A stretch of 64,000 nt of DNA from an uncultured Alphaproteobacteria bacterium (GTDB lineage Bacteria > Pseudomonadota > Alphaproteobacteria > HIMB59 > GCA-002718135), in NCBI GenBank assembly GCA_902522865.1, contig CABYXC010000003.1:33672-97671 (forward strand). The letters run 5' to 3'. Positions 1-64,000 of the stretch are shown one piece after another. A program made the position numbers and the translations under genes. Within the stretch, counting starts at the first letter, position 1. Each line of letters begins with the position of its first letter. Below the pieces are notes generated by a model. The model did no database searches. It was not told where the DNA came from and was given only the letters and a program-made list of their open reading frames with translations.

Positions 1-519
1 ATGGCTATGATGAATGAAAAGGGAGTTAGCAGTGCATGTGAAGCTGATGTATTAGGAAGTATAAGTTGTGATATTTTAAATAAGATAAATAACAGACCTT
101 CACTTTTAGTAGATGTTGTTGATTGTGATCCCAAAACTGATACTTTAGTTTTTTGGCACTGTGGATTAGCTCCAATTAGTATGGCAAAAAAAAATACAGC
201 AAGTGCAACTGTACATTCTAATAGAAGGAAAGCATTGCTATATGATTTTGCATTTAGACCTGGAAAAATAACAATATTTAGAGTTTCAAAATCTGAAAAT
301 AAATTAAAATTTATTGTTATTAAAGGTGAAGTTTTAGATAAAAAAAATTCATTTTCAGGTACTTCGGGTGTTGTGAGATTTCAAACAAATACCTATCAAA
401 AATTAGTTAGATTATTCACGTCTGGTATCGAACATCATCTAGCATTCACATATGGAGATGTATATTCAGAAATAAAAAAACTAAGTGCGCAATTAAATAT
501 TCCAATTTACACAATATGA
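1..519 (+). CDS. L-fucose/L-arabinose isomerase family protein, C-terminal fragment (5' end lies outside the window)
   Basis: The 172 aa are much shorter than this family. 'SSACEADVLGS' and 'VFWHCGLAP' resemble the FucI-like C-terminal domain. The stop overlaps the next start (ATGA). Confidence 0.5.
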   Translation: MAMMNEKGVSSACEADVLGSISCDILNKINNRPSLLVDVVDCDPKTDTLVFWHCGLAPISMAKKNTASATVHSNRRKALLYDFAFRPGKITIFRVSKSENKLKFIVIKGEVLDKKNSFSGTSGVVRFQTNTYQKLVRLFTSGIEHHLAFTYGDVYSEIKKLSAQLNIPIYTI

Positions 520-1604
520 AAATGAAAATTAAATATGGAATTGTTGGAAGTGGACTAATGGGTTGTGAACATATTTCAAATATTAATCTTATAGATTCAG
601 CTGAAGTAATTGCCGTCTCAGATAGTAATGAAAATTCAATAAATAAAGCTAAAAATCTTATCTCTAATGATATTAAAATCTATTCAAATGATAATGAAAT
701 TTTTAAAAATAATGAAGTTGATGCTTTTATTATTTCGACTCCCAATTTTACCCATCATGATATTATTAAAGAAGCATTAAAAACAAAAAAACATTTATTA
801 ATTGAAAAACCCTTATGTACAAAATTACAAGATTGTTTTGAAATTAAAAAATTATCAACTTCATATCCATCAGTAATATGGGTGGCTATGGAGTATAGGT
901 ACATGCCACCTGTTCAAAAAATGATCCAAGAAATAAATAGTAATAAAATTGGTAAGCTCAAAATGCTTTCAATTCGTGAACATAGATTTCCATTTCTCAA
1001 AAAAGTAGACGATTGGAATAGATTCCAAATAAACACCGGTGGAACATTAGTAGAAAAATGCTGTCATTTTTTTGATTTAATGCGCCTAATTACAAATAGT
1101 GAAGTTACACAAGTATATGCAAGTGGTGACCAAAGTGTAAATCATCTTAATGAAAATTATAATGGAAAAGTTCCTGATATATTGGACAATGCATTTGTAA
1201 TTTTAGATTTTAAAAATGGAATAAGAAGTTCTTTAGAACTTTGTATGTTTGCAGAAAATTCAGAAATGCAAGAAGAGCTATGTGTTGTTGGAGATAAGGG
1301 TAAAATAGAAACAGGTGTGCCAGCTGATGCATCTGGAAAAAACTCTTCAGAGGTTAGAATAGGTTTAAGAAACTCTAAAAATGCAATTAAAGAATTAGTT
1401 AAGGTAGATAAAAAAATTTTATCAGCGGGGCAGCATCATGGATCGACTTATTATCAACATTTAGAATTTATTAAAGCAATTAATAATAATTTAAAACCAC
1501 AAGTTTCTATAAACGATGGTCTTCATGCAGTGGCTATTGGAGAAGCAGCAGAGAAATCAATAAAAGAAAATCGTGTGGTTAAGATGAGTGAATTTAATCT
1601 TTAA
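516..1604 (+). CDS. Gfo/Idh/MocA family NAD(P)-dependent oxidoreductase
   Basis: N-terminal Rossmann motif 'KYGIVGSGLMG', an 'LIEKPL' motif, 362 aa. Confidence 0.8.
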   Translation: MKMKIKYGIVGSGLMGCEHISNINLIDSAEVIAVSDSNENSINKAKNLISNDIKIYSNDNEIFKNNEVDAFIISTPNFTHHDIIKEALKTKKHLLIEKPLCTKLQDCFEIKKLSTSYPSVIWVAMEYRYMPPVQKMIQEINSNKIGKLKMLSIREHRFPFLKKVDDWNRFQINTGGTLVEKCCHFFDLMRLITNSEVTQVYASGDQSVNHLNENYNGKVPDILDNAFVILDFKNGIRSSLELCMFAENSEMQEELCVVGDKGKIETGVPADASGKNSSEVRIGLRNSKNAIKELVKVDKKILSAGQHHGSTYYQHLEFIKAINNNLKPQVSINDGLHAVAIGEAAEKSIKENRVVKMSEFNL

Positions 1605-2529
1605 AATTTTCAAAAAATTTATTTGTTTTATCAATTATAAAATTACTTACTCTAACATTTGATTCAGCAGTTACACCTGCAATATGAGGTGTTAAGATGC
1701 AATTCATATCATTTGTAATATTGTTATAAAATGCTTCATTTACTGGTTCATTTTCAAAAACATCTAATGCGAAACCAGAGATATATTTATTTTTATAAGC
1801 ATCAATTAAGTCTTTCTCATTGATGATGCCACCCCTAGAAGAATTAATTATAATTGGTTGTTTTTTCATTTTAATAAAAGCTTGTCTGTCAAATAGATAC
1901 TTTGTTTCATTATTTAATGGGACATGAATAGAAATTATGTCGGCCAAATTAAGAATTTCATCAAATGAAACTTTCTTAACATTTTCTGCCTCCATTTGTT
2001 TCGAAGTTATAAAAGGATCATATGCAATACAGCTAACATCAAAAACATTTACAAGATTTAAAACTTTTTTTGAAATATCCCCAAAACCTATTAGACCAAG
2101 AGTCTTTCCTTTAAGTTCTTTTGTAACAATTGATGTCCTTGGCCATTTTCCTTGTAGAGTTTGTTCTTTAATAATGTGATTTTTTTTTAATAATGTAAGA
2201 GAAGAATTCACAACATATTCTGCAACAGAGTCAGAATTCATACCTGTTGCTGGCTGAACAATGATATTATTTTTTTTACAGTATTCTGTATCTATATTAT
2301 CAAGACCAACACCTAATCTTCCTATAAACTTTAAATTTGATGCATTTATTAAAATTTTCCTATCTAAACTTGTTTTATTCCTTACGATGATGCCATCAAA
2401 TTTCTGAATTTCTCTCTCTAAAAAATCTTTATTTTGCCAGGCATCTTTTTGATAAATTACATCAAATTTTTTATTTATATTTTGCAATGATTGTGAATCT
2501 ATAAATTCTGTAATTAAAATTTTTGTCAT
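1594..2529 (-). CDS. D-isomer-specific 2-hydroxyacid dehydrogenase (phosphoglycerate-dehydrogenase-like)
   Basis: 'GLIGFGDISK' NAD fold, 'NSSRGGIINE', catalytic-type 'TPHIAG'. Last gene of the long minus-strand operon. Confidence 0.8.
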   Translation of the reverse strand: MTKILITEFIDSQSLQNINKKFDVIYQKDAWQNKDFLEREIQKFDGIIVRNKTSLDRKILINASNLKFIGRLGVGLDNIDTEYCKKNNIIVQPATGMNSDSVAEYVVNSSLTLLKKNHIIKEQTLQGKWPRTSIVTKELKGKTLGLIGFGDISKKVLNLVNVFDVSCIAYDPFITSKQMEAENVKKVSFDEILNLADIISIHVPLNNETKYLFDRQAFIKMKKQPIIINSSRGGIINEKDLIDAYKNKYISGFALDVFENEPVNEAFYNNITNDMNCILTPHIAGVTAESNVRVSNFIIDKTNKFFENFKD

Positions 2530-3434
2530 TTAATTTTTCTAATTTTTAATTTTTTTAAAAACTTTTTTACGTTGTTTAAATTTGGTATTGAATATATGCC
2601 TCCAGCTTTCATGCATTTTAAAGTTGCAGTAGCTGCTGCCAATTGAATACTTTGAGAGTTTGATTTATTTAATGATAGAGCTGTTGCAAAAGCACCATGA
2701 AAAACATCTCCTGCACAATTCGTTTCAACTGTTTTTACTTTTGGAACATTACAATGATATAATGAGTTATTTTCAACCCAATAAACACCGTTTGATCCCA
2801 TAGTAACTGCAACAAATTTATTTGTTTCATTGAATATTTGAAAAAGAGCCTTTTGCATATTGATGTTTTTTTTATAAGTTTTCAAACCTTCTTCAGAAAA
2901 TATAGGGTGCGAAGCTTTGTGGACAATTTCAGAAATTTTATTAGAGTTTTTAAAATTATCTAGATCAGCAACACATTTAATATTTTTTTTATTGGTATTA
3001 ATAGCAATATAAGAGGCCATATCTATCCATCTCATATCTATTGAATAAATATCCTTTTTTTTAAAATTTATTTTGGGTATTTTCTTATAATCAAGTAATT
3101 TTGGATCATTGTATGCTGCTAGTAATCTTTCACCTTTTGTATCCTCAATTACAAAGCTTTGCGAAGACTGACATTTTTTAATAAAAATTGATTTACTAGT
3201 ATTAATAGAAAATTTTTTTAATTCATTTTTTAAAAAGTCTGATGAATCATCATCTCCAATTTTTCCTATGAATTTTGATTCAGAGCCCAAAATTTTTGCA
3301 GTAAATGCAGATACTGCTGCTGAACCACCTAATCTTTTATCAATACCTCTAGATAAAACTTTAATTGGTTTTTTTGGAAATTTATTAATCCTACTTATGT
3401 AATCTGTAAATATTGATCCTGCGCAAATGATCAT
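2526..3434 (-). CDS. PfkB-family carbohydrate kinase (ribokinase/sulfofructose-kinase-like fold)
   Basis: N-terminal 'RLGGSAAVSA', C-terminal 'TNCAGDVFHGAFA' (PfkB signature 2-like). 4-nt overlap with neighbours on both sides. Confidence 0.75.
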   Translation of the reverse strand: MIICAGSIFTDYISRINKFPKKPIKVLSRGIDKRLGGSAAVSAFTAKILGSESKFIGKIGDDDSSDFLKNELKKFSINTSKSIFIKKCQSSQSFVIEDTKGERLLAAYNDPKLLDYKKIPKINFKKKDIYSIDMRWIDMASYIAINTNKKNIKCVADLDNFKNSNKISEIVHKASHPIFSEEGLKTYKKNINMQKALFQIFNETNKFVAVTMGSNGVYWVENNSLYHCNVPKVKTVETNCAGDVFHGAFATALSLNKSNSQSIQLAAATATLKCMKAGGIYSIPNLNNVKKFLKKLKIRKIK

Positions 3435-3444
3435 AAAATATTAA

Positions 3445-4014
3445 TTAAAGGTATTTAACTTTACCAATAAACTTTCTAAACCTATCTCTTATAGTTATAG
3501 GATTGAGTGGAATGGGATCAGTTTTAACATTTCCAGAATTGATCTTTGAAATTATCACATATGAATTATCTTTATCATCAATGGCTTTGTTCAATTCATT
3601 AACTGTTTCCTCGCCAGAACATTCAACCACATTTTTGCAGCCAGCTCCTAATGCAACATCCTTCAAGCAAGTTTTCTCATCAGTAAATGTTCGTTGATCT
3701 CCTGTTGATCCATAAGAACCATTATCAATTATCAATAAAGTATAGTTTGATGGTGCTCTATTACCTATTGTTGCTAGAGTATTCATATTCATTAAAACTG
3801 ATCCATCACCATCTATACTAATAACGTGTTTATTTTGGGATAGTGCCAAGCCTAAGCCAATAGAAGATGATAAGCCCATACTGCCTAACATATAAAAAAA
3901 ATTTGGTTGATCACTAATTTTATATAATTCTTGAGATGGAAGACCTATATTACAAATAACTAAGTTATCTTTAAGAATATTTTGTACCTTATTTAATAAA
4001 TCAAAACGGTTCAT
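3445..4014 (-). CDS. comE: Sulfopyruvate decarboxylase beta-subunit-like protein (TPP-binding C-terminal module)
   Basis: 189 aa with TPP motif 'IDGDGSVLMNMN...IIDNGSYGSTG'. The split two-gene layout and sizes match ComD/ComE rather than fused phosphonopyruvate decarboxylase. Confidence 0.6.
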   Translation of the reverse strand: MNRFDLLNKVQNILKDNLVICNIGLPSQELYKISDQPNFFYMLGSMGLSSSIGLGLALSQNKHVISIDGDGSVLMNMNTLATIGNRAPSNYTLLIIDNGSYGSTGDQRTFTDEKTCLKDVALGAGCKNVVECSGEETVNELNKAIDDKDNSYVIISKINSGNVKTDPIPLNPITIRDRFRKFIGKVKYL

Positions 4015-4511
4015 TTATCATCTTTCATTAAATTGAAATCACATAAAATAGCTACTGGTGATTCAACAACTTTGCCATGTTTGCTAAATATTGAAATTTT
4101 ATCTAGTTCTTTTTCAGAAGAGCAATGCAACATAGGTATTCTCAACGTTTGTAAAATATCTTCAGTAATCTTCGCCATTCCACCTTGCGCTCCTACTGGC
4201 TCACCAGGTGTGCCCCTGTAACTAATTAAAAAAACAACAGGCATTTGATATAATTGTAATAGAGAAACAATTGCATTCACTGAATTTCCAATCCCTGTAT
4301 TCTGCATCATTATACACGGGAATTTATTTCCTAAATAAGCTCCAGCACAAATACCCATACCTTCTTCCTCTCTTGGTACAGCCGAATAATAAACATCTTT
4401 ATCATTTTCAAGAATATCAATCATGTTGGCTAATAACTTACAAGGAACACTTAAGTAAAAATCTACTCCACCTTTTTTTAAATTATCTATGATTTTTTTA
4501 CTAATTTTCAT
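4011..4511 (-). CDS. comD: Sulfopyruvate decarboxylase alpha-subunit-like protein (TPP pyrimidine-binding module)
   Basis: 166 aa with 'REEEGMGICAGAYLG' and 'MQNTGIGNSVNA'. Overlaps comE-like by 4 nt. Confidence 0.6.
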   Translation of the reverse strand: MKISKKIIDNLKKGGVDFYLSVPCKLLANMIDILENDKDVYYSAVPREEEGMGICAGAYLGNKFPCIMMQNTGIGNSVNAIVSLLQLYQMPVVFLISYRGTPGEPVGAQGGMAKITEDILQTLRIPMLHCSSEKELDKISIFSKHGKVVESPVAILCDFNLMKDDK

Positions 4512-4557
4512 TTATGCGGATGTCTATAGATATAAAATTATAAAACAATAAATTAAT

Positions 4558-5610
4558 TTATTTAAAATCATTTCTTAATTTTATTTTTGTATTTGAATTA
4601 TATGTTTCGCCTACTTTTAATATAGTTGATGGAAAATTTGGTTGATTAATAGCATCTGGAAAAATTTGCGTCTCTAGACACATACCATATTGTAATCCAT
4701 AATTTCGATTATGTTTGCCATGATATGAATCTTTCATCATATTACCAGTATAAAATTGTATTCCAGGTTGATCAGTCGAGTATTCAACTCCCATACCAGT
4801 AATATTACTGTAGATGGAAGCTATAGATTGATCAATAGAATGATCTTTGAGAACATAATTGTGATCAATACCACCGCCATCTAAAAAAGATTTATTTATT
4901 TCAAATGAATTATTAAGATCATATTTTGTATTAACTACATCGAATAGTTTACCAGTAGGAATTGATCCCTCATCAGTTTCGCAAATTTGATTAGATGATA
5001 TTCTTACAACATGGTCAGTAATATTTTTATAATTATCTTTATGGCCATGAAAATTCCAATAGTTATGATTAGTCATATTAACAATAGTATCTTGATCTGT
5101 AGTAGCATTAAAGGAAATTAGAATTTCGTTATTATTATTAAGTTCGTAAATAGTTTTACAATTTAGGTTGCCTGGATAATTTTCTTCTAAATGTTTAGAC
5201 TGGTAAGTGAGCTCTACTTTTATACTTTGGCTTGTTTTTTTAATATCAGCTATTTTCCAAATCTTTTTATTAAAACCTACCTCTCCACCATGAAGATGAT
5301 CAGGTTCAGTATTAGAATGTAAATTATATTCTTTCCCATTAAGAGTAAATTTACTTTGCCCTATTCTATTACAAACTCTTCCAATAATTGAATTGAAATA
5401 TCCATGAGCTTCCAGGCAATCATCTAAATTACCATAACCTAATAAAACATCCTCTGTTTCAGAGACATTCGAAGAAGTTGGAATACAAACTTCACTCATA
5501 TAACCACCATAAGTATAAAAACTAAAACTATAATTGTTTGAGTTAATAATATTAACTATGTCAATATCTAAACCTTTATCATTTTGAAGTTTGGTAATTT
5601 TATATTCCAT
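4558..5610 (-). CDS. Aldose 1-epimerase (mutarotase) family protein
   Basis: 'IGRVCNRIGQSKFTLNGKEYNL' and 'HLHGGEVGFNKKIW' match the GalM-type signature. Confidence 0.8.
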   Translation of the reverse strand: MEYKITKLQNDKGLDIDIVNIINSNNYSFSFYTYGGYMSEVCIPTSSNVSETEDVLLGYGNLDDCLEAHGYFNSIIGRVCNRIGQSKFTLNGKEYNLHSNTEPDHLHGGEVGFNKKIWKIADIKKTSQSIKVELTYQSKHLEENYPGNLNCKTIYELNNNNEILISFNATTDQDTIVNMTNHNYWNFHGHKDNYKNITDHVVRISSNQICETDEGSIPTGKLFDVVNTKYDLNNSFEINKSFLDGGGIDHNYVLKDHSIDQSIASIYSNITGMGVEYSTDQPGIQFYTGNMMKDSYHGKHNRNYGLQYGMCLETQIFPDAINQPNFPSTILKVGETYNSNTKIKLRNDFK

Positions 5611-6509
5611 TATGTTTTCCTTAATCTTTGAAAATTATTTTTTCTTTGTTGAAGATAAATGATTAATCCACCTAAAACTATGAAAAAAGCACCTGGGAAA
5701 AGTTGATCAACTGGCCATTCTGCAAAGAATATCCAACCTAAAATAAGTGCAAAAAATATCTCGATATAATCAAAAGGCATAATTTTACTAAGTTCTGCTT
5801 TTCTAGCACCATATATTAAAAGTAAAGTTCCAGATCCTCCTGCAATCCCCATGACACAAACTACTAAGAAATCATTTATACTTTTGAAATTTTCCCACAT
5901 ACCAAAAAATACCACTAACATACATGCAACTATGATTGTCCCTGTTTGACCATACAAGTTGATAAGTGGTGAAGGAACATGATCCTCAAAACTTAAGGAT
6001 GTTACTCTTGCTAATGAATATCCAAAAGCAGCAAGTATAGGAAGTAATAACATATAATTAAAATCTGATGACCAAGGTTGCATAATTAAAACGATCCCTA
6101 CAAAACCAGAAATTACTGCACTCATTTTGTACCAACCAAATTTTTCACCTAATAAAGGAATAGCAAGAAGGGTGACCATCATTGGCCCAGTGTATTCCAT
6201 GGTAGCGACTAAAGCAAAAGGTAAGTAAGCATAAGAAGTATAGAGACATAATTGAGCCAATGCTACAAATACTCCGCGGAATAATCCTAACTTCCATTGC
6301 GTTATTTTTATTTGTCTACCATTTCGATGCCAATCATGTGAAAAATATAAAGCAATAACACAAGGGATCATTCCAAATAAATTTCTAAAAACAGAAAGTT
6401 GAGCTGCTGGATATTCGTTTCGTAAAAACTTTATCGCAATCCCCATACAATCCAATAAAAACAAACCTGAAAGTGATAATAAAACAGCTAAAAATAAATT
6501 ATTTTTCAT
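5610..6509 (-). CDS. DMT superfamily (EamA-like) transporter
   Basis: About 10 hydrophobic segments in 299 aa. 1-nt overlap with the epimerase gene. Confidence 0.7.
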   Translation of the reverse strand: MKNNLFLAVLLSLSGLFLLDCMGIAIKFLRNEYPAAQLSVFRNLFGMIPCVIALYFSHDWHRNGRQIKITQWKLGLFRGVFVALAQLCLYTSYAYLPFALVATMEYTGPMMVTLLAIPLLGEKFGWYKMSAVISGFVGIVLIMQPWSSDFNYMLLLPILAAFGYSLARVTSLSFEDHVPSPLINLYGQTGTIIVACMLVVFFGMWENFKSINDFLVVCVMGIAGGSGTLLLIYGARKAELSKIMPFDYIEIFFALILGWIFFAEWPVDQLFPGAFFIVLGGLIIYLQQRKNNFQRLRKT

Positions 6510-6519
6510 TAATCATAAT

Positions 6520-7581
6520 CTATTGTTCTAAAATAATTTCTTTTCCTACTTCTTGACTTTTATAAATTCCATCTAAAATTTTCATTACTTGTAGAGAGTG
6601 TTCAGCCGGAATAGCAACTGGTTGATCATTTGCAACAAACTCTGCAAACTCGATACATTCTTTGGCATGAGGTTCAATAGTGTCTTTTAAATTTCCTTCA
6701 ATTTTTTTAGTTATATGAGTTTGAGAAATGATATCATTTTTTATAATCTCACAATTAGGCCAATGCAAACCAGCTTCTCTTCCGTATAACCATACCTGCA
6801 TATCTTCTATTTTATCTTCTGGTAGTTTATGATGAAGCATCCATGATACTTCAAGCATCAAGGTTGCACCATTTTTAAACCTAACAAACGCAGCTGCAAA
6901 ATCTTCAACGTTCATTGCTTCCTTATCGTACTCTCCATTGTAACTGAAAGAATTTGGCTGCTTTGCTAATTCTGTTTTTGACACACCCGTCACAGAAAGT
7001 GGTTCTGGATTGTTCATAAACCAAAGAGTTAAATCTAATACGTGCACCCCTATATCAATACAAGGCCCTCCTCCTGAATTTTCTTTTTTTAAAAAACCAA
7101 GTGAGACTGGTAAAAAATTTCTTCTAAGCATCCAAGAACGTGCATGATATATCGAACCAATTGATATGGATTGATCTTTTATTAATTGAGAATCTTTTCT
7201 GAATCTAAAGTGTTGAGCACACATTAATTTTTTTTTCGTTTGATCTCTTACTTCAATCATTTTTTTTATTTGTGAGGCATTTGGAGCTAAGGGTTTTTCA
7301 CATAAAACATCTTTGCCTGCTTGCATTGCTTTAATTGCTAAATCACAATGATAGTTATTAGGCGCACAAATATCTATTACATCTATATCTGGATCATTAA
7401 TCATGTCTAAGGGATCAAGATATAATTTTTTTATTTGATTTGTATTACCCCAATCTTCGAGAGTTGATTTGTTTATATCAGAGCCTGCTATTAATTCAGC
7501 ATGTTCTGACATGCGCCAACCAGGTACATGTAACTTCGCAATACCCCCGACTCCGATAATGCCAACTTTTATTTTACTCAT
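6520..7581 (-). CDS. Gfo/Idh/MocA family oxidoreductase
   Basis: 'KVGIIGVGGIAK' Rossmann motif, 'LCEKPL' motif, 353 aa. Confidence 0.8.
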   Translation of the reverse strand: MSKIKVGIIGVGGIAKLHVPGWRMSEHAELIAGSDINKSTLEDWGNTNQIKKLYLDPLDMINDPDIDVIDICAPNNYHCDLAIKAMQAGKDVLCEKPLAPNASQIKKMIEVRDQTKKKLMCAQHFRFRKDSQLIKDQSISIGSIYHARSWMLRRNFLPVSLGFLKKENSGGGPCIDIGVHVLDLTLWFMNNPEPLSVTGVSKTELAKQPNSFSYNGEYDKEAMNVEDFAAAFVRFKNGATLMLEVSWMLHHKLPEDKIEDMQVWLYGREAGLHWPNCEIIKNDIISQTHITKKIEGNLKDTIEPHAKECIEFAEFVANDQPVAIPAEHSLQVMKILDGIYKSQEVGKEIILEQ

Positions 7582-7597
7582 ATTTATATTTTTAAAT

Positions 7598-8587
7598 TTA
7601 GATATTTATCCATTTTTTTTCTTTTTCTGATTGGTAAATTGATTTCATTATACTACTTCTCAATGCTGCTTCTGAAGGAGTAACTAGGTTTTTAGTATTG
7701 TTATCAATTAATGAATTGAGAAACAAATCAAATGCATGTGGTAATGTTTCTGGTAAATTTTCTTCTATTCTTTCTATTTTTTTACCTTCCTTATTTTCAT
7801 TTATAATTAATTGCTCATTCGTTGTTCTTGCGTGAGCTTTTGTGCCACTTACAAAAATAGTGTATGGCTGAGCTATATCTATCCATCCCGCAGCAATACT
7901 AGCTATCAACCCACTTTTAAATTTTATTAATGCTTCTCCACTCTCTTCACAGTCTGGATATTGATTATATACTTTTGTAAAGGTTGCACTAACTGACTCA
8001 ACATCAGAAAAAAACCATAAAAGAAGATCTAAAACATGTGTTCCTAAATCACCGAAAGCTCCAACTCCAGCAACTTTGGGATCTGTCATCCATTGATATT
8101 TTTTGAAAATATCCCTCATAATACCATCGTGACAATTAACGAGTCGAATTCTTGAAATTTCGCCAAAATAATTAGTAGTAATTAGTTCTTTAAGTTTTAT
8201 GTAAACAGGATTGCTTCTCATGAAATATCCAGTTTGAAAAATTATATTTGAAGACTCAATAAGATTTGCCATTTCAAAAGAATCTTTTTTTCCTATCCCC
8301 AAAGGTTTTTCTATAAAACAGTGTTTTTTATTCTCGGTAATCTTTTTAACTAATTCATAGTGCAAATTAGTTTCTGAACATACAATAACACCATCTAAAT
8401 TAGGTTCTTTCAATAAATCAAGATAGTTATCATAATTCTTACATTGCAGTTTTTCAGAATCACTTTTTGACCTGTTCTTGTCTTTGTCCCAAACACCAAT
8501 GCAATTAATTTGATTGTTTGAAATTACGTTAGCAATAAAATTTGGCGTATGAATATGTGAGGTTCCAATAAATGCGATATTTTTCAT
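7598..8587 (-). CDS. Gfo/Idh/MocA family oxidoreductase
   Basis: 'IAFIGTSHIH' N-terminus, 'FIEKPL' motif, 329 aa. Confidence 0.75.
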   Translation of the reverse strand: MKNIAFIGTSHIHTPNFIANVISNNQINCIGVWDKDKNRSKSDSEKLQCKNYDNYLDLLKEPNLDGVIVCSETNLHYELVKKITENKKHCFIEKPLGIGKKDSFEMANLIESSNIIFQTGYFMRSNPVYIKLKELITTNYFGEISRIRLVNCHDGIMRDIFKKYQWMTDPKVAGVGAFGDLGTHVLDLLLWFFSDVESVSATFTKVYNQYPDCEESGEALIKFKSGLIASIAAGWIDIAQPYTIFVSGTKAHARTTNEQLIINENKEGKKIERIEENLPETLPHAFDLFLNSLIDNNTKNLVTPSEAALRSSIMKSIYQSEKEKKWINI

Positions 8588-8605
8588 TCCGATTATTAAA
8601 ACTAC

Positions 8606-9592
8606 TTATAGAGCACAACACTGATCGACCCAATGACCTGGTTCAACTTCAGTAAGCCCCATTTTTATTTCTCCACCTTTGCAATCTATTCCGGGATTAG
8701 GACATCTAGTTCTAAACACACAACCTGGAGGTGGATTTAATGCGCTAGGAATTTCTCCTTTTAGCTCTATAGCTTGAGATCTCTTTTCTGGATCAATTGA
8801 TGGAATAGAAGATAATAATGCTTTTGTATAAGAATGTTTAGGGTTCTTAAATAATTGTCTAGAGGGTCCCATTTCAACTATATGACCCAAATACATAACT
8901 GCAACGACATCACATACATGCGCTACTACACTTAAATCATGACTTATGAATAAGTAAGTAAGGTTTAGTTCAGTTTGAAGTTGTTTTAAAAGATTTAATA
9001 TATCTGCTTGTATTGATACATCTAAAGCAGCAACACTTTCATCTGCTACAATAAATTTTGGATTACTTACTAAGGCTCTTGCAATTGATATCCTTTGCCT
9101 TTGTCCTCCAGAAAATGCATGAGGAAACCTTCTAAGATGTTCAATATTTAATCTACATTTAGCTGCTATATCTCTTACTCTTTCATCAGTCTCTTGTCTT
9201 GAATTTGTTATTTTCATAACTTCTAAAGGTTCTGCTATAATATCTCTAACTGTCATTCTTGGGCTTAAAGCAGCATAAGGATCTTGAAAGATTAGTTGGG
9301 CTTTTTTTCTATATTCTTTTAAATCTTGTTTGTTCATATTTGTTAGATCATAATCTCTTTCATTATCATGAAAAATAACATTTCCTGAGCTAATTTTGTT
9401 AGCTCCAAGTATTGCCCTGCCAAGAGTAGTTTTTCCTGAACCAGACTCACCTACTAAACCAAAAAAAGATCCTTTTTGAATTTTGATATTAATATTGTTT
9501 ACAGCATGTATTTTTTGTTTTTTTGAAATAAAATTCTCTTGATAATCAAAATTTACAGAAACATTATTTACTGAAATTAAATTATTATCCAT
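8606..9592 (-). CDS. Dpp/Opp-type ABC transporter ATP-binding protein (DppF/OppF-like)
   Basis: Walker A 'GESGSGKTT', signature 'FSGGQRQR', Walker B 'FIVADES', C-terminal oligopeptide-transporter domain. I moved the start to the internal Met ('MDNNLISV') at 9592. The track ORF start at 9646 would overlap the upstream ATPase by 62 nt. Confidence 0.85.
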   Translation of the reverse strand: MDNNLISVNNVSVNFDYQENFISKKQKIHAVNNINIKIQKGSFFGLVGESGSGKTTLGRAILGANKISSGNVIFHDNERDYDLTNMNKQDLKEYRKKAQLIFQDPYAALSPRMTVRDIIAEPLEVMKITNSRQETDERVRDIAAKCRLNIEHLRRFPHAFSGGQRQRISIARALVSNPKFIVADESVAALDVSIQADILNLLKQLQTELNLTYLFISHDLSVVAHVCDVVAVMYLGHIVEMGPSRQLFKNPKHSYTKALLSSIPSIDPEKRSQAIELKGEIPSALNPPPGCVFRTRCPNPGIDCKGGEIKMGLTEVEPGHWVDQCCAL

Positions 9593-10574
9593 TTTGACCA
9601 CACTTAATTCCACACTGATCAACCCAGTGACCTGGTTCAACTTCAATTAATTTCATTTCAATTTTACCATCTTTACCCTCTGGATTGTGATGAGGGCATC
9701 TAGTTCTAAACACACAGCCTGTAGGTCTATCTAATGGACTTGGAATATTTCCAGGTATTGGGGATAATGGTGCATCTAAGTTATTTATATCAGGCAAGGC
9801 TTGCAATAAACCTTTTGTATAAGGATGTTTGGGATTTTTAAGAATCTCATTTACTGGACCTTTTTCTACTACACTCCCTAAATACATTACTGCTACATGA
9901 TCAGCTACCTGGGCAATAACACCTAGATCATGAGTAATAAATATTACTCCCATTTGATATTCTTTTATAATATCTTTAATTAAGTTAATTACCTGAGCTT
10001 GAATTGTAACGTCTAAGGCAGTTGTTGGCTCATCTGCCAATAAAAGTTTTGGCATAGTTGAAAGCGCCATAGCTATCATCGCTCTTTGACGCATTCCTCC
10101 AGATAATTCAAATGCATATTGATTAAACCGTTTTTCTGCATCTGCAATACCTACTCTTTTAAGCATATTTATAGATATAGATTTTGCTTCATCTTTATTA
10201 ATATTTTTATGTATTAGTAATTGCTCAACCATTTGCGCACCAATTTTTATAGCTGGAGCAAAACTTGCCATAGGCTCTTGAAAAATCATTGATACTTTTC
10301 CACCTCTAATTTTTTTTAAGTCTTGTTTAGAAGTAAATTGAAGAACATTTTCGTTATCTAATATTATTTCTGCATCTTCATTATAAGAGGTGTTACCTGG
10401 GTTTAATTTCATAATTGATTTAGCTGTCACAGATTTACCTGATCCAGATTCACCAACTATACCTAGTACTTCACCTTGATCTACAGAAAGTGAAATGTTT
10501 TCAACTGCTGTAATTCTACCTTCATCAGTATCAAATTTTACATCTAAGTTTTTTACTTCTAATAAATGACTCAT
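9585..10574 (-). CDS. Dpp/Opp-type ABC transporter ATP-binding protein (DppD/OppD-like)
   Basis: Walker A 'GESGSGKS', signature 'LSGGMRQR', Walker B 'LLLADEP'. Confidence 0.85.
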   Translation of the reverse strand: MSHLLEVKNLDVKFDTDEGRITAVENISLSVDQGEVLGIVGESGSGKSVTAKSIMKLNPGNTSYNEDAEIILDNENVLQFTSKQDLKKIRGGKVSMIFQEPMASFAPAIKIGAQMVEQLLIHKNINKDEAKSISINMLKRVGIADAEKRFNQYAFELSGGMRQRAMIAMALSTMPKLLLADEPTTALDVTIQAQVINLIKDIIKEYQMGVIFITHDLGVIAQVADHVAVMYLGSVVEKGPVNEILKNPKHPYTKGLLQALPDINNLDAPLSPIPGNIPSPLDRPTGCVFRTRCPHHNPEGKDGKIEMKLIEVEPGHWVDQCGIKCGQNG

Positions 10575-10575
10575 A

Positions 10576-11736
10576 TTATTTTACCTTATGAGGATCTGCT
10601 GCATCACGTAACCCATCCCCTACATAAACAAATGTTAAAATTAATACGACTAAGAAAAATACAGGTATAAAATACCATTGATAGTTTAAAAGTACGTCAG
10701 CCTTTGTTGCATTTTGCAAAAGTACACCTAAAGAGTTTACGGGTTCTCTTAAACCAAGTCCAATAAAACTTAAAGCCGTTTCAGATAATAACATATATGG
10801 AAAACTAATGACTAAATCGACAATAATGTAGCTAGTGAAACTTGGTAATAAATGTCTTAAAATAATGTGAGTAGAAGATGCTCCACAAAGTTTAGCAGCA
10901 AGAATATATTCTTGGCTTCTTTCGCTAAGTAGATGTGTTCTTACTCTTCTAGCAAGTGTTGGCCATGAAATTAATCCAAGTAAACAAGATATAAAAAAGA
11001 AACGTAATTCAGAACTCCATTCTAATGGTGCAAAAGCAGCAAGACACATAAAGAGAGGTATTGGTGGAACCGTTCGAATTGCATCAGTAAACATTTGAAG
11101 TACACTATCAATCCAACCACCATAATAACCTGAAATTCCTCCAATAATTAGCGATAGTACAAATGATATAAAAACACCAAGTGTACCTACAGCTAGCGAA
11201 ATATAAATTGCACTTAACGTTCTACTAAATAAATCTTTTCCTGCTTTATCTGTTCCAAATATGTGAATTCCACCCTCTTCGACGCCAAATAAATGGGTAT
11301 TAAATGTAAAACCTGGAATTTTAAAATCTAAAATTTTACCTGGAAGATTTATATTAAAATCAAAAATTTTATATTCCCAACCTTCGACAAAAAAATAAAC
11401 GTATCTTCTTTTTTCTGTATCAACTTTATACACCCATCTGAAATTTGTATCTGCTCCTCTATACTTTTCTAATGTGTGTAAAAACGGCCTAGCAGAAAAT
11501 CCATTATCATCCCAAAACATTGGAATTTGAGGTGCTCCATTTTCATAATCTTTATCTCTTCCTTTAATTGTTGGATCATAAGGTGATAGAAAATCTGCAA
11601 AGAGACTACAAATAATCATAAACAATAAAATAGAGCCAGCAATCATAGCTGATCTATTTCCGAAGAAGCGTGTTCTTACTAACTGCATTTGTGTTGCAGT
11701 ATAATAAGCCTCTTTTTTTTGATTACTAACCTCCAC
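10576..11736 (-). CDS. Dpp/Opp-type ABC transporter permease (DppC/OppC-like)
   Basis: Multi-pass membrane protein with a BPD-transport EAA-like loop ('ILAAKLCGASSTHIILRHLLP'). Confidence 0.8.
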   Translation of the reverse strand: MEVSNQKKEAYYTATQMQLVRTRFFGNRSAMIAGSILLFMIICSLFADFLSPYDPTIKGRDKDYENGAPQIPMFWDDNGFSARPFLHTLEKYRGADTNFRWVYKVDTEKRRYVYFFVEGWEYKIFDFNINLPGKILDFKIPGFTFNTHLFGVEEGGIHIFGTDKAGKDLFSRTLSAIYISLAVGTLGVFISFVLSLIIGGISGYYGGWIDSVLQMFTDAIRTVPPIPLFMCLAAFAPLEWSSELRFFFISCLLGLISWPTLARRVRTHLLSERSQEYILAAKLCGASSTHIILRHLLPSFTSYIIVDLVISFPYMLLSETALSFIGLGLREPVNSLGVLLQNATKADVLLNYQWYFIPVFFLVVLILTFVYVGDGLRDAADPHKVK

Positions 11737-12739
11737 CCATAACTCCTTTTCTTATTCTTGGATCAATTATAGCTAAAATAATGTCAGTTATAAAATTAAC
11801 AAAAACAATTGTTGCTGTTAAAAGAAAAATAATTGCACCTGCTAATTGCTGATCATTTGACCTTGCTAAAGCTTCAATCAATAATGCACCAGCTTCGGTA
11901 AGAATTAAAATTAAGGCCACAATCGGTAATGCACTAAATATTCGATTAAGGTCAAAACCTATAGAATTGATAACTGGACCTAAAGAATGTTTTGCAGGAT
12001 ATCTCCACAATAAACTCATTCCAGATATTCCTCTAGCTCTTGCAGCCATTACATATAATTTATCATTTTCATCTAACATTAGCGCTCTAACTGTCTGAAG
12101 AGCAAAGGCAGTGGCATTCCAACCTAAAACAAAAATGGGGAGCCAAGCTCTGCTTAAAAAATCAAATAATTTTGCTGATGACCATGGTTCGTTTTCATAT
12201 TCTTGAGAGAATAAACCTGTCATTGTATCCCCATAATAAACAGTCATAAAAAGCATAATACAGAGTGCTACTAAAAAGTTGGGGAGAGCTATTCCAAGAT
12301 AACTAATAAATTTAAGGGTATTATCTAAAGAAGCATATTTTGTCGTGGCCGATATAATCCCAACTGGTATGGCTATTAAATATGAAAATATTAGTGCAAC
12401 CAAACATATTGTTAGAGATAAAGTAAATCTTCCACTTAATAATTCATTAATATTCATTCTTAAAATACAACTGTCACCAAAATCTCCATTAAAAACTATA
12501 TTAGAAACCCATTTGCCATATCTATACAAAAAAGGTTTATCTAAACCTAAACGAATTTTTTCTTTTTCTATGTCTTCATAAGTTATTTGTGATCCTTGTG
12601 TATTTTTAAATGCTAGATATCTTTCAGCACAAGTTCCAGGAACTAATTCCATTAATGAAAAAACAATAAAGCATACAAGAAGCAAAGTTATAATTGCAAG
12701 TCCTGCTCTTGTGAGAGTAAATTGTATAAAATTAATCAT
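11726..12739 (-). CDS. Dpp/Opp-type ABC transporter permease (DppB/OppB-like)
   Basis: Multi-pass membrane protein with 'YVMAARARGISGMSLLWRYPAKH' EAA loop and C-terminal 'DPRIR'. Confidence 0.8.
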   Translation of the reverse strand: MINFIQFTLTRAGLAIITLLLVCFIVFSLMELVPGTCAERYLAFKNTQGSQITYEDIEKEKIRLGLDKPFLYRYGKWVSNIVFNGDFGDSCILRMNINELLSGRFTLSLTICLVALIFSYLIAIPVGIISATTKYASLDNTLKFISYLGIALPNFLVALCIMLFMTVYYGDTMTGLFSQEYENEPWSSAKLFDFLSRAWLPIFVLGWNATAFALQTVRALMLDENDKLYVMAARARGISGMSLLWRYPAKHSLGPVINSIGFDLNRIFSALPIVALILILTEAGALLIEALARSNDQQLAGAIIFLLTATIVFVNFITDIILAIIDPRIRKGVMGGG

Positions 12740-12767
12740 ATAAAATAATTAGGAGACAAGGATAATT

Positions 12768-12800
12768 AAAAAAAGAAAAGCGGCAATATATAATTGCCGC
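12768..12800 (-). terminator. Intra-operon rho-independent terminator/attenuator after the binding-protein gene
   Basis: GCGGCAAT(12780-12787)/ATTGCCGC(12793-12800) stem with a 5-nt loop. On the minus strand it is followed by a U-rich tract (plus-strand A-run 12768-12779). A T7 run at 12801-12807 makes it formally bidirectional. Confidence 0.65.
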
Positions 12801-12825
12801 TTTTTTTATTATTTATTGAGTTAAA

Positions 12826-14880
12826 TTACTCGTCTAACCACCATTGAGTAGCTAGGTATGGGTATGTTCTATAATACTCATACGAAGTAGTTTTAAACTG
12901 CGTAAAGTTTTTCAAAGCATTTCTATGATAAGTTGGGAAAGGTGCTTTCACCGTACCAATCAATAGACTTTGCTCTGTTAACATTGTTGCAATTTTTTCA
13001 CCCCACTCATTAGACTCAGCAGTACCAAGAGCGTAAGATTGGAATTTATCAATTCCATCACTTAAGTCATATACCCACTGAGGAGGTTTAGTACCTTCGT
13101 CACCATTACTATCAATGTATGCTGCCCAATCTAAACCTTGTGTATGGTTAAAGTAGTTACCAAACGGAGGTTTAAATGTTTCTGGGTTACCAGCAACAAT
13201 TGCTAATGGTTGACCTTTATCCCAAACATGAACGTCAAGTTGGTTAGCAGCTTGCGAACCACGATATTCATCTGGAGTTACCTCTTTAAAAGTAGTTTTT
13301 ACTCCTACTTCATTGAAGTATCTTGCAACAAGTTCAACTTCAACACCACCAATACCTTGAGTAGCATAGTCAATGTTAATAGCTAGAGCATCACCATTTG
13401 GTAATTCTCTAAATCCATCACCATCAACGTCTTTTAATCCTACTTCATCAAGAAGAGCATTTGCTCCATCTGGATCGTATTGAGTCATATGCATTTTTAT
13501 ACTTTCAGGGACGAAGTCAGGTGCAGGAGAAAATCCTACAAACTGCTCAACTTTACCTAAACCGTAATATGCAACTTCGTTGATCTCGTCTCTATTCATA
13601 GCAATTGACATTGCTTGACGGAAACGAATATCCCCATAGACTTTACGTTTTTCAGGATCAGGATGTGTTACATTAAAACTAAATAATGCAGCACCACAAC
13701 CTGGATTGATTTGAACTTGATATCCACCAGACTCAGCACCATCAAGTAATTGAGGAGCGGACTCTAATTGAACAGACTGTGATTTATAATCAACTTCACC
13801 ATTAACAAGTTTTAACAATCTTATTTCATTTTCATTGATGTATCTTTCATTTTGATAATCAATGTATGGTAATTGATTTCCAGCTGTATCAACTTGGAAA
13901 AAGTATGGGTTAGCTGCATAGACTCTACCTTCAGTAGTATCTTCAATAGTCATGTAAGCTTCTAAAGAAGGATAAGCTGCATAAGGTAATCCAGCAACTA
14001 GATCTGGTTTAGCTAGTAAAGGAGTTGGAGTATCAGTCCAACCTGAGTTACCATAATATGCTGCTAAAGCATCATAACCATCTGCAAATCCTAATGCCTG
14101 AGCATTTGCATCAGCATTTGAATCAATTTCCGGATGGAATTGTTCTAGGAAATGTGAAGGCATGAAGAACTGGTTATATGACCATGCAATAGTTGCAGTT
14201 AAACCAGGGAACGGAGATGGTAAGTTAAATCTTACTGTTTGATCATCAATTACATCAACAGTCATTGGCTCACCACCAACTAAAAGATATGGATATGGTT
14301 TTTCACGAATCTTTGGATTCATCATCAAATCTTCGTACCAAAACTCAACATCTCTAGCTACAAAAGGTTCACCATTTGACCACTTGTGACCTTTACGTAA
14401 CATGAATGTTAAAGTAGTAAAATCATCATTCCACTCATAATCTTTAGCAACGTTTGGAACAATTGTAGTTAAGTCATCAGCAAAACGTAATAAGTTTACG
14501 TGTCTTGTAGATAGCATATCAGAAGTTCCAGCTTCAGTTGCATTCGATAAGAAGTTTATTGTATTTCCATATTTACCAATAGACTCATATGGTACTACAA
14601 CAAGTGGCTCATCAGGTAATCTATCCTCAACTGGAGGTAGACTTCCTGGGTTACCTTGTATTGTAGCGTTTATGCTAGCAATATTTGGATTATCTGAAAA
14701 CTTCATAGTACAGCCGGCTGCACTTTCATATTCTGATAACTCATATTGCTGAGGATATTTTCCGCCTGTCTGTGCATCGTTCATTGTTGTACCTACGCAA
14801 TGACCACCTGCAAAAGAGCTTCCACTCCAGACAAAGGTTGCGGAAGAAAATACTAACGCTATGAATAGTTTTTTTAACAT
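12826..14880 (-). CDS. ABC transporter substrate-binding protein, family 5 (peptide/oligosaccharide/opine type), secreted
   Basis: 684 aa with an N-terminal signal peptide ('MLKKLFIALVFSSATFVWSGSSFA'). First gene of the operon; codon usage looks like a highly expressed gene. Confidence 0.8.
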   Translation of the reverse strand: MLKKLFIALVFSSATFVWSGSSFAGGHCVGTTMNDAQTGGKYPQQYELSEYESAAGCTMKFSDNPNIASINATIQGNPGSLPPVEDRLPDEPLVVVPYESIGKYGNTINFLSNATEAGTSDMLSTRHVNLLRFADDLTTIVPNVAKDYEWNDDFTTLTFMLRKGHKWSNGEPFVARDVEFWYEDLMMNPKIREKPYPYLLVGGEPMTVDVIDDQTVRFNLPSPFPGLTATIAWSYNQFFMPSHFLEQFHPEIDSNADANAQALGFADGYDALAAYYGNSGWTDTPTPLLAKPDLVAGLPYAAYPSLEAYMTIEDTTEGRVYAANPYFFQVDTAGNQLPYIDYQNERYINENEIRLLKLVNGEVDYKSQSVQLESAPQLLDGAESGGYQVQINPGCGAALFSFNVTHPDPEKRKVYGDIRFRQAMSIAMNRDEINEVAYYGLGKVEQFVGFSPAPDFVPESIKMHMTQYDPDGANALLDEVGLKDVDGDGFRELPNGDALAINIDYATQGIGGVEVELVARYFNEVGVKTTFKEVTPDEYRGSQAANQLDVHVWDKGQPLAIVAGNPETFKPPFGNYFNHTQGLDWAAYIDSNGDEGTKPPQWVYDLSDGIDKFQSYALGTAESNEWGEKIATMLTEQSLLIGTVKAPFPTYHRNALKNFTQFKTTSYEYYRTYPYLATQWWLDE

Positions 14881-14967
14881 ATATTTTCTCCTATAAGATA
14901 AATTTATCGTATGATTTTGTTTGTAAACAATTTTGATTTTTTAGCAAAAATATTTGACGTTTTTATT

Positions 14968-14989
14968 ACAATTTTTTTAAAAAAATTGT
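14968..14989. promoter_or_regulatory. Perfect 22-bp palindrome ACAATTTTTTT/AAAAAAATTGT in a divergent promoter region
   Basis: Read directly from the sequence. It overlaps a possible TTGACG(14955-14960)-N17-TAAAAA promoter facing the sulfatase gene. A second 6-2-6 inverted repeat, TTGTTT-GT-AAACAA, lies at 14917-14930. Confidence 0.3.
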
Positions 14990-15031
14990 GTATTTCTTCT
15001 TAATTAATTACTTTAATAATCATTAGTAAAT

Positions 15032-16567
15032 ATGGAAAAATCCAAAAAATCTGTTCTTTTTATATGTGCTGATCAATGGCGTTTTGACTGCTTTAGCTTC
15101 CTAAATCATCCATATGCTCTAACACCAAACTTAGACAAACTTGCAAAACAAAGTGTAGTTTTTAAATCACATTTTGCTGGAATTGTCCCTTGTGGTCCAT
15201 CTAGAACTACTATGCTTACAGGTTTATATCCATTTATACATCGTTCAGTATATAATGGCGCTCCTCTTGATAAAAGATTTACAAATATCGCTAAAGAAGT
15301 TCGTAAACTAAATTATAATCCAAGACTTTACGGATACACTGATACTTCTTGGGATCCAAGATACTTGGATCCAAAAGATAAAAAAAATTTTACATATGAA
15401 TCACCAATGGAAGGATTTGATGATGGTTGTGTTTTACCAGGGGGAAAACCTGAGCCTTGGGCTAACCATCTTAATCAAAATGGTTTTGAAATTAATAAAG
15501 CAGAAGATTTGTACAAAGGAAGAAAGCCTAAAGATGATCAAGCGTATATTTATGAACCATATTATATTCCAACTGAATTTTCAGACACCGCATTTTTAGC
15601 AGACAAAGTTGTTAATGACTTAAAAAAGGTTAAAGATTCATTTTTTATGCATGTATCTTTTTTAAAACCACACCCACCCTTTCATGTAGCTGATCCATGG
15701 TTTAGTAAATTTAATCCAGATAGTATTAACTTATCTAAAAATGATATTTCACTGAAAGAATTATCAAAAAAACATCCACTACTTGAAGAGTTATGTAAAA
15801 AATTTTTACTAAAAGAAAATTTCTCTGAAATTAATTATGATCTTTTAAAAGATCAAGATATCAAAAATATTATGAGTGTCTATTTTGCTATGTGCGCAGA
15901 AGTTGATTTTAATATTGGTAAAATTTTGAATGCTCTTAAAGAATCAGGGCAAGAAGAAAATACAATGATAATTTTTACTAGTGATCATGGAGAGATGTTA
16001 AATGAAAATAATTTATGGGGGAAATTAGGTTGGTGGGACTCTTCTTATAGAATTCCATTATTTATTTATCTGCCTCAAAACAATCCAAAAGAAATTAACC
16101 ATTTAACAGAATCTGTAGATGTTGCTCCTACAATTTTAGAATGGCTTGGTGGTGACATCCCCATTGATTGGAATGGTCAATCACTGATGCACAATATCAA
16201 TCATAAATACGAAAAATCACCTAATAAAGAATATGTTGTTTTTGATTATGATTTTAGAGAAAGTACTTCATTTGTTAAAGATAAAAAATTAGCGCCCGAA
16301 CAATGTAATCTATCGGTCATTAGAAATAATAAATGGAAATATGTTCATTTTCCTTCATTGCCATGTTTATTATTTGATTTAGAAAAAGATCCTGAGGAAA
16401 TAAATGATCTATCAGACTTAAGAGAATTTAAAGATATAAAACATAAACTAGTATCAAAATTGTTAAGTCACCGCATGATTCATCAGGAGCGACAATTATC
16501 AAACACTAAACTTTCCAGTTCAGGTGTTAATACAAAATCTGGACCATTTAGCAGAAAAATGGAATAA
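15032..16567 (+). CDS. Sulfatase family protein, Cys-type (formylglycine) active site, apparently cytoplasmic
   Basis: 'LFICADQ' metal-binding N-terminus, 'CGPSRTTMLTG' (C-x-P-x-R, Cys54 = 15191-15193), 'SDHGEML'. No signal peptide is evident. Confidence 0.8.
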   Translation: MEKSKKSVLFICADQWRFDCFSFLNHPYALTPNLDKLAKQSVVFKSHFAGIVPCGPSRTTMLTGLYPFIHRSVYNGAPLDKRFTNIAKEVRKLNYNPRLYGYTDTSWDPRYLDPKDKKNFTYESPMEGFDDGCVLPGGKPEPWANHLNQNGFEINKAEDLYKGRKPKDDQAYIYEPYYIPTEFSDTAFLADKVVNDLKKVKDSFFMHVSFLKPHPPFHVADPWFSKFNPDSINLSKNDISLKELSKKHPLLEELCKKFLLKENFSEINYDLLKDQDIKNIMSVYFAMCAEVDFNIGKILNALKESGQEENTMIIFTSDHGEMLNENNLWGKLGWWDSSYRIPLFIYLPQNNPKEINHLTESVDVAPTILEWLGGDIPIDWNGQSLMHNINHKYEKSPNKEYVVFDYDFRESTSFVKDKKLAPEQCNLSVIRNNKWKYVHFPSLPCLLFDLEKDPEEINDLSDLREFKDIKHKLVSKLLSHRMIHQERQLSNTKLSSSGVNTKSGPFSRKME

Positions 16568-16574
16568 TAAAGAT

Positions 16575-17624
16575 ATGTTAACGACTGTTATAGGCGCCTA
16601 TCCAAAACCAAGCTACTTAAAAATAACTGATTGGTTTAATGCTTCTGGTGGCACAGACACAGAATATCCAACTAAATTTTACGAAGATGAAATAAAAAAA
16701 ATGGGCGATAATGTTGAAGAGTTATTTAATAAAGCTACCAAAGAAATAATTAGTGATCAGGAAGAATGCGGTATTGATATCCTAACCGATGGTGAAGTTA
16801 GAAGAGAAAATTATATTCACTATCATTGTAGATATTTAGAAGGAATTGATTTTGCAAATCTCACAGAAAAAGTTGCTAGGACAGGGAATTATAAATGCTG
16901 GTTACCAACAATAACTTCAAAAGTTAAAGCAAAAAAATCTTTTTTAGTTGAAGAGTGGAAAAAAAATCAGAGTTTAACCAATAAAGATTTAAAAATTACT
17001 ATTCCTGGACCAATGACTATAACAGACACCATAGCAAATACATTTTATGATTCAGATGAACATATGGGTGAAGACTTAGCTGATGCTATTAATGTAGAAA
17101 TTAAAAGATTGGTTGATGCAGGATGTAAATATATTCAAGTCGATGAACCGTTGTTTGCTAGAAAACCAGAAAATGCTCTTAATTTTGGAATCAAAAACCT
17201 AGAAAGATGTTTTAAGGATATTAATAATCAAAGTATTGAAAAAATTACTCATATTTGTTGCGGCTATCCTGATAAATTAGATGCAGTAGATTATCCAAAA
17301 GCGCCTTTAGATTCTTACAGTAAAATTAGTAAAGCTTTAGATGAGTCAATTATAGATACAGTTTCTATTGAAGATGCTCATCGATATAATGATTTAAATT
17401 TTTTAAAAGATTTTAAACAAACAAAAGTCATTTTTGGTTTAGTAAAAATAGCAAGCTCTCAAGTAGAGTCTAAAGAAGAAATTGTCTCGAGAATAAATGA
17501 TGCATTAAAGTTTATTGATACGGAACAATTAATTGTTGCTCCTGATTGCGGCCTTGGTCACTTACCTCGAGATTTAGCAAAAATAAAATTAAAAATAATG
17601 GTGGAAGCTGCTGATAGTTTCTAG
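16575..17624 (+). CDS. MetE C-terminal-domain-like protein (cobalamin-independent methionine synthase family, Zn-dependent alkyl transferase fold)
   Basis: 'TTVIGAYPKP' N-terminus; likely Zn ligands 'HICCGYPD' and 'APDCGLGHL'. I set the start at the ATG at 16575, 7 nt after the sulfatase stop, instead of the track start at 16524, which overlaps the sulfatase. Confidence 0.7.
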   Translation: MLTTVIGAYPKPSYLKITDWFNASGGTDTEYPTKFYEDEIKKMGDNVEELFNKATKEIISDQEECGIDILTDGEVRRENYIHYHCRYLEGIDFANLTEKVARTGNYKCWLPTITSKVKAKKSFLVEEWKKNQSLTNKDLKITIPGPMTITDTIANTFYDSDEHMGEDLADAINVEIKRLVDAGCKYIQVDEPLFARKPENALNFGIKNLERCFKDINNQSIEKITHICCGYPDKLDAVDYPKAPLDSYSKISKALDESIIDTVSIEDAHRYNDLNFLKDFKQTKVIFGLVKIASSQVESKEEIVSRINDALKFIDTEQLIVAPDCGLGHLPRDLAKIKLKIMVEAADSF

Positions 17625-18736
17625 TGGACTAAAGTTTCTGGATTAGCATAATCATAATTTAAATCATCAGCAATAGCTTTATATGTAACGGCGCCTTTAA
17701 AAATATTTAAACCATTCATAAAATTTTTATCATTTTTTAAAGCATCATTAAAACCGTTAGAAGCTAAGTTTTGAATAAATGGTAAAGTAACTGCATTTAA
17801 AGCAAGTGTAGAAGTTCTAGGAACTCCCCCTGGCATATTTGCAACACAGTAATGAACAACGTCATCAACAACATATGTAGGGTTTGCATGAGTTGTTGGT
17901 TTACTAGTTTCAACACAACCACCTTGATCAATTGCAACATCAACAATTACAGATCCACTTTTCATCTCTTTGATCATGTCCTTAGTTATAATTTTTGGAG
18001 CATTAGAGCCTGGAACAAGCACACCACCAATTAGTAAATCACATTCAGAAATATAATCTTTTAGATTTATTTTATCACTGTGTAGAGGTTCTATTTTATC
18101 ACCAAATTTTTCTTGTAATTCTTCTAATCTTTTTTCTGATTTATCAACGATGAAAACTTTTGCTTGCATACCGGTAGCAATTATTGCTGCATTTTCACCT
18201 ACAACACCTCCACCTAAAATTAAGACATTTCCAGGTTGAACCCCAGGAGCACCTCCTAAGAGTAAACCACTTCCACCCTTATGTTTTTCAAGTGAATACG
18301 CACCAGCTTGAATCGACATTCTGCCGGCAACAGCACTCATAGGTGCAAGAAGTGGTAATTTATTATTATGATCACTTACTGTTTCATAAGCTATACAAAT
18401 TGAATTTGAATCAATTAAACCCTTTGTCAATTCTGGAGCTGCTGAAAGATGTAAGTAAGTAAACAAAATTTGGTTTTCTCTTATCATTGATACTTCATTC
18501 ATTAGAGGTTCTTTTACTTTTACAATCATTTCAGAATCATTGAAAATATCCTCAGCTGAATTTGCAATTTTTGCACCTGATAATTCATAATCACTATTTG
18601 AAAATCCAGCACCAATACCGGCATCTTTTTGAATTAGTACTGTATGTTTATTCTTTACTAATTCTTTAACACTTTGCGGAGTAAGCCCAACCCTAGACTC
18701 CTGAGCTTTAATCTCAGAGGGAACACCTATTTTCAT
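17621..18736 (-). CDS. ald: Alanine dehydrogenase
   Basis: 'MKIGVPSEIKAQESRVGLTP' N-terminus and 'ILGGGVVGENAA' NAD fold, 371 aa. Confidence 0.9.
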   Translation of the reverse strand: MKIGVPSEIKAQESRVGLTPQSVKELVKNKHTVLIQKDAGIGAGFSNSDYELSGAKIANSAEDIFNDSEMIVKVKEPLMNEVSMIRENQILFTYLHLSAAPELTKGLIDSNSICIAYETVSDHNNKLPLLAPMSAVAGRMSIQAGAYSLEKHKGGSGLLLGGAPGVQPGNVLILGGGVVGENAAIIATGMQAKVFIVDKSEKRLEELQEKFGDKIEPLHSDKINLKDYISECDLLIGGVLVPGSNAPKIITKDMIKEMKSGSVIVDVAIDQGGCVETSKPTTHANPTYVVDDVVHYCVANMPGGVPRTSTLALNAVTLPFIQNLASNGFNDALKNDKNFMNGLNIFKGAVTYKAIADDLNYDYANPETLVH

Positions 18737-20076
18737 TATCTGTCATGCATATAGTTTGAGATACCTGTTCTTAATTTTTCAATTATCTCATCAATATGTT
18801 TTTTTTCACAAGTAAATGGAGGTGCAACAATTAAACAATCACCTGTTGCTTTCAAGCTTAAGCCTGCTTCAAATAATTTTTTAAAACAAGCATATCCAGC
18901 TTTGCCTAAACGCTCATCCATTTTAATATCAATTCCTCCCATCATTCCATATCCTCTTATATCAGTAATGATATCTAAGTCTTTCAAAGTAAATAAACCA
19001 TCTAAGAAATATGGAGACATATCTTTTGCCCTATTAAATAAATCTTCTTTCTCGATTATATCTTGCATTGCTAAACCTGCTGCCATTGAAACAGGTATAG
19101 CAGAATAAGTATAACCATGAAAAAATTCTATAGCTCCTGTAGGTGAAGCATCAACAATAGTGTCATAGATATGATCACGTGAAGCTACTGCGCCTAAAGG
19201 TACAACACCATTAGTAATTGCTTTAGCCATTGTCATGATATCTGGACAAACATCAAAAGCTTGAGCTGCAAATGGGGCGCCCATTCTTCCCCAGCCAGTA
19301 ATAACTTCATCAAAAATTAAAAGAATTCCGTGTTTGTCACAAATTTCTCTTAGTCTTTTTAAATATCCTCTTGGCGGAACTAAAGTTCCTGTTGATCCTG
19401 CTACTGGCTCAACAATACATGCAGCAATATTTTCAGCACCTATGTTACCAGCAATCCTTTCAAGATCATCTGCTAGATCAGCACCTGTTTCAGGTTCGCC
19501 CTTTACAAATAAATTTTCAGGTAAATGAGTATGTCTTAGATGATGTACATTTGGCATGAGAATATTTGAGAAAGTTTTTCTATTAGCAATCATTCCGCCA
19601 ACAGAAATTCCTCCAATATTCATTCCATGATAACCTCTTTCTCTTCCTACTATGTGAGATCTATGACCTTCTCCTTTTGCTTTAAAATATGCTATGGCTG
19701 TCTTAATTGCTGTTTCTACAGCTGATGAACCACAAATAGTAAAAAATATTTTATTTAAATCTTCGGGCGTATGTTTTGAAACTTTTCTAGCTAAATCAAA
19801 TGAACCACCAAAACCTTGTTGAAATGGTTGAACATAATCTAATTGCTCTAATTGTTTAGATACTGCTTCTCTTATTTCTGGTCTTGAATGACCCGCTGGA
19901 CTACAAAATAATCCTGAGCTAGCATCAATTAATTTATTTCCATAATGATCAGTATAATAAACACCTTCTGCCTTAACCATTAATCTTGGACTATTTTTAT
20001 AGTCTCTATTAGATGTAAATGGCATCCAATGTTCTTCTAATGAATTAGGTATTTCAGTTCTTTTTTCTAAGTCCAT
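18736..20076 (-). CDS. Class-III omega-amino acid:pyruvate aminotransferase (candidate taurine/beta-alanine:pyruvate aminotransferase)
   Basis: 'HWMPFTSNRDYK', 'GRERGYHGMNIGGISVGG', 'LIFDEVITGWGRMG' and PLP-lysine context 'TMAKAITNG'. 1-nt overlap with ald. Confidence 0.85.
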   Translation of the reverse strand: MDLEKRTEIPNSLEEHWMPFTSNRDYKNSPRLMVKAEGVYYTDHYGNKLIDASSGLFCSPAGHSRPEIREAVSKQLEQLDYVQPFQQGFGGSFDLARKVSKHTPEDLNKIFFTICGSSAVETAIKTAIAYFKAKGEGHRSHIVGRERGYHGMNIGGISVGGMIANRKTFSNILMPNVHHLRHTHLPENLFVKGEPETGADLADDLERIAGNIGAENIAACIVEPVAGSTGTLVPPRGYLKRLREICDKHGILLIFDEVITGWGRMGAPFAAQAFDVCPDIMTMAKAITNGVVPLGAVASRDHIYDTIVDASPTGAIEFFHGYTYSAIPVSMAAGLAMQDIIEKEDLFNRAKDMSPYFLDGLFTLKDLDIITDIRGYGMMGGIDIKMDERLGKAGYACFKKLFEAGLSLKATGDCLIVAPPFTCEKKHIDEIIEKLRTGISNYMHDR

Positions 20077-20126
20077 CTTTTTTCTTATTAAAGATTGAGT
20101 ATATGAAATTATCGATAAATCAAAGA

Positions 20127-20152
20127 ATATTTCTTACACAATAAAGAAATAT
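20127..20152. promoter_or_regulatory. Inverted repeat ATATTTCTT-N8-AAGAAATAT in the aminotransferase/pta divergent region
   Basis: 9-bp perfect arms read directly, centred in the 118-bp intergenic region 20077-20194. Confidence 0.3.
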
Positions 20153-20194
20153 CATAGGAAAAATTGTAGCAGTGGTATAGAGAGAATACCAAAT

Positions 20195-21094
20195 ATGAGC
20201 ACATTACCAGAAGATCTTAAAAGTAAAGCTTTAGAGACTCCCGACATACCAGCAGCAGTTGTGTGCCCCAATCAGGAAAGCATATTATCAGCTGTAATTG
20301 AAGGTAAGAATATGAACCTCATCGATCCAACTTTAATTGGAAATAAAAGTTTAATTGCAGAAACAGCGAAAAAATTAAGTTTGGATATTTCTAATTTTAA
20401 TATTGTAGAGGCTAAAGATGAAGAGGATAGTGCTTCAATTGCTTGTCAAATTTCTAATGAAAATAAAAGTAAAATCATAATTAAAGGGAATCTTCATACT
20501 GATATTTTAATGCGCTCTTATTTAAAAAAAGAATTTAATTTACTTGATGGTAGAAGATTAAGTCATATTTGGCATATGACTACACCGCAGCTTAAAAAAC
20601 CTCTTTTTATTACTGATGGCGCCTTAAATGTTTTACCAAGAGTTGATATAAAATTACAAATTCTTAAAAATGCTGTTCAATTTTGTAATAAATTAAATAT
20701 TAGTAAACCAAAAGTTGCAATTTTATCAGGTACAGAAGATCCAATTGAAAGCATGCCAAGTTCAGTTGATGCCAAAAAAGTTATGGAACTTGCGTCAGAA
20801 GAAAAAATTAATGCTTTTATTCATGGACCACTCGCTTTTGATAATGCTGTTTCTGAGGAAGCGGCTACAATAAAAGGAATCAAAAATGATGTTGCTGGTG
20901 ATGCTGATATACTATTAGTGCCTAATTTAGAAACTGGAAATTCTTTATCCAAAATAATGGTTTATTTTATGAATGCTTGTGCTGCGGGAATAGTAATTGG
21001 TGGTAAAGTACCAGTTGTAGTCCCTAGCAGAGCAGATAGTAAAAATTCTAAACTTGCATCAATTATGGCAGCTGTAGTTGCTGCAAATAACTAA
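20195..21094 (+). CDS. pta: Phosphate acetyl/butyryl-transferase family protein (short Pta form)
   Basis: 299 aa PTA_PTB-like protein ('KGNLHTD', 'DGALNV', 'DADILLVPNLETGN'). Its position divergent from aminotransferase-ald fits Xsc-linked Pta. Confidence 0.7.
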   Translation: MSTLPEDLKSKALETPDIPAAVVCPNQESILSAVIEGKNMNLIDPTLIGNKSLIAETAKKLSLDISNFNIVEAKDEEDSASIACQISNENKSKIIIKGNLHTDILMRSYLKKEFNLLDGRRLSHIWHMTTPQLKKPLFITDGALNVLPRVDIKLQILKNAVQFCNKLNISKPKVAILSGTEDPIESMPSSVDAKKVMELASEEKINAFIHGPLAFDNAVSEEAATIKGIKNDVAGDADILLVPNLETGNSLSKIMVYFMNACAAGIVIGGKVPVVVPSRADSKNSKLASIMAAVVAANN

Positions 21095-21117
21095 TTAGTA
21101 AATAAATTTTAGCTCGA

Positions 21118-21975
21118 ATGCTTTTAAGACATTACTTTTTAATTTTAATAATCACTTTTTTATTTGGAAGTGCCTACCCTGTTCAGAAAGTAATTTTTAA
21201 TGAAAATGTACCACCATTATTAATGGGAAGTTTAAGAATGTTAGTGGTTTTCATATGCCTTTTGCCTTTTTGGAGATTTAGAATTCCTGAAAAAAAATAC
21301 TGGTTACCACTTCTCTTTTTTTCAATTGCTATGGGTTTTTTAGCAAATGTTTTTATGACATTATCTTTAAATGAAGCAAATATAGTTTCTCCAATCATTA
21401 TTGGTTCTCAATTAGCTGTACCATTTGCAATATTATTAAGCTCATTTTTTTTAAAAGAGAAAGTAAGTATTAAAAAATGGGTACTAATATTTATTTCTTT
21501 TTTTGGCATCATTTTATTGGGCTTTGATCCATTAATAAGAAATGAAATTTATGCATTATTCTTAATTACGTTAATGGCATTCTTCTATGCTAGTGCACAA
21601 GTATTTTCCAGGTACCTAAAAGATTTAGAAGTCACTCTCACAAATGCAGTAATGGGACTTGTTGGATTTGTATTACTAATTATTTCATCATCAATATTTG
21701 AAGGACAAACAGTAAACGAAATAAAAAATATTAGTTTTCAATCATGGTTATTAATATTGCATTCAGGGATCTTTGTTTCAATCGCTGCTCACATGTCGAT
21801 GTTCTATTTATATAAGATGTATCCTGTTAATAGGGTATTTCCATTTTACGCTTTATTTCCTGTATTTGGTGTGTTGTTAACATTTATAATTTTTTATGAA
21901 ATACCAACTTTAATTACTTTTATTGGAGGTATAATTGTAATTGTAGCAACTTATTTTATAAATAAAGAAAATTAA
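21118..21975 (+). CDS. DMT superfamily (EamA-like) transporter
   Basis: 10 predicted hydrophobic helices in 285 aa. Follows pta by 23 nt. Confidence 0.7.
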   Translation: MLLRHYFLILIITFLFGSAYPVQKVIFNENVPPLLMGSLRMLVVFICLLPFWRFRIPEKKYWLPLLFFSIAMGFLANVFMTLSLNEANIVSPIIIGSQLAVPFAILLSSFFLKEKVSIKKWVLIFISFFGIILLGFDPLIRNEIYALFLITLMAFFYASAQVFSRYLKDLEVTLTNAVMGLVGFVLLIISSSIFEGQTVNEIKNISFQSWLLILHSGIFVSIAAHMSMFYLYKMYPVNRVFPFYALFPVFGVLLTFIIFYEIPTLITFIGGIIVIVATYFINKEN

Positions 21976-21982
21976 ATTTTGA

Positions 21983-22750
21983 TTATTTAGCTGTCCATCC
22001 TCCATCAATTACTAACGAAGAGCCAGTCATCATTGATGCGGCATCTGAAGCAAGATACACTACAGCACTAGCAATATCACTTTCTGTTGCTACTTTTCCT
22101 AAAGGTATGTTTTCAATTACAGATTTTTTAAAACTTTTATCTTTAAAAAATTTTTTGACCATTGGGGTTTCCACAAATGTAGGGCAAACGGAATTAACTC
22201 TGATGTTGTGCTTAGCCAAATCAATAGCCATCCCTTTGGTAAGACCTTCAACACCAAACTTAGTCATATTATAAACACTTCTAAGAGGAGCACCTACTTT
22301 ACCTAACTGAGAAGAAATATTTATTATTGATCCACCAATTTTTTTTCTATTTTTTGATTTAAGCATAACTTTTGTAGCTAATTGAGCAATATCGAATGAT
22401 GCTTTAATATTAAGATCAACCACTTCACTCATATCTTTTCTTTTAATTTTGGTGAAATATTCAGGTCTATTTGTGCCAGCATTATTTACTAATATGTCTA
22501 ATTTATTGATTTCAGAAAATATTTTTTTTATTTCTTTTAAATTAGTTACATCACACACATAGTAACTACATTTCTTTTTGAGTTTTTTAATTTTGCTTTG
22601 AATAATTAAAAGATCTTTCTCTGTACGACTAAGAATTATTACATTTGCGCCTGCTTCTGCTAATGCTATAGCACATGCTTTACCTATGCCTTTGCCTGAC
22701 CCTGTCACAAGAGCAGTCTTATTTTTTACATTAAAATTTTTTAGAAACAT
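21983..22750 (-). CDS. Short-chain dehydrogenase/reductase (SDR)
   Basis: 'TGSGKGIG' cofactor motif, 'NNAG', catalytic 'YNMTK'. Confidence 0.85.
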   Translation of the reverse strand: MFLKNFNVKNKTALVTGSGKGIGKACAIALAEAGANVIILSRTEKDLLIIQSKIKKLKKKCSYYVCDVTNLKEIKKIFSEINKLDILVNNAGTNRPEYFTKIKRKDMSEVVDLNIKASFDIAQLATKVMLKSKNRKKIGGSIINISSQLGKVGAPLRSVYNMTKFGVEGLTKGMAIDLAKHNIRVNSVCPTFVETPMVKKFFKDKSFKKSVIENIPLGKVATESDIASAVVYLASDAASMMTGSSLVIDGGWTAK

Positions 22751-22763
22751 TTGATCTGATTAT

Positions 22764-23423
22764 TTACAATGAAAAAATAGATTGATCTAATAAATTCATT
22801 TTTTTAATACACATTTGAAAACTATCTTCTAAATGGTAATCACCTGGGAACCCAATGCATTTAATTCCAGCGTTTACAGCAGAATTACTACTTTCTTCAG
22901 TATCCTCTATTGCAAGACAATCTTCTGGCTGTAAATTTAATTTATCTAATGTGACTTTGTATATTTCTGGATGTGGTTTTTCATTTTTAACAAATGATTT
23001 ATTACCAATGAATTCAAATTCTTCTTTTGAAATTTGACCCGAAAGACTTTCAAATACTGCATCGACATTATTTAAAGTTGTAGAAGTTGAGAAAGCAAGT
23101 TTAATATTATTATCTTTTGTATACTTAATTATTTCACCAACGCTCTTTCTTAATTTTTGTTTATTCTGAATAATGTATGAGCTAAAGATTTCTGTTTTTC
23201 TATTTCTAATTTGTGAAGCATTTACATTAGTATTATTTTTTTCAGCAAAATCTTCTACCCTTTTTGTCCCGCCAGATTTTTTTAACAAAATTTTATAATC
23301 TTGCTCATCCCAATACCAATCAAGTCCAGCTTCTTTAAAAGCTTCATTAAATGAGTTACGTTGAATGTTAGAAGATTCAATTAGTGTCCCGATAGATCCA
23401 AATATAAGTGCTTTATATTTCAT
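22764..23423 (-). CDS. HAD-superfamily (beta-phosphoglucomutase-like) protein with a degenerate motif I
   Basis: Motifs II-IV are recognisable ('FSTSTT', 'KPHPEIY', 'AIEDTEES'). Motif I reads 'LIFGSIGTL' instead of DxDGT; I confirmed this by retranslating 23380-23423. Confidence 0.6.
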   Translation of the reverse strand: MKYKALIFGSIGTLIESSNIQRNSFNEAFKEAGLDWYWDEQDYKILLKKSGGTKRVEDFAEKNNTNVNASQIRNRKTEIFSSYIIQNKQKLRKSVGEIIKYTKDNNIKLAFSTSTTLNNVDAVFESLSGQISKEEFEFIGNKSFVKNEKPHPEIYKVTLDKLNLQPEDCLAIEDTEESSNSAVNAGIKCIGFPGDYHLEDSFQMCIKKMNLLDQSIFSL

Positions 23424-23441
23424 AAGATTAGAAATTTATTA

Positions 23442-24323
23442 TTAACCTTTTACTGCTCCAGCAGTTAAACCACTTATTAATTGTCTTTGGAAAAACATGA
23501 TTATCATAAAAAGTGGTGCAGTTGCTGAAACAACACTTGAGACTGCCCACATATAATTTCCACTATGTTCAATTGTGCCCAAATAAGCATTAATTTTAGG
23601 AACCATAGTATAATTCTGCTGATTTAAAAGAAGTGAAGTAACTGTAAAATCATTATAGGCTAACATCATGCTGAATAAACCTGCGGTAACAACTCCAGGC
23701 CACATAACAGGCATTATAACAAAGCGAAACGCTTGAAAATATGAACAGCCATCAATTAGTGCACTTTCATCTAACTCTTTAGGAACTGTTTTAAAGAAGG
23801 AATAAAGTAACCATAATGTAAAGGGTTGATTGATTGCAACTAAAACAATTATGGTAGTTGGAAGTATGCCCCAAACATTCAATTGGAAGAAAGGAAACAG
23901 ATAACCAGAAACTAATGTAATGTGTGGCATCGCTCTAAAAATCAAGGCAGCTATTAAAATCCAAAAAGTATATTTATATGTCGATCGAGACAAGGCATAA
24001 GCACCCAATGTTCCTAAAAATAAAGAGATCGTAACAACTGAAACAGTGATAATAATTGTATTCATTGTTGCTTTCCAAAATTCACCTTCAGTCCAAGACT
24101 CTACATATGCCTTAACTGTAGAAGTATCTCCTGTTTCTATCAAAGTATTAACTCCTGTGACTGCAAACATCCAATCAGCTCTTGAGAAAAAGTCGGCTTT
24201 TACTTTAAATGATCCCCAAAAAGTCCATATAAAAGGAAACACAGAAATAATTAACCAAGCAAGAATAAAAAAACTATTTATTAAAATTAGTTGTTTTGAG
24301 TATCTATTAATTTTTGATTCCAT
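23442..24323 (-). CDS. Carbohydrate ABC transporter permease (MalG/UgpE-like)
   Basis: 6 TM segments with EAA loop 'ESALIDGCSYFQAFRFVIMP'. Confidence 0.8.
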   Translation of the reverse strand: MESKINRYSKQLILINSFFILAWLIISVFPFIWTFWGSFKVKADFFSRADWMFAVTGVNTLIETGDTSTVKAYVESWTEGEFWKATMNTIIITVSVVTISLFLGTLGAYALSRSTYKYTFWILIAALIFRAMPHITLVSGYLFPFFQLNVWGILPTTIIVLVAINQPFTLWLLYSFFKTVPKELDESALIDGCSYFQAFRFVIMPVMWPGVVTAGLFSMMLAYNDFTVTSLLLNQQNYTMVPKINAYLGTIEHSGNYMWAVSSVVSATAPLFMIIMFFQRQLISGLTAGAVKG

Positions 24324-24324
24324 A

Positions 24325-25353
24325 TTATCTTTCTGTCCTAAATTCTCTCCATGTTCTTATAAGTACTGGTGTTAATAGAATTGCTACACCAATAATAGTT
24401 AACATAGATGTTGCTCCTGCAGATCCAAATAACATTTTGTTTTCACTTCTTAAGTCATTATAAATCATCCAAGAAAGTGATTGAGCAACTCCTTCAGCAG
24501 CAAAACCGATTATTGGCTCAAGAACCCTAAAATTATCCATTAGACAAATTAATATAATAAATGTTGCTACCGGATAAAGATGTGGAATAACAATGTGTCT
24601 GACTCGTTCATATCTTGAGGCGCCATCTATGATCGCTGCCTCAATTGGATCTTGAGGAACAGTTTGTAATGCAGCATAAAAGACAACAAAAGCAAATGGT
24701 GTATTGTGCCAAATCCCATAAATAATCAGAGTAATCCAAGTCAATTGACTTGAGGACTTTAGTGATAGGTTTGGATCATCAAATAAGAATTGAATAAATG
24801 AACCTAATATTCCCTTAGCATCTATCATCCAAAATAAAACAAGAGATCCAATCAATGGTGTTACAATCATAGGCAGTATAACACCAAAAATGGTTGGGCC
24901 TTTTAAACTTTTTGTAATGGTGTTTACACTTAAAGCAACGATGAAACCTAAAACTACAACTGGTGGCGTAACTGCAAAACAAAATGTAAGTGTAAATAAA
25001 AGTGCTTTGTAAAAAGGTAAATTTAGTAAGGTATCCGTAAACTCAGCTATGGATGAGGAATTAGTCCAAGCCTCTTTAATTTCATCAAAAGCCAAATGGT
25101 TTCTATCGCCGTATGTTCCTAAACCATTGAATCTTCCAAGAGGTTGTTCTTCTTGTAATTTTGTTGTTGCTTCAATATCAACTTTTGTTTCTGTTTTGCA
25201 TCCAAATGGATCACATTTTTCTACTTCCATTAAAATTTGTTCAGGCTCAATGTGAAGAGATTGAAAAAAACTAGAAATAATTGGAAGGCCAATAAATAAT
25301 AGCATTGCCAATCCACTTGGAAAGAAGAACCAAAAAAATGTTCTGTGGGGCAT
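24325..25353 (-). CDS. Carbohydrate ABC transporter permease (MalF/UgpA-like)
   Basis: EAA loop 'EAAIIDGASRYERVRHIVIPHL' and a long first periplasmic loop. Confidence 0.8.
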   Translation of the reverse strand: MPHRTFFWFFFPSGLAMLLFIGLPIISSFFQSLHIEPEQILMEVEKCDPFGCKTETKVDIEATTKLQEEQPLGRFNGLGTYGDRNHLAFDEIKEAWTNSSSIAEFTDTLLNLPFYKALLFTLTFCFAVTPPVVVLGFIVALSVNTITKSLKGPTIFGVILPMIVTPLIGSLVLFWMIDAKGILGSFIQFLFDDPNLSLKSSSQLTWITLIIYGIWHNTPFAFVVFYAALQTVPQDPIEAAIIDGASRYERVRHIVIPHLYPVATFIILICLMDNFRVLEPIIGFAAEGVAQSLSWMIYNDLRSENKMLFGSAGATSMLTIIGVAILLTPVLIRTWREFRTER

Positions 25354-25365
25354 CTATTTCTTACT

Positions 25366-25397
25366 AAAAAAAAAGTGGAACATAATAATGTTCCACT
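25366..25397 (-). terminator. Intra-operon rho-independent terminator/attenuator after the binding-protein gene
   Basis: Perfect 10-bp stem AGTGGAACAT(25374-25383)/ATGTTCCACT(25388-25397) with a 4-nt loop. On the minus strand it is followed by a U9 run (plus-strand A9, 25366-25374). Confidence 0.7.
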
Positions 25398-25419
25398 TTA
25401 TCATAAATATTTATACGGT

Positions 25420-26655
25420 TTATAGAAATCCTTGCTCAGTAGCTTTTGCTACATAAGCAGCTTCTACATCCGCTAATGCTTTTTCAGCAGACTCATTTCC
25501 TTGAAGGAATTCAACAAGTTCTGTGCTCAAAGCACCATGTAATAGACTCATGTATGGTAAGCTTGGGTAAGGTGTTGCACCTCTATTAGCAGCGTCAACA
25601 ACTGGCCCTGCTGTATCTCCAGGCGAATAACCATCAATCAACCAAATTGTTGCATTTGGATTAGCATTTGCCATTTCTGTTGAAGTTGCTGCACCTAAAA
25701 GAGCTCTAAAAGATGCTTCTGCATTTTCATCAGAAGTGTTTGTTGCAATTCCAAATCCATCCCACCATAGAGTTGTTGCTGGCTTACTTCCACCACCTAC
25801 AGATGGAGAAGGAGCTAATCTAGTATCAGCTTTAATTGCTTGATCACCTTCGTCATCTAACAATGAAGCTGCACCTGAGTTCCAGATATGCATTAATGCT
25901 ACATTACCAGACTCCCATTCTTCTTTAACTGCATTTGTATCTTGAGTTAAGAAATCAGGGTTACTTACTTCGGTTAATCTTTTAAGCATATTAAGAGCAG
26001 CTACACCTTTAGCGTTATTTACACTAACTTCAGCTGTTCCAGCTTTAAAGAAATCACCTCCATGACCTAGGTACATGTTTACAAACTCTTGACCTAAGTT
26101 CCATCCAGATTTGAAAGCACCAGCATATGGGTTAGCCATTTTACCAGAAGCTTTAATTTTTTCTGCAGCCGCAATTACCTCTTCATATGTTGAAGGAACT
26201 GCGATACCTAAATCATTAAGAATACTTTCTCTGTACCAAAGATGTTGAGCATTAGCCATAAATGCTACTGCATAAATTTTACCATCAATCACGATTTTTT
26301 GATTGTCTTGTAATGCACTTCCGTATTTAGCAACTAAATCATCAAGTGGACGAATTAAGTTATCATTCATTAAAGTTGTAATTGAACCATTAGTAACAAG
26401 TTTAGCAGAGAATTCAGCTGGGTTAGCTGAAAGTGCTGCAACTTGTAATTTATTATGATCAACAGAATGTGTTACAGAAAAATCTGCATCAGGTCCTGCA
26501 CAACTTTTTACTTCATCCATGAAAATTCTGTATGTTGTAAATTCGTTTGCTAGAATCTTTATTGATCCATCTGTTACTCCACAAGGTGAGTGCCCACCGG
26601 CATATGCACTTGTGCTAACAAATGTGAACAATAGAGCTATTAATAGTTTTTTCAT
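25420..26655 (-). CDS. Carbohydrate-type ABC transporter substrate-binding protein (family 1), secreted
   Basis: Signal peptide 'MKKLLIALLFTFVSTSAYA'; 411 aa; higher GC and expression-type codon usage. Confidence 0.8.
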   Translation of the reverse strand: MKKLLIALLFTFVSTSAYAGGHSPCGVTDGSIKILANEFTTYRIFMDEVKSCAGPDADFSVTHSVDHNKLQVAALSANPAEFSAKLVTNGSITTLMNDNLIRPLDDLVAKYGSALQDNQKIVIDGKIYAVAFMANAQHLWYRESILNDLGIAVPSTYEEVIAAAEKIKASGKMANPYAGAFKSGWNLGQEFVNMYLGHGGDFFKAGTAEVSVNNAKGVAALNMLKRLTEVSNPDFLTQDTNAVKEEWESGNVALMHIWNSGAASLLDDEGDQAIKADTRLAPSPSVGGGSKPATTLWWDGFGIATNTSDENAEASFRALLGAATSTEMANANPNATIWLIDGYSPGDTAGPVVDAANRGATPYPSLPYMSLLHGALSTELVEFLQGNESAEKALADVEAAYVAKATEQGFL

Positions 26656-26677
26656 ATATTTCCCCTTATTAATAAAG

Positions 26678-26690
26678 TGTGAAATTCACA
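26678..26690. promoter_or_regulatory. Palindrome TGTGAA-A-TTCACA upstream of the binding-protein gene
   Basis: Perfect 6-1-6 palindrome, 23 nt upstream of the start codon at 26655. Confidence 0.4.
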
Positions 26691-26746
26691 TTTAAGTATA
26701 AATCCTTTATATTGGTATTAGAAAATAATGCAATAATATGAATTGA

Positions 26747-26764
26747 TATTCAAGATTTTGAATA
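26747..26764. promoter_or_regulatory. Candidate operator TATTCA-AGATTT-TGAATA
   Basis: Perfect 6-N6-6 palindrome, 20 nt upstream of the LacI-family gene start. An extra TGAAT half-site lies at 26739-26743. Confidence 0.5.
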
Positions 26765-26783
26765 TTGAAATGGGGGATAATTC

Positions 26784-27782
26784 ATGAGTTTTAAAAAGAC
26801 TGCGACATCACAGGACGTAGCAAAACTAGCAGGAGTATCCCAATCAGCTGTTTCTAGATGTTTTACAAAAGGTGCTAGCATTTCTAGTAGAACAAAATTG
26901 AGAGTCTTGGAAGCAGCTAGAAAATTAAAATATAAAGCACCTAATATATCTTCTAATTCAATATCTAATGACGATAGCGGATTAGTTGCTGTCATTTTAC
27001 CTTACGTTACAAGCAGATATTATCCAGAAGTTTTAATAGAGTTACATGAAGCACTTAGGAATGGGGGGTTTAGAATTTTATTAATTACAACTGATGATGG
27101 AGAAGAATTAGATGAAAAATTAATACAGCCATACTTAAAAGAAAAACTCATTGCAATAATATCCGCAACAAAACCCACTGATAAATTTGTCGAAGATTGC
27201 AATCAAAAAAGAATACAATTTATTGCTTATAATAGAAGTTGGAATATACCAACGATAAGTTCCGTTGCATGTGATCATCGTAACGGAGGAGAATTAGTTG
27301 CAGAATATTTTACAAAGAAAAATCATAAAAATATTGGCCTCATTGAAGGACCAAAAGGATCTTATGTTAGCGATGAGCGATGCAAAGGTTTTAAAAATTA
27401 TCTTAAAAATAATAAAAAAATTAAATTAAATATTGAAAAAGGTTTTTTTACTTATGAAGGTGGATATCAAGCAACTGAAAAAATTTTTAATAAAAACATA
27501 AGTGCAATATTTTGCGCTGACGACACAATGGCGTTTGGATGTTTAGATTATATTAAAAAAAATACTTCATTAAAAACACTTTCTCAATTAGAAATTATTG
27601 GTTATGACGATATATCAATGTCAGCTTGGGAATCATATAACCTTACAACTGTAAGACAACCTATTAGACAAATGTCAAAAATAGCAACTCAGTTAATAAA
27701 TGAATATATTAAAGATCCAGATTTTGAACCTATAAATCATATTGTACAGGGAAGACTTATAAAAAGAAAAACTACAAAATAA
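26784..27782 (+). CDS. LacI-family transcriptional regulator
   Basis: N-terminal HTH 'TSQDVAKLAGVSQSAVSRCF' plus a periplasmic-binding-protein-like sugar domain, 332 aa. Confidence 0.85.
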   Translation: MSFKKTATSQDVAKLAGVSQSAVSRCFTKGASISSRTKLRVLEAARKLKYKAPNISSNSISNDDSGLVAVILPYVTSRYYPEVLIELHEALRNGGFRILLITTDDGEELDEKLIQPYLKEKLIAIISATKPTDKFVEDCNQKRIQFIAYNRSWNIPTISSVACDHRNGGELVAEYFTKKNHKNIGLIEGPKGSYVSDERCKGFKNYLKNNKKIKLNIEKGFFTYEGGYQATEKIFNKNISAIFCADDTMAFGCLDYIKKNTSLKTLSQLEIIGYDDISMSAWESYNLTTVRQPIRQMSKIATQLINEYIKDPDFEPINHIVQGRLIKRKTTK

Positions 27783-27783
27783 T

Positions 27784-28203
27784 TTATTTAAATTTTAATC
27801 CCATTTGTTCGAAAACACCATGGTTATCTACCATAACATAATTATCTAAAAATTTTCCATCTTTAATGGTCCAAAAATCTGAAAATTGCATTTTTATAGA
27901 TTTGCCTGTTGGCTCTACTCCAAGATATGTTCCACTATGCGTGCCTGTTAAAAATCCCGTTGCACTAATCCACTCACCTTCTGCAACCACAATATCATTT
28001 TTTACATGATAATCTGGAAATGCTTCATAAAAAGGTTTTAGAACTTTATATTTAAAATTTTCTATACCATGGATATCACCAAAACCTGGAGGGCCGTGCC
28101 AGACCATATTATCATGCCAGTACTTGTGTTGTGCTTCTAGATCTTGAGCATTAAGTGCATCATACATATCAGCTAATAATTTTTTACTTTCATCTAAAGT
28201 CAT
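27784..28203 (-). CDS. NTF2-like/SnoaL-type protein ('predicted ester cyclase' type), single domain
   Basis: 139 aa. 'MYDALNAQDLE...W..NMVWHGPPGFG...FPDYH...GTH.G.YLG..PTGK' is the typical SnoaL-like pattern. Confidence 0.6.
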   Translation of the reverse strand: MTLDESKKLLADMYDALNAQDLEAQHKYWHDNMVWHGPPGFGDIHGIENFKYKVLKPFYEAFPDYHVKNDIVVAEGEWISATGFLTGTHSGTYLGVEPTGKSIKMQFSDFWTIKDGKFLDNYVMVDNHGVFEQMGLKFK

Positions 28204-29339
28204 TTTTTATCTCCTAAAATTTGCATTAGAATTGCAAGCTCATTAAAACCAGTCCACTCTTTAATAATTTTATTATTTTTAATTTCCCATTGAGTGATTC
28301 CCCACAAATACACTTCTCTATTAGATGGTTGGCCATATGAGCCATTCCCTTTATGCGTTCCTACTGCGCCCCAACGAACCGATACTAAGTAACCATCTTT
28401 TGTATTTCCCATCCAGTATAAATCTTCAATACTGAGTGCAAGATCAGGAAACGAAGCTAAAAGTGATATTATAAATTTTCTTAATTGCAAAACTCCTTTA
28501 AATTTACGACCAGTTGAACCTTCAAATTCTACCTTACTAGAGTATGCTTTATTTATTGCAGAAAAGTTTCGTCTATTCCAAATTGTATCATAAACTGCAT
28601 GAACAAACTCTCTTACATTTGTAATTTTATCTGGAATATCAAAACTAATTGGTTTTAATTTGGTAATATTTCTTGTTGGTTTAGAGTTTTTAAAATGAGG
28701 AGCATAGGGCCCTGCAATTCCCTCATGAACAAGTTGCTTGGCAACTTGATTTAAATCTAATCCGAGTTGTTTAATTAAACCTGCTGTATCGTAAACAACA
28801 TTTTCATAATAAATTTCATTATTTTTTGCTACACAATTTGCAATACAAAATAATCTTACTTTTTTACCAGTTGGTGTAGAAAATTTGCTAAATCCTGTAT
28901 TTGTTCCAGTAATAATTGTTCTATGAGAAGTATGAAAACTTGCATTTTGATCTCCTGCCCAAATAACTTCATCTGCAAATAATCGAATATCTGGAAAGGC
29001 GTTGTTTGTGTGTATTGTATCAGCAACTATTTTTTCAGATCCAGATTGTAAACCAAACTCATCCCAAACTCTGCAATCTTTACTGTAGGTGTCATAGATA
29101 TAACCAATATTTTTTTCTTCCCATATTTGATACGTAATCCTTACAATATAATCAATTATATTTTTATACTGATCCTCAAACCCCTTCATTGATTGATGTT
29201 TAAGTTTTTTTGGTTTTGGATTTAATGATTTAGCTGTTCCTCCACCCCCGTATGCTTTTAATGAAATATCATAACTCTTAGGCATATGATGATCTTGAAG
29301 AGCTTCTGGTCTTTTATCTGTAATTTTATTAAATTTCAT
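28200..29339 (-). CDS. Tandem NTF2-like/SnoaL-type protein (two domains), paralog of 31584..32576
   Basis: Shares 'MKGF..Q(Y/F)K...DYI..ITYQIWE' and 'TG.K(V/L)....IA.C' with the paralog. The paralog begins at the equivalent of internal Met51, so an alternative start at 29189 would give about 329 aa. Confidence 0.55.
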   Translation of the reverse strand: MKFNKITDKRPEALQDHHMPKSYDISLKAYGGGGTAKSLNPKPKKLKHQSMKGFEDQYKNIIDYIVRITYQIWEEKNIGYIYDTYSKDCRVWDEFGLQSGSEKIVADTIHTNNAFPDIRLFADEVIWAGDQNASFHTSHRTIITGTNTGFSKFSTPTGKKVRLFCIANCVAKNNEIYYENVVYDTAGLIKQLGLDLNQVAKQLVHEGIAGPYAPHFKNSKPTRNITKLKPISFDIPDKITNVREFVHAVYDTIWNRRNFSAINKAYSSKVEFEGSTGRKFKGVLQLRKFIISLLASFPDLALSIEDLYWMGNTKDGYLVSVRWGAVGTHKGNGSYGQPSNREVYLWGITQWEIKNNKIIKEWTGFNELAILMQILGDKK

Positions 29340-29373
29340 AATTTGTATTTATATTGAGATACATTTAAAAATA

Positions 29374-29391
29374 TTTCAAAGCAATGAAATT
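29374..29391. promoter_or_regulatory. Candidate operator variant ATTTCA-AAGCAA-TGAAAT
   Basis: Perfect 6-N6-6 palindrome, 35 nt upstream of the minus-strand start at 29339. Confidence 0.45.
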
Positions 29392-29393
29392 TT

Positions 29394-29411
29394 ATTCAAA
29401 AAAATGAATAT
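29394..29411. promoter_or_regulatory. Candidate operator TATTCA-AAAAAA-TGAATA
   Basis: Perfect 6-N6-6 palindrome, 36 nt upstream of the plus-strand start at 29447. Its centre is 20 bp from the neighbouring site. Confidence 0.5.
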
Positions 29412-29446
29412 TGTCTTTTTTAGTTTATTAATATAATCAAAATGAA

Positions 29447-30451
29447 ATGACTGATCTCCAAGCAGAAAAAAAATTAGTATTAGATTATTTCAATGAAATA
29501 GATAGTTGCAACATTGATTCATTATCTGAAGTGATATCCAAATACACATCAGAAGATTTTAGTATGAAATGCACACATCCGTTTAACGAATTAGGCAGTA
29601 TAGATCTTGTTGCTAATGATCTTTGGAAACCAATTAAAAATTCATTTTCACCTATACAACGTCGATTAGATATATTTTATGCTGGGATAAATTCACTAGA
29701 TAAAAATAAAGGGAAATGGATCTCCAGTATGGGTCATTTCATGGGTGTTTTCAATAAACCGTTTGTAGGTCTTAAACCAAATTATAAATCTATTTTATTA
29801 AGATTTGCTGAATTTTATAAAGTGGAGAATAATAAAATTACTGAAGGAGCGATTTTTTTAGATGTAATGAATTTAATGCAGCAACTAGGTCTTTCTATAA
29901 TTCCTGAATCTACAGGTCTTGTTTGTGTAACGCCAGGACCAATGAATCATAAAGGTCTAAAATTTGATATTTCTAATAAAAGTGAAAGTCAAAAAACATT
30001 AGATTTAATTCATAGAATGCGTGATCGACTTGTTAAAGGATCTAAAATGCAATCTTATAAAGAAGAATTAGAATTAGATTGGCATGATGACATGATTTGG
30101 TGGGGACCGGGAGGAATAGGAGCTTCATATACTATTGATGGTTATCAAAAAGGTCACACAAAACCATTTCAAGATGGCTTAGAGTTTGTTCGTTTCAATG
30201 GACACATACTTAGTAGCTCTGAAGATGATCTAGGTGGTTGGTTTGGTTGGCCAAATTTAATTATGAAACCTAAAGGAGAATATTTAGGATTAACAAATGC
30301 AAGTGATATTGAATCAGAAATGAGAGTTGTAGATTTATATCGAAGAGATGGAGATAGACTGGCCGAAAACTGGATCTTTATTGATCATTTACATTTTTTA
30401 AAAAAACTAGGAGTGGATCTTTTAGAAAGAGCAAAATTTTTAAATCAGTAA
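29447..30451 (+). CDS. Tandem NTF2-like/SnoaL-type protein, paralog of 33651..34748
   Basis: The C-terminal half ('DWHDDMIWWGPGGIG...ENWIFIDHLHFLKKLGVD') parallels the 139-aa protein and the C-half of 33651..34748. Confidence 0.5.
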   Translation: MTDLQAEKKLVLDYFNEIDSCNIDSLSEVISKYTSEDFSMKCTHPFNELGSIDLVANDLWKPIKNSFSPIQRRLDIFYAGINSLDKNKGKWISSMGHFMGVFNKPFVGLKPNYKSILLRFAEFYKVENNKITEGAIFLDVMNLMQQLGLSIIPESTGLVCVTPGPMNHKGLKFDISNKSESQKTLDLIHRMRDRLVKGSKMQSYKEELELDWHDDMIWWGPGGIGASYTIDGYQKGHTKPFQDGLEFVRFNGHILSSSEDDLGGWFGWPNLIMKPKGEYLGLTNASDIESEMRVVDLYRRDGDRLAENWIFIDHLHFLKKLGVDLLERAKFLNQ

Positions 30452-31579
30452 TTAGATAACTTTTGAGGCAAGTTTAGTGCCCTCAACTAATGCTTGGAGC
30501 TTTTCATAACAAATTTTTTCATCAATTTTTCCAAAACCAGCAAATGTACTAAAACCACAATCTGTCCCTGCCATTAATTGATCTTTTGGAATGACTGTAG
30601 AAAACTGAATTAATCTATCTGCAACAACTTCTGGATGTTCAACAAAATTAGAGGTTGAGTCGATTACACCAGGTACTAGGACTTTATCTTTTGGTAACTT
30701 TATATCTTGAAAAACTTTCCATTCATGTGCGTGCCTAGGATTAGAAGATTCAATGAGAAAGTATTTTACCTTTGATTTCAAAATTATAGGTAATATTTTC
30801 TCTAGAGCAATATCATGTGTGTGGGGTCCTTCATAATTGCCCCAACATATATGCATTCTAGTTTGCTCAACATCTACATTAGATAATGCTGAGTTTAGGC
30901 ATTCAATTTGCAGCTCTGCACGTTTAATAAACTCATCTTCAGATAAATTTTTAAAATTCATATGTCTTGCTAAAGCAAGGTCTGGGCAATCTAATTGAAC
31001 TTGGATATCTGATTTTGTTATTAGCTCATATTCTTTAGCCATAATATTAGATAATTTATCCAAATATTCATCTTCGGTACTATAAAATTTATTTGGCATA
31101 AAAACATTTATGACACCAGGTGATGCTGAGTTCATAAATGCATGTCGGTGATTAAGTTTATCAAGTGAATTTTTAAAATTATTTATATCGTGTAGAAGAG
31201 ACGTTTCATCTTTTACTTTTAATTCGTTTGTACAACATGGTCTGGTATAAGTTGGCGTACCACCACTTTTAGCAATCTTTTCTTTGTATTCTGGAAAATC
31301 ATCAAGATCAGCAGGTGCTCTTCTTTCGCTTTCACCTGAGAATCCATCAATTCTATCTTTAATGTAAGTAGCATAACTAATTTTACTCATCTCGCCATCA
31401 CTGACAAAATCAATTCCAACATCAAGTTGTTTCTTCACCACACTTTCGACGTTGTTTTTTAATACTTCATCAAAACTACTTTGACTGAAATTTTCACCTT
31501 TATCTTTTGCAAATAAAAATTCTGAAAGTTCTTTTGATCTAGGAAGGCTTCCAACATGTGTTGTCAAAATATTAGACAT
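30452..31579 (-). CDS. MetE-like protein (cobalamin-independent methionine synthase II family, Zn alkyl-transferase fold)
   Basis: 'TTHVGSLPRS' N-terminus; likely Zn ligands 'HICWGNYEGPH' and 'GTDCGFSTF'. Its stop directly abuts the convergent gene (30451/30452). Confidence 0.7.
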   Translation of the reverse strand: MSNILTTHVGSLPRSKELSEFLFAKDKGENFSQSSFDEVLKNNVESVVKKQLDVGIDFVSDGEMSKISYATYIKDRIDGFSGESERRAPADLDDFPEYKEKIAKSGGTPTYTRPCCTNELKVKDETSLLHDINNFKNSLDKLNHRHAFMNSASPGVINVFMPNKFYSTEDEYLDKLSNIMAKEYELITKSDIQVQLDCPDLALARHMNFKNLSEDEFIKRAELQIECLNSALSNVDVEQTRMHICWGNYEGPHTHDIALEKILPIILKSKVKYFLIESSNPRHAHEWKVFQDIKLPKDKVLVPGVIDSTSNFVEHPEVVADRLIQFSTVIPKDQLMAGTDCGFSTFAGFGKIDEKICYEKLQALVEGTKLASKVI

Positions 31580-31583
31580 TAAA

Positions 31584-32576
31584 TTAACCTGTTTTTAATA
31601 AAATCTGTTTCCAGATCATGGTTTCATCATAGAGAACCCATTCATTTTTAATACCTCTTGCTCCAAATTCTACATGATTAATACCCATTATATAAATTTT
31701 CGAATTAGAGGCTTTCCCAAAAAGACCATCTCCTTCATGTTTACCTACTATAGACCATCGTACTGAGGCTTTTTTAGGTTCATATTTTTCTTCAGTAAAA
31801 GCAATGTGCTCGACTGAGAACAATGCGTTAGGAAAAGCATTTCTTAATTGTTTCCAAAATTTTATTACCTCATCTCTACCATAGTGAGTTTTTCCCCCTG
31901 GTTGAAATTGCTGTATGGCTCTGTCATAACTATCATTTATTGTTTTCTGTAAATTGATGTTCATAATAGAGGTTAAGATATTTGCATATAATTCTCCAAT
32001 GTTACCAGATGCTAATGTAGGAGATTTATAAATTGATTTAACAGGTGTATTTTCATCAAAGGGTTTACTAGCTTTTTCAGGACCACCCTCGTCTTTAATA
32101 AGATTGCTTGCAAATTTCTTGGGGTCAATTCCAATTTGTCTCACAATTGCTCCTTGATCTCTCACAAGCCACTCATCATAAACTTGATTATTCATACATG
32201 CACAATCAGCAATAGTGCGGTAATACAGTTTTTTTCCTGTCGCTTTCCCATAAATCCCATCAACAGAATGAGTAGAGGTTGATAAAATGCGGTGTGATGA
32301 AAAATATCCCTCTTCATCACTTCCTGTCCAAATTACATCTTCACCTAAAAGTGTTCTGTCGGGAAATAGTTTTTTACTAGCATAAGTACTTTCTATTACC
32401 GGGTCTGCACCATAAATTACTCCAGATGGAGATCTTGTAGGTGTTGGAAGATTTACGTTTGGGGTATCAGCATAATAATCTCTTATTGCTTCAACATCGT
32501 TGTTTTCCCAAATTTGATATGTGATCTTTAAAATATAATCAGGAAAATCTTTGAATTGTGCATCAAATCCTTTCAT
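31584..32576 (-). CDS. Tandem NTF2-like/SnoaL-type protein, paralog of 28200..29339
   Basis: 330 aa with 'DYILKITYQIWENN' and a second domain ending 'NEWVLYDETMIWKQI'. Confidence 0.55.
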   Translation of the reverse strand: MKGFDAQFKDFPDYILKITYQIWENNDVEAIRDYYADTPNVNLPTPTRSPSGVIYGADPVIESTYASKKLFPDRTLLGEDVIWTGSDEEGYFSSHRILSTSTHSVDGIYGKATGKKLYYRTIADCACMNNQVYDEWLVRDQGAIVRQIGIDPKKFASNLIKDEGGPEKASKPFDENTPVKSIYKSPTLASGNIGELYANILTSIMNINLQKTINDSYDRAIQQFQPGGKTHYGRDEVIKFWKQLRNAFPNALFSVEHIAFTEEKYEPKKASVRWSIVGKHEGDGLFGKASNSKIYIMGINHVEFGARGIKNEWVLYDETMIWKQILLKTG

Positions 32577-32587
32577 ATAATTAATAT

Positions 32588-33559
32588 TTAATTAGTTTGT
32601 CGTATTATAAATAAATTACCATCATGATTACTTATCTGTCTTATTGAACGAAGTGAATTTTTTGGAACAGAAAAAGTATCTTTTTCTTTAATTACAACTT
32701 TGTCTCCATCACAATCTATTTCCCATTCACCAGATAAACAATGATACACTTCTGATTTCTCCAGTTTGTATTCATGTATATGAGCACTCTTGCCGTTGAG
32801 AAGTGAAAGGCTAAAACCTGTTGCATGCGGTATATTAGGGGTAAAAGATTTATCATGAATTTGAAACTGATCAATGTAGTTGATAATTTTATTAGATTGA
32901 TAGTGATCATCATCGACAAAATATTTATCTTTATCATTAAATCGAATAACAAACTTTTCTATGTCTTCTGAAGAGTAATGATCGAAACTCTCTAATTCAT
33001 TATCTTCTAGTGGCTGAATAATTTTAGTTTCATCTGTTATTTTCTGTTTCTGTGTGTCGATTAAAGAATTATCATTCATTAATACCATGCCAGATTCTTT
33101 TGCATCTTTTAAAAGTTTAGGTGTCCAAGTAATAACACCTGGATCATTTTCACCTAACACAACAAACATTAAAGCTTCTTCATCACTTACATTTTGAAAA
33201 CCTCTGAACATGTTTGTGGGAAAAGAAGCGATGTCACCTTTTTTTAGTATTACTTCTCCTTCTGTGCCATCAACACCCCAATAAAAACGCCAGGCACCTG
33301 AGTGAATTATAAAAACTTCTGCTGTTGTGTGACTATGTAATCCAGAGCCATTCATCGGCGCAGCACTGACAGCACCAATATTAAAGCCATGTTCTTCAGC
33401 TATTTTAACATTTTGTTTAGCATCTTCACTTACACCAGGTCCTATAACTGAATAATTTTTCCTATCTTGATGACCTTTTAGTTTTCCCTCAACAAATGGT
33501 ATATTACTAGGAATAAGTTCATCGAATTTGGCTAATCTAGATGTAATATTAATTGACAT
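32588..33559 (-). CDS. Bicupin protein (two cupin barrels)
   Basis: The N-domain 'GSGLHSHTTAEVFIIHSG' fits G-x5-HxH-x3-E. The C-domain has 'HIHEYKLEKSEVYHCLSGEW'. Confidence 0.55.
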   Translation of the reverse strand: MSINITSRLAKFDELIPSNIPFVEGKLKGHQDRKNYSVIGPGVSEDAKQNVKIAEEHGFNIGAVSAAPMNGSGLHSHTTAEVFIIHSGAWRFYWGVDGTEGEVILKKGDIASFPTNMFRGFQNVSDEEALMFVVLGENDPGVITWTPKLLKDAKESGMVLMNDNSLIDTQKQKITDETKIIQPLEDNELESFDHYSSEDIEKFVIRFNDKDKYFVDDDHYQSNKIINYIDQFQIHDKSFTPNIPHATGFSLSLLNGKSAHIHEYKLEKSEVYHCLSGEWEIDCDGDKVVIKEKDTFSVPKNSLRSIRQISNHDGNLFIIRQTN

Positions 33560-33574
33560 ATTGTAATGATCTTT

Positions 33575-33593
33575 TATTCATTTTTTTTGAATA
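33575..33593. promoter_or_regulatory. Candidate operator variant TATTCA-TTTTTTT-TGAATA (N7 spacer)
   Basis: Perfect arms, 16 nt upstream of the bicupin start at 33559. Confidence 0.4.
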
Positions 33594-33594
33594 T

Positions 33595-33612
33595 TATTCA
33601 AAATAATGAATA
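33595..33612. promoter_or_regulatory. Candidate operator TATTCA-AAATAA-TGAATA
   Basis: Perfect 6-N6-6 palindrome, 39 nt upstream of the start at 33651. Its centre is about 19.5 bp from the neighbouring site. Confidence 0.5.
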
Positions 33613-33650
33613 AATCAATTATTATTTAACAATAGTGTTATTAAATTATT

Positions 33651-34748
33651 ATGGCAAATAAAATACAAAACTTTGATACAGGTGAGAAAGATAACTCAAA
33701 CATAATTCATTTAGATCTTGATCCAAAGATAAATATTGAAAACAAAATATATTTTAAAAATTTATTAAAAAAAATTACCGAGTGCTCTTTAGATAATTTA
33801 GAAGAAAATCTTGAAAATTTATATCATGTAGATGCTGAGTTTAATGGATTTCATCCAATTAATGAAATTAAAGGAATTGAAGAAATAAAAAATAAATATT
33901 TAATACCTCTAAAGAAGGCATTCCCCGATCTCGAAAGAAGAAATAATCTAGTTATTGGAGGAGCATTTAGAGATAAAGTTTTTGTTTCATTTATTAGTCA
34001 TTTAACTGGAACTTTTAAAAATGAGTGGTTGGGCGTAAAGCCGACTAACAAAACAATTTATCTTAGAACATGTGAAGCGCATCAGATTACAAATAATAAA
34101 ATAATAAAATCCTATACATTAATTGATACTGTAGATTTTATCCGTCAGGCTGGATATTGGCCTATAAATAAATCTCTTGGGGTAGAAGGGATGTGGCCTA
34201 GTCCAATCACAGGTGATGGAGAAAATAATCAAAATTTAGATAAGGAACTGTCTCTTCGATCTTTGAATCAAGATTTAACCATGCAAAGAAGTTTAAATAT
34301 TAAACCCGAGACTGAGCCAGGTCTATCAAAAGATCAAATAAGGGAGAAATTAATTAATCATCCTCAACAAGATTATTGGCATCCAAAAATGATGTGGTAT
34401 GGGCCAAGTGGTATAGGTACAGCTAGAGGTTTAGATGGTTTTATTGATCATCATCAACTCCCATTTAGACTTACATTCAAGGACAGAGATTATTGGAAAA
34501 TCGGTCATTATATTGAAATTGGAGATGGAAATTATTCTATGACTGGTGGTTGGCATAGTATTCAGTGTGTTCATGGATCAAGTGATTGGCTAGGATATAA
34601 ACCTACTCAAAAAAAAATAACAATGAGAGTCATGGATTTTTATTTACATCATGAAGGGTTAATTAGAGAAAATTGGGTTCCAATCGATATAGCACACATA
34701 TTAGATCAAATAGGCATTGATATCTTTAAATTAATTCATAAAAAATAA
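33651..34748 (+). CDS. Tandem NTF2-like/SnoaL-type protein, paralog of 29447..30451
   Basis: 365 aa. The C-half '[15 protein letters not shown]...[18 protein letters not shown]' parallels the paralog. Confidence 0.5.
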
Positions 34749-34750
34749 TT

Positions 34751-36070
34751 ATGGCAATTGAATATTTAAAAAAAGGTTTAGATGAAAAACAAAGAATTGA
34801 AGATAATGATAAAGTAAAAAAAATTGTTGAGGAAACGTTAAGTAAAATTGAATCAGAAGGTGATAAATATGTTAGAGAGTTATCTCAAAAATTTGATAAC
34901 TATTCTCCAGATAGTTTTAGATTAAGTGAAGATCAAATAAATCAATTAATGAGTGAAGTCTCTGATCATGACAAAGAAGATATTAAATTTGCTCAAAAAC
35001 AAGTGCGATCATTTGCGGAAGCACAACTTAAAACTTTAAGTGAATTAGAAGTAGAAACGCATCCAGGCGTTATTCTTGGTCATAAGAATATACCAGTGCA
35101 AGCAGTTGGATGTTATGTACCTGCTGGAAAATTCCCAATGGTAGCTTCTGCTCATATGTCAGTTGTTACTGCCTCTGTTGCTGGGGTTCCAAGAATTGTT
35201 GCTACTACGCCACCTTTTAAAGGTAAGCCAAATCCAGCTGTCGTTACAGCAATGAAAATGGGCGGTGCTCACGAAATTTATGTTTTGGGAGGAATGCAAG
35301 GAGTTGGTGCTATGGCTATAGGTACAGAAACTATTAAACCTGTAGATATGCTTGTTGGACCTGGCAATGCATTTGTTGCTGAAGCAAAAAGACAATTGTA
35401 TGGCAAAGTTGGTATCGATTTATTTGCTGGTCCAACTGAAACAATGGTTATTGCAGATGAAACTGTTGATGGTGAAATATGTGCAACAGACTTATTAGGA
35501 CAAGCCGAACATGGATATAATTCTCCTGCTGTGATGATAACAAACTCAAGAAAACTTGCAGAAGAAACATTTAAAGAAATTGATAGAATTTTAGAAATTT
35601 TACCTACTAAAGAAACAGCAAGTACAAGCTGGAGAGATTATGGAGAAATAATTTTATGTGATACCTATGAGGAGATGTTATCTAAAGCAAATGAAATAGC
35701 TTCAGAGCATGTTCAAGTTATGACAAAAAAAGATGATTGGTTTTTAGAAAAAATGACATCTTATGGTGCTTTATTTTTGGGTGCTAGAACTAATGTTGCT
35801 AATGGTGATAAAGTTATAGGCACTAACCATACTCTTCCTACTAAAAAAGCTGGAAGATATACTGGTGGTTTGTGGGTTGGTAAGTTCATTAAAACCCACA
35901 CTTATCAAAAGATTACAACCGATGAAGCAGCTACACTTATTGGAGAATATGGATCTAGACTTTCACACCTTGAAGGATTTATTGGTCACGCTGAACAATG
36001 TAACGTTAGAGTGAGAAGATATGGGAAAAAAAATGTTGGATATGGAAAACCAGCAGGAGAAAAAATTTAG
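34751..36070 (+). CDS. Histidinol-dehydrogenase-family NAD-dependent dehydrogenase; candidate sulfopropanediol 3-dehydrogenase (HpsN-like) rather than housekeeping HisD
   Basis: HisD-family motifs '[29 protein letters not shown]' and 'LLGQAEHG'. It has '[15 protein letters not shown]' where HisD has, from memory, a YVPGG..YPSS-type motif. It sits in a non-his context, 2 nt after an NTF2-like gene. Confidence 0.6.
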
Positions 36071-36071
36071 C

Positions 36072-36467
36072 TTATTTTAATTCCCCTTTAACTCTCATTT
36101 CATTTCTAATTTTTGTTGCCGAGATATCATGTATTTCTTTTCCTAAATCATGTTCTGTAAATGAATAACCAACTCCTCTTCCATAAGAAATATCAATAAT
36201 GTTTGGAACTTTAACAACTACATATTCTTTTCCATCAGTAAAACCATGTTGAGCTAAACCTTCATTAATTTTTGCTTTTACTTCTTCAAATTGAAATGGA
36301 TTGTCAGCTTGACCTTCTACACCTGCATCTACACCTCCCACGTCACGATACATAATACATACCTGACCTGTTTTCTGAAGTGCTCTTTTAAATAATTCTG
36401 TATGTCCGTCATGCCATGGTTGCCATCTACCTAACATTTGTACTGTTGGTTTTTTCCAATCAAACAT
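36072..36467 (-). CDS. Small nucleotidyltransferase-fold protein (cytidylyl/adenylyl-transferase-like, HxGH motif)
   Basis: 131 aa. 'GRWQPWHDGHTELFKRAL' matches the (T/H)xGH signature, and there is a C-terminal 'ISATKIR' motif. Confidence 0.5.
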   Translation of the reverse strand: MFDWKKPTVQMLGRWQPWHDGHTELFKRALQKTGQVCIMYRDVGGVDAGVEGQADNPFQFEEVKAKINEGLAQHGFTDGKEYVVVKVPNIIDISYGRGVGYSFTEHDLGKEIHDISATKIRNEMRVKGELK

Positions 36468-36873
36468 TTTTAATCTCCTTTGCTAGATTTTCTATTTCTT
36501 CATCTAATAAAAATTTAGTTATTTTAATGTCAGTTTTATTTGGTTGTTCAAACATTTTATTTGTATCTTCAAACCTACCTTCTTTAATAGTATCCAGCCA
36601 GATAACAAAATCAGGCTCAAAAGCTTCTCTTGCTTTTTCAGTTGGTGCTACGAAGTCACAAATTACCCATCTTCCATTTTGTTTTTCGAAATCGGCAAAT
36701 GTTTTCATTCTATTGGCTTGTCGTATTCTACCTTCCATCGTAAAATCCCAATCGTTTGCTGACTTCCTGACTACATCTGCGTTATACCAAGCACAATTAT
36801 CAATTACTTTAATAAGCCTTTCAGCTAACCAAGTTTTGCCAGCACCAGGAAGACCACAAATAAGTATTTTCAT
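36460..36873 (-). CDS. Short P-loop kinase, adenylyl-sulfate (APS) kinase-like
   Basis: 137 aa. Walker A 'GLPGAGKT'; 'YNADVVRKSANDWDFTMEGRIRQANRM...VICDFVAPT' aligns by eye to the CysC core 'LDGDNVR..L..DLGFS..DR.ENIRR...VI..FISP'. 8-nt overlap (ATGTTTGA) with the downstream gene. Confidence 0.45.
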   Translation of the reverse strand: MKILICGLPGAGKTWLAERLIKVIDNCAWYNADVVRKSANDWDFTMEGRIRQANRMKTFADFEKQNGRWVICDFVAPTEKAREAFEPDFVIWLDTIKEGRFEDTNKMFEQPNKTDIKITKFLLDEEIENLAKEIKNV

Positions 36874-36884
36874 ATGATTATAAT

Positions 36885-37676
36885 TTATATTTTAGCGATA
36901 AAATTAGGGTTAATAACACTTTCTTTCGTATTGTATAGTAATATATTTTTATTAAAATCTTTAACTGAACCACCTGCCTCTTCAAGAATAATATGTCCCG
37001 CAGCAATATCCCATTCTGAAGTTGGACCTAGTCTTGGATAGATATTTGCCTTACTTTCAGCTAAGTAACAAAATTTAAGAGAACTACCAATTTGGATTAA
37101 CTCAAAATTATTACAATTATCATTTATCCAATTATCAAAATCTTTATTAGAATGTGATCGACTACCAATAACCTTTGTTAAATTACTTTTGTCTTTTACT
37201 GAATTTATTTTTATAAAATCTTTAGTTGTTTCAATATTTGACTCTGTAATTAATTTATATGCGCCATTGTTTTTTAAAGCATAATAAAGCAAAGACTTAG
37301 CAGGCGCATATATAATACCAAATATTGGTGAATTATTTTTTATTAATGCAATATTAACTGTAAATTCTCCATTTTTTTTTATAAACTCTTTAGTTCCATC
37401 TAATGGATCTATTAACCAATATGAATTCCAAGTTTTTCTTTCTTTCCATTCTATTAGACTTTCTTCGCTTAATATAGGAACATTCGGGCTAAAAGATTTT
37501 AATCTATTTAAAATTAAATTATTTGATTTTATATCAGCTTCGGTAATAGGTGAATTATCATCTTTTATTTCTACATTAAAAGATTTTTTATATACTTTTT
37601 GAATTTCCTTACCTGCATCTATAGCAGTATTTAATATTTTTAATAAATTTTTTGATTTATGTAATTCTAAGTTCAT
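36885..37676 (-). CDS. cysQ: 3'(2'),5'-bisphosphate nucleotidase (CysQ, inositol-monophosphatase fold)
   Basis: 'ILSEES', 'WLIDPLDGTKEFI' and 'WDIAAGHIILEEAGG' motifs. Confidence 0.8.
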   Translation of the reverse strand: MNLELHKSKNLLKILNTAIDAGKEIQKVYKKSFNVEIKDDNSPITEADIKSNNLILNRLKSFSPNVPILSEESLIEWKERKTWNSYWLIDPLDGTKEFIKKNGEFTVNIALIKNNSPIFGIIYAPAKSLLYYALKNNGAYKLITESNIETTKDFIKINSVKDKSNLTKVIGSRSHSNKDFDNWINDNCNNFELIQIGSSLKFCYLAESKANIYPRLGPTSEWDIAAGHIILEEAGGSVKDFNKNILLYNTKESVINPNFIAKI

Positions 37677-37710
37677 GATTCTTTTAACAGAATTTTTTTA
37701 TTAATTAAAA

Positions 37711-38622
37711 TTATATGTAAATGAAATACATATATCCAAAATACAAAGTTAATCCAATAATTCCATAAATACGTCCAATTTTTTTTACAAAAATCATAAA
37801 CATTAAAATTAATGCTGTAGTTGATAACATGAAGTATAAGTCTTGATTTACTAAAACTTCAGGAACTTTAAAATTACCAAAAAATGAACTAATACCTAGA
37901 ACACCTAATACATTATAAATATTAGACCCCAGAATATTTCCTAAAGCGAAATCAATCTTTTTTCTAAAGGCAGAAACAATACCAACTGCAAGTTCTGGAA
38001 GGGAAGTTCCAAAAGCTACTAATGATAATCCAATTACTGAAGCTGGAACATTATAAGTTCTTGCAATATTAATTGCTGAATCAACAAGTAAATCTGCGCC
38101 AAATACTAAACATGCTATACCTATTATAATTAATATTAATGAGATTGTTATTGAATAATCGTTTTTATCTATTTCTAAATTATCAATTTCTCCTTTTTTT
38201 ATTTGAACATACATTAGATAAATCAATGATGTAATTGCAACTAATCCAAAAATAAAATTAAAATAAAAAAAAGTCATAATAATTAATACAATTCCTAAAA
38301 TAATATTTATCCAAGCTTGGTTAATTTGATTTTTATTTATATTTACAATTGGAAAAATTAATGTTGTAGTGGCCATTACAAGTATCAAGTTTGCAATATT
38401 ACTTCCAACTACAGCGCCTAAAGCAAGATCCGAAAAATCATTAAGAACTGCATTAATGCTGCTTGCCAATTCAGGTAATGATGTTCCCCCAGCTACAATT
38501 ACAACACCAATTGCAAACAATGAGATATTAATCTTTCTTCCAAAACTAACTGAACCTCTTATAATTATTTCAGCACCTAAAACTAGAAGCCCTAATCCAA
38601 TTATCGAAAATAAAATATCCAT
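37711..38622 (-). CDS. Ca2+/Na+ antiporter family (YrbG-like) membrane protein
   Basis: Two internal alpha-repeats ('GTSLPELASS' and 'GTSLPELAVG'), 303 aa. Confidence 0.75.
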   Translation of the reverse strand: MDILFSIIGLGLLVLGAEIIIRGSVSFGRKINISLFAIGVVIVAGGTSLPELASSINAVLNDFSDLALGAVVGSNIANLILVMATTTLIFPIVNINKNQINQAWINIILGIVLIIMTFFYFNFIFGLVAITSLIYLMYVQIKKGEIDNLEIDKNDYSITISLILIIIGIACLVFGADLLVDSAINIARTYNVPASVIGLSLVAFGTSLPELAVGIVSAFRKKIDFALGNILGSNIYNVLGVLGISSFFGNFKVPEVLVNQDLYFMLSTTALILMFMIFVKKIGRIYGIIGLTLYFGYMYFIYI

Positions 38623-38696
38623 TGAAAATTTTTAATTATTTAAGTTAGTTATATGTTTAAATTAAATAGTATATAATAAATAAATTTTTCTAAATT

Positions 38697-40301
38697 ATGA
38701 ACGAAAGTTTTGACTATATTATTATTGGTGCAGGTACAGCTGGTTGCATATTAGCAAATAGACTTTCAGAGAATGAAAACATTAAAGTACTCTTGATTGA
38801 GGCTGGAGGCAAAGACACTAATCCTTGGATACATATTCCGGGTGGTTATTTTAAAACAATGCATAATCCTAAAACTGATTGGTGCTTCACAACTGAAGAG
38901 GAAAAATTTTGTAATTATAGAAAAATGCTTATTCCAAGAGGAAAAACATTGGGTGGAAGCTCATCAATTAATGGGATGTTATATATAAGAGGTCATGCAA
39001 ATGACTACAATTACTGGAGACAATTAGGTAATATTGGATGGTCTTGGGAAGACGTATTACCGTACTTTAAAAAATCTGAAGATTACAGAATTTCTAAAAG
39101 TGAATTTCATGGTACCAATGGACCCATCAAAGTAGAGAAAATTAGATCAAATTTTAAATTATTGGATTTATTTTTAGAGGCCTCTCAAGAATTTGGATAC
39201 AAAAAAAATGAAGACTTTAACGATGGTGACAATGAAGGAATGGGTTATTTTCCAATGACAATTGATAAAGGGTATAGATGTAGTGCTGCAGTTGCTTTCT
39301 TAAATCCTATAAAAAATAGAAAAAATTTAAAAATTATAACCAAGGCACATGTTAAAAAATTAACAATTGAAAATTTAAAAGTAAAAACTGTAAATTTATG
39401 GAAAAACAATGAAGAATTTTCATATTCTGTAAATAAAGAAGTTTTATTGTCTGCAGGAACAATTGGATCTCCTCACATATTACAAGCTTCAGGTATTGGT
39501 CCAGGTAAATTATTAAATGAAAATAATATTAATATTGTAAAAGAAATTAAAGGTGTTGGAAAAAATTTAACCGATCATTTAATGTTAAGACCAGTTTACA
39601 AAATTAAAAACTTAGAAACATTAAACGATATATATCACAGTTTTACTAAAAAATTTTTAACAGGATTAAATTATCTAATTTATAAAAAAGGACCTTTAAC
39701 AGTTGGAGCAAGTTACTTGTGCGGCTTTATTAAAAGTGATTCGTATTTAGAAAACCCTAATTTACAATTTCATATTTCGCCAGCTAGTACAGATTTATTA
39801 GGAAAAGCAGAACTTCATAAATTTCCAGCATTCACTCCTACAATAACAAATATTCGTCCAACAAGTAGAGGGTCTATAGAAATTAAATCTGCAGATACAA
39901 GAATTTATCCTCAAATAAAAATGAACTACTTATCTACTGAAGAAGATAGGGAAATTGCAGGTAAGTCTTTAAAAATTGTAAGAAAAATAGTTTTAGAATC
40001 AAAAGCATATAAAAATTATGAACCAGAAGAATATAGACCAGGAATACAATTTAAAGATAATGAATCTCTCGCTAAGGAAGCGGGTAAATTTGCAAACACT
40101 ATTTTTCATCCAGTAAGTACCTGTAAAATGGGTAATGATGAAAATTCAGTTGTAAGTGATAATCTCAAAGTAAAAGGAATACATAACTTAAGAGTTGTTG
40201 ATGCATCTGTGATGCCAACTATAACATCAGGTAATACGAATGCCCCTACTATGATGATTGCTGAGAAAGCATCAGACTTAATTATTAGAGATCAGAAATA
40301 A
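38697..40301 (+). CDS. GMC-family FAD oxidoreductase (choline-dehydrogenase-like)
   Basis: 'DYIIIGAGTAGCILANRLSE' FAD motif, 'GKTLGGSSSINGMLYIRG' GMC signature 1, C-terminal 'HPVSTCKMG' and 'VVDASVMP'. Confidence 0.85.
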   Translation: MNESFDYIIIGAGTAGCILANRLSENENIKVLLIEAGGKDTNPWIHIPGGYFKTMHNPKTDWCFTTEEEKFCNYRKMLIPRGKTLGGSSSINGMLYIRGHANDYNYWRQLGNIGWSWEDVLPYFKKSEDYRISKSEFHGTNGPIKVEKIRSNFKLLDLFLEASQEFGYKKNEDFNDGDNEGMGYFPMTIDKGYRCSAAVAFLNPIKNRKNLKIITKAHVKKLTIENLKVKTVNLWKNNEEFSYSVNKEVLLSAGTIGSPHILQASGIGPGKLLNENNINIVKEIKGVGKNLTDHLMLRPVYKIKNLETLNDIYHSFTKKFLTGLNYLIYKKGPLTVGASYLCGFIKSDSYLENPNLQFHISPASTDLLGKAELHKFPAFTPTITNIRPTSRGSIEIKSADTRIYPQIKMNYLSTEEDREIAGKSLKIVRKIVLESKAYKNYEPEEYRPGIQFKDNESLAKEAGKFANTIFHPVSTCKMGNDENSVVSDNLKVKGIHNLRVVDASVMPTITSGNTNAPTMMIAEKASDLIIRDQK

Positions 40302-42071
40302 TTATTGTACTACTGTATCTTGAGGGTCTATACCGGCAACTTCAACTGGTGCTTTCATAGCATCTCTTCTAAAAGGTTCTCCCAGTTCTTGGTTTAACAT
40401 TACTTCTATAAAAGTAGTTATACCTTCCATTTGATCCTTGCAAGATTGTTGCAAAGCTTCTGTTAGTTCCTCTTGAGTGTGAACTTTAATACCTCTAAAT
40501 CCACACGCTTCTGCAATCTTTGCATAGCTTAATTTAGGATCAAGTTCTGTTCCAACAAAATTATTATTATACCAAAGTGTAGTATTTCTTTTCTCCGCTC
40601 CCCATTGATAATTTCTAAAAATTATCATTGTAATATTTGGCCAACCTTCTCTATTACATGAAGTCATTTCACTCATACTTATTCCAAATGCGCCGTCACC
40701 TGCAAAACCAACAACTGGTGTATTTGGACAACCTATTTTTGCTCCAATTACTGATGGAAAACCATAACCACATGGTCCAAATAAACCCGGTGCTAAATAC
40801 TTTCTACCATTCTCAAATGTAGGATAAGCATTACCGATTGCACAATTATTTCCTATATCACTTGATATAATTGCATCTTCAGGAAGACCTGCTTGAATAG
40901 CTCGCCATGCCATTCTTGGTGACATTTTCTCTGGTTCTCTATCTCGTGAATCTTTATTCCAAGATGTGCCAGGATCATCTTCTTCATGATCAAGGCCAGT
41001 TAATGTTTGAAGCCAAGCTGACTTTGTCTTATGAATTAACTCTTCTCTTTCTCTTCTATCTTTATCACCTGCATTTGTTGTAAGGTTTTCTAAAATTTGT
41101 TCTGCAACTAGTTTTGCGTCTCCACAAATACCAACACTTATTTTTTTTGTTAAACCAATTCGATCGGAATTGATATCAACTTGAATGACATCCGCATTTT
41201 TTGGCCAATAATCTATTCCATAACCTGGTAAAGTTGAGAAAGGATTTAACCTTGTGCCAAGTGCGAGAACTACATCTGCCTTAGATATTATTTCCATTGC
41301 TGCTTTAGATCCATTGTAACCTAAAGGACCAACCGCAAGAGGATGTTTGCCAGGAAAACTATCATTGTGTTGGTATCCGCAAGCAACTGGAGCACTTAAT
41401 TTTTCAGCAAGTTTTTTGCAATCATCAATAGCGTCAGCTAAAATCACTCCAGCACCAGATAAAATGACTGGGAATTTTGCATTAGATAAAAGATCAGCAG
41501 CTTCTTTAATTGCTTCTGTTCCACCTGCAGGTCTTTCAAATTTAATTATAGGTGGCAGATCAATATCAACAACTTGAGTCCAAAAATCTCTTGGTATATT
41601 TAATTGAGCAGGAGCAGATCCTTTAATAGCTTTTGAAATAACTCTATTTAAAACTTCTGCAACTCTTGAGGGATCTCTTACTTCTTCTTGATAGCACACC
41701 ATATCTTTAAATAAGTTCATTTGCTCGACTTCTTGGAAACCTCCTTGACCAATAGTTTTGTTAGCTGCTTGAGGAGTAACTAAGAGCATTGGAGTATGAT
41801 TCCAAAAAGCAGTTTTTATAGGTGTAACTAAGCCAGTTATACCAGGACCATTTTGCGCAATACACATTGCGATTTTTCCTGTTGATCTTGTATAGCCATC
41901 AGCCATAATTCCACCATTTGACTCATGAGCAACATCCCAAAATGTTATTCCAGCCTTAGGAAAAAGATCTGATATTGGCATAAACGCAGATCCAATTATT
42001 CCAAAAGCGTGCTGAATACCGTGTTTTTGTAAAACTTTTACGAAAGCCTCTTCTGTTGTCATTTTTGCCAT
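40302..42071 (-). CDS. xsc: Sulfoacetaldehyde acetyltransferase (TPP-dependent)
   Basis: 589 aa. There is near-continuous similarity to my recollection of characterised Xsc ('TTEEAFVKVLQ.HGI.HAFGIIGSA', 'VTPQAANKTIGQGGFQEV', 'VCYQEEVRDPSR', 'NPFSTLPGYGIDYWPK', 'IQVDIN.DRIGLTKK'). Confidence 0.9.
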   Translation of the reverse strand: MAKMTTEEAFVKVLQKHGIQHAFGIIGSAFMPISDLFPKAGITFWDVAHESNGGIMADGYTRSTGKIAMCIAQNGPGITGLVTPIKTAFWNHTPMLLVTPQAANKTIGQGGFQEVEQMNLFKDMVCYQEEVRDPSRVAEVLNRVISKAIKGSAPAQLNIPRDFWTQVVDIDLPPIIKFERPAGGTEAIKEAADLLSNAKFPVILSGAGVILADAIDDCKKLAEKLSAPVACGYQHNDSFPGKHPLAVGPLGYNGSKAAMEIISKADVVLALGTRLNPFSTLPGYGIDYWPKNADVIQVDINSDRIGLTKKISVGICGDAKLVAEQILENLTTNAGDKDRREREELIHKTKSAWLQTLTGLDHEEDDPGTSWNKDSRDREPEKMSPRMAWRAIQAGLPEDAIISSDIGNNCAIGNAYPTFENGRKYLAPGLFGPCGYGFPSVIGAKIGCPNTPVVGFAGDGAFGISMSEMTSCNREGWPNITMIIFRNYQWGAEKRNTTLWYNNNFVGTELDPKLSYAKIAEACGFRGIKVHTQEELTEALQQSCKDQMEGITTFIEVMLNQELGEPFRRDAMKAPVEVAGIDPQDTVVQ

Positions 42072-42203
42072 ATTAAATCCTTAATATATTATTCTTTCCT
42101 ACATTAAATTAATTATTAAATGAACTACAATAATCTTGTTAGTTATTTATTAATTTTATAAAATTCCTATTTAATGAAAAAATAATTATTTACGATTGAT
42201 AAA

Positions 42204-44036
42204 ATGACGCTTCCTGGACAAGAGATTATTAAGGCTACATCTAAAACTTTGCCTAATCAACCTGGTGTATACCAAATGCAAGATGAAAAGGGTAATATTC
42301 TATATATTGGAAAAGCAAAAGTATTATCTAATAGAGTAAAGAATTATCTATCTTTAAATAACTTAACCAGAAGAATTCAAAGAATGGTTAGTCTAACTAA
42401 ATCAATGAACTTCTTTGTCACAAATACAGAGTTAGAAGCAATCATACTTGAATGTAATTTAATTAAAAAACATAAACCTCGATTTAATGTTCTGTTAAGA
42501 GACGATAAATCATTCCCTTATATATTTATTTCATCAGAACATGATTTTCCTAGAATTGAAAAACACCGCGGTCCTCAAAAGAAAAAAGGTAGATATTATG
42601 GACCATTTGCAAGTCCAGATGCAGTAAATAGAACTATTAATACAATACAACGAATATTTCTTTTAAGATCATGCACAGACAAAGAGGTAAGTGCAGGAAA
42701 TAAACTGTGTTTCAATTTTTATCTTAAAAGATGTTCTGGTCCTTGCGGAGGAAAAATAACGAAAGAAGCCTATTCAAAATTAATAGAGGCAGCAGATGAT
42801 TTTCTAAGTAGTGGCAATTCTCAAAAAATACAAAAAAATTTCACAGATCAAATGTATAAGGCATCAAAAAAAAATAATTTTGAATTAGCAGCATCTTTAA
42901 GAGATAGACTTAAAGCTTTAAGACATATTGAACAAAATAATTCAATTAAGATTAAGGATATAAAAAATGCTGACATTTTTGCAATAACGTCAAATGAAGG
43001 AAAAACATGTATTTATGGAAGTTTTTTTAGAAATAATACATCTTATGGTGGCAAAGCTTTCTTTCCAGATCATGACAACTTATTAGATCACGAGGAAATA
43101 ATGTTAGGTTTCCTAAATATATTTTATGCAGAAAAAGATATTCCTGACACAATTATTACTAACATTACTATCGATAAAAATAATAATTCACAAATTTTAG
43201 GAAAAAATTTTGATAAAACAAAATTCATTAAACCAATAAAAGGACCTAAAAAAAATTTACTTAAATTTGCAGAAAAAAATTCTAAAATAAATTTAGATAT
43301 CAAATTAAATAAACTTAAATCTTTTGATAATTTTAATGCAGAAATAAAAAAAATATTCAAACTCAAAGATGAAATTATAAAAATAGAAGCTTACGATAAT
43401 AGCCATACATTTGGAAAACATCCTATAGGTGTAATGGTCGCCTATAATCAAAATGGATTTATAAAATCAAATTATAGAAAATTTAATATTCGATTTGATC
43501 TTGAAGAAAACAAAAATAAAGTTGATGATTATTATATGATGAAAGAAATGCTTACTAGGAGATTTAATAATTCAAAATTTCAAGACGAATTAGATTTGCC
43601 AAGTTTATTGCTTATAGATGGAGGCAAAGGACAATATAATTCTGCAAAAAAAGTATTAGATAGTTTAAAAATAGATATACCAATTATCTCTATGGCAAAA
43701 GGTGAGGAAAGAGATGCAGGTAGAGAAATTCTGATACATGATAAATTTACACATAGATTAAATGAAAATAATCCTCTTCTCCACTTTTTACAAAATATTA
43801 GAGATGAAGTGCACAGATTTGCAATAACAACACATCGATCAAAAAGAGCGAAAATGAGTGTCAGATCTGTGTTTGATGAAATAGAAGGAGTAGGTCCTGA
43901 AAGAAAGAAAATTTTAAAAAAACACTTTGGTACAGTGGAAAAATTAAAATTAGCTAGTTTAGATGAATTAAAAGAGATTAAATCTATACCTGAGTCAATT
44001 CTAACAAAAATTTATGAATATTTTCATAGCGTTTAA
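42204..44036 (+). CDS. uvrC: Excinuclease ABC subunit C
   Basis: GIY-YIG N-terminus ('GVYQMQDEKGNILYIGKA'), UVR domain, C-terminal HhH ('IEGVGPERKKILKKHFG'). Confidence 0.95.
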   Translation: MTLPGQEIIKATSKTLPNQPGVYQMQDEKGNILYIGKAKVLSNRVKNYLSLNNLTRRIQRMVSLTKSMNFFVTNTELEAIILECNLIKKHKPRFNVLLRDDKSFPYIFISSEHDFPRIEKHRGPQKKKGRYYGPFASPDAVNRTINTIQRIFLLRSCTDKEVSAGNKLCFNFYLKRCSGPCGGKITKEAYSKLIEAADDFLSSGNSQKIQKNFTDQMYKASKKNNFELAASLRDRLKALRHIEQNNSIKIKDIKNADIFAITSNEGKTCIYGSFFRNNTSYGGKAFFPDHDNLLDHEEIMLGFLNIFYAEKDIPDTIITNITIDKNNNSQILGKNFDKTKFIKPIKGPKKNLLKFAEKNSKINLDIKLNKLKSFDNFNAEIKKIFKLKDEIIKIEAYDNSHTFGKHPIGVMVAYNQNGFIKSNYRKFNIRFDLEENKNKVDDYYMMKEMLTRRFNNSKFQDELDLPSLLLIDGGKGQYNSAKKVLDSLKIDIPIISMAKGEERDAGREILIHDKFTHRLNENNPLLHFLQNIRDEVHRFAITTHRSKRAKMSVRSVFDEIEGVGPERKKILKKHFGTVEKLKLASLDELKEIKSIPESILTKIYEYFHSV

Positions 44037-44063
44037 AAAATTCTTCATCTACAAAGAATAGAA

Positions 44064-44606
44064 ATGAATATATCAAATATTCTAACTATAATTAGAATTG
44101 CTATAATCCCAATTATAGTTCTTTGTATATATCTTACGAATCCATACTTTGGCTGGATTGCCTTTATATTATTTTGTTTAGCTGGAATAACAGATTACTT
44201 TGATGGTTATTTAGCAAGGCTAAGAAATGAAGTTACAAATTTTGGTACATTTCTTGATCCAATTGCAGATAAATTATTAGTAGCAGCTGTGATTCTTATT
44301 TTAACTTCCAAAGGTGTAATAAAAGATTGGGATACTATTCCTGCACTAATAATATTATTAAGAGAAATAACAGTATCAGGTTTAAGGGAATACTTGGCAG
44401 GGATAAAAATCAGTATTCCAGTTTCAAGAATTGCAAAAGCAAAAACCTTTCTTCAGCTAGCCGCACTTGGATTACTTATATTATCCGAGAGTAATCTAAA
44501 TTTATTATTTATTTTTTATTTAGGTAAGATTTTTCTATGGATTGCTGGTATTCTAACCCTCTATACAGCCTATGATTATATTAAAGGATCAATAAAACAT
44601 TTTTAA
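44064..44606 (+). CDS. pgsA: CDP-diacylglycerol--glycerol-3-phosphate 3-phosphatidyltransferase
   Basis: CDP-alcohol phosphatidyltransferase motif 'DYFDGYLAR...G.FLDPIADK'. Confidence 0.85.
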   Translation: MNISNILTIIRIAIIPIIVLCIYLTNPYFGWIAFILFCLAGITDYFDGYLARLRNEVTNFGTFLDPIADKLLVAAVILILTSKGVIKDWDTIPALIILLREITVSGLREYLAGIKISIPVSRIAKAKTFLQLAALGLLILSESNLNLLFIFYLGKIFLWIAGILTLYTAYDYIKGSIKHF

Positions 44607-44611
44607 ATAAA

Positions 44612-44857
44612 ATGAGAATTCGATATTTTGCTTGGATTAAGGATATAACAAATAAGGATGATGACATAATTGATATAAATCACCCAAAAACCATACAAGA
44701 ATTAAAAAAATATTTAGAAAATTTATATCCTGAGCTAAAAAAACATTTTTTACAAGATGTTTTAAGATTTGCAGTTAATCAGGAATATGTTTCAGAAAAT
44801 TTGAAATTAAACCCAATTGATGAAATTGCAATCTTTCCACCAGTTAGTGGCGGGTAA
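44612..44857 (+). CDS. moaD: Molybdopterin synthase sulfur-carrier subunit
   Basis: 81 aa ending in 'PPVSGG'. It immediately precedes moaE with a 1-nt overlap. Confidence 0.7.
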   Translation: MRIRYFAWIKDITNKDDDIIDINHPKTIQELKKYLENLYPELKKHFLQDVLRFAVNQEYVSENLKLNPIDEIAIFPPVSGG

Positions 44858-45273
44858 TGATAAAAATACAAAAAAAAAATTTTAATTTAGAAGAAGAAAT
44901 AGAAAAAATTAAAAATAAACATTCAGACATAGGAGCGCTAACTTCTTTTGTTGGGTATGTAAGAGATTTAAATAACAATAAAGATGTAAAATATTTAAAT
45001 TTAGAAGTTTATCAAGAAATGGCATTTAAAGAATTATCAAAAATCGAAAATAACGCGATTAAAAAATGGAGTTTAATTGATACTTTGATCATTCATAGAT
45101 ATGGAAAATTAATTGTTAATGAAAAAATTGTTTTAGTTTGTTGTTTTTCACAACATAGAAAAAATAGTTTTGAAGCTTGTGAATTTATTATGGATTATTT
45201 AAAAAAAGACGCCCCATTCTGGAAAAATGAATTTTATTATAAAGATGATGAATGGTTAGAAAATTCTAGCTAG
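44857..45273 (+). CDS. moaE: Molybdopterin synthase catalytic subunit
   Basis: 138 aa. 'GALTSFVGYVRD' and 'DAPFWKNE' are MoaE-like. Confidence 0.8.
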   Translation: MIKIQKKNFNLEEEIEKIKNKHSDIGALTSFVGYVRDLNNNKDVKYLNLEVYQEMAFKELSKIENNAIKKWSLIDTLIIHRYGKLIVNEKIVLVCCFSQHRKNSFEACEFIMDYLKKDAPFWKNEFYYKDDEWLENSS

Positions 45274-46150
45274 CGTTTTTAACCATTTCGCTAAAATCAT
45301 TCATAAATTTAAAAGTAGTAGTATTATCACCTGTATTATATTTGAAATCATCAATAGATCTAATAGGAGTAATTTCTGCAGCAGTTCCCGTTAAAAAAGC
45401 TTCATCATAATTTCCAATTTCGTCGGGCAATAAATGCTTTTCTGTTATTTCAAAACCTTGATTAGTTGCCATTTCAATAACTGTTTGACGTGTAATCCCA
45501 TTAAGAAAACAATCTGGGATAGGAGTATGGATATTATTATCTTTAATAAAAAAAATATTTGCTCCTGTGCCTTCAGCAACATAACCTCTATAGTCTAACA
45601 TCAAGGCATCGTGATAGCCTTTTTTTTCTGCAAATTCTTTTGACAGAGTACAAATAATGTAGGGTCCAGAAGCTTTTGCTTCATATGGAGCAGTATCTGG
45701 GGCAGGCCTTTTCCAAGGAGACGTAATTAATCTCAAACCTGCTTTTTGATCTTCAATTTTAAAATAAGTTGCCCAATCATCCCAAACAGCAATAGCTACA
45801 TTGATATTCGATTTACCCGTTGATAAACCCATTTGATCTCCACCTCTCCAAGCTAGTGGTCTTACATAACAATTTTTATAATTCATTTTATCAATAAGTT
45901 CATATTTTGCTTTATTGATTTGATCATGTGTAAAAGGAATTTCCATTCCAATTATTTCAGCAGATTTAAAAAACCTTTTAGTATGCTCCTCTGATTTAAA
46001 GATCTTTCCATTATAAGCTCTTTCCCCTTCAAAAACTGCGCTCGCATAATGAAGACCTTGCGAGATAATATGGGAATTAGCATCCTGCCATGGAATTATT
46101 TTACCATTCATCCATATCCATCCATCTCTGTTTTCAAATGATTTAAGCAT
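45266..46150 (-). CDS. ilvE: Branched-chain amino acid aminotransferase (class IV)
   Basis: 'GLHYASAVFEGERAY', 'EGTGANIFF' and 'GITRQTVIE' motifs, 294 aa. The stop overlaps moaE by 8 nt (convergent). Confidence 0.85.
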   Translation of the reverse strand: MLKSFENRDGWIWMNGKIIPWQDANSHIISQGLHYASAVFEGERAYNGKIFKSEEHTKRFFKSAEIIGMEIPFTHDQINKAKYELIDKMNYKNCYVRPLAWRGGDQMGLSTGKSNINVAIAVWDDWATYFKIEDQKAGLRLITSPWKRPAPDTAPYEAKASGPYIICTLSKEFAEKKGYHDALMLDYRGYVAEGTGANIFFIKDNNIHTPIPDCFLNGITRQTVIEMATNQGFEITEKHLLPDEIGNYDEAFLTGTAAEITPIRSIDDFKYNTGDNTTTFKFMNDFSEMVKNAS

Positions 46151-46209
46151 ATTCTTTATTAACTTTTTTTAATGACAATTGAGTATCAGTGATGCATAAT
46201 TAAGTCAAT

Positions 46210-46695
46210 ATGGCTGACCTAAATAAGTTGTTAACACCTCTTTTTTTAAATGAGGGCGAAATTAGAAAGATTATTGAGCTATTATTTTTCTCATATAGAG
46301 ATTTTACAGAAGGTCCTGATAAAGTTTTGGAAAAAATAAATTTTGGTAGAGCTCATCATCGAGTGATATATTTTGTTGGAAAACAAAAAAATCTTACAAT
46401 TAAGGAACTCCTTTCAATATTGAAAATAACTAAACAAAGTTTGTCTAGAGTATTGAGCCAACTTGTAAACGAGAAATATATTATATTATCTGTTGGTGAA
46501 GATAAGCGTACTAAAAAATTAATACTTTCAAAAAAAGGGCAAGAATTAGAGCAAAGATTATCTGAAATTCAAATTAAAAAAATACGCAATGTTTTATTAA
46601 AATTTAATGAGATGGATATAAATGGTTTTAAAAAAATATTGTATGAGATGGTTGATGATAAAAATAAAGAAAAGTTTGATGAAATAAATAGATAA
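46210..46695 (+). CDS. MarR/PetP-like winged-helix transcriptional regulator
   Basis: 161 aa with wHTH 'LTIKELLSILKITKQSLSRVLSQLVNEKYI'. It directly precedes the response regulator. Confidence 0.65.
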   Translation: MADLNKLLTPLFLNEGEIRKIIELLFFSYRDFTEGPDKVLEKINFGRAHHRVIYFVGKQKNLTIKELLSILKITKQSLSRVLSQLVNEKYIILSVGEDKRTKKLILSKKGQELEQRLSEIQIKKIRNVLLKFNEMDINGFKKILYEMVDDKNKEKFDEINR

Positions 46696-46697
46696 TA

Positions 46698-47378
46698 ATG
46701 AATAAAAATATCTTGATTGTTGATGATGATAAAAGATTGCGAGAACTCCTTAAAGATTATTTAACAGAAAAAAATTTACAAGTTTATCAAAGTGAGGATT
46801 ACAACGAAGCAAAAGAAATTTTATCTCTTGTTTTGTTTGATTTAATCATTCTTGATAGAATGATGCCAAGTGGTGATGGTATAGAGCTTATTGAGCATGT
46901 AAAACAATTTTCAAATACACCAATAATTATGCTGACAGCAATGGGAGAAGACAAAGATAAAATTGATGGATTAAAAATTGGTGCTGATGATTATTTATCT
47001 AAACCATTTGAGCCAGAAGAATTATTTTTAAGGATTAAAAATTTACTAGATTTATTTGAAAACCTCAAAAACAAAAAAATTAAAATTTCGTTTGGTGAAT
47101 TTACCTTTGATACATCTAGTTTAAAATTACAAAAAAATGATAGATTAATTTATTTAACAGAGGGAGAAAATAATTTACTTGTAAAATTAATAAATAAAAG
47201 AAATGATATTGTTTTAAGAGAAGAACTAGCAGACCAGGAATTTGATGAAACTGAACTTAGAAAAGTTGATGTACAAGTTACACGTTTAAGACAAAAAATT
47301 GAAACAAATGCAAAACAACCTCAATTTATTAAAACAATTAGAGGTAAAGGATATAAATTAATTTGTAATGAAATTTAA
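46698..47378 (+). CDS. OmpR-family two-component response regulator
   Basis: Receiver domain ('ILIVDDD', phospho-Asp context 'LIILDRMMP', 'DDYLSKPF') plus a winged-helix output ('VDVQVTRLRQKIE', 'IKTIRGKGY'). Confidence 0.85.
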   Translation: MNKNILIVDDDKRLRELLKDYLTEKNLQVYQSEDYNEAKEILSLVLFDLIILDRMMPSGDGIELIEHVKQFSNTPIIMLTAMGEDKDKIDGLKIGADDYLSKPFEPEELFLRIKNLLDLFENLKNKKIKISFGEFTFDTSSLKLQKNDRLIYLTEGENNLLVKLINKRNDIVLREELADQEFDETELRKVDVQVTRLRQKIETNAKQPQFIKTIRGKGYKLICNEI

Positions 47379-48670
47379 TGATTAGAAAAATAATACCTTC
47401 TACGCTAATTGGAAGATCAATAATTATCATCTTTGTTCCTATAATTATTATAGTTCTAATTACTTCTTTTGTTTTTTATCAAACATCCTGGAGTATTATC
47501 TCTAAAAGATTAACTGAGTCTGTAGCTGCAGATATTAATGTTTTAGTAAAATTAATTGATAGTGATCTTACTAACATTGCGATTAATATAGCAAATCAAG
47601 ATTTTAAAATGAAAATTAATATTATTAATGATAAACAATTATTATCTTCAAAATTTAGTTTAAATTCAGGAATATTATCTAATAGACTAAATCAATCCTT
47701 AAGTAATTTAAAAAAAATATTTGATTATGATTTATCTAATCTTGAAGAAGGTGTTTTAATATACATCCAAATTGATGATGATATTTTAGAAATTAATGTT
47801 GATAAAGATAGACTATATAGTGAATCCGCTTTTGTCTTTCTGCTTTGGATGATTTTTGCTTCTATTATTCTTTTTTTTATGTCTTACTTTTTAATGAGTA
47901 GACAATTAAGACCCCTTAAAAGACTGGCGATAATTGCTGAGACATTTGGAAGAGGTTTAGATGCTCCAGATATCAAGACTGCGGGCGCATATGAAATAAG
48001 ACAAACTGCTAATGCTTTCAATCAGATGAGGACAAGAATTAAAAGATTTTTAAAGCAAAGAACAGAAATGCTGGCTGGTGTTAGCCATGATCTTAGAACT
48101 CCTTTAACGCGAATGAAATTACAAATTTCATTGATGAAAGATGAAAAAGCAAAATCTGAACTAGAAGTAGATGTTAATGAAATGACTTCAATGTTAGATA
48201 GTTATGTTAGTTTTGTAAAAACAGAATCACCTGAACCAATAGAAACAATTATAATAAATGAATTAATTGGTGATATTGTAAAAACTGTTGAAAAAAATGT
48301 TGTTAAGTTAACTGTAAAAGAAAAAAACACTATTCAAACTTCTGGGAGGCAGATCCAACTTAAAAGAGCATTCAATAACATAATTGATAATTCAAAAAGA
48401 TATGCAAAAAAAATTGAGATAATTCTTTATACAAATGAAAAAGATTGTGTCATTGAATTTAATGATGATGGTGAGGGTATACCAAGAGATAAATATGAAG
48501 ATGTATTTAAACCATTTTTTACTTTAGATCCCTCCAGGAACAAACTTAAAGGAGAAAGTGGTTTAGGATTAACTATTACAAGAGATATTATTAGATCACA
48601 TGGAGGTGATGTAAAGTTATCTGACTCAAATCTAGGAGGTCTTCAACTTAAAGTTTTACTTCCTCTTTGA
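47378..48670 (+). CDS. EnvZ-like sensor histidine kinase
   Basis: Two TM segments, HAMP, H-box 'LAGVSHDLRTPLTR', N-box 'NNIIDNSKRYA', G-boxes 'DDGEGIP' and 'GESGLGL'. 1-nt overlap with the regulator gene. Confidence 0.85.
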   Translation: MIRKIIPSTLIGRSIIIIFVPIIIIVLITSFVFYQTSWSIISKRLTESVAADINVLVKLIDSDLTNIAINIANQDFKMKINIINDKQLLSSKFSLNSGILSNRLNQSLSNLKKIFDYDLSNLEEGVLIYIQIDDDILEINVDKDRLYSESAFVFLLWMIFASIILFFMSYFLMSRQLRPLKRLAIIAETFGRGLDAPDIKTAGAYEIRQTANAFNQMRTRIKRFLKQRTEMLAGVSHDLRTPLTRMKLQISLMKDEKAKSELEVDVNEMTSMLDSYVSFVKTESPEPIETIIINELIGDIVKTVEKNVVKLTVKEKNTIQTSGRQIQLKRAFNNIIDNSKRYAKKIEIILYTNEKDCVIEFNDDGEGIPRDKYEDVFKPFFTLDPSRNKLKGESGLGLTITRDIIRSHGGDVKLSDSNLGGLQLKVLLPL

Positions 48671-48672
48671 TT

Positions 48673-49020
48673 TTAAAATAATTTACCACCATTATTTACC
48701 GGTTTATCTGGAGACAATAAAACTGGTTCATTTTCTAAATCTGGAACACCAAGAACTAATACTTCTGAAATTATTTTACCAATTTGTTTGGGTTTAAAGT
48801 TTACAACAGCAATAACTTGTTTATTAATTAATTCATCACTTTTATAATATTTTTGTAATTGTGCAGAGGTTTTTTTTATACCAACTTTTTCACCAAAATC
48901 TATTTTCAAAATTATGGATGGTTTTTTAAGTTCATTGTATTCATAGGCATCAATTACTGTTCCTATTCTTATATCTACATCTTCAAATTCTTTGTAATTT
49001 ATAAAATTATTAGAGTTCAT
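48673..49020 (-). CDS. tRNA-binding domain protein (CsaA/YgjH-like)
   Basis: 115 aa. 'FEDVDIRIGTVIDA' and 'VNFKPKQIGKIISEVLVLG' are typical of the OB-fold tRNA-binding domain. Confidence 0.7.
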   Translation of the reverse strand: MNSNNFINYKEFEDVDIRIGTVIDAYEYNELKKPSIILKIDFGEKVGIKKTSAQLQKYYKSDELINKQVIAVVNFKPKQIGKIISEVLVLGVPDLENEPVLLSPDKPVNNGGKLF

Positions 49021-49553
49021 GAAAATTTTATAACTTTTTCAATAGTGTTTAAATATTTATCTAAGGCACTCATGGTTTTTTCTAAACTTTCATTTTCATC
49101 ATTAAACCAAGTATATAGAGTTATATAATAAAGAGCAAAAATAATTTTTATTTTTATAACACCCTGAATACCACTAGGATTAATATTTGCAAAAGTAACA
49201 ATTAAAATTTTGCTCTCAATTAATTTAGGAATAAGTTTTAATACTCCTTGTGGTCTAGTCATAAAATGATTAATAATATTTTTTACAGAAGTTCTATATT
49301 CATTCAATATATCATAACGTGCCATCATTATTTCAAACAACATATCTCTCTGTGATGACTTTTCTATATTAGCAAGATTTTTTTTTAATTGAAAATCAAA
49401 GAAGTCATTAATATTCAAAATTAAATCAATTTTGTTATTCATATTTGGCAATTTAGTATTAGATAAAAAATTTTTAAGATTAATGTCTCTTAATTTTTTT
49501 TTCTCTAAATATTGTAAAGTCTTTTTTGCTAGAGATATTTTATTTTGATTCAC
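49017..49553 (-). CDS. Conserved helical protein, possibly COQ9/TetR-C-like (weak call)
   Basis: 178 aa, helical and K/N-rich. Overlaps its neighbours by 4 nt and 1 nt, so it is likely real. The family assignment rests on vague resemblance only. Confidence 0.3.
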   Translation of the reverse strand: MNQNKISLAKKTLQYLEKKKLRDINLKNFLSNTKLPNMNNKIDLILNINDFFDFQLKKNLANIEKSSQRDMLFEIMMARYDILNEYRTSVKNIINHFMTRPQGVLKLIPKLIESKILIVTFANINPSGIQGVIKIKIIFALYYITLYTWFNDENESLEKTMSALDKYLNTIEKVIKFS

Positions 49554-50365
49554 TAACCTTCACCTTGTTGTTTTGCTCTTGTATATGCTGCCTTAAAAAC
49601 TTGATTAAATATATTATCAACCTTATTTATTTTCATTTTCTTGATTCCTGCTTCGGTTGTACCACCTATAGTTGCAACAGTTTCAACCATTTTTTCAGCA
49701 GAAATATTATTTGAGTTTAGTAGATTTAAAGAACCTCTAAAAGTTTCATTAATTAAAATTTTAGCTATTTTTTTGGAAAAACCTAAATTAATTGCAGATT
49801 TTTCCATAATATCAATTAATTGAAATATGAAACCCGGACCACTCCCTGATACTGCTGTTGCTTTGTCTATAAAAGTTTCACTATTAAAAAAAAGAGTTTT
49901 GCCACTCAAAGAGAACAATTTATCAATCTCTTTAATTTCTTTTTTATTAATAGATTTATCTGTATAAATGCAATGAACACCCTCTCCTATTAAAGCGGGC
50001 ATGTTTGGCATTACTCTTACAATTTTGCTAATATTTAATAAATTTTTTTTAAAAATTTCTGTTTTTTTGCCAGCTATTACACTTATTGCTATAGATTTTT
50101 TATTAAAATTTGCATTTTTTAATTCTTTAAAGACATTTGTTAATTCAAGAGGTCGAGTTGCAAATATTATATAATCAAAATTATTTTGATTATTAATATC
50201 ATCAATTGATTTAAAAAATTTTATTTTCTTATTTCTATTTCTTTTTTTAAGAATTGAATATTTTTTTTTATCTATAACACTGATGGTGTAATTCTTAAAA
50301 TTAGACCATCCAGACATTAAAGATCCTCCCATATGACCACATCCAATTAATAAGATATTCTTCAT
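49553..50365 (-). CDS. proC: Pyrroline-5-carboxylate reductase
   Basis: 'ILLIGCGHMGGSL' Rossmann motif and C-terminal 'ATIGGTTEAGI' ProC signature. Confidence 0.85.
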   Translation of the reverse strand: MKNILLIGCGHMGGSLMSGWSNFKNYTISVIDKKKYSILKKRNRNKKIKFFKSIDDINNQNNFDYIIFATRPLELTNVFKELKNANFNKKSIAISVIAGKKTEIFKKNLLNISKIVRVMPNMPALIGEGVHCIYTDKSINKKEIKEIDKLFSLSGKTLFFNSETFIDKATAVSGSGPGFIFQLIDIMEKSAINLGFSKKIAKILINETFRGSLNLLNSNNISAEKMVETVATIGGTTEAGIKKMKINKVDNIFNQVFKAAYTRAKQQGEG

Positions 50366-50397
50366 CTATTTATAATATAGCAGTTTTATTATAAAAA

Positions 50398-50886
50398 TTA
50401 AGCTCTACCAATAACTTCAAAATTAGAAAATTTTATAGCTTCTTTAGGAGGAATATCGTCAAAGAGAACTTGCTGAAAACTTGGATAAAATTTTTCACAT
50501 TCATAAATTCCAATATCAACAAGATCTTCAAATTTCTTGTGCAATGTTTCTGTTGAATTATTTGATAATAAAGTGTGTCTAAAAGCTGGGATACCATTTT
50601 TACTTGTTATATCAAAATGCCCAATCCATAAGTTCTCATTTATAAGTCCAAGTAGTTCATACGCCTTATTGAGTTTAGTTTCAGGAAACTTAATATCAAA
50701 AGTTATTGAAAAACTTAGCGCATTAATATTTTCAGACCATGTGAAATATAACCTGTAAGCACACCAATGGGATGCTATCTCAGCAACTAATTCATGATCG
50801 GCAGCCCTACTAAAATTCCATTTTTTTTGATGAATAACATCTTCAATTATATCTATAGGATTTAACAATATATTCTCATTTTCCAT
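50398..50886 (-). CDS. YbjN-domain protein
   Basis: 162 aa. This is the conserved alphaproteobacterial position upstream of proC; 'LVAEI...W..YRL.F.W' pattern. Confidence 0.55.
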   Translation of the reverse strand: MENENILLNPIDIIEDVIHQKKWNFSRAADHELVAEIASHWCAYRLYFTWSENINALSFSITFDIKFPETKLNKAYELLGLINENLWIGHFDITSKNGIPAFRHTLLSNNSTETLHKKFEDLVDIGIYECEKFYPSFQQVLFDDIPPKEAIKFSNFEVIGRA

Positions 50887-50994
50887 ACACTATATAGTCA
50901 TGGCACATATAATAAGTACTATATATTGATTACTAGATTGGACTCGTATTTTGCAAGGAAAAATCCATAAAAAATGTGAATTAATTCAGGATTC

Positions 50995-51285
50995 CTATCT
51001 TTTTGATTTCTTTTTAATAGTTTTTTTCTTTTTAACTGTTTTTTTCTTAGATTTTACTGATCTTGAAGATGTCTTTTTTAATTTTTCATTTTCCATCATT
51101 ACTTTTTGCACCATTTTTTTCAGCGCATCAAATTCATCTTTTTTAACAAGATTCATTTTTTTTATTATTTTGTTAACTCGTAAAGATACAATTGTTTCAA
51201 TCTCTTCTTTAACACCTGAAAAAGTGCTCATAGCATCCACCGCAAATTTTGATAAATCGGAAAGTATTTTGTTTCTATCAACCAT
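50995..51285 (-). CDS. UbiK/BMFP-family small coiled-coil protein
   Basis: 96 aa. 'LSKFAVDAMSTFSGVKEEIE...VKKDEFDALKKMV' plus a Lys-rich tail. Preferred over the opposite-strand low-complexity ORF. Confidence 0.5.
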   Translation of the reverse strand: MVDRNKILSDLSKFAVDAMSTFSGVKEEIETIVSLRVNKIIKKMNLVKKDEFDALKKMVQKVMMENEKLKKTSSRSVKSKKKTVKKKKTIKKKSKR

Positions 51286-51308
51286 GTTATAATATTAAAT
51301 ATAGATAA

Positions 51309-52100
51309 ATGAATTTTATTCAACCATCAATAGATCCTGTCATCTTATCAATCGGTTTCATTGAGATAAGATGGTACAGTTTAGCATATATCTTGGGATT
51401 TCTATTAGGAATTTATATTATTAAAAAATTAAACGCAATTTATGGGAATCAATACAGTAATAAAAATATAGATAGCTTTCTTATTTGGGCAGTATTAGGT
51501 GTAATTATCGGAGGACGAACAGGTTATGTGATTTTTTATCAACTTAATGAATTTTTAACTAATCCTTTTTATCTATTTGAAATTTGGAATGGAGGAATGT
51601 CATTTCATGGTGGGTTGACGGGTATAATAATAAGTACCCTAATATTTGCAAAAATTAATGGAAAAAGTTTTTTCTACCTATCTGATTTAGTTTCAATCGT
51701 TGCTCCTATTGGATTATTCTTTGGTAGAATTGCAAACTTTATTAATACAGAACTAATAGGTAGACCAACTGATTTTTATATTTCAGTTATTTATCCATCA
51801 ATAGATAATATACCAAGGCATCCTTCTCAAATATATGAAGCTTTTCTCGAAGGAATTATTTTATTTCTCATATTATTAATCTATTTTTATAAGATAAAAA
51901 AATACAAAATTTATGGAGTAATTAGTGGTCTGTTTTTAGTATTTTATTCCATATTTAGATTTATAATTGAATACGTCAGAGAACCAGATTTGCACCTAGG
52001 ATTATTTTTTAATTTTATTTCAATGGGTCAAATACTATGTATACCTTTTTTTATTTTTGGAATATTAATAATTATCAATGTTAAGCAAAAGAAAAATTAA
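51309..52100 (+). CDS. lgt: Prolipoprotein diacylglyceryl transferase
   Basis: 'IRWYSLAYILGF', 'GGMSFHGGL', 'GRIANFIN.EL.GRPT' and 'HPSQIYEA' motifs. Confidence 0.9.
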   Translation: MNFIQPSIDPVILSIGFIEIRWYSLAYILGFLLGIYIIKKLNAIYGNQYSNKNIDSFLIWAVLGVIIGGRTGYVIFYQLNEFLTNPFYLFEIWNGGMSFHGGLTGIIISTLIFAKINGKSFFYLSDLVSIVAPIGLFFGRIANFINTELIGRPTDFYISVIYPSIDNIPRHPSQIYEAFLEGIILFLILLIYFYKIKKYKIYGVISGLFLVFYSIFRFIIEYVREPDLHLGLFFNFISMGQILCIPFFIFGILIIINVKQKKN

Positions 52101-53133
52101 TAAAGTAAAACTTCTTAACAATAAAAAAAATTTTCGTTTAGATAAATTTATAGAAACGGCTCTTTTCGCAAGTAATGGTTATTACCTAAGAAAAAAAACT
52201 ATAGGAAGAAAATTTGACTTTGTTACATCTCCAGAAATTTCACAAATGTTTGGAGAAATTATTGGTGTGTATTTGGTTTATCATTGGAAAGAAAAAATTA
52301 ACTCAAAATTTAATTTAATTGAATTAGGACCAGGGAATGGAACCTTATTTAAAGATATTGAAAGAACTGCAAAAATACTTCCTAACTTTTTCGAAAATGC
52401 TAATGTTAATTTAATAGAAATAAATAAAGAATTAAAAAAAATACAAGAGAAAAATTTAAATTATTTTAAGCAATCAAAAATTAGATGGTCAAAAGCTTTA
52501 AATTTCACATCTAAACTACCTTCAATAATATATTCAAATGAATTTTTTGACTGCTTTCCTGTAAGGCAATTTTTAAATAATAATAATAATAATTGGTTTG
52601 AAAGATATGTGAAATTCAATGAAAAGGAAAATAAATATTATTCTATAAATAAACGAGTAATTAGTAAAAAAATATTAGATTATTTAAATAAATACAAAAG
52701 ACAAAAAATTTATGAAGTTTCTTTTTCAAGAAATAAATATTTCGAGCAAATTTGCAAATATCTAAAAAAAAATAGAGGTATATGTATTTTAATCGATTAT
52801 GGATATAATAAAAAATTAAAAAGCTTTACGTTACAAGCAATATATAATCATAAAAAAACCAGTATATTTGAAAATATAGGGCAACAAGACATTTCAAGTC
52901 ATGTAAATTTCAATGAATTAATTGAAATAGCAAAACAAAACAAATTACAAATCAACGAATTTGTTACACAAAGAGATTTTTTAATAAAATATGGCATACT
53001 AGAACGAAAGAAAAAATTGCTAACTAAAAATCCAAATTTAAATAAAAATTTATTAGATGAACAAGTGGATAGATTAATTAATGTTGATAGGATGGGAAAA
53101 TTATTTAAATGTCTTGTTGTTTCTAACTTATGA
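52078..53133 (+). CDS. Class I SAM-dependent methyltransferase, DUF185/NDUFAF7-like
   Basis: 'DFVTSPEISQMFGE' and 'LIELGPGNGTL' motifs. Conserved lgt-DUF185-yfiH order. Contains an (AAT)5 Asn run at about 52573-52590. Confidence 0.65.
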   Translation: MLSKRKINKVKLLNNKKNFRLDKFIETALFASNGYYLRKKTIGRKFDFVTSPEISQMFGEIIGVYLVYHWKEKINSKFNLIELGPGNGTLFKDIERTAKILPNFFENANVNLIEINKELKKIQEKNLNYFKQSKIRWSKALNFTSKLPSIIYSNEFFDCFPVRQFLNNNNNNWFERYVKFNEKENKYYSINKRVISKKILDYLNKYKRQKIYEVSFSRNKYFEQICKYLKKNRGICILIDYGYNKKLKSFTLQAIYNHKKTSIFENIGQQDISSHVNFNELIEIAKQNKLQINEFVTQRDFLIKYGILERKKKLLTKNPNLNKNLLDEQVDRLINVDRMGKLFKCLVVSNL

Positions 53134-53894
53134 TTACTAAAAATTATTTTACACATGCAAAAATCAAGTCTTTTGTTAAAGCTGGTTTTTTTACTAGAAA
53201 TGGTGGAGTATCAAAAAAAGAAAACTATTCATTGAACTGTAGCTTAAACAGCAAAGATAGAAAGGTAAATGTAAAAAAAAATATTGATATTTGTTTAAAA
53301 AATTTAAAAATCAAAAAAAAAATTAAATTTATAAGTCAAATACACTCCAACAAGATTGTAGAAATTAATAAAAAAAATATAGGTAATAAATATTCTGGAG
53401 ATGGATTAATCACAAGTAATAAGCAGATAGCTTTAGGGGTTTTAACTGCAGATTGCTGTCCAATTTTTATTTTTGATAAAAATAGAAAATATATTTGTGC
53501 TCTTCATTCAGGTTGGAAAGGTGCATTAAAAAATATAGCAGCTAAAAGTATAGGATATTTTGTTAAACAAAAAATAATAAAAAAAAAAATTGTGGTTCTT
53601 ATTGGTCCTTGTTTGAGCTTTAAAAACTTTGAAGTATCAAAAGACTTTAAAAGTAAGTTTATAAGCAAAAATAAAAAATACTCTATTTTCTTCAAACACA
53701 AAAATAAAGACAAAGATTTATTTAATTTTAGAGGATTGATTAACTATCAATTTAAGGAATTGGGTATTAAAAATATATATAATATTAACAAAGATACCTT
53801 CTCAAATAAGAGAGTTTTTTTTAGCCATCGAAGAGAATCACAAAAATTTAGAGATACTGGAAGAATGCTCAATATCATTGCATTTAATGATTAA
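53130..53894 (+). CDS. YfiH/PgeF-family (laccase-domain) purine nucleoside phosphorylase-like protein
   Basis: 'VLTADCCPI', 'LHSGWKG' and 'IGPCL' motifs. Confidence 0.75.
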   Translation: MITKNYFTHAKIKSFVKAGFFTRNGGVSKKENYSLNCSLNSKDRKVNVKKNIDICLKNLKIKKKIKFISQIHSNKIVEINKKNIGNKYSGDGLITSNKQIALGVLTADCCPIFIFDKNRKYICALHSGWKGALKNIAAKSIGYFVKQKIIKKKIVVLIGPCLSFKNFEVSKDFKSKFISKNKKYSIFFKHKNKDKDLFNFRGLINYQFKELGIKNIYNINKDTFSNKRVFFSHRRESQKFRDTGRMLNIIAFND

Positions 53895-53941
53895 TTTTGG
53901 TTGATCTATTATTATTCTAATATAGTAATTAATTTGATTAT

Positions 53942-54877
53942 ATGAAAATAATCGCCTGTAATAGTAGCAAATCCCTAGCAGAAAAAATTTCTAAACATAT
54001 TAATGTTCCATTAGCAGATGCCTCTGTCAGAACTTTTAACGATAGAGAAATATTTGTCGAAATAAATGAAAATATTAGAGGTGAAGATGTTTTTATTATT
54101 CAATCTACATCACATCCAGCAAATGACCATTTAATGGAACTTTTAATTACAATAGATGCTGCAAGAAGGGGATCAGCAAAAAGGATTACTGCTGTTATCC
54201 CATATTATGGATATGCAAGACAAGATAGAAAGACTGGGCCTAGAACACCAATCACTGCCAAACTTGTAGCAAATTTAATTACATCCGCGGGCGCTGATAG
54301 GGTATTAACAATGGATTTACATGCTGGTCAAATTCAAGGTTTTTTTGATATTCCTTTAGATAATATTTTTTCTGTAAGACCGATAATCGATGATGTCAAA
54401 GAAAGATTTAATGGAAATAAAGATTTAGTTGTTGCTTCACCTGATGTTGGAGGTGTTGTTAGAGCTAGAGCTTTTGCTAAAAGATTAGAAGCCGGACTGG
54501 CAATTGCCGATAAAAGAAGAGAAAAAGCTGGTGAGTCTGAAGTAATGAATATCATAGGAGATGTAAAAGATAAAACTTGTATCTTACTAGATGATATAGC
54601 TGATTCTGCAGGCACGTTATGCAACGCTGCTGAAGCTCTGAGTAAAAATGGGGCTAAAGAAATTTATTCTTATATTGTACACGGTGTATTATCCGGAGAT
54701 GCGCTAAAAAAGATTGAAAATTCAAGCATAAAAGAATTGGTCTTAACAGATACAATAGAGCCTTCTAAAGAGGTAAAAAGCACAAAAAACATTAGACATA
54801 TTAGTATTGCTCCTTTAATGGGTGATGCGATAAAAAGGATTAACACTGATACTTCAGTGTCCGCCCTTTTCGATTAA
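53942..54877 (+). CDS. prs: Ribose-phosphate pyrophosphokinase
   Basis: '[10 protein letters not shown]', '[11 protein letters not shown]' and '[12 protein letters not shown]' motifs. Confidence 0.95.
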
Positions 54878-54891
54878 ATTTTTTTTATTTT

Positions 54892-55569
54892 ATGAGTGAT
54901 TTTAAAGCGATAGAAAGAAATAAAGATATTGGTTCAAATCATAATCTTTTAATGAAGGGATTAGTCCCTGGTATTATTTATGGCAAGGGAACTGAGCCTA
55001 AGAAAATTGCTCTAGAAGATAAAATACTCAAAAAATTAATGGGTACTGGTTCTTTTTATTCAACAATTATCGATCTAGATGTCGATGGAAAGAAAGAAAA
55101 AATACTTCCTAAACAATTGCAATATCACCCTGTTAGTGATCGACTTATACATTTTGATTTTTTAAGAGTACAAGAAAATACAAAAGTAAATGTTGAAATT
55201 CCTGTTGAGTTTTTAAATCAAGATAAATGTCCTGGTCTGAAAAAAGGTGGAGTTTTAAATACTGTTAGAAGACTTGTTGAACTAACATGTAATGCGAATA
55301 ATATACCTAGCAAACTAGAATTTGATTTAGTTGAAAGTGAAATAGGTGATGCAGTTAAAATTAGTAATATTCAACTACCTGAGGGAGTAACTCCTACTAT
55401 ATCAGATAGAGACTTCGTAATAGCTACTTTAGTTCCGCCAACTGTAGAAGTTGAAACTAAAACTGAAGAAACAACTGAAGAAGGTGCGGCAGAAGGTGGT
55501 GAAGAAAAATCAGAGGAAAAGAAGGAAGAATCTTCTGATAATAAAGAAGAAAATAAAGAATCTAAGTAA
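54892..55569 (+). CDS. rplY: 50S ribosomal protein L25/general stress protein Ctc
   Basis: 'GLVPGIIYG', 'HPVSDRLIHFDF' and an acidic/Lys-rich C-terminal tail. Confidence 0.85.
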   Translation: MSDFKAIERNKDIGSNHNLLMKGLVPGIIYGKGTEPKKIALEDKILKKLMGTGSFYSTIIDLDVDGKKEKILPKQLQYHPVSDRLIHFDFLRVQENTKVNVEIPVEFLNQDKCPGLKKGGVLNTVRRLVELTCNANNIPSKLEFDLVESEIGDAVKISNIQLPEGVTPTISDRDFVIATLVPPTVEVETKTEETTEEGAAEGGEEKSEEKKEESSDNKEENKESK

Positions 55570-55590
55570 CTTTACTTTATATTTCATTAT

Positions 55591-56151
55591 ATGTTTTTAA
55601 TTTGTGGACTTGGAAACCCAGGTGTAAATTATAATAATACCAGACATAATGTAGGCTTCCATTTAGCGGATAATATAATCTCACATCTTAATTTAGATAA
55701 AATCAAAGAAGATAAAATAAAAGAATTATATTCAGGTCTAATAAATAATCAAAAAATCTTTGTATTAAAACCTCTTACATTTATGAATTTGTCTGGAAAA
55801 GCTGTTTCAGAAATTATAAATTTTTATAAAATAAAATTAGACCATACTTTTGTTATACATGATGACCTGGATTTAGAATTATCCAAAGTAAAAATAAAAC
55901 AAGGTGGCGGAAACGGAGGTCATAATGGGTTGGAAAGTATTGATCAATTTATAGGAGAAAATTATTTTAGAATACGTATTGGAATTGATCATCCTGGGCA
56001 TAAAGATTTAGTTTCAAGTTATGTTTTAAATAAGTTTTCAAAATCAGAAGAAGAAATAATAAATAAAAAAATTGATAAAATGGTTAAAAATATAGAATTA
56101 ATATTTTCAGATATTCCTCTATTTTTAACAAAAATCAGTGAGCAAAATTAA
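55591..56151 (+). CDS. pth: Peptidyl-tRNA hydrolase
   Basis: 'GLGNPG..Y..TRHNVGF' and 'GGGNGGHNGL' motifs. Confidence 0.9.
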   Translation: MFLICGLGNPGVNYNNTRHNVGFHLADNIISHLNLDKIKEDKIKELYSGLINNQKIFVLKPLTFMNLSGKAVSEIINFYKIKLDHTFVIHDDLDLELSKVKIKQGGGNGGHNGLESIDQFIGENYFRIRIGIDHPGHKDLVSSYVLNKFSKSEEEIINKKIDKMVKNIELIFSDIPLFLTKISEQN

Positions 56152-56153
56152 TT

Positions 56154-57254
56154 ATGGGATTTAAGTGTGGGATAGTTGGGTTGCCAAATGTTGGTAAATC
56201 CACTTTATTCAATGCTCTTACCCAATCAAATAAAGCGGAAGCTGCAAATTATCCATTTGCAACAATAGAACCAAATATAGGAAGAGTTGCAGTGCCCGAT
56301 GACAGATTAGACAAACTTGCGATCATTGGAAAGAGTGAAAAAATAATTCCTTCTTTTATGGATTTTGTTGATATTGCTGGATTAGTAAAAGGAGCCTCAC
56401 AAGGAGAAGGTTTAGGAAATAAATTTTTAGGACATGTTAGGGAAGTTGACGCCATAGCACATGTTGTTAGATGCTTTGAAGATACTAATATTACTCATGT
56501 ATCTTCAAAAATTGATCCATTAGATGATATTGAAACAATAAATTTAGAATTGCAATTAGCTGATCTTGAAAGCTTAAATAATAAAAAAACTAGTTTAGAA
56601 AAAAAATTAAAAGCAAACGATAAAGAAGCTAAGCATCAATTTGATATAATAAATAAAATCTTACAAATGCTAGATACTAATAGTATTTTAAAAATTGATG
56701 AATTTGCTAGTAATGAAATTGACTTTGTAAATAGTCTTAACTTAATTAGTCTAAAGCCTACTATGTACATATGTAACGTAGATGAAGAATCTATTCATAC
56801 TGGAAACGAGTTATCAAAAAAAGTCATGGAGTTTGCCAAAAAAAATAATCATTCTGTAGTTTTAATCTCTGCATCAATAGAAGCACAAATAGCAGAATTA
56901 GATAATGAAGAAGAAAAACTTGAATTTCTTAAAGAACTTAATTTAGATCAAACAACATTAAATAAGGTTATAAAATCAGGATATGAACTTTTAGGTTTGA
57001 TAAACTATTTTACATGTGGTCCAAAAGAAACAAGATCATGGACAATAAAAAAAGAAACACTCGCACCTCAAGCTGCTGGAAAAATTCACACTGATTTTGA
57101 AAAAGGATTTATTAGAGCAGAAACTGTCTCTTACAACGACTATATAGAAAATAATGGTGATGCTGGAAGTAGAGATTCAGGAAAGCTAAGACAAGAAGGT
57201 AAAGATTATATCGTCAAAGATGGTGATGTAATGAACTTTTTATTTAATGTCTAA
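56154..57254 (+). CDS. ychF: Redox-regulated ATPase YchF
   Basis: 'GIVGLPNVGKSTLFNALT', 'DIAGLVKGAS.GEGLGN' and C-terminal TGS-like 'FIRAE'. Confidence 0.95.
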   Translation: MGFKCGIVGLPNVGKSTLFNALTQSNKAEAANYPFATIEPNIGRVAVPDDRLDKLAIIGKSEKIIPSFMDFVDIAGLVKGASQGEGLGNKFLGHVREVDAIAHVVRCFEDTNITHVSSKIDPLDDIETINLELQLADLESLNNKKTSLEKKLKANDKEAKHQFDIINKILQMLDTNSILKIDEFASNEIDFVNSLNLISLKPTMYICNVDEESIHTGNELSKKVMEFAKKNNHSVVLISASIEAQIAELDNEEEKLEFLKELNLDQTTLNKVIKSGYELLGLINYFTCGPKETRSWTIKKETLAPQAAGKIHTDFEKGFIRAETVSYNDYIENNGDAGSRDSGKLRQEGKDYIVKDGDVMNFLFNV

Positions 57255-58000
57255 GTGACGTCTCGCCAAAGTCTGTTTTTTGCTAAGTACACAATTGTTC
57301 CTAGAATAATAAAGAATAATATTACTTTGATACCTAAATTTTTTCTTTCTTCCATTTCTGGTTCAGCAGCCCAGTGAAGAAAATGTGTTACATCAGCCGA
57401 TAACTGTTCTGCATTATTATCAGTGCCATCATCATAATCTACACTTCCATCGGCTATAGGTGCTGGCATAGCTATTTGATTTCCAGCCATCCATTTATTG
57501 TACCACATTCCATTACCGACCTCCATTCCCTTTGGAGGTTCAACATAACCAAGAAGAAGGTTATAAATATAATCAACTCCGTATTTTCTAGCTTTTGTAA
57601 TTACACTTAAATCAGGAGGATAGGCTCCATTATTATTTGCTCTTGCTTCATTGTCATTGGCGTATGGATTAACAAATCTGTCTGCTGGTCTAGCTGGTCT
57701 TTCAAACATTTCTCCATCATCGTTTGGACCGTCTAAAACAGTATATTCAGAAGCAATTACTTTTACTTGAGCTTCGGAAAAACCAACATCAATAAGATCT
57801 CTGTAATACAGAAGTTTCATTGAATGACATCCAGCACACACTTCTCTATAAACTTTATAACCCCTTTGAATTGCAGCTCTATCAAAAGTTCCCGTTACAC
57901 CTTTAAAAGACCAATCATGTTTTGGCATCTTTTCAGCACTCATTTCTGCAGCAAATATATTTGAAGAGAAGAATAGAAAAATAATAAGTAAGAGGCGCAT
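57251..58000 (-). CDS. petC: Cytochrome c1 of the bc1 complex
   Basis: Signal peptide, heme motif 'CAGCHS', 'PPDLS' and a C-terminal TM anchor. The stop overlaps ychF by 4 nt (convergent). Confidence 0.85.
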   Translation of the reverse strand: MRLLLIIFLFFSSNIFAAEMSAEKMPKHDWSFKGVTGTFDRAAIQRGYKVYREVCAGCHSMKLLYYRDLIDVGFSEAQVKVIASEYTVLDGPNDDGEMFERPARPADRFVNPYANDNEARANNNGAYPPDLSVITKARKYGVDYIYNLLLGYVEPPKGMEVGNGMWYNKWMAGNQIAMPAPIADGSVDYDDGTDNNAEQLSADVTHFLHWAAEPEMEERKNLGIKVILFFIILGTIVYLAKNRLWRDVT

Positions 58001-59292
58001 TATAGATTAGTATCTTTTTGCATTGCTGGTGCAGGCATTCCTTTTTCTCCTCCACCAATATTAGGGGCTATGTTTTTAGCATAAACATCACTAATACTGA
58101 GCGGTAACTTACTTGGCTTTTCTATCCAACCAACAAATGGAGTAATAATGAAGAAAAAACCAAAGTAGTAAAGTAAACCCACTCTTGCAATTAAAAGATA
58201 TAAACCTTCAGCAGGAAGCATACCAACGTAACCTAATGCGAAAAAATTAACAAAAAAGCCCATCATAAACCATTTATATATTGGTCTATAATTACAACTT
58301 CTTACTTTTGATCTATCTAGCCAAGGTAGAACGAATAGAATTACTATCGCACCAAACATAAGGAGAACTCCTCCCAATTTGTCAGGTACTGCTCTTAAAA
58401 TTGCATAAAAAGGTGCAAGATACCAGTTTGGAACAATGTGAGCTGGTGTAACAAGTGGATCAGCTGGAATATAATTATCAACTTCAGCCATAAGATTTGG
58501 CCCAAAGAAAATTACTGCAGAAATAGCAACACCAAAAGCACACATAGCTACTGTATCTTTAATTAACATATATGGAAAAAAGTTTACTGAGTCATTGTTA
58601 GTTTTAATATCAATCCCATCAGGGTTATTTGAACCATGAACATGGACTGCAGCAACATGTAATCCTACAACACCAAAAATAACAAATGGTAAAACGTAAT
58701 GAAGAGCAAAGAAACGATTTAAAGTAGCATTTCCAACATTGTAATCACCAAGAAGCCATGTTTTTAATCCTTCACCAATAAATGGAATTGCACTAAATAA
58801 ATTAGTTATAACTGTTGCTCCCCAATAAGACATTTGTCCCCATGGTAAAGTGTAGCCAAGAAAAGAAGTTGCCATCATTAATAAAAATATGAATACACCT
58901 AAAATCCAATTAAGCTCTCTTGGATATTTGTAAGACCCAAAATACATTGCTCTTACTATATGAATGTAAACTATGATGAAGAAAAAGGCTGCGCCATTAG
59001 AATGGATGTATCGCATTAACCAACCGTAATTGACATCTCGCATTATTCTTTCAACACTATCAAATGCCATATCAGTGTGTGGTGTGTAATTCATTGCAAG
59101 AAAAATTCCACTTACTATCATTGTAACAAGCGTAATTGTTGCTAATGCACCAAAACTCCAAAAATAATTACAATTTTTAGGCATTGGATAATCACCGTAT
59201 TCTTTTTTGAAGTAAGAAATAATTGGTAAACGAAACTCTATCCAATTGAGGACAGGATTTTTAAACTGATGTACTTTTCTATTCTTATCCAT
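58000..59292 (-). CDS. petB: Cytochrome b of the bc1 complex
   Basis: 'WSFGALA', 'RYIHSNGAAFFF' and 'PEWY'-equivalent 'VPNWYLAPFYAILR', 430 aa. Confidence 0.95.
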   Translation of the reverse strand: MDKNRKVHQFKNPVLNWIEFRLPIISYFKKEYGDYPMPKNCNYFWSFGALATITLVTMIVSGIFLAMNYTPHTDMAFDSVERIMRDVNYGWLMRYIHSNGAAFFFIIVYIHIVRAMYFGSYKYPRELNWILGVFIFLLMMATSFLGYTLPWGQMSYWGATVITNLFSAIPFIGEGLKTWLLGDYNVGNATLNRFFALHYVLPFVIFGVVGLHVAAVHVHGSNNPDGIDIKTNNDSVNFFPYMLIKDTVAMCAFGVAISAVIFFGPNLMAEVDNYIPADPLVTPAHIVPNWYLAPFYAILRAVPDKLGGVLLMFGAIVILFVLPWLDRSKVRSCNYRPIYKWFMMGFFVNFFALGYVGMLPAEGLYLLIARVGLLYYFGFFFIITPFVGWIEKPSKLPLSISDVYAKNIAPNIGGGEKGMPAPAMQKDTNL

Positions 59293-59293
59293 G

Positions 59294-59821
59294 TTATCCT
59301 ATCTTTATAGTATTATCATTTAAAAAGGTATAGGGCGGAACGTCCAAGTTTTTTGGTGCTGGTCCCTTTCTTATCCTACCTGATGTATCGTAATGTGAAC
59401 CATGACACGGGCAGTACCAACCATCGTACTCACCTTTCATATCAGAAACCTTCTGACCAAGTGGAACACAACCTAAGTGTGTACATACTCCCACTAAAAC
59501 TAACCATTCTTCTTTTTGTACTCTATCTGCATCATCTTGTGGATCTCTTAAGTCAGAAGCTTGAACCATTTTAGCTGCATCAATCTCATCTTTTGTTCTT
59601 TTTTTTATGAAAACAGGTTTTCCACGCCACTTTATTGTTATACTTTGACCTTCTTCAATGGCACTAATATCTACTTCTGTTGATCCTGCAGCTAATGTGT
59701 CTTCTGCTGGACTCATACTTTTTAGAAAAGGCCATATAAAAGCAGCTGTTCCAACAGCACCAAGCGTTACGGTGCTAAGTTGTAGGAAATCTCTTCTCTT
59801 ATTTTTGGGTTTTTTAGCCAT
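59294..59821 (-). CDS. petA: Ubiquinol-cytochrome c reductase Rieske Fe-S subunit
   Basis: Tat-like N-terminus 'RRDFL'; Rieske boxes 'CTHLGC' and 'CPCHGS'. Confidence 0.9.
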
Positions 59822-59916
59822 TTATTGTGAATTTCTTATATCTTAATTACTCAAAAAAATACTTTTTAAATATGTGCCAGCGTGACGCAAGTAATAAAAT
59901 AATATAGTAAAAAAAC

Positions 59917-60363
59917 ATGAGAATTGCTCTATTTGAACCCGACATACCACAGAATGCAGGAAACATATTTAGACTAGGTGCCTGTCTTGGAATACCAGTA
60001 GATATAATAGAGCCAGCTGGCTTTGTGATTGATGATAAGAGATTAAAAAGAGCATCAATGGATTACTATGATTATCTAGAATTAAAAAAACATTTAAGTT
60101 GGGAAAAATTTTATGAGTGGTCAAAAGATAACTCATATCGACTCATTCTTCTAACAACGAAAAGTAAAAAAAGTTATTTCGATTATAAATTTCAATCAAA
60201 TGATATTATTTTATTTGGCAGAGAAAGTGCAGGAGCACCTGATTTTGTCCATAGCTCTGTCGATGAAAGATTAACAATACCAATGATAAAGGGGCCTAGA
60301 TCGATTAATCTTAGTAGTTCAGTTGCTATTGTAGCTGGTGAAATGTTACGTCAATTAGCTTAA
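59917..60363 (+). CDS. trmL: tRNA (cytidine/uridine-2'-O)-methyltransferase TrmL (SpoU family)
   Basis: 148 aa. 'IALFEPDIPQNAGNIFR', 'LLFGRESAG' and 'SLNLS'-like 'SINLSSSVAI'. Confidence 0.8.
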   Translation: MRIALFEPDIPQNAGNIFRLGACLGIPVDIIEPAGFVIDDKRLKRASMDYYDYLELKKHLSWEKFYEWSKDNSYRLILLTTKSKKSYFDYKFQSNDIILFGRESAGAPDFVHSSVDERLTIPMIKGPRSINLSSSVAIVAGEMLRQLA

Positions 60364-61217
60364 GCTAAGCTTCCCATTTTTCCTTCTTGATAGTCCATCA
60401 TTGCTTGCTTGATTTCACCTTCAGAATTAGCCACAAAAGGACCATAACGTGCAACAGGTTCTTTAAGTGGCTTACCTGCTAAAACTAGGTAGGATCCTTT
60501 TTCTGATATTGATGTAAGTTGAATCTCATCACTTGACTGATCAAAGTAAATCATATCACCTTTATTAGCGATTTTATCTTCCTCGTTAAATTGTAATTGA
60601 CCATCGATAATATAGATCATAAGATTTTGTTCTTTATCAACATTAAACTTTGTCATATCTGGTTTTGAAAATTGAATATCAAATATTGATACAGGTGAAT
60701 ATGTTTGAACTTTGGATTTGGTTCCATTTATTTCTCCCACAAGAACTTTAATTTCTATATTTGCATTTTCAGATACTGTTGGAATAGTGTTTCTTTTAAT
60801 ATGTTGGTACCAAGGTTTAACTTTTTTATTTTTTTTTGGAAGGTTAACCCAGATTTGTAAACCTTGCATGATACCACCACTCTTCTTAAATTTTTCTGTT
60901 ACTAACTCAGAATGGATTAAACCTGACCCAGTTGTCATCCATTGAACATCACCAGTTTCAATTTCTGCTTGTCCGCCAAATGAATCTCTATGCTCTACTT
61001 CACCACCAAGCATATAAGTAATTGCCTCAAATCCACAATGAGGATGTGCTGGTACACCAGTTGCACCTCCCGGTTCATAATTAATTGGGCCGAAATGATC
61101 AAAAAGAAGAAATGGATCATTTTCTCTCATTCCGGGGATAGGGAAAGCTCTCGTTACAGGTATCCCGTCACCCTCGAAAGTCTTCATACACTCTTTAATT
61201 TCTAATGCTTTTCTCAT
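60360..61217 (-). CDS. Pirin-family protein (bicupin)
   Basis: 'GVPAHPHCGFEAITYML.GE.EHRDS' and 'GDVQWMTTGSGLIHSE' pirin signatures. Confidence 0.85.
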   Translation of the reverse strand: MRKALEIKECMKTFEGDGIPVTRAFPIPGMRENDPFLLFDHFGPINYEPGGATGVPAHPHCGFEAITYMLGGEVEHRDSFGGQAEIETGDVQWMTTGSGLIHSELVTEKFKKSGGIMQGLQIWVNLPKKNKKVKPWYQHIKRNTIPTVSENANIEIKVLVGEINGTKSKVQTYSPVSIFDIQFSKPDMTKFNVDKEQNLMIYIIDGQLQFNEEDKIANKGDMIYFDQSSDEIQLTSISEKGSYLVLAGKPLKEPVARYGPFVANSEGEIKQAMMDYQEGKMGSLA

Positions 61218-61251
61218 TTGTATTTTAAATTATTATAAAAAATATATAGGT

Positions 61252-61341
61252 ATGATTATGAAAAATCAAAATCCAAACCCACCAAAGTGTGGTTGCAGCT
61301 GCAGCTGTTGTTGCACTTGTGAAGGTGGAGATTGCTGTTAA
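61252..61341 (+). CDS. Small ORF too short for the supplied track: 29-aa Cys-rich peptide MIMKNQNPNPPKCGCSCSCCCTCEGGDCC (metallothionein-like)
   Basis: I translated it by hand from the 190-bp gap between pirin and the DUF1636-like gene. It has 9 Cys in the last 17 residues. The coding stretch is a roughly 50% GC island in otherwise very AT-rich intergenic DNA. An alternative start at 61258 would give 27 aa. There is no strong SD. Confidence 0.4.
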   Translation: MIMKNQNPNPPKCGCSCSCCCTCEGGDCC

Positions 61342-61408
61342 TAATACATTCTAAATTAAACAAAATTCAGAAATAAATAATTATAATTTAATTTTTTTTA
61401 AAATTTTA

Positions 61409-61816
61409 CTATTTTAAATTAATAATAATATCTGACTTACTATTTATTGGAGGAAATCTACCAACGATATTAGATCTATATATTTCAGGTCTATGTCTAC
61501 GTCTCAAAAAACCATCATCAGATTTGCCATAGGATAATAGCAGTTCCTCTATTGAATCAATATAAGCAGAATTTTCAGGATCTATATCTCCAAACACATA
61601 GGTAAAACAATTTTCTGCGGTAAAGGATACAATACATGAACGTTTACAATTACTCATGCAATTTACACCTCTTAAAGTTACATTTTTTGTATTTTTAAAT
61701 TTATCAATTAATTTTTGTGCAAGTTTTTCTCCTGCAAGTTTATTATTATTTTGAGCTTTATTAAGGGTACATGTGAGACAAACAGATAATATTATTTCTT
61801 TTTGTTTTTTTGACAT
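61409..61816 (-). CDS. DUF1636-like predicted metal-binding (thioredoxin-like ferredoxin fold) protein
   Basis: 135 aa with Cys clusters 'CLTC' and 'CMSNCKRSC', which I recall as typical of proteins found beside cobW-like genes. Confidence 0.5.
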   Translation of the reverse strand: MSKKQKEIILSVCLTCTLNKAQNNNKLAGEKLAQKLIDKFKNTKNVTLRGVNCMSNCKRSCIVSFTAENCFTYVFGDIDPENSAYIDSIEELLLSYGKSDDGFLRRRHRPEIYRSNIVGRFPPINSKSDIIINLK

Positions 61817-61837
61817 TTTTATTCTAAATTTAATAAT

Positions 61838-62092
61838 CTAATGGGTGTGGTTTGTTAGATTATTAATATCTGACTCCTCTATTTCTTCTATTGATTTTGC
61901 AACTCGCCAATTTTTCATTGATCCGTCTTCATTTCTTGCAGTAATTACAGTTTCGATTGGTGGACAATCAGGCTCATGACAACTGAGCTCAGCAATACTT
62001 ATTATAGTATTTTCTGGTAATTTATATTTCTTGGAAATTAGATGTTTAAGATTTCTTATTTTTTCAACATTTTGAGTTTTACGATTAAACAT
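61838..62092 (-). CDS. Hypothetical small protein (84 aa) with a 'CHEPDCPP' motif and a C-terminal 'HTH' His pair
   Basis: The ORF is tightly packed between the WD40 and DUF1636-like genes (10-nt and 21-nt gaps). I do not recognise a family. Confidence 0.4.
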   Translation of the reverse strand: MFNRKTQNVEKIRNLKHLISKKYKLPENTIISIAELSCHEPDCPPIETVITARNEDGSMKNWRVAKSIEEIEESDINNLTNHTH

Positions 62093-62102
62093 ATTTTCTC
62101 CT

Positions 62103-63140
62103 TTAATTGTCTGCCCATAAAGATGATAAAAGAATAGAACCTTTCATATCCCCAATTAATATTTGTGAATTATCACTAGATATCGCTATTGTTGAAACTT
62201 CCGAACCTGTTGAACTTCTAATCATAATTGGTTTTTTACTTTCATCAATTTCTGCTAATAAAACTGACCCATCTGTAAAACCGGTGAAAACAGCTTTTTC
62301 TCCATTTAGTGCTTTAACAAATGTTGCAAGTTCTTTACCACCGTTTGCAACAACAATTGGCTTTCTCCCCATTGGTCCTTCTTTACCATCAAATGGCCAG
62401 CAAACTGCATCACTGGATCCAGATGTTACCAAATACGGTGTATCACCAACCCAAGTAAAACTTTTAATTTTTGATGGATAACCTCTCATTGCTAAATCAG
62501 CTTTGTCGTTTATGCGCCAACCATGAATTTGATTTTCTTGCATTGCAGTTACAATATATTTTGTATCTGGGCTAAACGTTACAGTTCCATGCGATCCTTT
62601 CCATGTAAAATTTGATGCTGTCCATTTATTATTATTAAGTTTCCACACTGTTACTCCACCGTATCTTGAGACCGCAAGACGCTTGCCTTTATTATCAAAT
62701 GCTAATCCAGCAACAGTACTTTGATGCTCTAAAGTTTGTGGTTTATCTTTGTTTTTTGTCCAAATATAAACAGTCTTTCCTGATGAACAAACTTTAGTAT
62801 CTTTGTGGGAAGCTACACAGTCAACCCACTTTGAACCAAAATTAAAAATTTCATCAATATTTCCATCAGATGATATTTTTAGAAAACGTCCATCTTCTCC
62901 TCCCGTTAACACATGATCTTCATAATTTGTCATACTCAACACTACACCCTTATGTGCTTTAACAGTTTTAGGATCAGATCCAGATTGAAAAAATCTTACA
63001 GTACCGTCTCCAAATCCTACCGCAATTTGATCACGAATTGTAACCGCTTCTGTAGCTGGGGCTCCAATATTAAAAATTGAACCTCTTCTCTCAAGTTCAG
63101 TTTTATTTGATTCTTGAAGTTTTTCTAAATCAGCGTTCAT
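62103..63140 (-). CDS. WD40/beta-propeller repeat protein
   Basis: 345 aa with repeated roughly 40-aa units ending in hydrophobic-W/D patterns ('GGEDGRFLKIS', 'IHGWRI', 'SGSSDAVCWPF', 'GDMKGSILLSSLW'). 4-nt overlap with the upstream GTPase gene. Confidence 0.6.
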   Translation of the reverse strand: MNADLEKLQESNKTELERRGSIFNIGAPATEAVTIRDQIAVGFGDGTVRFFQSGSDPKTVKAHKGVVLSMTNYEDHVLTGGEDGRFLKISSDGNIDEIFNFGSKWVDCVASHKDTKVCSSGKTVYIWTKNKDKPQTLEHQSTVAGLAFDNKGKRLAVSRYGGVTVWKLNNNKWTASNFTWKGSHGTVTFSPDTKYIVTAMQENQIHGWRINDKADLAMRGYPSKIKSFTWVGDTPYLVTSGSSDAVCWPFDGKEGPMGRKPIVVANGGKELATFVKALNGEKAVFTGFTDGSVLLAEIDESKKPIMIRSSTGSEVSTIAISSDNSQILIGDMKGSILLSSLWADN

Positions 63141-64000
63141 GCTGATTTACAATTTTCAAAGCCTTCCTTAAGATTCATATTATCAAGATCACGACCAATA
63201 AATACTACTCGAGAACTTCTATCTTTTCCTTTAGGCCAAGGTCCCATTGGTGAAGCATCCATGAGCATGTGTACTCCTTGAAATACATATCGCTCTTCTT
63301 CACCTTTAAAGTTCAAAATTCCTTTTGATCGAAGTATGTCCTGACCCTTAGTCCTGAGTAAATTTCCAAACCAATCTTGGAACTTATCCATATCTAATGG
63401 TGTATCAGATACAAAGGATAGACTAGTAACATCATCATCATGTTCATGATCATGATCTGATTCAAGAAAGTCAGGTTCAATATCTAATACTCTATCTAGA
63501 CTAAATGCATTTAAGCCTACGATTTCCTCAAGAGGTGCATCACAACGTGTTGTTTTAATAATCTTAGCAAAAGGATTAATTTTTCTAATACGATCATTAA
63601 CTTTTACAATGTCATTATCTCCAACAAGTTCAACTTTATTTAACAAAATTACATCAGCAAAAGCAATTTGTTCTTCTGCTTCATGATGATCGACTAATTG
63701 AGAACTTAGATGAACAGCATCGGCAACTGTAACAATTGCATCTAATTTTGTACGATCAGCAACATCTTGATCAACAAAGAAGGTTTGTGCTACTGGTGCT
63801 GGATCTGCTAAACCAGTTGTCTCAACAATAATTGCATCAAGCTTATCAGCACGTTTCATTAAGCCACTTAGAATTCTAATTAAATCACCTCTAACAGTGC
63901 AACAAATGCACCCGTTGTTCATTTCAAATACTTCTTCATCAGCATCAACAACAAGATCATTGTCGATACCTTGTTCACCAAATTCATTAACTATGACAGC
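63137..64000 (-). CDS. COG0523 (CobW/ZigA/YeiR-type) G3E-family metallochaperone GTPase, N-terminus beyond the window end
   Basis: 'GCICCTVRGDL' metal-binding motif, 'VETTGLADP', 'LLNKVEL' and an acidic His-rich linker 'ESDHDHEHDDD'. The frame stays open upstream of the track Met to position 64000 ('AVIVNEFGEQGIDNDL'). Confidence 0.85.
   Translation of the reverse strand, partial: AVIVNEFGEQGIDNDLVVDADEEVFEMNNGCICCTVRGDLIRILSGLMKRADKLDAIIVETTGLADPAPVAQTFFVDQDVADRTKLDAIVTVADAVHLSSQLVDHHEAEEQIAFADVILLNKVELVGDNDIVKVNDRIRKINPFAKIIKTTRCDAPLEEIVGLNAFSLDRVLDIEPDFLESDHDHEHDDDVTSLSFVSDTPLDMDKFQDWFGNLLRTKGQDILRSKGILNFKGEEERYVFQGVHMLMDASPMGPWPKGKDRSSRVVFIGRDLDNMNLKEGFENCKSA

Follow-up and report, generated by a model that had tools for sequence, protein, structure and literature searches.

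Why would SAR11, the ocean's most abundant bacteria, keep a tightly conserved, probably repressor-controlled gene set that couples a nutrient importer to five probable enzymes whose fold is most familiar from antibiotic biosynthesis? We analysed such a set in a 64-kb stretch of DNA (the window), which had been correctly placed in Pelagibacterales.

Extent, control and conservation of the gene set

The original prediction covered eight ORFs at 27784-36070, all of which we found exactly placed (Table 1). Nine NTF2/SnoaL-like domains are encoded by five genes (27784-34748), two paralogue pairs and one single-domain protein, interleaved with genes for a Zn-type MetE-like protein, a bicupin and a HisD-family enzyme; every detail of this description was borne out. 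The predicted regulon is however larger, with about 15 genes at 21983-36070, and the CUT1 ABC importer, LacI regulator, SDR and HAD at 21983-27782 are members of the same unit as the SnoaL genes.

Table 1. Positions in the window of the genes and predicted operators of the regulon
Feature	Position	Strand	Basis
SDR-family dehydrogenase, glucose-1-dehydrogenase / gluconate-5-dehydrogenase-like	21983..22750	-	Pfam adh_short_C2, E 6e-60
HAD-family hydrolase, beta-phosphoglucomutase / hexitol-phosphatase type	22764..23423	-	Pfam HAD_2, E 7e-20
ABC importer permease 2, CUT1 type	23442..24323	-	Pfam BPD_transp_1
ABC importer permease 1, CUT1 type	24325..25353	-	ORF; homologues elsewhere called BPD_transp_1
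Periplasmic solute-binding protein (SBP)	25420..26655	-	Pfam SBP_bac_1, E 3e-19; signal peptide
Operator O1 (predicted), TATTCAAGATTTTGAATA	26747..26764		between SBP operon and LacI gene
LacI-family transcriptional regulator, putative repressor	26784..27782	+	Pfam LacI HTH + Peripla_BP_1/3/4
S139, single-domain SnoaL-like	27784..28203	-	Pfam SnoaL, 88 bits, E 5.5e-25
S379, two-domain SnoaL-like	28200..29339	-	Pfam 86 bits, 2 stretches
Operator O2 (predicted), TATTCAAAAAAATGAATA	29393..29410		between S379 and S334
S334, two-domain SnoaL-like	29447..30451	+	Pfam 48 bits
Core-MetE-like zinc protein (MetE375), catalytic domain only	30452..31579	-	Pfam Meth_synt_2, E 9e-14
S330, two-domain SnoaL-like, S379 paralogue	31584..32576	-	Pfam 48 bits, 2 stretches
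Bicupin	32588..33559	-	Pfam Cupin_2, two stretches, E 1e-16
Operators O3 and O4 (predicted), tandem	33575-33593, 33595-33612		between bicupin and S365
S365, two-domain SnoaL-like, S334 paralogue	33651..34748	+	Pfam 65 bits, 2 stretches
HisD-family, HpsN-clade NAD/Zn dehydrogenase	34751..36070	+	PF00815, 447 bits

The transcription units facing the divergent regions are SBP-permease-permease-HAD-SDR (with the SDR as the last gene of the importer operon), S379-S139 (whose genes share a 4-nt overlap), S334, bicupin-S330-MetE-like and S365-HisD-like; the LacI gene is a separate unit at the first divergent region. A palindrome had been noticed at two divergent promoter regions, where we found it as well, but the regions are in fact three. 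It is 18-19 bp long (TATTCA-N6/7-TGAATA), and TATTCA-N5-8-TGAATA occurs four times in the window against 0.18 expected, each time in one of the three divergent intergenic regions of the cluster. The half-sites contain TTCAAA hexamers that resemble a -35 element. Across 71 SAR11 loci, presence or absence of the operator matched that of the LacI gene perfectly: every LacI-carrying locus had it in these three places, the half-sites being invariant and the spacers variable, while none of the LacI-less SAR11 loci and none of the non-SAR11 loci had a match. This covariation shows the LacI-family protein to pair with the predicted operators in the three divergent promoter regions. In two Roseobacter isolates the module adjoins a LacI-family gene of its own, and the divergent S379/S334 promoter region carries GCATACGTATGC palindromes.

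An 11-gene block was found in the same order and orientation in each of the 61 SAR11 loci whose length allowed the comparison, with amino-acid identities going down to 45-83%, depending on the gene. The neighbourhood is thus conserved, as had been asked of related genomes, and partly so in other Proteobacteria: the core module recurs in Rhodobacterales, Hoeflea, Rhizobiaceae, Immundisolibacterales, Gammaproteobacteria, Shimia sediminis and Ruegeria hyattellae. Judged from these genomes, the evolutionary core is the importer plus homologues of S139, S379, S334 and S365, often with LacI, and the HisD, MetE and cupin genes lie outside it. The SDR and HAD accompany the cluster on either flank, the SDR adjoining it in 59 of the 61 complete SAR11 loci and the HAD being present in 48, each time adjacent to the SDR. 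An RraA-type pyruvate aldolase was found in 26 loci and is not in the 64-kb window; a MalK-type ABC ATPase lies inside an S365-HisD-SDR-HAD operon in 6.

The SnoaL-like proteins and their partners

All five S proteins exceeded the gathering score of Pfam SnoaL (PF07366) and/or SnoaL_2, and the C-half of S334, missed by Pfam, aligned with S139 at E 2e-9. The predicted structures of S379 (pLDDT 87, pTM 0.88) and S334 (pLDDT 90, pTM 0.90) each have two alpha+beta cone domains. When searched against the PDB with Foldseek, the S379 model matched SnoaL-like cyclases (E 3e-7, TM 0.7-0.8) and the S334 model matched the tandem-NTF2 epoxide hydrolases Lsd19 and MonBI-MonBII over its full length (E 6e-11). 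Profile searches (all five proteins) and structure searches (S379 and S334) therefore agree on the NTF2-like fold originally proposed. The suggested paralogue pairs also held, with 31% identity over 331 aa for S379/S330 (E 3e-52) and 27% over 327 aa for S334/S365 (E 1e-38), and the motifs DYI..ITYQIWE, W.GP.GIG and ENW..ID were found in the translations.

The best solved relative of S139 is a 'predicted ester cyclase' (8ysb, E 1.5e-15), and its homologues in Rhodobacterales, Hoeflea and Gammaproteobacteria are 55-62% identical, with about 50 invariant residues. S379 has a conserved 50-aa N-terminal extension; its family has 56 invariant columns, and among 1.84e9 representatives only 157 clusters at 50% identity match it at E<=1e-30. 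Such cross-class invariance makes it likely that the S proteins are enzymes rather than fillers. None of their translations has a signal peptide, and tblastn with the five proteins as queries found no further SnoaL-like ORF in the window. Roseobacters have an S365 counterpart (28-30% identical) beside their own S334 homologue; because they carry both, the S334/S365 duplication predates SAR11. S330 was found only in SAR11 loci and is, on this distribution, the sole SAR11-specific extra copy among the S proteins.

Permease 2 is 83-100% identical among SAR11 loci and 42-47% identical in non-SAR11 modules, and in every locus permease 1 keeps its synteny with permease 2 and the SBP. The exact SBP sequence occurs on 978 contigs. 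Its PDB matches are all weak: a trehalose/maltose-binding protein (2e-11), the SQ-glycerol binder SmoF (6e-7) and the SAR11_0769 glucose binder (4e-5). The SDR scored 209 bits against the NCBIfam glucose 1-dehydrogenase subfamily (cut-off 215) and the HAD matched TIGR02009 at E 5e-22, under the cut-off. The HxH..E metal motif attributed to the bicupin is visible in its N-terminal domain, which reads H-S-H-T-T-A-E (H-x-H-x3-E), and the MetE-like protein, when aligned to 1ypx and 3rpd, retains the H-x-C, E and C ligands that its description as a Zn-type protein implied. Every NCBIfam methionine-synthase model was far under its cut-off for this protein (best 107 bits versus 406).

The HisD-family call is solid, and by alignment the enzyme belongs to the HpsN (DHPS-3-dehydrogenase) clade, although without the diagnostic His motif of that clade. 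Among PDB entries it matched HpsN (8v35) at E 1e-118 and the best HisD at 3e-76, with 400 bits to CpHpsN versus 260 bits to HisD. Aligned residue by residue, it keeps every Zn and catalytic residue as well as the Lys that binds sulfonate. The diagnostic G-R-Y-A/S-H, whose His126 binds sulfonate, is replaced by G-K-F-P-M in 59 loci, and the specificity loop reads G-R-Y-N-N or G-R-N-N-Y in 4 others. The enzyme would catalyse a four-electron oxidation of a primary alcohol to an acid. A SAR11 'HpsN', the sole one assayed so far and not necessarily the counterpart of the window gene, had for R-DHPS a Km of 106 mM. In Shimia, a HisD-family gene lies two genes from the module; the contig end leaves 100 N-terminal residues of it, which are 54% identical.

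What the regulon may consume

A literature search found neither a characterised pathway nor a publication that contains this gene set, as the original prediction had supposed, and public sources name the cluster proteins only 'ester cyclase', 'hypothetical' or 'cupin'. Since no described pathway matches, the genes probably belong to a so far undescribed pathway that consumes an algal metabolite, which might be a sulfonate. The reading we prefer, and to which we give roughly an even chance, is a LacI-controlled regulon for import and conversion of a phytoplankton metabolite, most likely an organosulfonate akin to DHPS or sulfoquinovose. LacI would repress the operons until an imported effector arrives, and the CUT1 importer would take up a polar, sugar-like metabolite. 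On this, the cytoplasmic NTF2/SnoaL proteins (an ancestral set of S139, S379, S334 and S365, with S330 added by SAR11) may carry out cofactor-free acid-base steps, candidates being the opening of a ring or of a lactone or ester, a keto-enol isomerisation, and a dehydration or beta-elimination. The redox and finishing enzymes that SAR11 would have added are the SDR, the HpsN-like alcohol-to-acid dehydrogenase, the bicupin (which may isomerise aldoses and ketoses), a zinc protein resembling thiol alkyltransferases and a HAD resembling sugar phosphatases, with the RraA-type aldolase as an extra enzyme in some lineages. The HpsN-like enzyme could yield sulfolactate, and the steps that would follow (2-hydroxyacid dehydrogenase, sulfopyruvate decarboxylase ComDE, Xsc and Pta) are all encoded in the window.

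The organosulfonate idea of the original prediction fits these genes: the cluster is flanked by Xsc (1026 bits versus a cut-off of 620), Pta, ComDE (both subunits exceeding their cut-offs) and a taurine-type (AptA-type) transaminase, and Ald is also in the window. Surroundings differ in other lineages, however, and we keep the idea as a proposal. In another SAR11 lineage the cluster adjoins APS reductase, while in a LacI-less one the setting is that of a sugar or compatible solute, with genes for a GH13 enzyme, an S6PP-like HAD and a kinase as neighbours. Several observations speak against a sulfonate: near non-SAR11 modules we found no consistent sulfonate genes, the known DHPS/isethionate binder of SAR11 is a TRAP protein and not the window SBP, SmoF is not the best match of that SBP, and the proposed route leaves the HAD and MetE-like enzyme without a function.

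The same architecture of LacI, importer and enzymes might instead serve a carbohydrate, polyol, sugar acid or glycoside without a sulfonate group, for example a cyanobacterial or algal compatible solute, its place within a sulfonate island of this genome being a coincidence; we consider this possible but rather unlikely. LacI, a CUT1 importer, a beta-PGM-type HAD and a glucose-1-dehydrogenase-like SDR are typical of sugar systems, and the dehydrogenase lacks the sulfonate-binding His. Non-SAR11 modules adjoin sugar transporters, an FGGY kinase and MalK ATPases, the GH13, S6PP-like and kinase genes lie directly downstream in the LacI-less lineage, and the RraA-type aldolase points to an intermediate that is a 2-keto-4-hydroxy or 2-keto-3-deoxy acid, like those of non-phosphorylative routes for sugar acids. 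Yet of all solved enzymes HpsN is clearly the nearest to the dehydrogenase, which keeps the sulfonate-contacting Lys, two independent SAR11 arrangements adjoin sulfonate/sulfite genes (Xsc/Pta/ComDE and AprAB), and no glycoside hydrolase, sugar kinase or canonical isomerase was found inside the regulon.

We regard as improbable a route for scavenging sulfur or methyl groups, centred on the MetE-like enzyme, in which a methyl or alkyl group of an imported methylated or thioether metabolite would pass to or from homocysteine to give methionine in a bacterium unable to reduce sulfate. Besides its zinc ligands, this protein has V-G-S, D-G-E and Q-x-D positions, which we take to be those that bind homocysteine in MetE structures; the more hydrophobic G-K-F-P-M loop could suit a thioether over a sulfonate, and the vicinity holds sulfur genes and another core-MetE gene. 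Against this, neither a methyl donor nor a corrinoid/folate partner is evident, the methionine-synthase models all fell far short, and the protein occurs in no non-SAR11 module, which excludes it as the basis of the core function. An aromatic polyketide cluster, as the label 'SnoaL-like polyketide cyclase' and the nearest solved structures (polyketide cyclases and hydroxylases) would have it at face value, is scarcely credible for genes co-operonic with an SBP-dependent importer and a LacI repressor, with no PKS, ACP, ketoreductase-cyclase set or tailoring genes within 20 kb on each side, and with S139 matching SnoaL itself merely at E 0.005. Finally, the view that the genes form no functional unit and that paralogues accumulated by chance in a variable genomic island, which the varying flanks might favour, is already contradicted by synteny across deep SAR11 divergence, a common operator that covaries with the regulator and a core kept across bacterial classes, and we give it almost no credence.

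Comparison with known systems

Among the nearest described systems is hpsRKLMNOP, the DHPS-catabolic cluster of Roseobacters and Cupriavidus, in which HpsN is the sulfopropanediol-3-dehydrogenase (PMC11382572, PMC11131964, PMC4334477) and LacI-type regulation in Roseobacters is exerted via HpsR. In both systems a LacI-family regulator accompanies an importer that depends on an SBP and a Zn/NAD dehydrogenase of the HisD fold. Over its full length the window dehydrogenase can be aligned to CpHpsN and RpHpsN, and it shares with them the zinc ligands (Gln/His/Asp/His), the catalytic Glu-His pair and the Lys that contacts the sulfonate; the SDR may be compared with HpsO, and the downstream Xsc route is encoded nearby. 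In contrast, the window importer is ABC CUT1 rather than TRAP, the loop is G-K-F-P-M instead of G-R-Y-A/S-H, the MDR-type HpsP is absent from the regulon, and the five SnoaL proteins, bicupin and MetE-like enzyme are unmatched in described DHPS clusters.

Sulfo-ED sulfoglycolysis (SQ dehydrogenase, lactonase, dehydratase, KDSG aldolase and SLA dehydrogenase) shares the CUT1 importer of SQ/SQ-glycerol systems, but the window has no IlvD/Edd dehydratase, class I KDPG-type aldolase or ALDH-type SLA dehydrogenase. A possible mapping would run from SDR oxidation through lactone steps or dehydration and a pyruvate aldolase (the RraA type of the 26 related loci) to sulfolactaldehyde and sulfolactate. 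Core-MetE or folate-independent methionine synthases (PRK04326-type, YxjG/YxjH-like, 1ypx, 3rpd) have the same single Meth_synt_2 barrel of about 375 aa with H-x-C/E/C ligands; the window protein differs in its low model score and its setting in a catabolic-looking regulon.

The S proteins share PF07366 and the alpha+beta cone fold with the aromatic polyketide cyclases SnoaL/AknH/DnrD and the hydroxylases SnoaL2/AclR. Sequence similarity is remote (the SnoaL entry compared with S139 was 1sjw), the genetic context is a nutrient importer rather than polyketide synthesis, and four of the five are tandem two-domain fusions. Lsd19 and MonBI-MonBII, from polyether biosynthesis and hence not catabolic, are the only solved matches to S334 across both domains (about 330 columns); at 8-13% identity and with a different domain orientation (rmsd 16-18 Å), the comparison is by fold alone. 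They show that fused NTF2 pairs can hold one active site each and work in sequence.

Proteins of the NTF2 fold

Eight ORFs had been named in the original prediction, and their coordinates proved to be exact. Five of them encode proteins of the NTF2/SnoaL type, here called by their lengths in amino acids (S139, S379, S334, S330 and S365). In Pfam searches with PF07366 and PF12680 these scored 48-88 bits against cut-offs of 27-28, and no further SnoaL-like ORF was found in the 64-kb window.

Positions and Pfam support of the five NTF2/SnoaL-like proteins
Protein	Position	Strand	Support
S139	27784-28203	-	SnoaL and/or SnoaL_2 above Pfam gathering score
S379	28200-29339	-	SnoaL and/or SnoaL_2 above Pfam gathering score
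S334	29447-30451	+	SnoaL and/or SnoaL_2 above Pfam gathering score
S330	31584-32576	-	SnoaL and/or SnoaL_2 above Pfam gathering score
S365	33651-34748	+	SnoaL and/or SnoaL_2 above Pfam gathering score

We used all-against-all BLASTP to compare these proteins with each other. The two expected paralogue pairs were recovered (S379/S330, 31% identity, E 3e-52; S334/S365, 27% identity, E 1e-38), and the C-terminal half of S334, which Pfam missed, was found to be homologous to S139. AlphaFold (AF2) models of S379 (pLDDT 87) and S334 (pLDDT 90) contained two alpha+beta cone domains each, and S330 and S365 could be aligned end to end with the modelled proteins. In Foldseek searches the top matches of the S379 model were SnoaL-like cyclases and hydroxylases; the S334 model matched, over its full length, the tandem NTF2 epoxide hydrolases Lsd19 and MonBI-MonBII. 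Taken together, the Pfam matches, the homology of the S334 C-terminal half to S139, the two-domain models and the Foldseek results confirm that the predicted number of nine NTF2-like domains was correct.

S139 was compared with the SnoaL structure 1sjw for the catalytic Asp/His set of SnoaL and AknH; the alignment was weak and confined to residues 72-135 (E 0.005). Approximately 50 residues of S139 are invariant across bacterial classes, and this very high conservation argues for SnoaL-fold proteins that are enzymes with defined active sites. The two-domain family of the S379 type occupies little sequence space: 1.84 billion representatives include 157 of its clusters at E<=1e-30. A polyketide biosynthesis cluster, as the Pfam name 'polyketide cyclase' would have it, was rejected since no PKS or ACP genes were found in the 42 kb annotated around the cluster; the name is therefore a label of the fold and not of the function.

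Gene order, importer and regulator

We retrieved 80 loci with an S379-family profile and probed them by tblastn with the window proteins; 71 were of the SAR11 type. The block HisD-S365-bicupin-S330-MetE-S334-S379-S139-SBP-permease-permease was complete, in identical order and orientation, in 61 of these, and the remaining 10 were all cut by contig ends. The neighbourhood check proposed with the original prediction thus found the block in every SAR11 locus long enough to hold it (61/61). The lowest identities among complete loci ranged from 45% (HisD-like gene) to 83% (permease 2). An SDR gene accompanied the block in 59 and a beta-PGM-type HAD gene in 48 of the 61 complete loci, either downstream of the permeases, as in the window, or downstream of the HisD gene. 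All genes named in the predicted extent (27784-36070) belong to the unit, but the unit is larger and includes the importer, the LacI-family gene, the SDR and the HAD. A chance pile-up of paralogues is contradicted by this synteny and by the shared operator described below, and was rejected.

Accessory genes were observed inside the cluster in a number of loci (L044-L065 and others; examples are L053 7072-7773, L051 1507-2565 and L044 8122-8814). An RraA-type aldolase (PF03737) lies between S330 and MetE in 26 loci and an alpha/beta hydrolase is present in two; the window has neither. In eight loci (L032, L037-L040, L042, L070, L072) the stretch downstream of the SDR, between it and EamA, holds a sixth SnoaL-type gene with 31-34% identity to S365.

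The importer, putatively of the CUT1 type, consists of an SBP_bac_1 binding protein (SBP411) and two BPD_transp_1 permeases. No MalK-type ATPase was found in the window, but six related loci have one inside the cluster, within an S365-HisD-ATPase-SDR-HAD operon, which ties the dehydrogenase arm physically to the importer. SBP411 is not SAR11_0769 (cf. the Nature 2024 SAR11 SBP screen), its match to 8hqq having an E value of just 4e-5.

The regulator LacI332 has an HTH_LacI domain and a periplasmic-binding-protein-like effector domain. Four copies of the palindrome TATTCA-N6/7-TGAATA are present in the window where 0.18 would be expected: one between the SBP operon and the LacI gene, one between S379 and S334, and two in tandem between the bicupin and S365. 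The original prediction had a shared palindromic motif in two divergent promoter regions, against three here. The same three positions carry the palindrome in every related locus with a LacI gene, with invariant half-sites and variable spacers, and no LacI-less SAR11 locus and no non-SAR11 locus has it. Such covariation strongly supports, on comparative grounds, one regulon comprising all operons, with LacI332 as the putative binder of the palindromes. TTCAAA -35-like hexamers are located inside operator half-sites; these promoter positions are suggestive at most, as a sigma-70-like scan of the sequence was not enriched as a whole (36 sites vs 54 in shuffles).

Outside SAR11, S379 homologues of about 60% identity were found in Rhodobacterales, Hoeflea, Rhizobiaceae, Immundisolibacterales, Gammaproteobacteria and Albidovulum, and also in the isolates Shimia sediminis and Ruegeria hyattellae. 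In all of these loci but one, the S379 homologue stands beside an SBP_bac_1/two-permease importer, with an S139 homologue (55-62% identity) and one or two S334/S365-type proteins; in the exception, a Geminicoccales locus (L084), it was the sole module gene found. The ancestral module predicted from these shared parts therefore consists of the importer and seven NTF2 domains, to which SAR11 has added S330, the bicupin, the MetE-like enzyme, the SDR and the HAD. A LacI-family gene lies beside the module in both isolates, and also in the Hoeflea and Rhizobiaceae loci (28-29% identity). In Shimia a HisD-family gene is two genes away from the module, and is 54% identical to the window's HisD-family protein over the 100 residues available.

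The divergent S379/S334 promoter region of the Roseobacters contains a palindrome of its own, GCATACGTATGC (L091 7395-7410 and 7549-7562; L092, from R. hyattellae, 9838-9853), the second copy of which reads GCATACATATGC; a LacI-family gene adjoins. This operator is unlike that of SAR11, yet the regulatory layout is the same.

Accompanying enzymes and genomic surroundings

The last gene of the cluster encodes a full-length PF00815 protein (HisD439), in line with its predicted HisD-family membership. Against solved structures it scored 400 bits with Cupriavidus HpsN, 361 bits with Ruegeria HpsN and 260 bits with the best histidinol dehydrogenase. When aligned to 8v35 it retained the Gln/His/Asp/His zinc ligands and the Glu-His catalytic pair. 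The second sulfonate contact, Lys353, was also kept, with G-D-K in all loci scored where HisD has G-D-Y. The diagnostic loop of HpsN is G-R-Y-A/S-H, with His126 as the sulfonate binder (PMC11382572, which also describes the roles of the HpsN residues). In the window and 58 related loci (59 in total) this loop reads G-K-F-P-M. Since scores and residues favour HpsN but the loop does not, HisD439 is an HpsN-clade enzyme with an altered recognition loop, for which DHPS oxidation is plausible. The one SAR11 'HpsN' assayed in the literature, which may differ from HisD439, had a Km of 106 mM for R-DHPS.

HisD439 passed the TIGR00069 domain model (433 bits), hence its public label of 'histidinol dehydrogenase'. 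Its loop is not the G-S-A-P-L of biosynthetic HisD, and its gene is flanked by S365 and by nucleotidyltransferase-like and APS-kinase-like genes, with no his-operon context. A housekeeping histidinol dehydrogenase was thus rejected, the protein falling in the HpsN clade and outside a his context. Four loci (L035, L036, L061, L068) have at the equivalent position a HisD-family gene just 45-47% identical to HisD439, with the specificity loop G-R-Y-N-N or G-R-N-N-Y; this is a xenologous or paralogous replacement inside an otherwise conserved cluster.

The MetE-like protein (MetE375) had been predicted to be of the zinc type, and its H-x-C, E and C ligands are indeed kept, with HICWGNY, FLIESS and TDCGF aligning with 1ypx and 3rpd. 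At 375 aa it consists of Meth_synt_2 alone, without the N-terminal Meth_synt_1, so it does not have the two-barrel MetE architecture. Its best NCBIfam score was 107 bits against a cut-off of 406, and a homologue search matched solely close SAR11 sequences (77-100% identity), which added no context from elsewhere. An EaCoMT-like role (epoxide or CoM chemistry) and methylthioribose salvage were considered and found unsupported. The bicupin shows two Cupin_2 stretches and the H-x-H-x3-E metal motif attributed to it; aromatic ring cleavage was unsupported. The SDR (SDR255) gave only generic FabG and sugar-dehydrogenase matches in the PDB and is not assignable as HpsO. Phosphonate catabolism and oxidation of glucosylglycerol to glucosylglycerate were likewise considered and unsupported.

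The regulon lies within a large sulfonate and sugar island, which contains Xsc (1026 bits vs a cut-off of 620), Pta, alanine dehydrogenase, an AptA-type omega-transaminase, sulfopyruvate decarboxylase ComD and ComE (each above cut-off), a D-2-hydroxyacid dehydrogenase, a PehA-like sulfatase and a GMC oxidoreductase. These genes encode a full route from sulfolactate via sulfopyruvate and sulfoacetaldehyde to acetyl-CoA and sulfite.

The island also takes in the left edge of the window (1-8587), where the sequence begins inside the ORF of an SftI-like sugar isomerase; the C-terminal 172 aa match the SftI model NF048012 (E 7e-44), well below the equivalog score density. Look-ups of the left-edge genes gave no exact record reaching further upstream. 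Three GFO/IDH/MocA oxidoreductases, the D-2-hydroxyacid dehydrogenase, a PfkB sugar kinase, an aldose-1-epimerase, an EamA transporter and ComD/ComE follow. This region looks like a sulfosugar-type catabolic cluster in SAR11, a capacity not attributed to this group in a 2026 review on the cycling of SQ in aquatic systems. An Opp/Dpp-type ABC importer (8606-14880) with two ATPases, two permeases and an unusually long SBP_bac_5 binding protein (684 aa) adjoins the sugar/sulfonate genes. At 15032-17624 the PehA-like sulfatase/phosphonate-monoester hydrolase (411 bits vs a cut-off of 900) shares a 44-nt overlap with another core-MetE methionine-synthase-like gene. This second gene has a GTG start, and its conservation exceeds that of MetE375 (220 bits to PRK04326). 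In R. hyattellae, too, the SnoaL module is flanked by sulfatases, as it is, weakly, in the Geminicoccales MAG.

Directly beside the HisD-like gene (36072-36873) is the pair of nucleotidyltransferase-like (131 aa) and APS-kinase-like (137 aa) genes, conserved in several SAR11 lineages and adjoining APS reductase AprAB in L090 (2396-3284); it may be a sulfite/APS-handling accessory. The GMC oxidoreductase (38697-40301; choline-dehydrogenase subfamily, 572 bits vs a cut-off of 605) is directly beside Xsc and might act as a dehydrogenase of the isethionate or choline type. In a Rhodobacterales MAG (L005/L080) the SnoaL module is likewise followed downstream by a GMC gene, of 38% identity.

A second SAR11 arrangement has APS reductase right next to the cluster, and in the LacI-less SAR11 lineage a GH13 enzyme, an S6PP-like HAD and a kinase lie downstream. 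Non-SAR11 modules are set in sugar-transport contexts. Because the neighbours differ in this way, the sulfonate link is suggestive but lineage-dependent. In L053 (14988-20918), of this LacI-less lineage, the set that follows the importer operon comprises a PRK-family kinase, a Hydrolase_3/S6PP-like phosphatase, an unassigned 403-aa protein, a GH13 alpha-amylase-family enzyme and an unassigned 423-aa protein, and resembles glucosylglycerate- or sucrose-type compatible-solute metabolism.

Proposed function and relation to known systems

The proposal of a candidate uncharacterised catabolic system was supported, with corrected boundaries, the NTF2 fold being confirmed and the genes unmentioned in the literature searched. 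Comparative evidence shows a single, apparently LacI-family-controlled regulon joining an SBP-dependent importer to cytoplasmic NTF2-fold proteins, and it is very probable that this is one inducible import-and-conversion regulon. That the substrate is an organosulfonate has a chance approaching even, and any specific reaction scheme is quite improbable.

The importer would take up a polar, sugar-like algal metabolite, which would also be the inducer. NTF2-fold proteins are known for enolisation and isomerisation, dehydration and elimination, and epoxide or ester opening, and by analogy the SnoaL proteins would carry out cofactor-free acid-base steps. The SAR11-specific enzymes would next oxidise and finish the product, the HpsN-like enzyme yielding a 2-hydroxy acid (at best guess sulfolactate) that could enter the neighbouring Xsc route. 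This scheme has no step for the MetE-like enzyme or the HAD. It is unlikely that the NTF2/SnoaL-fold proteins catalyse a new cofactor-independent conversion of a major phytoplankton sulfonate or sulfosugar; possible reactions would be enediolate isomerisation, beta-elimination of sulfite or a new sulfoglycolysis variant. If this were true, SAR11 and some Roseobacters would gain a route missing from current ocean sulfur-cycle models.

The window proteins are 97-100% identical to those of tropical surface-ocean SAR11 single-cell genomes (AG-xxx SAGs, Pelagibacteraceae) and are also found on a 102-kb NCBI Pelagibacteraceae contig. The 90%-identity clusters holding the cluster proteins contain about 550-2,300 public sequences each, and the exact SBP411 sequence occurs on 978 contigs, so the substrate is likely a quantitatively relevant part of marine dissolved organic matter. 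Public names are limited to 'ester cyclase', 'hypothetical', 'mannose-6-phosphate isomerase-like cupin', 'histidinol dehydrogenase' and 'sulfopropanediol 3-dehydrogenase'. SAR11 genomes are known for streamlining, and despite this approximately 14 kb is kept for one regulated system, whose enzymes belong to a fold with versatile chemistry. The nearest analogue, DHPS catabolism, is acknowledged as a currency in the carbon and sulfur cycling of the ocean. As the core module is present in cultivable Roseobacters (S. sediminis, R. hyattellae), genetics and ligand screening are possible without SAR11 culture, and the putative function of this abundant and conserved system is directly testable there.

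Nothing relevant came from literature searches that combined SAR11 or Pelagibacter with SnoaL, ester cyclase or polyketide cyclase, or sulfoquinovose with NTF2/SnoaL, and the cluster genes go unmentioned in recent papers on SAR11 pangenomes and habitats as well as in reviews on SQ. Among known pathways, a sulfo-ED-like sequence is conceivable by analogy, in which the SDR, lactone/dehydration steps and the RraA aldolase would lead to sulfolactaldehyde and then to sulfolactate. The sulfo-ED set comprises SQ dehydrogenase, SGL lactonase, IlvD/Edd-type SG dehydratase, KDSG aldolase and ALDH-type SLA dehydrogenase; here the only candidate is an unassignable SDR, and Pfam and NCBIfam scans found no dehydratase, aldolase or ALDH in the cluster. 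Of the systems described so far, the LacI-regulated hps DHPS cluster comes closest, and the regulon has in common with it the regulator family, SBP-dependent uptake and the dehydrogenase clade. The hps cluster differs in transporter type, in the diagnostic loop and, above all, in being without SnoaL, bicupin and MetE-like genes. What would be new relative to it is an inducible catabolic regulon, its function as we infer it, built around NTF2-fold enzymes.

Follow-up and report, generated by a model that had tools for sequence, protein, structure and literature searches.

A 27-codon cysteine-rich gene fixed at the end of a SAR11 zinc locus encodes a candidate metallothionein-like peptide

The cysteine-rich ORF and its neighbours

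The DNA analysed here, a stretch of 64,000 nucleotides referred to as the window, harbours a short cysteine-rich ORF on the plus strand, within the 191 bp that separate a pirin gene start (61217) from a DUF1636 gene stop (61409). The pirin gene (60360..61217, minus strand; Pfam Pirin and Pirin_C) is its divergent upstream neighbour. On the other side, all on the minus strand, are the DUF1636 gene (61409..61816; Pfam PF07845, E 1.5e-25), which ends the zinc-cluster transcription unit in the window, and the genes for an 84-aa protein with a CHEPDC motif (61838..62092; no Pfam or NCBIfam family), a WD40 beta-propeller protein (62103..63140; Pfam WD40 and beta-propeller matches) and a COG0523/CobW-type GTPase metallochaperone (63137..64000; Pfam cobW, E 3e-42, plus CobW_C). 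The 84-aa and WD40 genes belong to a COG0523 cassette, of which the metallochaperone gene is cut by the window end. At word-limited sensitivity, only 112 relatives of the 84-aa protein were found in 5.8 billion clusters, all of them on low-GC marine contigs. Entries identical to the neighbouring proteins of the window are named Pelagibacteraceae, that is, SAR11.

The ORF runs ATG ATT ATG AAA ... TGC TGT TAA at 61252..61341 (plus strand; translation MIMKNQNPNPPKCGCSCSCCCTCEGGDCC), just as the first-pass annotation had described it. The 29 codons given there are indeed what the ORF reads, but the conserved start lies two codons further in. The first ATG (61252) is replaced by GTG, ATA, ATT, ATC or GAA in close relatives and is without counterpart in lineages where MurJ stands upstream, so the second ATG (61258) is probably the conserved start; the probable true CDS would then be 27 codons plus the TAA stop (61258..61341, plus strand; MKNQNPNPPKCGCSCSCCCTCEGGDCC), with the ATG ATT codons (61252..61257, plus strand) probably a non-coding part of the 5′ leader. 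A possible Shine-Dalgarno element, AGGT (61248..61251, plus strand), can be read from the sequence 6 nt upstream of the second ATG, a spacing that would fit the ATG at 61258 and not that at 61252. GTG and TTG starts occur in some lineages' copies of the gene.

From the second ATG the peptide has 27 residues, MKNQNPNPPK-CGCSCSCCCTCEGGDCC. Cysteine accounts for nine of them (33%; CGC, CSC, CSC, CCC, CTC and CC), His, Phe, Tyr and Trp for none, and no signal peptide or export signal is apparent in the 27 residues. All nine Cys fall in the last 17 residues, the core CGCSCSCCCTCEGGDCC (61288..61338, plus strand; His-free and aromatic-free), in the CxC, CCC and CC arrangement correctly noted at first pass as a metallothionein hallmark. 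The ORF also stands out as the GC-rich island in an AT-rich spacer that had been claimed (GC 0.43–0.45 over 61260–61349 vs 0.07–0.23 in the flanking spacer). Off-frame translations elsewhere in the 64-kb window reach six to seven Cys per 17 residues, the ORF is the sole stretch within the window with nine per 17, and in shuffles the expected count of the degenerate pattern CGCSCSCCC is 0.00. Chance could account for Cys density by itself; it is conservation, not composition, that sets the ORF apart.

Annotation status

A collection of 15 billion proteins contains no exact match to the 29- or 27-residue sequence or to two variants. Using a 40-aa in-frame extension of the peptide as the homology query, a word-indexed search of 5.8 billion clusters returned eight entries, all of them this peptide under wrong, longer calls, and HMMER, run exhaustively on 1.84 billion representatives, returned the same eight plus one more. 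Each of these nine protein entries is this peptide with a spurious upstream extension or a frameshift, and all are unnamed and free of Pfam domains. One further HMMER match was an unrelated low-complexity protein. No family in Pfam or NCBIfam matched the peptide at E ≤ 1, metallothionein models included, no PDB chain at E ≤ 10, and over the region Rfam gave nothing credible, nor was there a tRNA. Literature searched on SAR11 or Pelagibacter with metallothionein, cysteine-rich or zinc yielded nothing relevant. The peptide gene has never been annotated, in that the correct ORF is absent from the recorded gene calls. The lower limit of gene callers is roughly 30 codons, and genes at or below it can be core to metal-homeostasis loci.

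Conservation and selection on the peptide

Loci were gathered by three independent routes: genome contigs via DUF1636, a single metagenome scan with the degenerate pattern CGCSCSCCCxCEG, and homologues of the 84-aa neighbour. SAR11 (Pelagibacteraceae) genomes and marine metagenomes together gave about 90 loci with the ORF, its start and stop positions being fixed across them. On the genome contigs it was present in all 20 close informative loci, and it was kept in lineages in which DUF1636 identity is only 85% (L018) or 64% (L020 and L021). The metagenome scan yielded the same ORF in 58 of 64 contigs, with the consensus M-K-N-[QEK]-N-P-N-[PS]-P-K-CGCSCSCCCTCEG-[GE]-[GD]-C-C-stop. Among the 84-aa homologues (71–79% identity), 10 of 10 informative loci carried the ORF, and it was called as a gene in the records of none. 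The shorter pattern CGCSCSCCC had been judged too degenerate and was tightened for the metagenome scan; applied in its loose form to viral contigs, it gave chance low-complexity matches only, and no viral relatives.

In alignments, identity over the 84-nt ORF is 81–88%, vs 38–59% over the flanks, and the differences within the ORF are mostly synonymous (TGT/TGC, AGC/AGT, CCA/CCT/CCG and GGT/GGC). On average 35–46% of synonymous sites differ, and up to 71% between deep lineages. The pN/pS ratio is 0.067 for 40 unique sequences from all loci (pS 0.46), although the metagenome pattern forced codons 11–23 at the amino-acid level, so that unbiased evidence comes only from the genome set (0.12; variable sites by codon position 5/4/17) and from the codons not fixed by the search pattern (0.105). 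In the genome set (9 unique sequences) all Cys codons are kept, with TGT/TGC switching only. Cys26 and Cys27, which are outside the search pattern, are invariant in 31 unique metagenome sequences, where pS is 0.83. The non-Cys residues NPNPPK, T, E and G are likewise under purifying selection, with a pN/pS of 0.14–0.31 for non-Cys codons.

As the substitutions are mostly synonymous and the ORF is conserved while its flanks diverge, this is almost certainly a translated, real protein-coding gene, and purifying selection acts on the protein. A search of relatives for synonymous bias had been proposed at first pass; with about 90 loci and a pN/pS of 0.07–0.12, it bears out the selected small coding gene claimed there (pN/pS about 0.1).

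Altered copies are rare, with five encountered: a TAA nonsense at codon 4 (L199), an ATA start (L168), C11F plus E22K (L016, which a regular expression left out of the Cys-conservation and selection statistics), C21S (L231), and a stop changed to AAG that adds KFIN (L226). Such copies reflect either sequencing errors or a gene that is dispensable. No Cys-rich ORF was present beside more diverged clusters, in which the 84-aa protein is at 51–65% identity (L218–L225), or beside DUF1636 at ≤53% identity, including a SAR116 genome and GC-rich Alphaproteobacteria. The peptide family appears to be confined to a subset of SAR11.

Position at the end of the zinc locus

The full layout is seen in longer relatives. 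Read in the direction of the peptide gene, its stop is followed on the opposite strand by the optional DUF1636 gene, the 84-aa, WD40 and COG0523 genes and znuA, and beyond a Zur box by znuC, znuB and zur on the strand of the peptide gene. For example, in L001, which is 99% identical to the window, znuA spans +2839..+3804 and the Zur box stands at +3845, counted from the peptide stop. ZnuA scores 272 bits against an NCBIfam curated cut-off of 268; ZnuC, ZnuB and Zur are the best matches for their genes, yet below the NCBIfam cut-offs.

In 77 of 77 oriented loci the next gene past the peptide stop is on the opposite strand (tail-to-tail), and a co-directional gene downstream was found in none of them. 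This next gene is ZnuA in 40 loci (41–52 nt from the peptide stop), in which the COG0523 cassette is missing, the 84-aa protein in 15 (11–27 nt) and DUF1636 in 22 (67–83 nt), so that convergent stops are 11–83 nt apart overall. The cassette is thus an optional insert in the zinc locus, the peptide occurring without it in 40 of 77 loci, and DUF1636 is in turn optional within the cassette (present in 22 of 77 loci, with 15 loci of otherwise the same layout lacking it). The upstream neighbour varies by lineage, being either pirin or MurJ/TrpS; since MurJ/TrpS stand there in other lineages, pirin is an incidental neighbour. That the peptide gene invariably stands at the end of the znuA/znuCB/zur zinc locus is the main new result. 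The metal-related neighbourhood proposed at first pass is borne out, in a stronger and more specific form than claimed, namely the znuA/znuCB/zur locus; pirin is incidental to it and DUF1636 dispensable.

The Zur box (ATGTTATAATATAACAT, palindromic) is located at the divergent promoter between znuA and znuC, with no or one mismatch except for one locus with two. Among the loci that extend far enough to include this promoter, it was found in 30 of 31 znuA-adjacent and 6 of 6 cassette loci. Between −400 and +150 of the peptide stop no Zur box (≤4 mismatches in 17) was found, save for one AT-run with four mismatches; with no Zur box of its own, the peptide gene does not qualify as a direct member of the Zur regulon. 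A Zur-like box at window positions 51284–51300 is at chance level, and a 6-1-6 palindrome (ATAACAATGTTAT) over the start codon in some lineages is not conserved and was likewise put down to chance. At one variant locus, L210, a gene for a CsoR/RicR-type copper sensor is close by.

COG0523 subfamily 5 genes are known to cluster with those for WD40 proteins and ZnuABC, and several members of the subfamily are predicted to be Zur-regulated (PMC2770081). The cassette of the window matches this described clustering. The subfamily 5 description (PMC2770081) does not contain the word metallothionein, and the SAR11 peptide, as found here, occurs cassette-free as well.

Features of the transcription unit

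The presumed promoter site is an AT-rich region shared with the divergent pirin gene (61218..61247, plus strand). A consensus scan of the window found no sigma-70 site able to drive the ORF, its plus-strand matches being within or downstream of it, and promoter and terminator consensus scans in the window, L201 and L205 gave nothing usable, with matches at the background level of AT-rich DNA. A block upstream of the ORF (TTGTATTTTAAATTATTATAAAAAATATATAGG) is kept even in L007, whose upstream gene differs. In MurJ-context lineages, a conserved TTGAAAATATAGATTT block 20–36 nt before the start is a candidate promoter element, and TTGAAA-N16-TAnnnn, 6–8 nt before the ATG, is an unproven candidate for a leaderless promoter; leaderless initiation is made doubtful by the GTG and TTG starts of some lineages.

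In the window, the AT-rich spacer from the peptide stop to the DUF1636 stop (61342..61408; 67 nt, no strand assigned) has no hairpin (fold z = +0.6), and no terminator was called in it. In znuA-adjacent lineages, the last codons (E-G-G-G-C-C-stop) plus the 40-nt spacer form a hairpin with a ΔG of −17 to −27 kcal mol−1 and z-scores of −4.4, −5.7 and −3.0. This two-part hairpin is outside the loop and stem rules of the terminator scanner and was assessed by folding. Its 5′ arm is within codons 22–27, and the spacer varies except for the non-coding 3′ arm, AACACCC, which is the same throughout. RNAalifold detected no covariation, with compensatory change in 0 of 11 predicted pairs, and the support for the hairpin is thermodynamic plus the invariance of the 3′ arm. 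Because a T-run follows the hairpin on the peptide strand only, as it does in most znuA-adjacent lineages, the hairpin is predicted to be a one-directional intrinsic terminator that would make the gene a transcription unit of its own in these lineages. Codon 25 is GGG in hairpin lineages and encodes Asp25 (GAT) in the window lineage, which has lost the hairpin; the G-rich codon suggests a dual constraint, from protein and hairpin.

Comparison with known metallothioneins and polycysteine ORFs

SmtA/BmtA-type metallothioneins are roughly 55 aa long. These and the Pseudomonas PflQ2 protein (Metallothio_Pro) are, like the SAR11 peptide, small Cys-rich bacterial proteins, and they are cytoplasmic and buffer or store zinc. 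The SAR11 peptide is about half as long as SmtA/BmtA, has no room for their zinc-finger-like fold and no Pfam or NCBIfam match at E ≤ 1, is physically fixed at the end of a zinc-uptake cluster and has no Zur box of its own. Lacking a profile match and a Cys-plus-His ligand fold, it does not belong to Metallothio_Pro. The PflQ2 metallothionein uses nine Cys in a Zn3Cys9His cluster (PMC7387436), and the SAR11 peptide has nine Cys too, but no His ligand.

Among eukaryotic proteins, fungal family-8 copper metallothioneins (Neurospora crassa and Agaricus bisporus) are about 25 aa long, free of His and aromatic residues and built on CGCS/CSCS-type motifs, and in the vertebrate metallothionein beta-domain nine Cys bind three divalent or six Cu(I) ions. 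These are comparable to the SAR11 peptide in size or Cys count, a likeness of composition only, and no homology of the peptide to either was detectable. The fungal proteins are copper-induced; the SAR11 peptide packs nine Cys into 17 residues with a CCC run and a terminal CC.

Two systems offer functional parallels. In the oligotrophic marine Synechococcus sp. WH8102, znuABC uptake and BmtA storage are both under Zur, in a scheme of zinc ‘banking' (PMC9337993). This pairing of ZnuABC with a metallothionein in an oligotrophic marine bacterium parallels what is proposed here for SAR11 (PMC9337993), yet bmtA is at a separate locus and is Zur-activated via Zur boxes, while the SAR11 gene is convergent with the znuA operon and has none. 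In mycobacteria, leaderless polycysteine short ORFs are Cys-responsive attenuators (bioRxiv 10.1101/834739). Like the SAR11 ORF they are unannotated, very short and marked by runs of Cys codons; unlike it, they precede, on the same strand, the cysteine-metabolism operons under their control, whereas the SAR11 ORF has no co-directional gene, is found among zinc genes and is conserved over the whole peptide. Of the two features that define such attenuators, a co-directional operon and a link to cysteine or sulfur genes, neither was found at the SAR11 loci.

Proposed function and alternative explanations

The peptide has the generic features of a metallothionein, namely low mass (27 residues; limit about 10 kDa) and a Cys-rich make-up of CxC, CC and CxxC type with few or no His or aromatic residues. 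Judged from its sequence, metallothionein is the most likely identity, and our verdict is a new sequence family within the metallothionein class. Its metal binding through thiolates is probable, and the odds that its role is zinc buffering or storage are about even; zinc is favoured as the metal because the place in the zinc locus is invariant. The picture of a very short metallothionein-like zinc-thiolate buffer or store, fixed in the zinc locus and made from its own transcript, is the one we moderately favour. We infer metal binding, zinc specificity, stoichiometry and the direction of regulation.

On this zinc-thiolate reading, the gene would have a promoter of its own and yield a tiny monocistronic transcript, and the peptide would be cytoplasmic, with the nine Cys thiolates of its 17-residue tail wrapping a small metal-thiolate cluster. 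By analogy, the cluster could hold about three ions of Zn(II) or Cd(II) and, in the case of Cu(I), up to about six; nine thiolates should be enough for three zinc ions, as in the Zn3Cys9His cluster of the Pseudomonas metallothionein (PMC7387436). The peptide would buffer or bank zinc imported by ZnuABC, possibly exchanging zinc with the COG0523 chaperone where the cassette is present. Apo-metallothioneins are disordered. Several observations count against this reading: the lack of a Zur box of its own, which leaves zinc-responsive control no more than possible, the lack of similarity to metallothionein models or PDB chains, the absence of the gene where the neighbouring cluster is more diverged, and the few altered copies. 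SAR11 relies on exogenous reduced sulfur, which would make a peptide that is one-third Cys costly.

One other explanation is a metal-thiolate or thiol peptide that is not for zinc, either a metallothionein that detoxifies Cu(I) or Cd(II) or else a redox or thiol buffer, whose place in the zinc locus would be historical. The genomic position does not discriminate between zinc and copper or cadmium, the gene has no Zur box of its own, and short His-free, CxC-rich fungal family-8 metallothioneins of similar size bind Cu(I). Yet the znuA/COG0523 zinc cluster adjoins the gene in 77 of 77 loci and in at least four flanking arrangements, and the copper-sensor gene that would speak for this explanation occurs at L210 only; we regard it as unlikely. 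An improbable alternative is a regulatory small ORF with the peptide as a by-product, in which translation decides between termination and antisense run into the znuA operon, either because the Cys-dense stretch senses Cys-tRNA supply or because translation of the codons in the hairpin 5′ arm acts. It draws on the mycobacterial precedent of Cys-responsive polycysteine ORFs (bioRxiv 10.1101/834739), on an invariably convergent, Zur-regulated unit with stops 11–83 nt apart, and on the terminator 5′ arm within codons 22–27 of znuA-adjacent lineages. Classical attenuation is impossible with no same-strand gene following in any locus, however, and the adjoining genes are for zinc, not cysteine; moreover, the constraint on non-Cys residues (pN/pS 0.14–0.31) is unlike that of typical leader peptides, and the window lineage has no hairpin (z +0.6).

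A precursor of a modified or exported peptide, whether a RiPP or a secreted metal-scavenging ‘zincophore', would also be short and Cys-rich, and the conserved 10-residue N-terminal segment could serve as its leader, very short as that would be. No modifying enzyme, protease or dedicated exporter was found within about 4 kb in any of four contexts, the ORF being flanked there by zinc genes and, upstream, by pirin or MurJ/TrpS, and there is no signal peptide, which makes this explanation highly improbable and leaves the RiPP alternative raised at first pass without support. The second alternative raised there, a structured RNA, was built on the self-complementary GCAGCTGCAGCTG, and it can be taken together with two further non-coding readings, a terminator element and an ORF arisen by chance where GC is higher. 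In its favour, reverse frames are often stop-free too and the 3′ end partly doubles as a hairpin arm in some lineages. But GCAGCTGCAGCTG becomes GTAGTTGTAGCTGC or GTAGCTGTAGCTGC in relatives via synonymous substitutions, variation concentrates at third positions of the plus frame (5/4/17; pN/pS about 0.1), start and stop are fixed in about 90 loci, and neither a covarying structure (RNAalifold) nor a known family (Rfam) was found. The RNA or chance-ORF explanation, whose probability is close to nil, is effectively refuted by the unconserved palindrome and the coding substitution pattern.

Possible coupling to zinc uptake and significance

The tail-to-tail layout with a Zur-repressed operon would allow inverse coupling by convergent transcription. 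When zinc is scarce, Zur would free the znuA operon and convergent transcription would silence the peptide gene; when zinc is sufficient, the znuA operon would be off and the peptide made, with no sensor of its own. Such coupling in the layout would explain why the tail-to-tail arrangement has survived every rearrangement of the locus. The full version, in which the peptide is a zinc bank with expression inversely coupled to uptake via the gene layout and determines how much Zn (and Cd) a large share of SAR11 cells in the ocean contain, is a long shot and quite unlikely to hold as a whole.

In the ocean, SAR11 outnumbers every other bacterial lineage, and its streamlined genome ranks with those studied most closely. 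That every annotation has missed a conserved gene there is already notable in itself. If the peptide binds zinc, it is to our knowledge the shortest bacterial metallothionein and founds a new sequence family. It would then provide SAR11 with an arm of zinc homeostasis for storage or buffering, parallel to the metallothionein ‘banking' of marine Synechococcus (PMC9337993), and would bear on models of the Zn and Cd quotas of heterotrophic bacterioplankton. In a survey of SAR11 trace-metal genes, znuA was found in half of the genomes and its role called intriguing; the survey describes conserved znuA synteny with a Fur-family gene and mentions no metallothionein or storage protein (PMC4771312).

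A conserved Zur box in the SAR11 zinc locus

In the SAR11 loci, the divergent znuA/znuC promoter carries a single palindromic Zur box of almost invariant sequence (consensus ATGTTATAATATAACAT), found, among other loci, at +3845 in L001 and +1028 in L205 (offsets from the stop codon of the Cys-rich peptide ORF). The box could be used as a search motif for the remainder of the SAR11 Zur regulon. In the window, a Zur-box-like site with two mismatches (ATGTTATAATATTAAAT; 51284-51300) is flanked by a 96-aa ORF (50995-51285, minus strand) and an lgt-like gene (51309-52100, plus strand), and the same site is present in the relative locus L209; the count of such matches is at the level expected by chance.

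The His/Asp-rich loop of ZnuA consists of a (DH/DHD)n repeat whose length is highly variable among loci (L164, L178, L182, L205 and L018). ZnuA ORFs, as delimited mechanically, are 312 to 367 aa long, except in L018, where the ORF reaches 530 aa with a start that is possibly over-extended. Such variation in both repeat and ORF length suggests that the metal-capturing loop expands and contracts rapidly.

Genes in and beside the COG0523 cassette

Within the COG0523 cassette, as found in low-GC marine Alphaproteobacteria, the WD40 gene is always followed by the gene for an 84-aa protein with a CHEPDCPP motif (window 61838-62092, minus strand; relatives P0016-P0156). This protein matched no family in Pfam or NCBIfam, and only 112 relatives were found among 5.8 billion clusters, at the word-limited sensitivity of the search. 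It may be a small, so far undescribed protein that partners COG0523 subfamily 5.

DUF1636, a domain of unknown function, is usually mentioned in the setting of cobalamin clusters. At distant loci (L025-L034, positions about 1-4400), drawn from Alphaproteobacteria with a GC content of 0.59-0.69 plus one gammaproteobacterial MAG, it is adjoined in divergent orientation by COG0523, WD40, ZnuA-like and Zur-like genes. Its recurrence beside these genes in many distant genomes links DUF1636 to zinc homeostasis, beyond cobalamin clusters alone.

Chance Cys-rich frames and variant loci

Cys-rich frames can appear by chance in the genome of the window, as is shown by CYFWCCRITCCCSPCSW, an off-frame translation inside the cytochrome b gene (about 58634-58684, minus strand) that holds 7 Cys in 17 residues and recurs in relatives; this Cys-dense stretch is a by-product of codon composition.

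Several loci depart from the common arrangement. In L218 (1-1905), from a more distant low-GC lineage, MacB/FtsX-type and DUF3299 genes rather than znuA precede the COG0523-WD40-84-aa cassette, which lacks a Cys-rich ORF. In L210 (region +42 to +1670, counted from the stop codon of the peptide), the peptide is faced by a truncated ZnuA-like protein with a His-rich N-terminus, followed by a 211-aa protein whose family is unknown and by a metal-sensing repressor of the CsoR/RicR type. In the single-cell contig L007 (whole length), SpoU and Rieske genes lie beside the 84-aa gene, which is fused or rearranged there, and the called protein P0157 combines the N-terminus of the 84-aa protein with the peptide; this arrangement is probably an assembly chimera. 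Finally, L227 (1730-1959) differs from all other loci: immediately after the 84-aa gene its sequence is GC-rich and then runs into a (GAT)n repeat, which may reflect a chimeric contig or an insertion.
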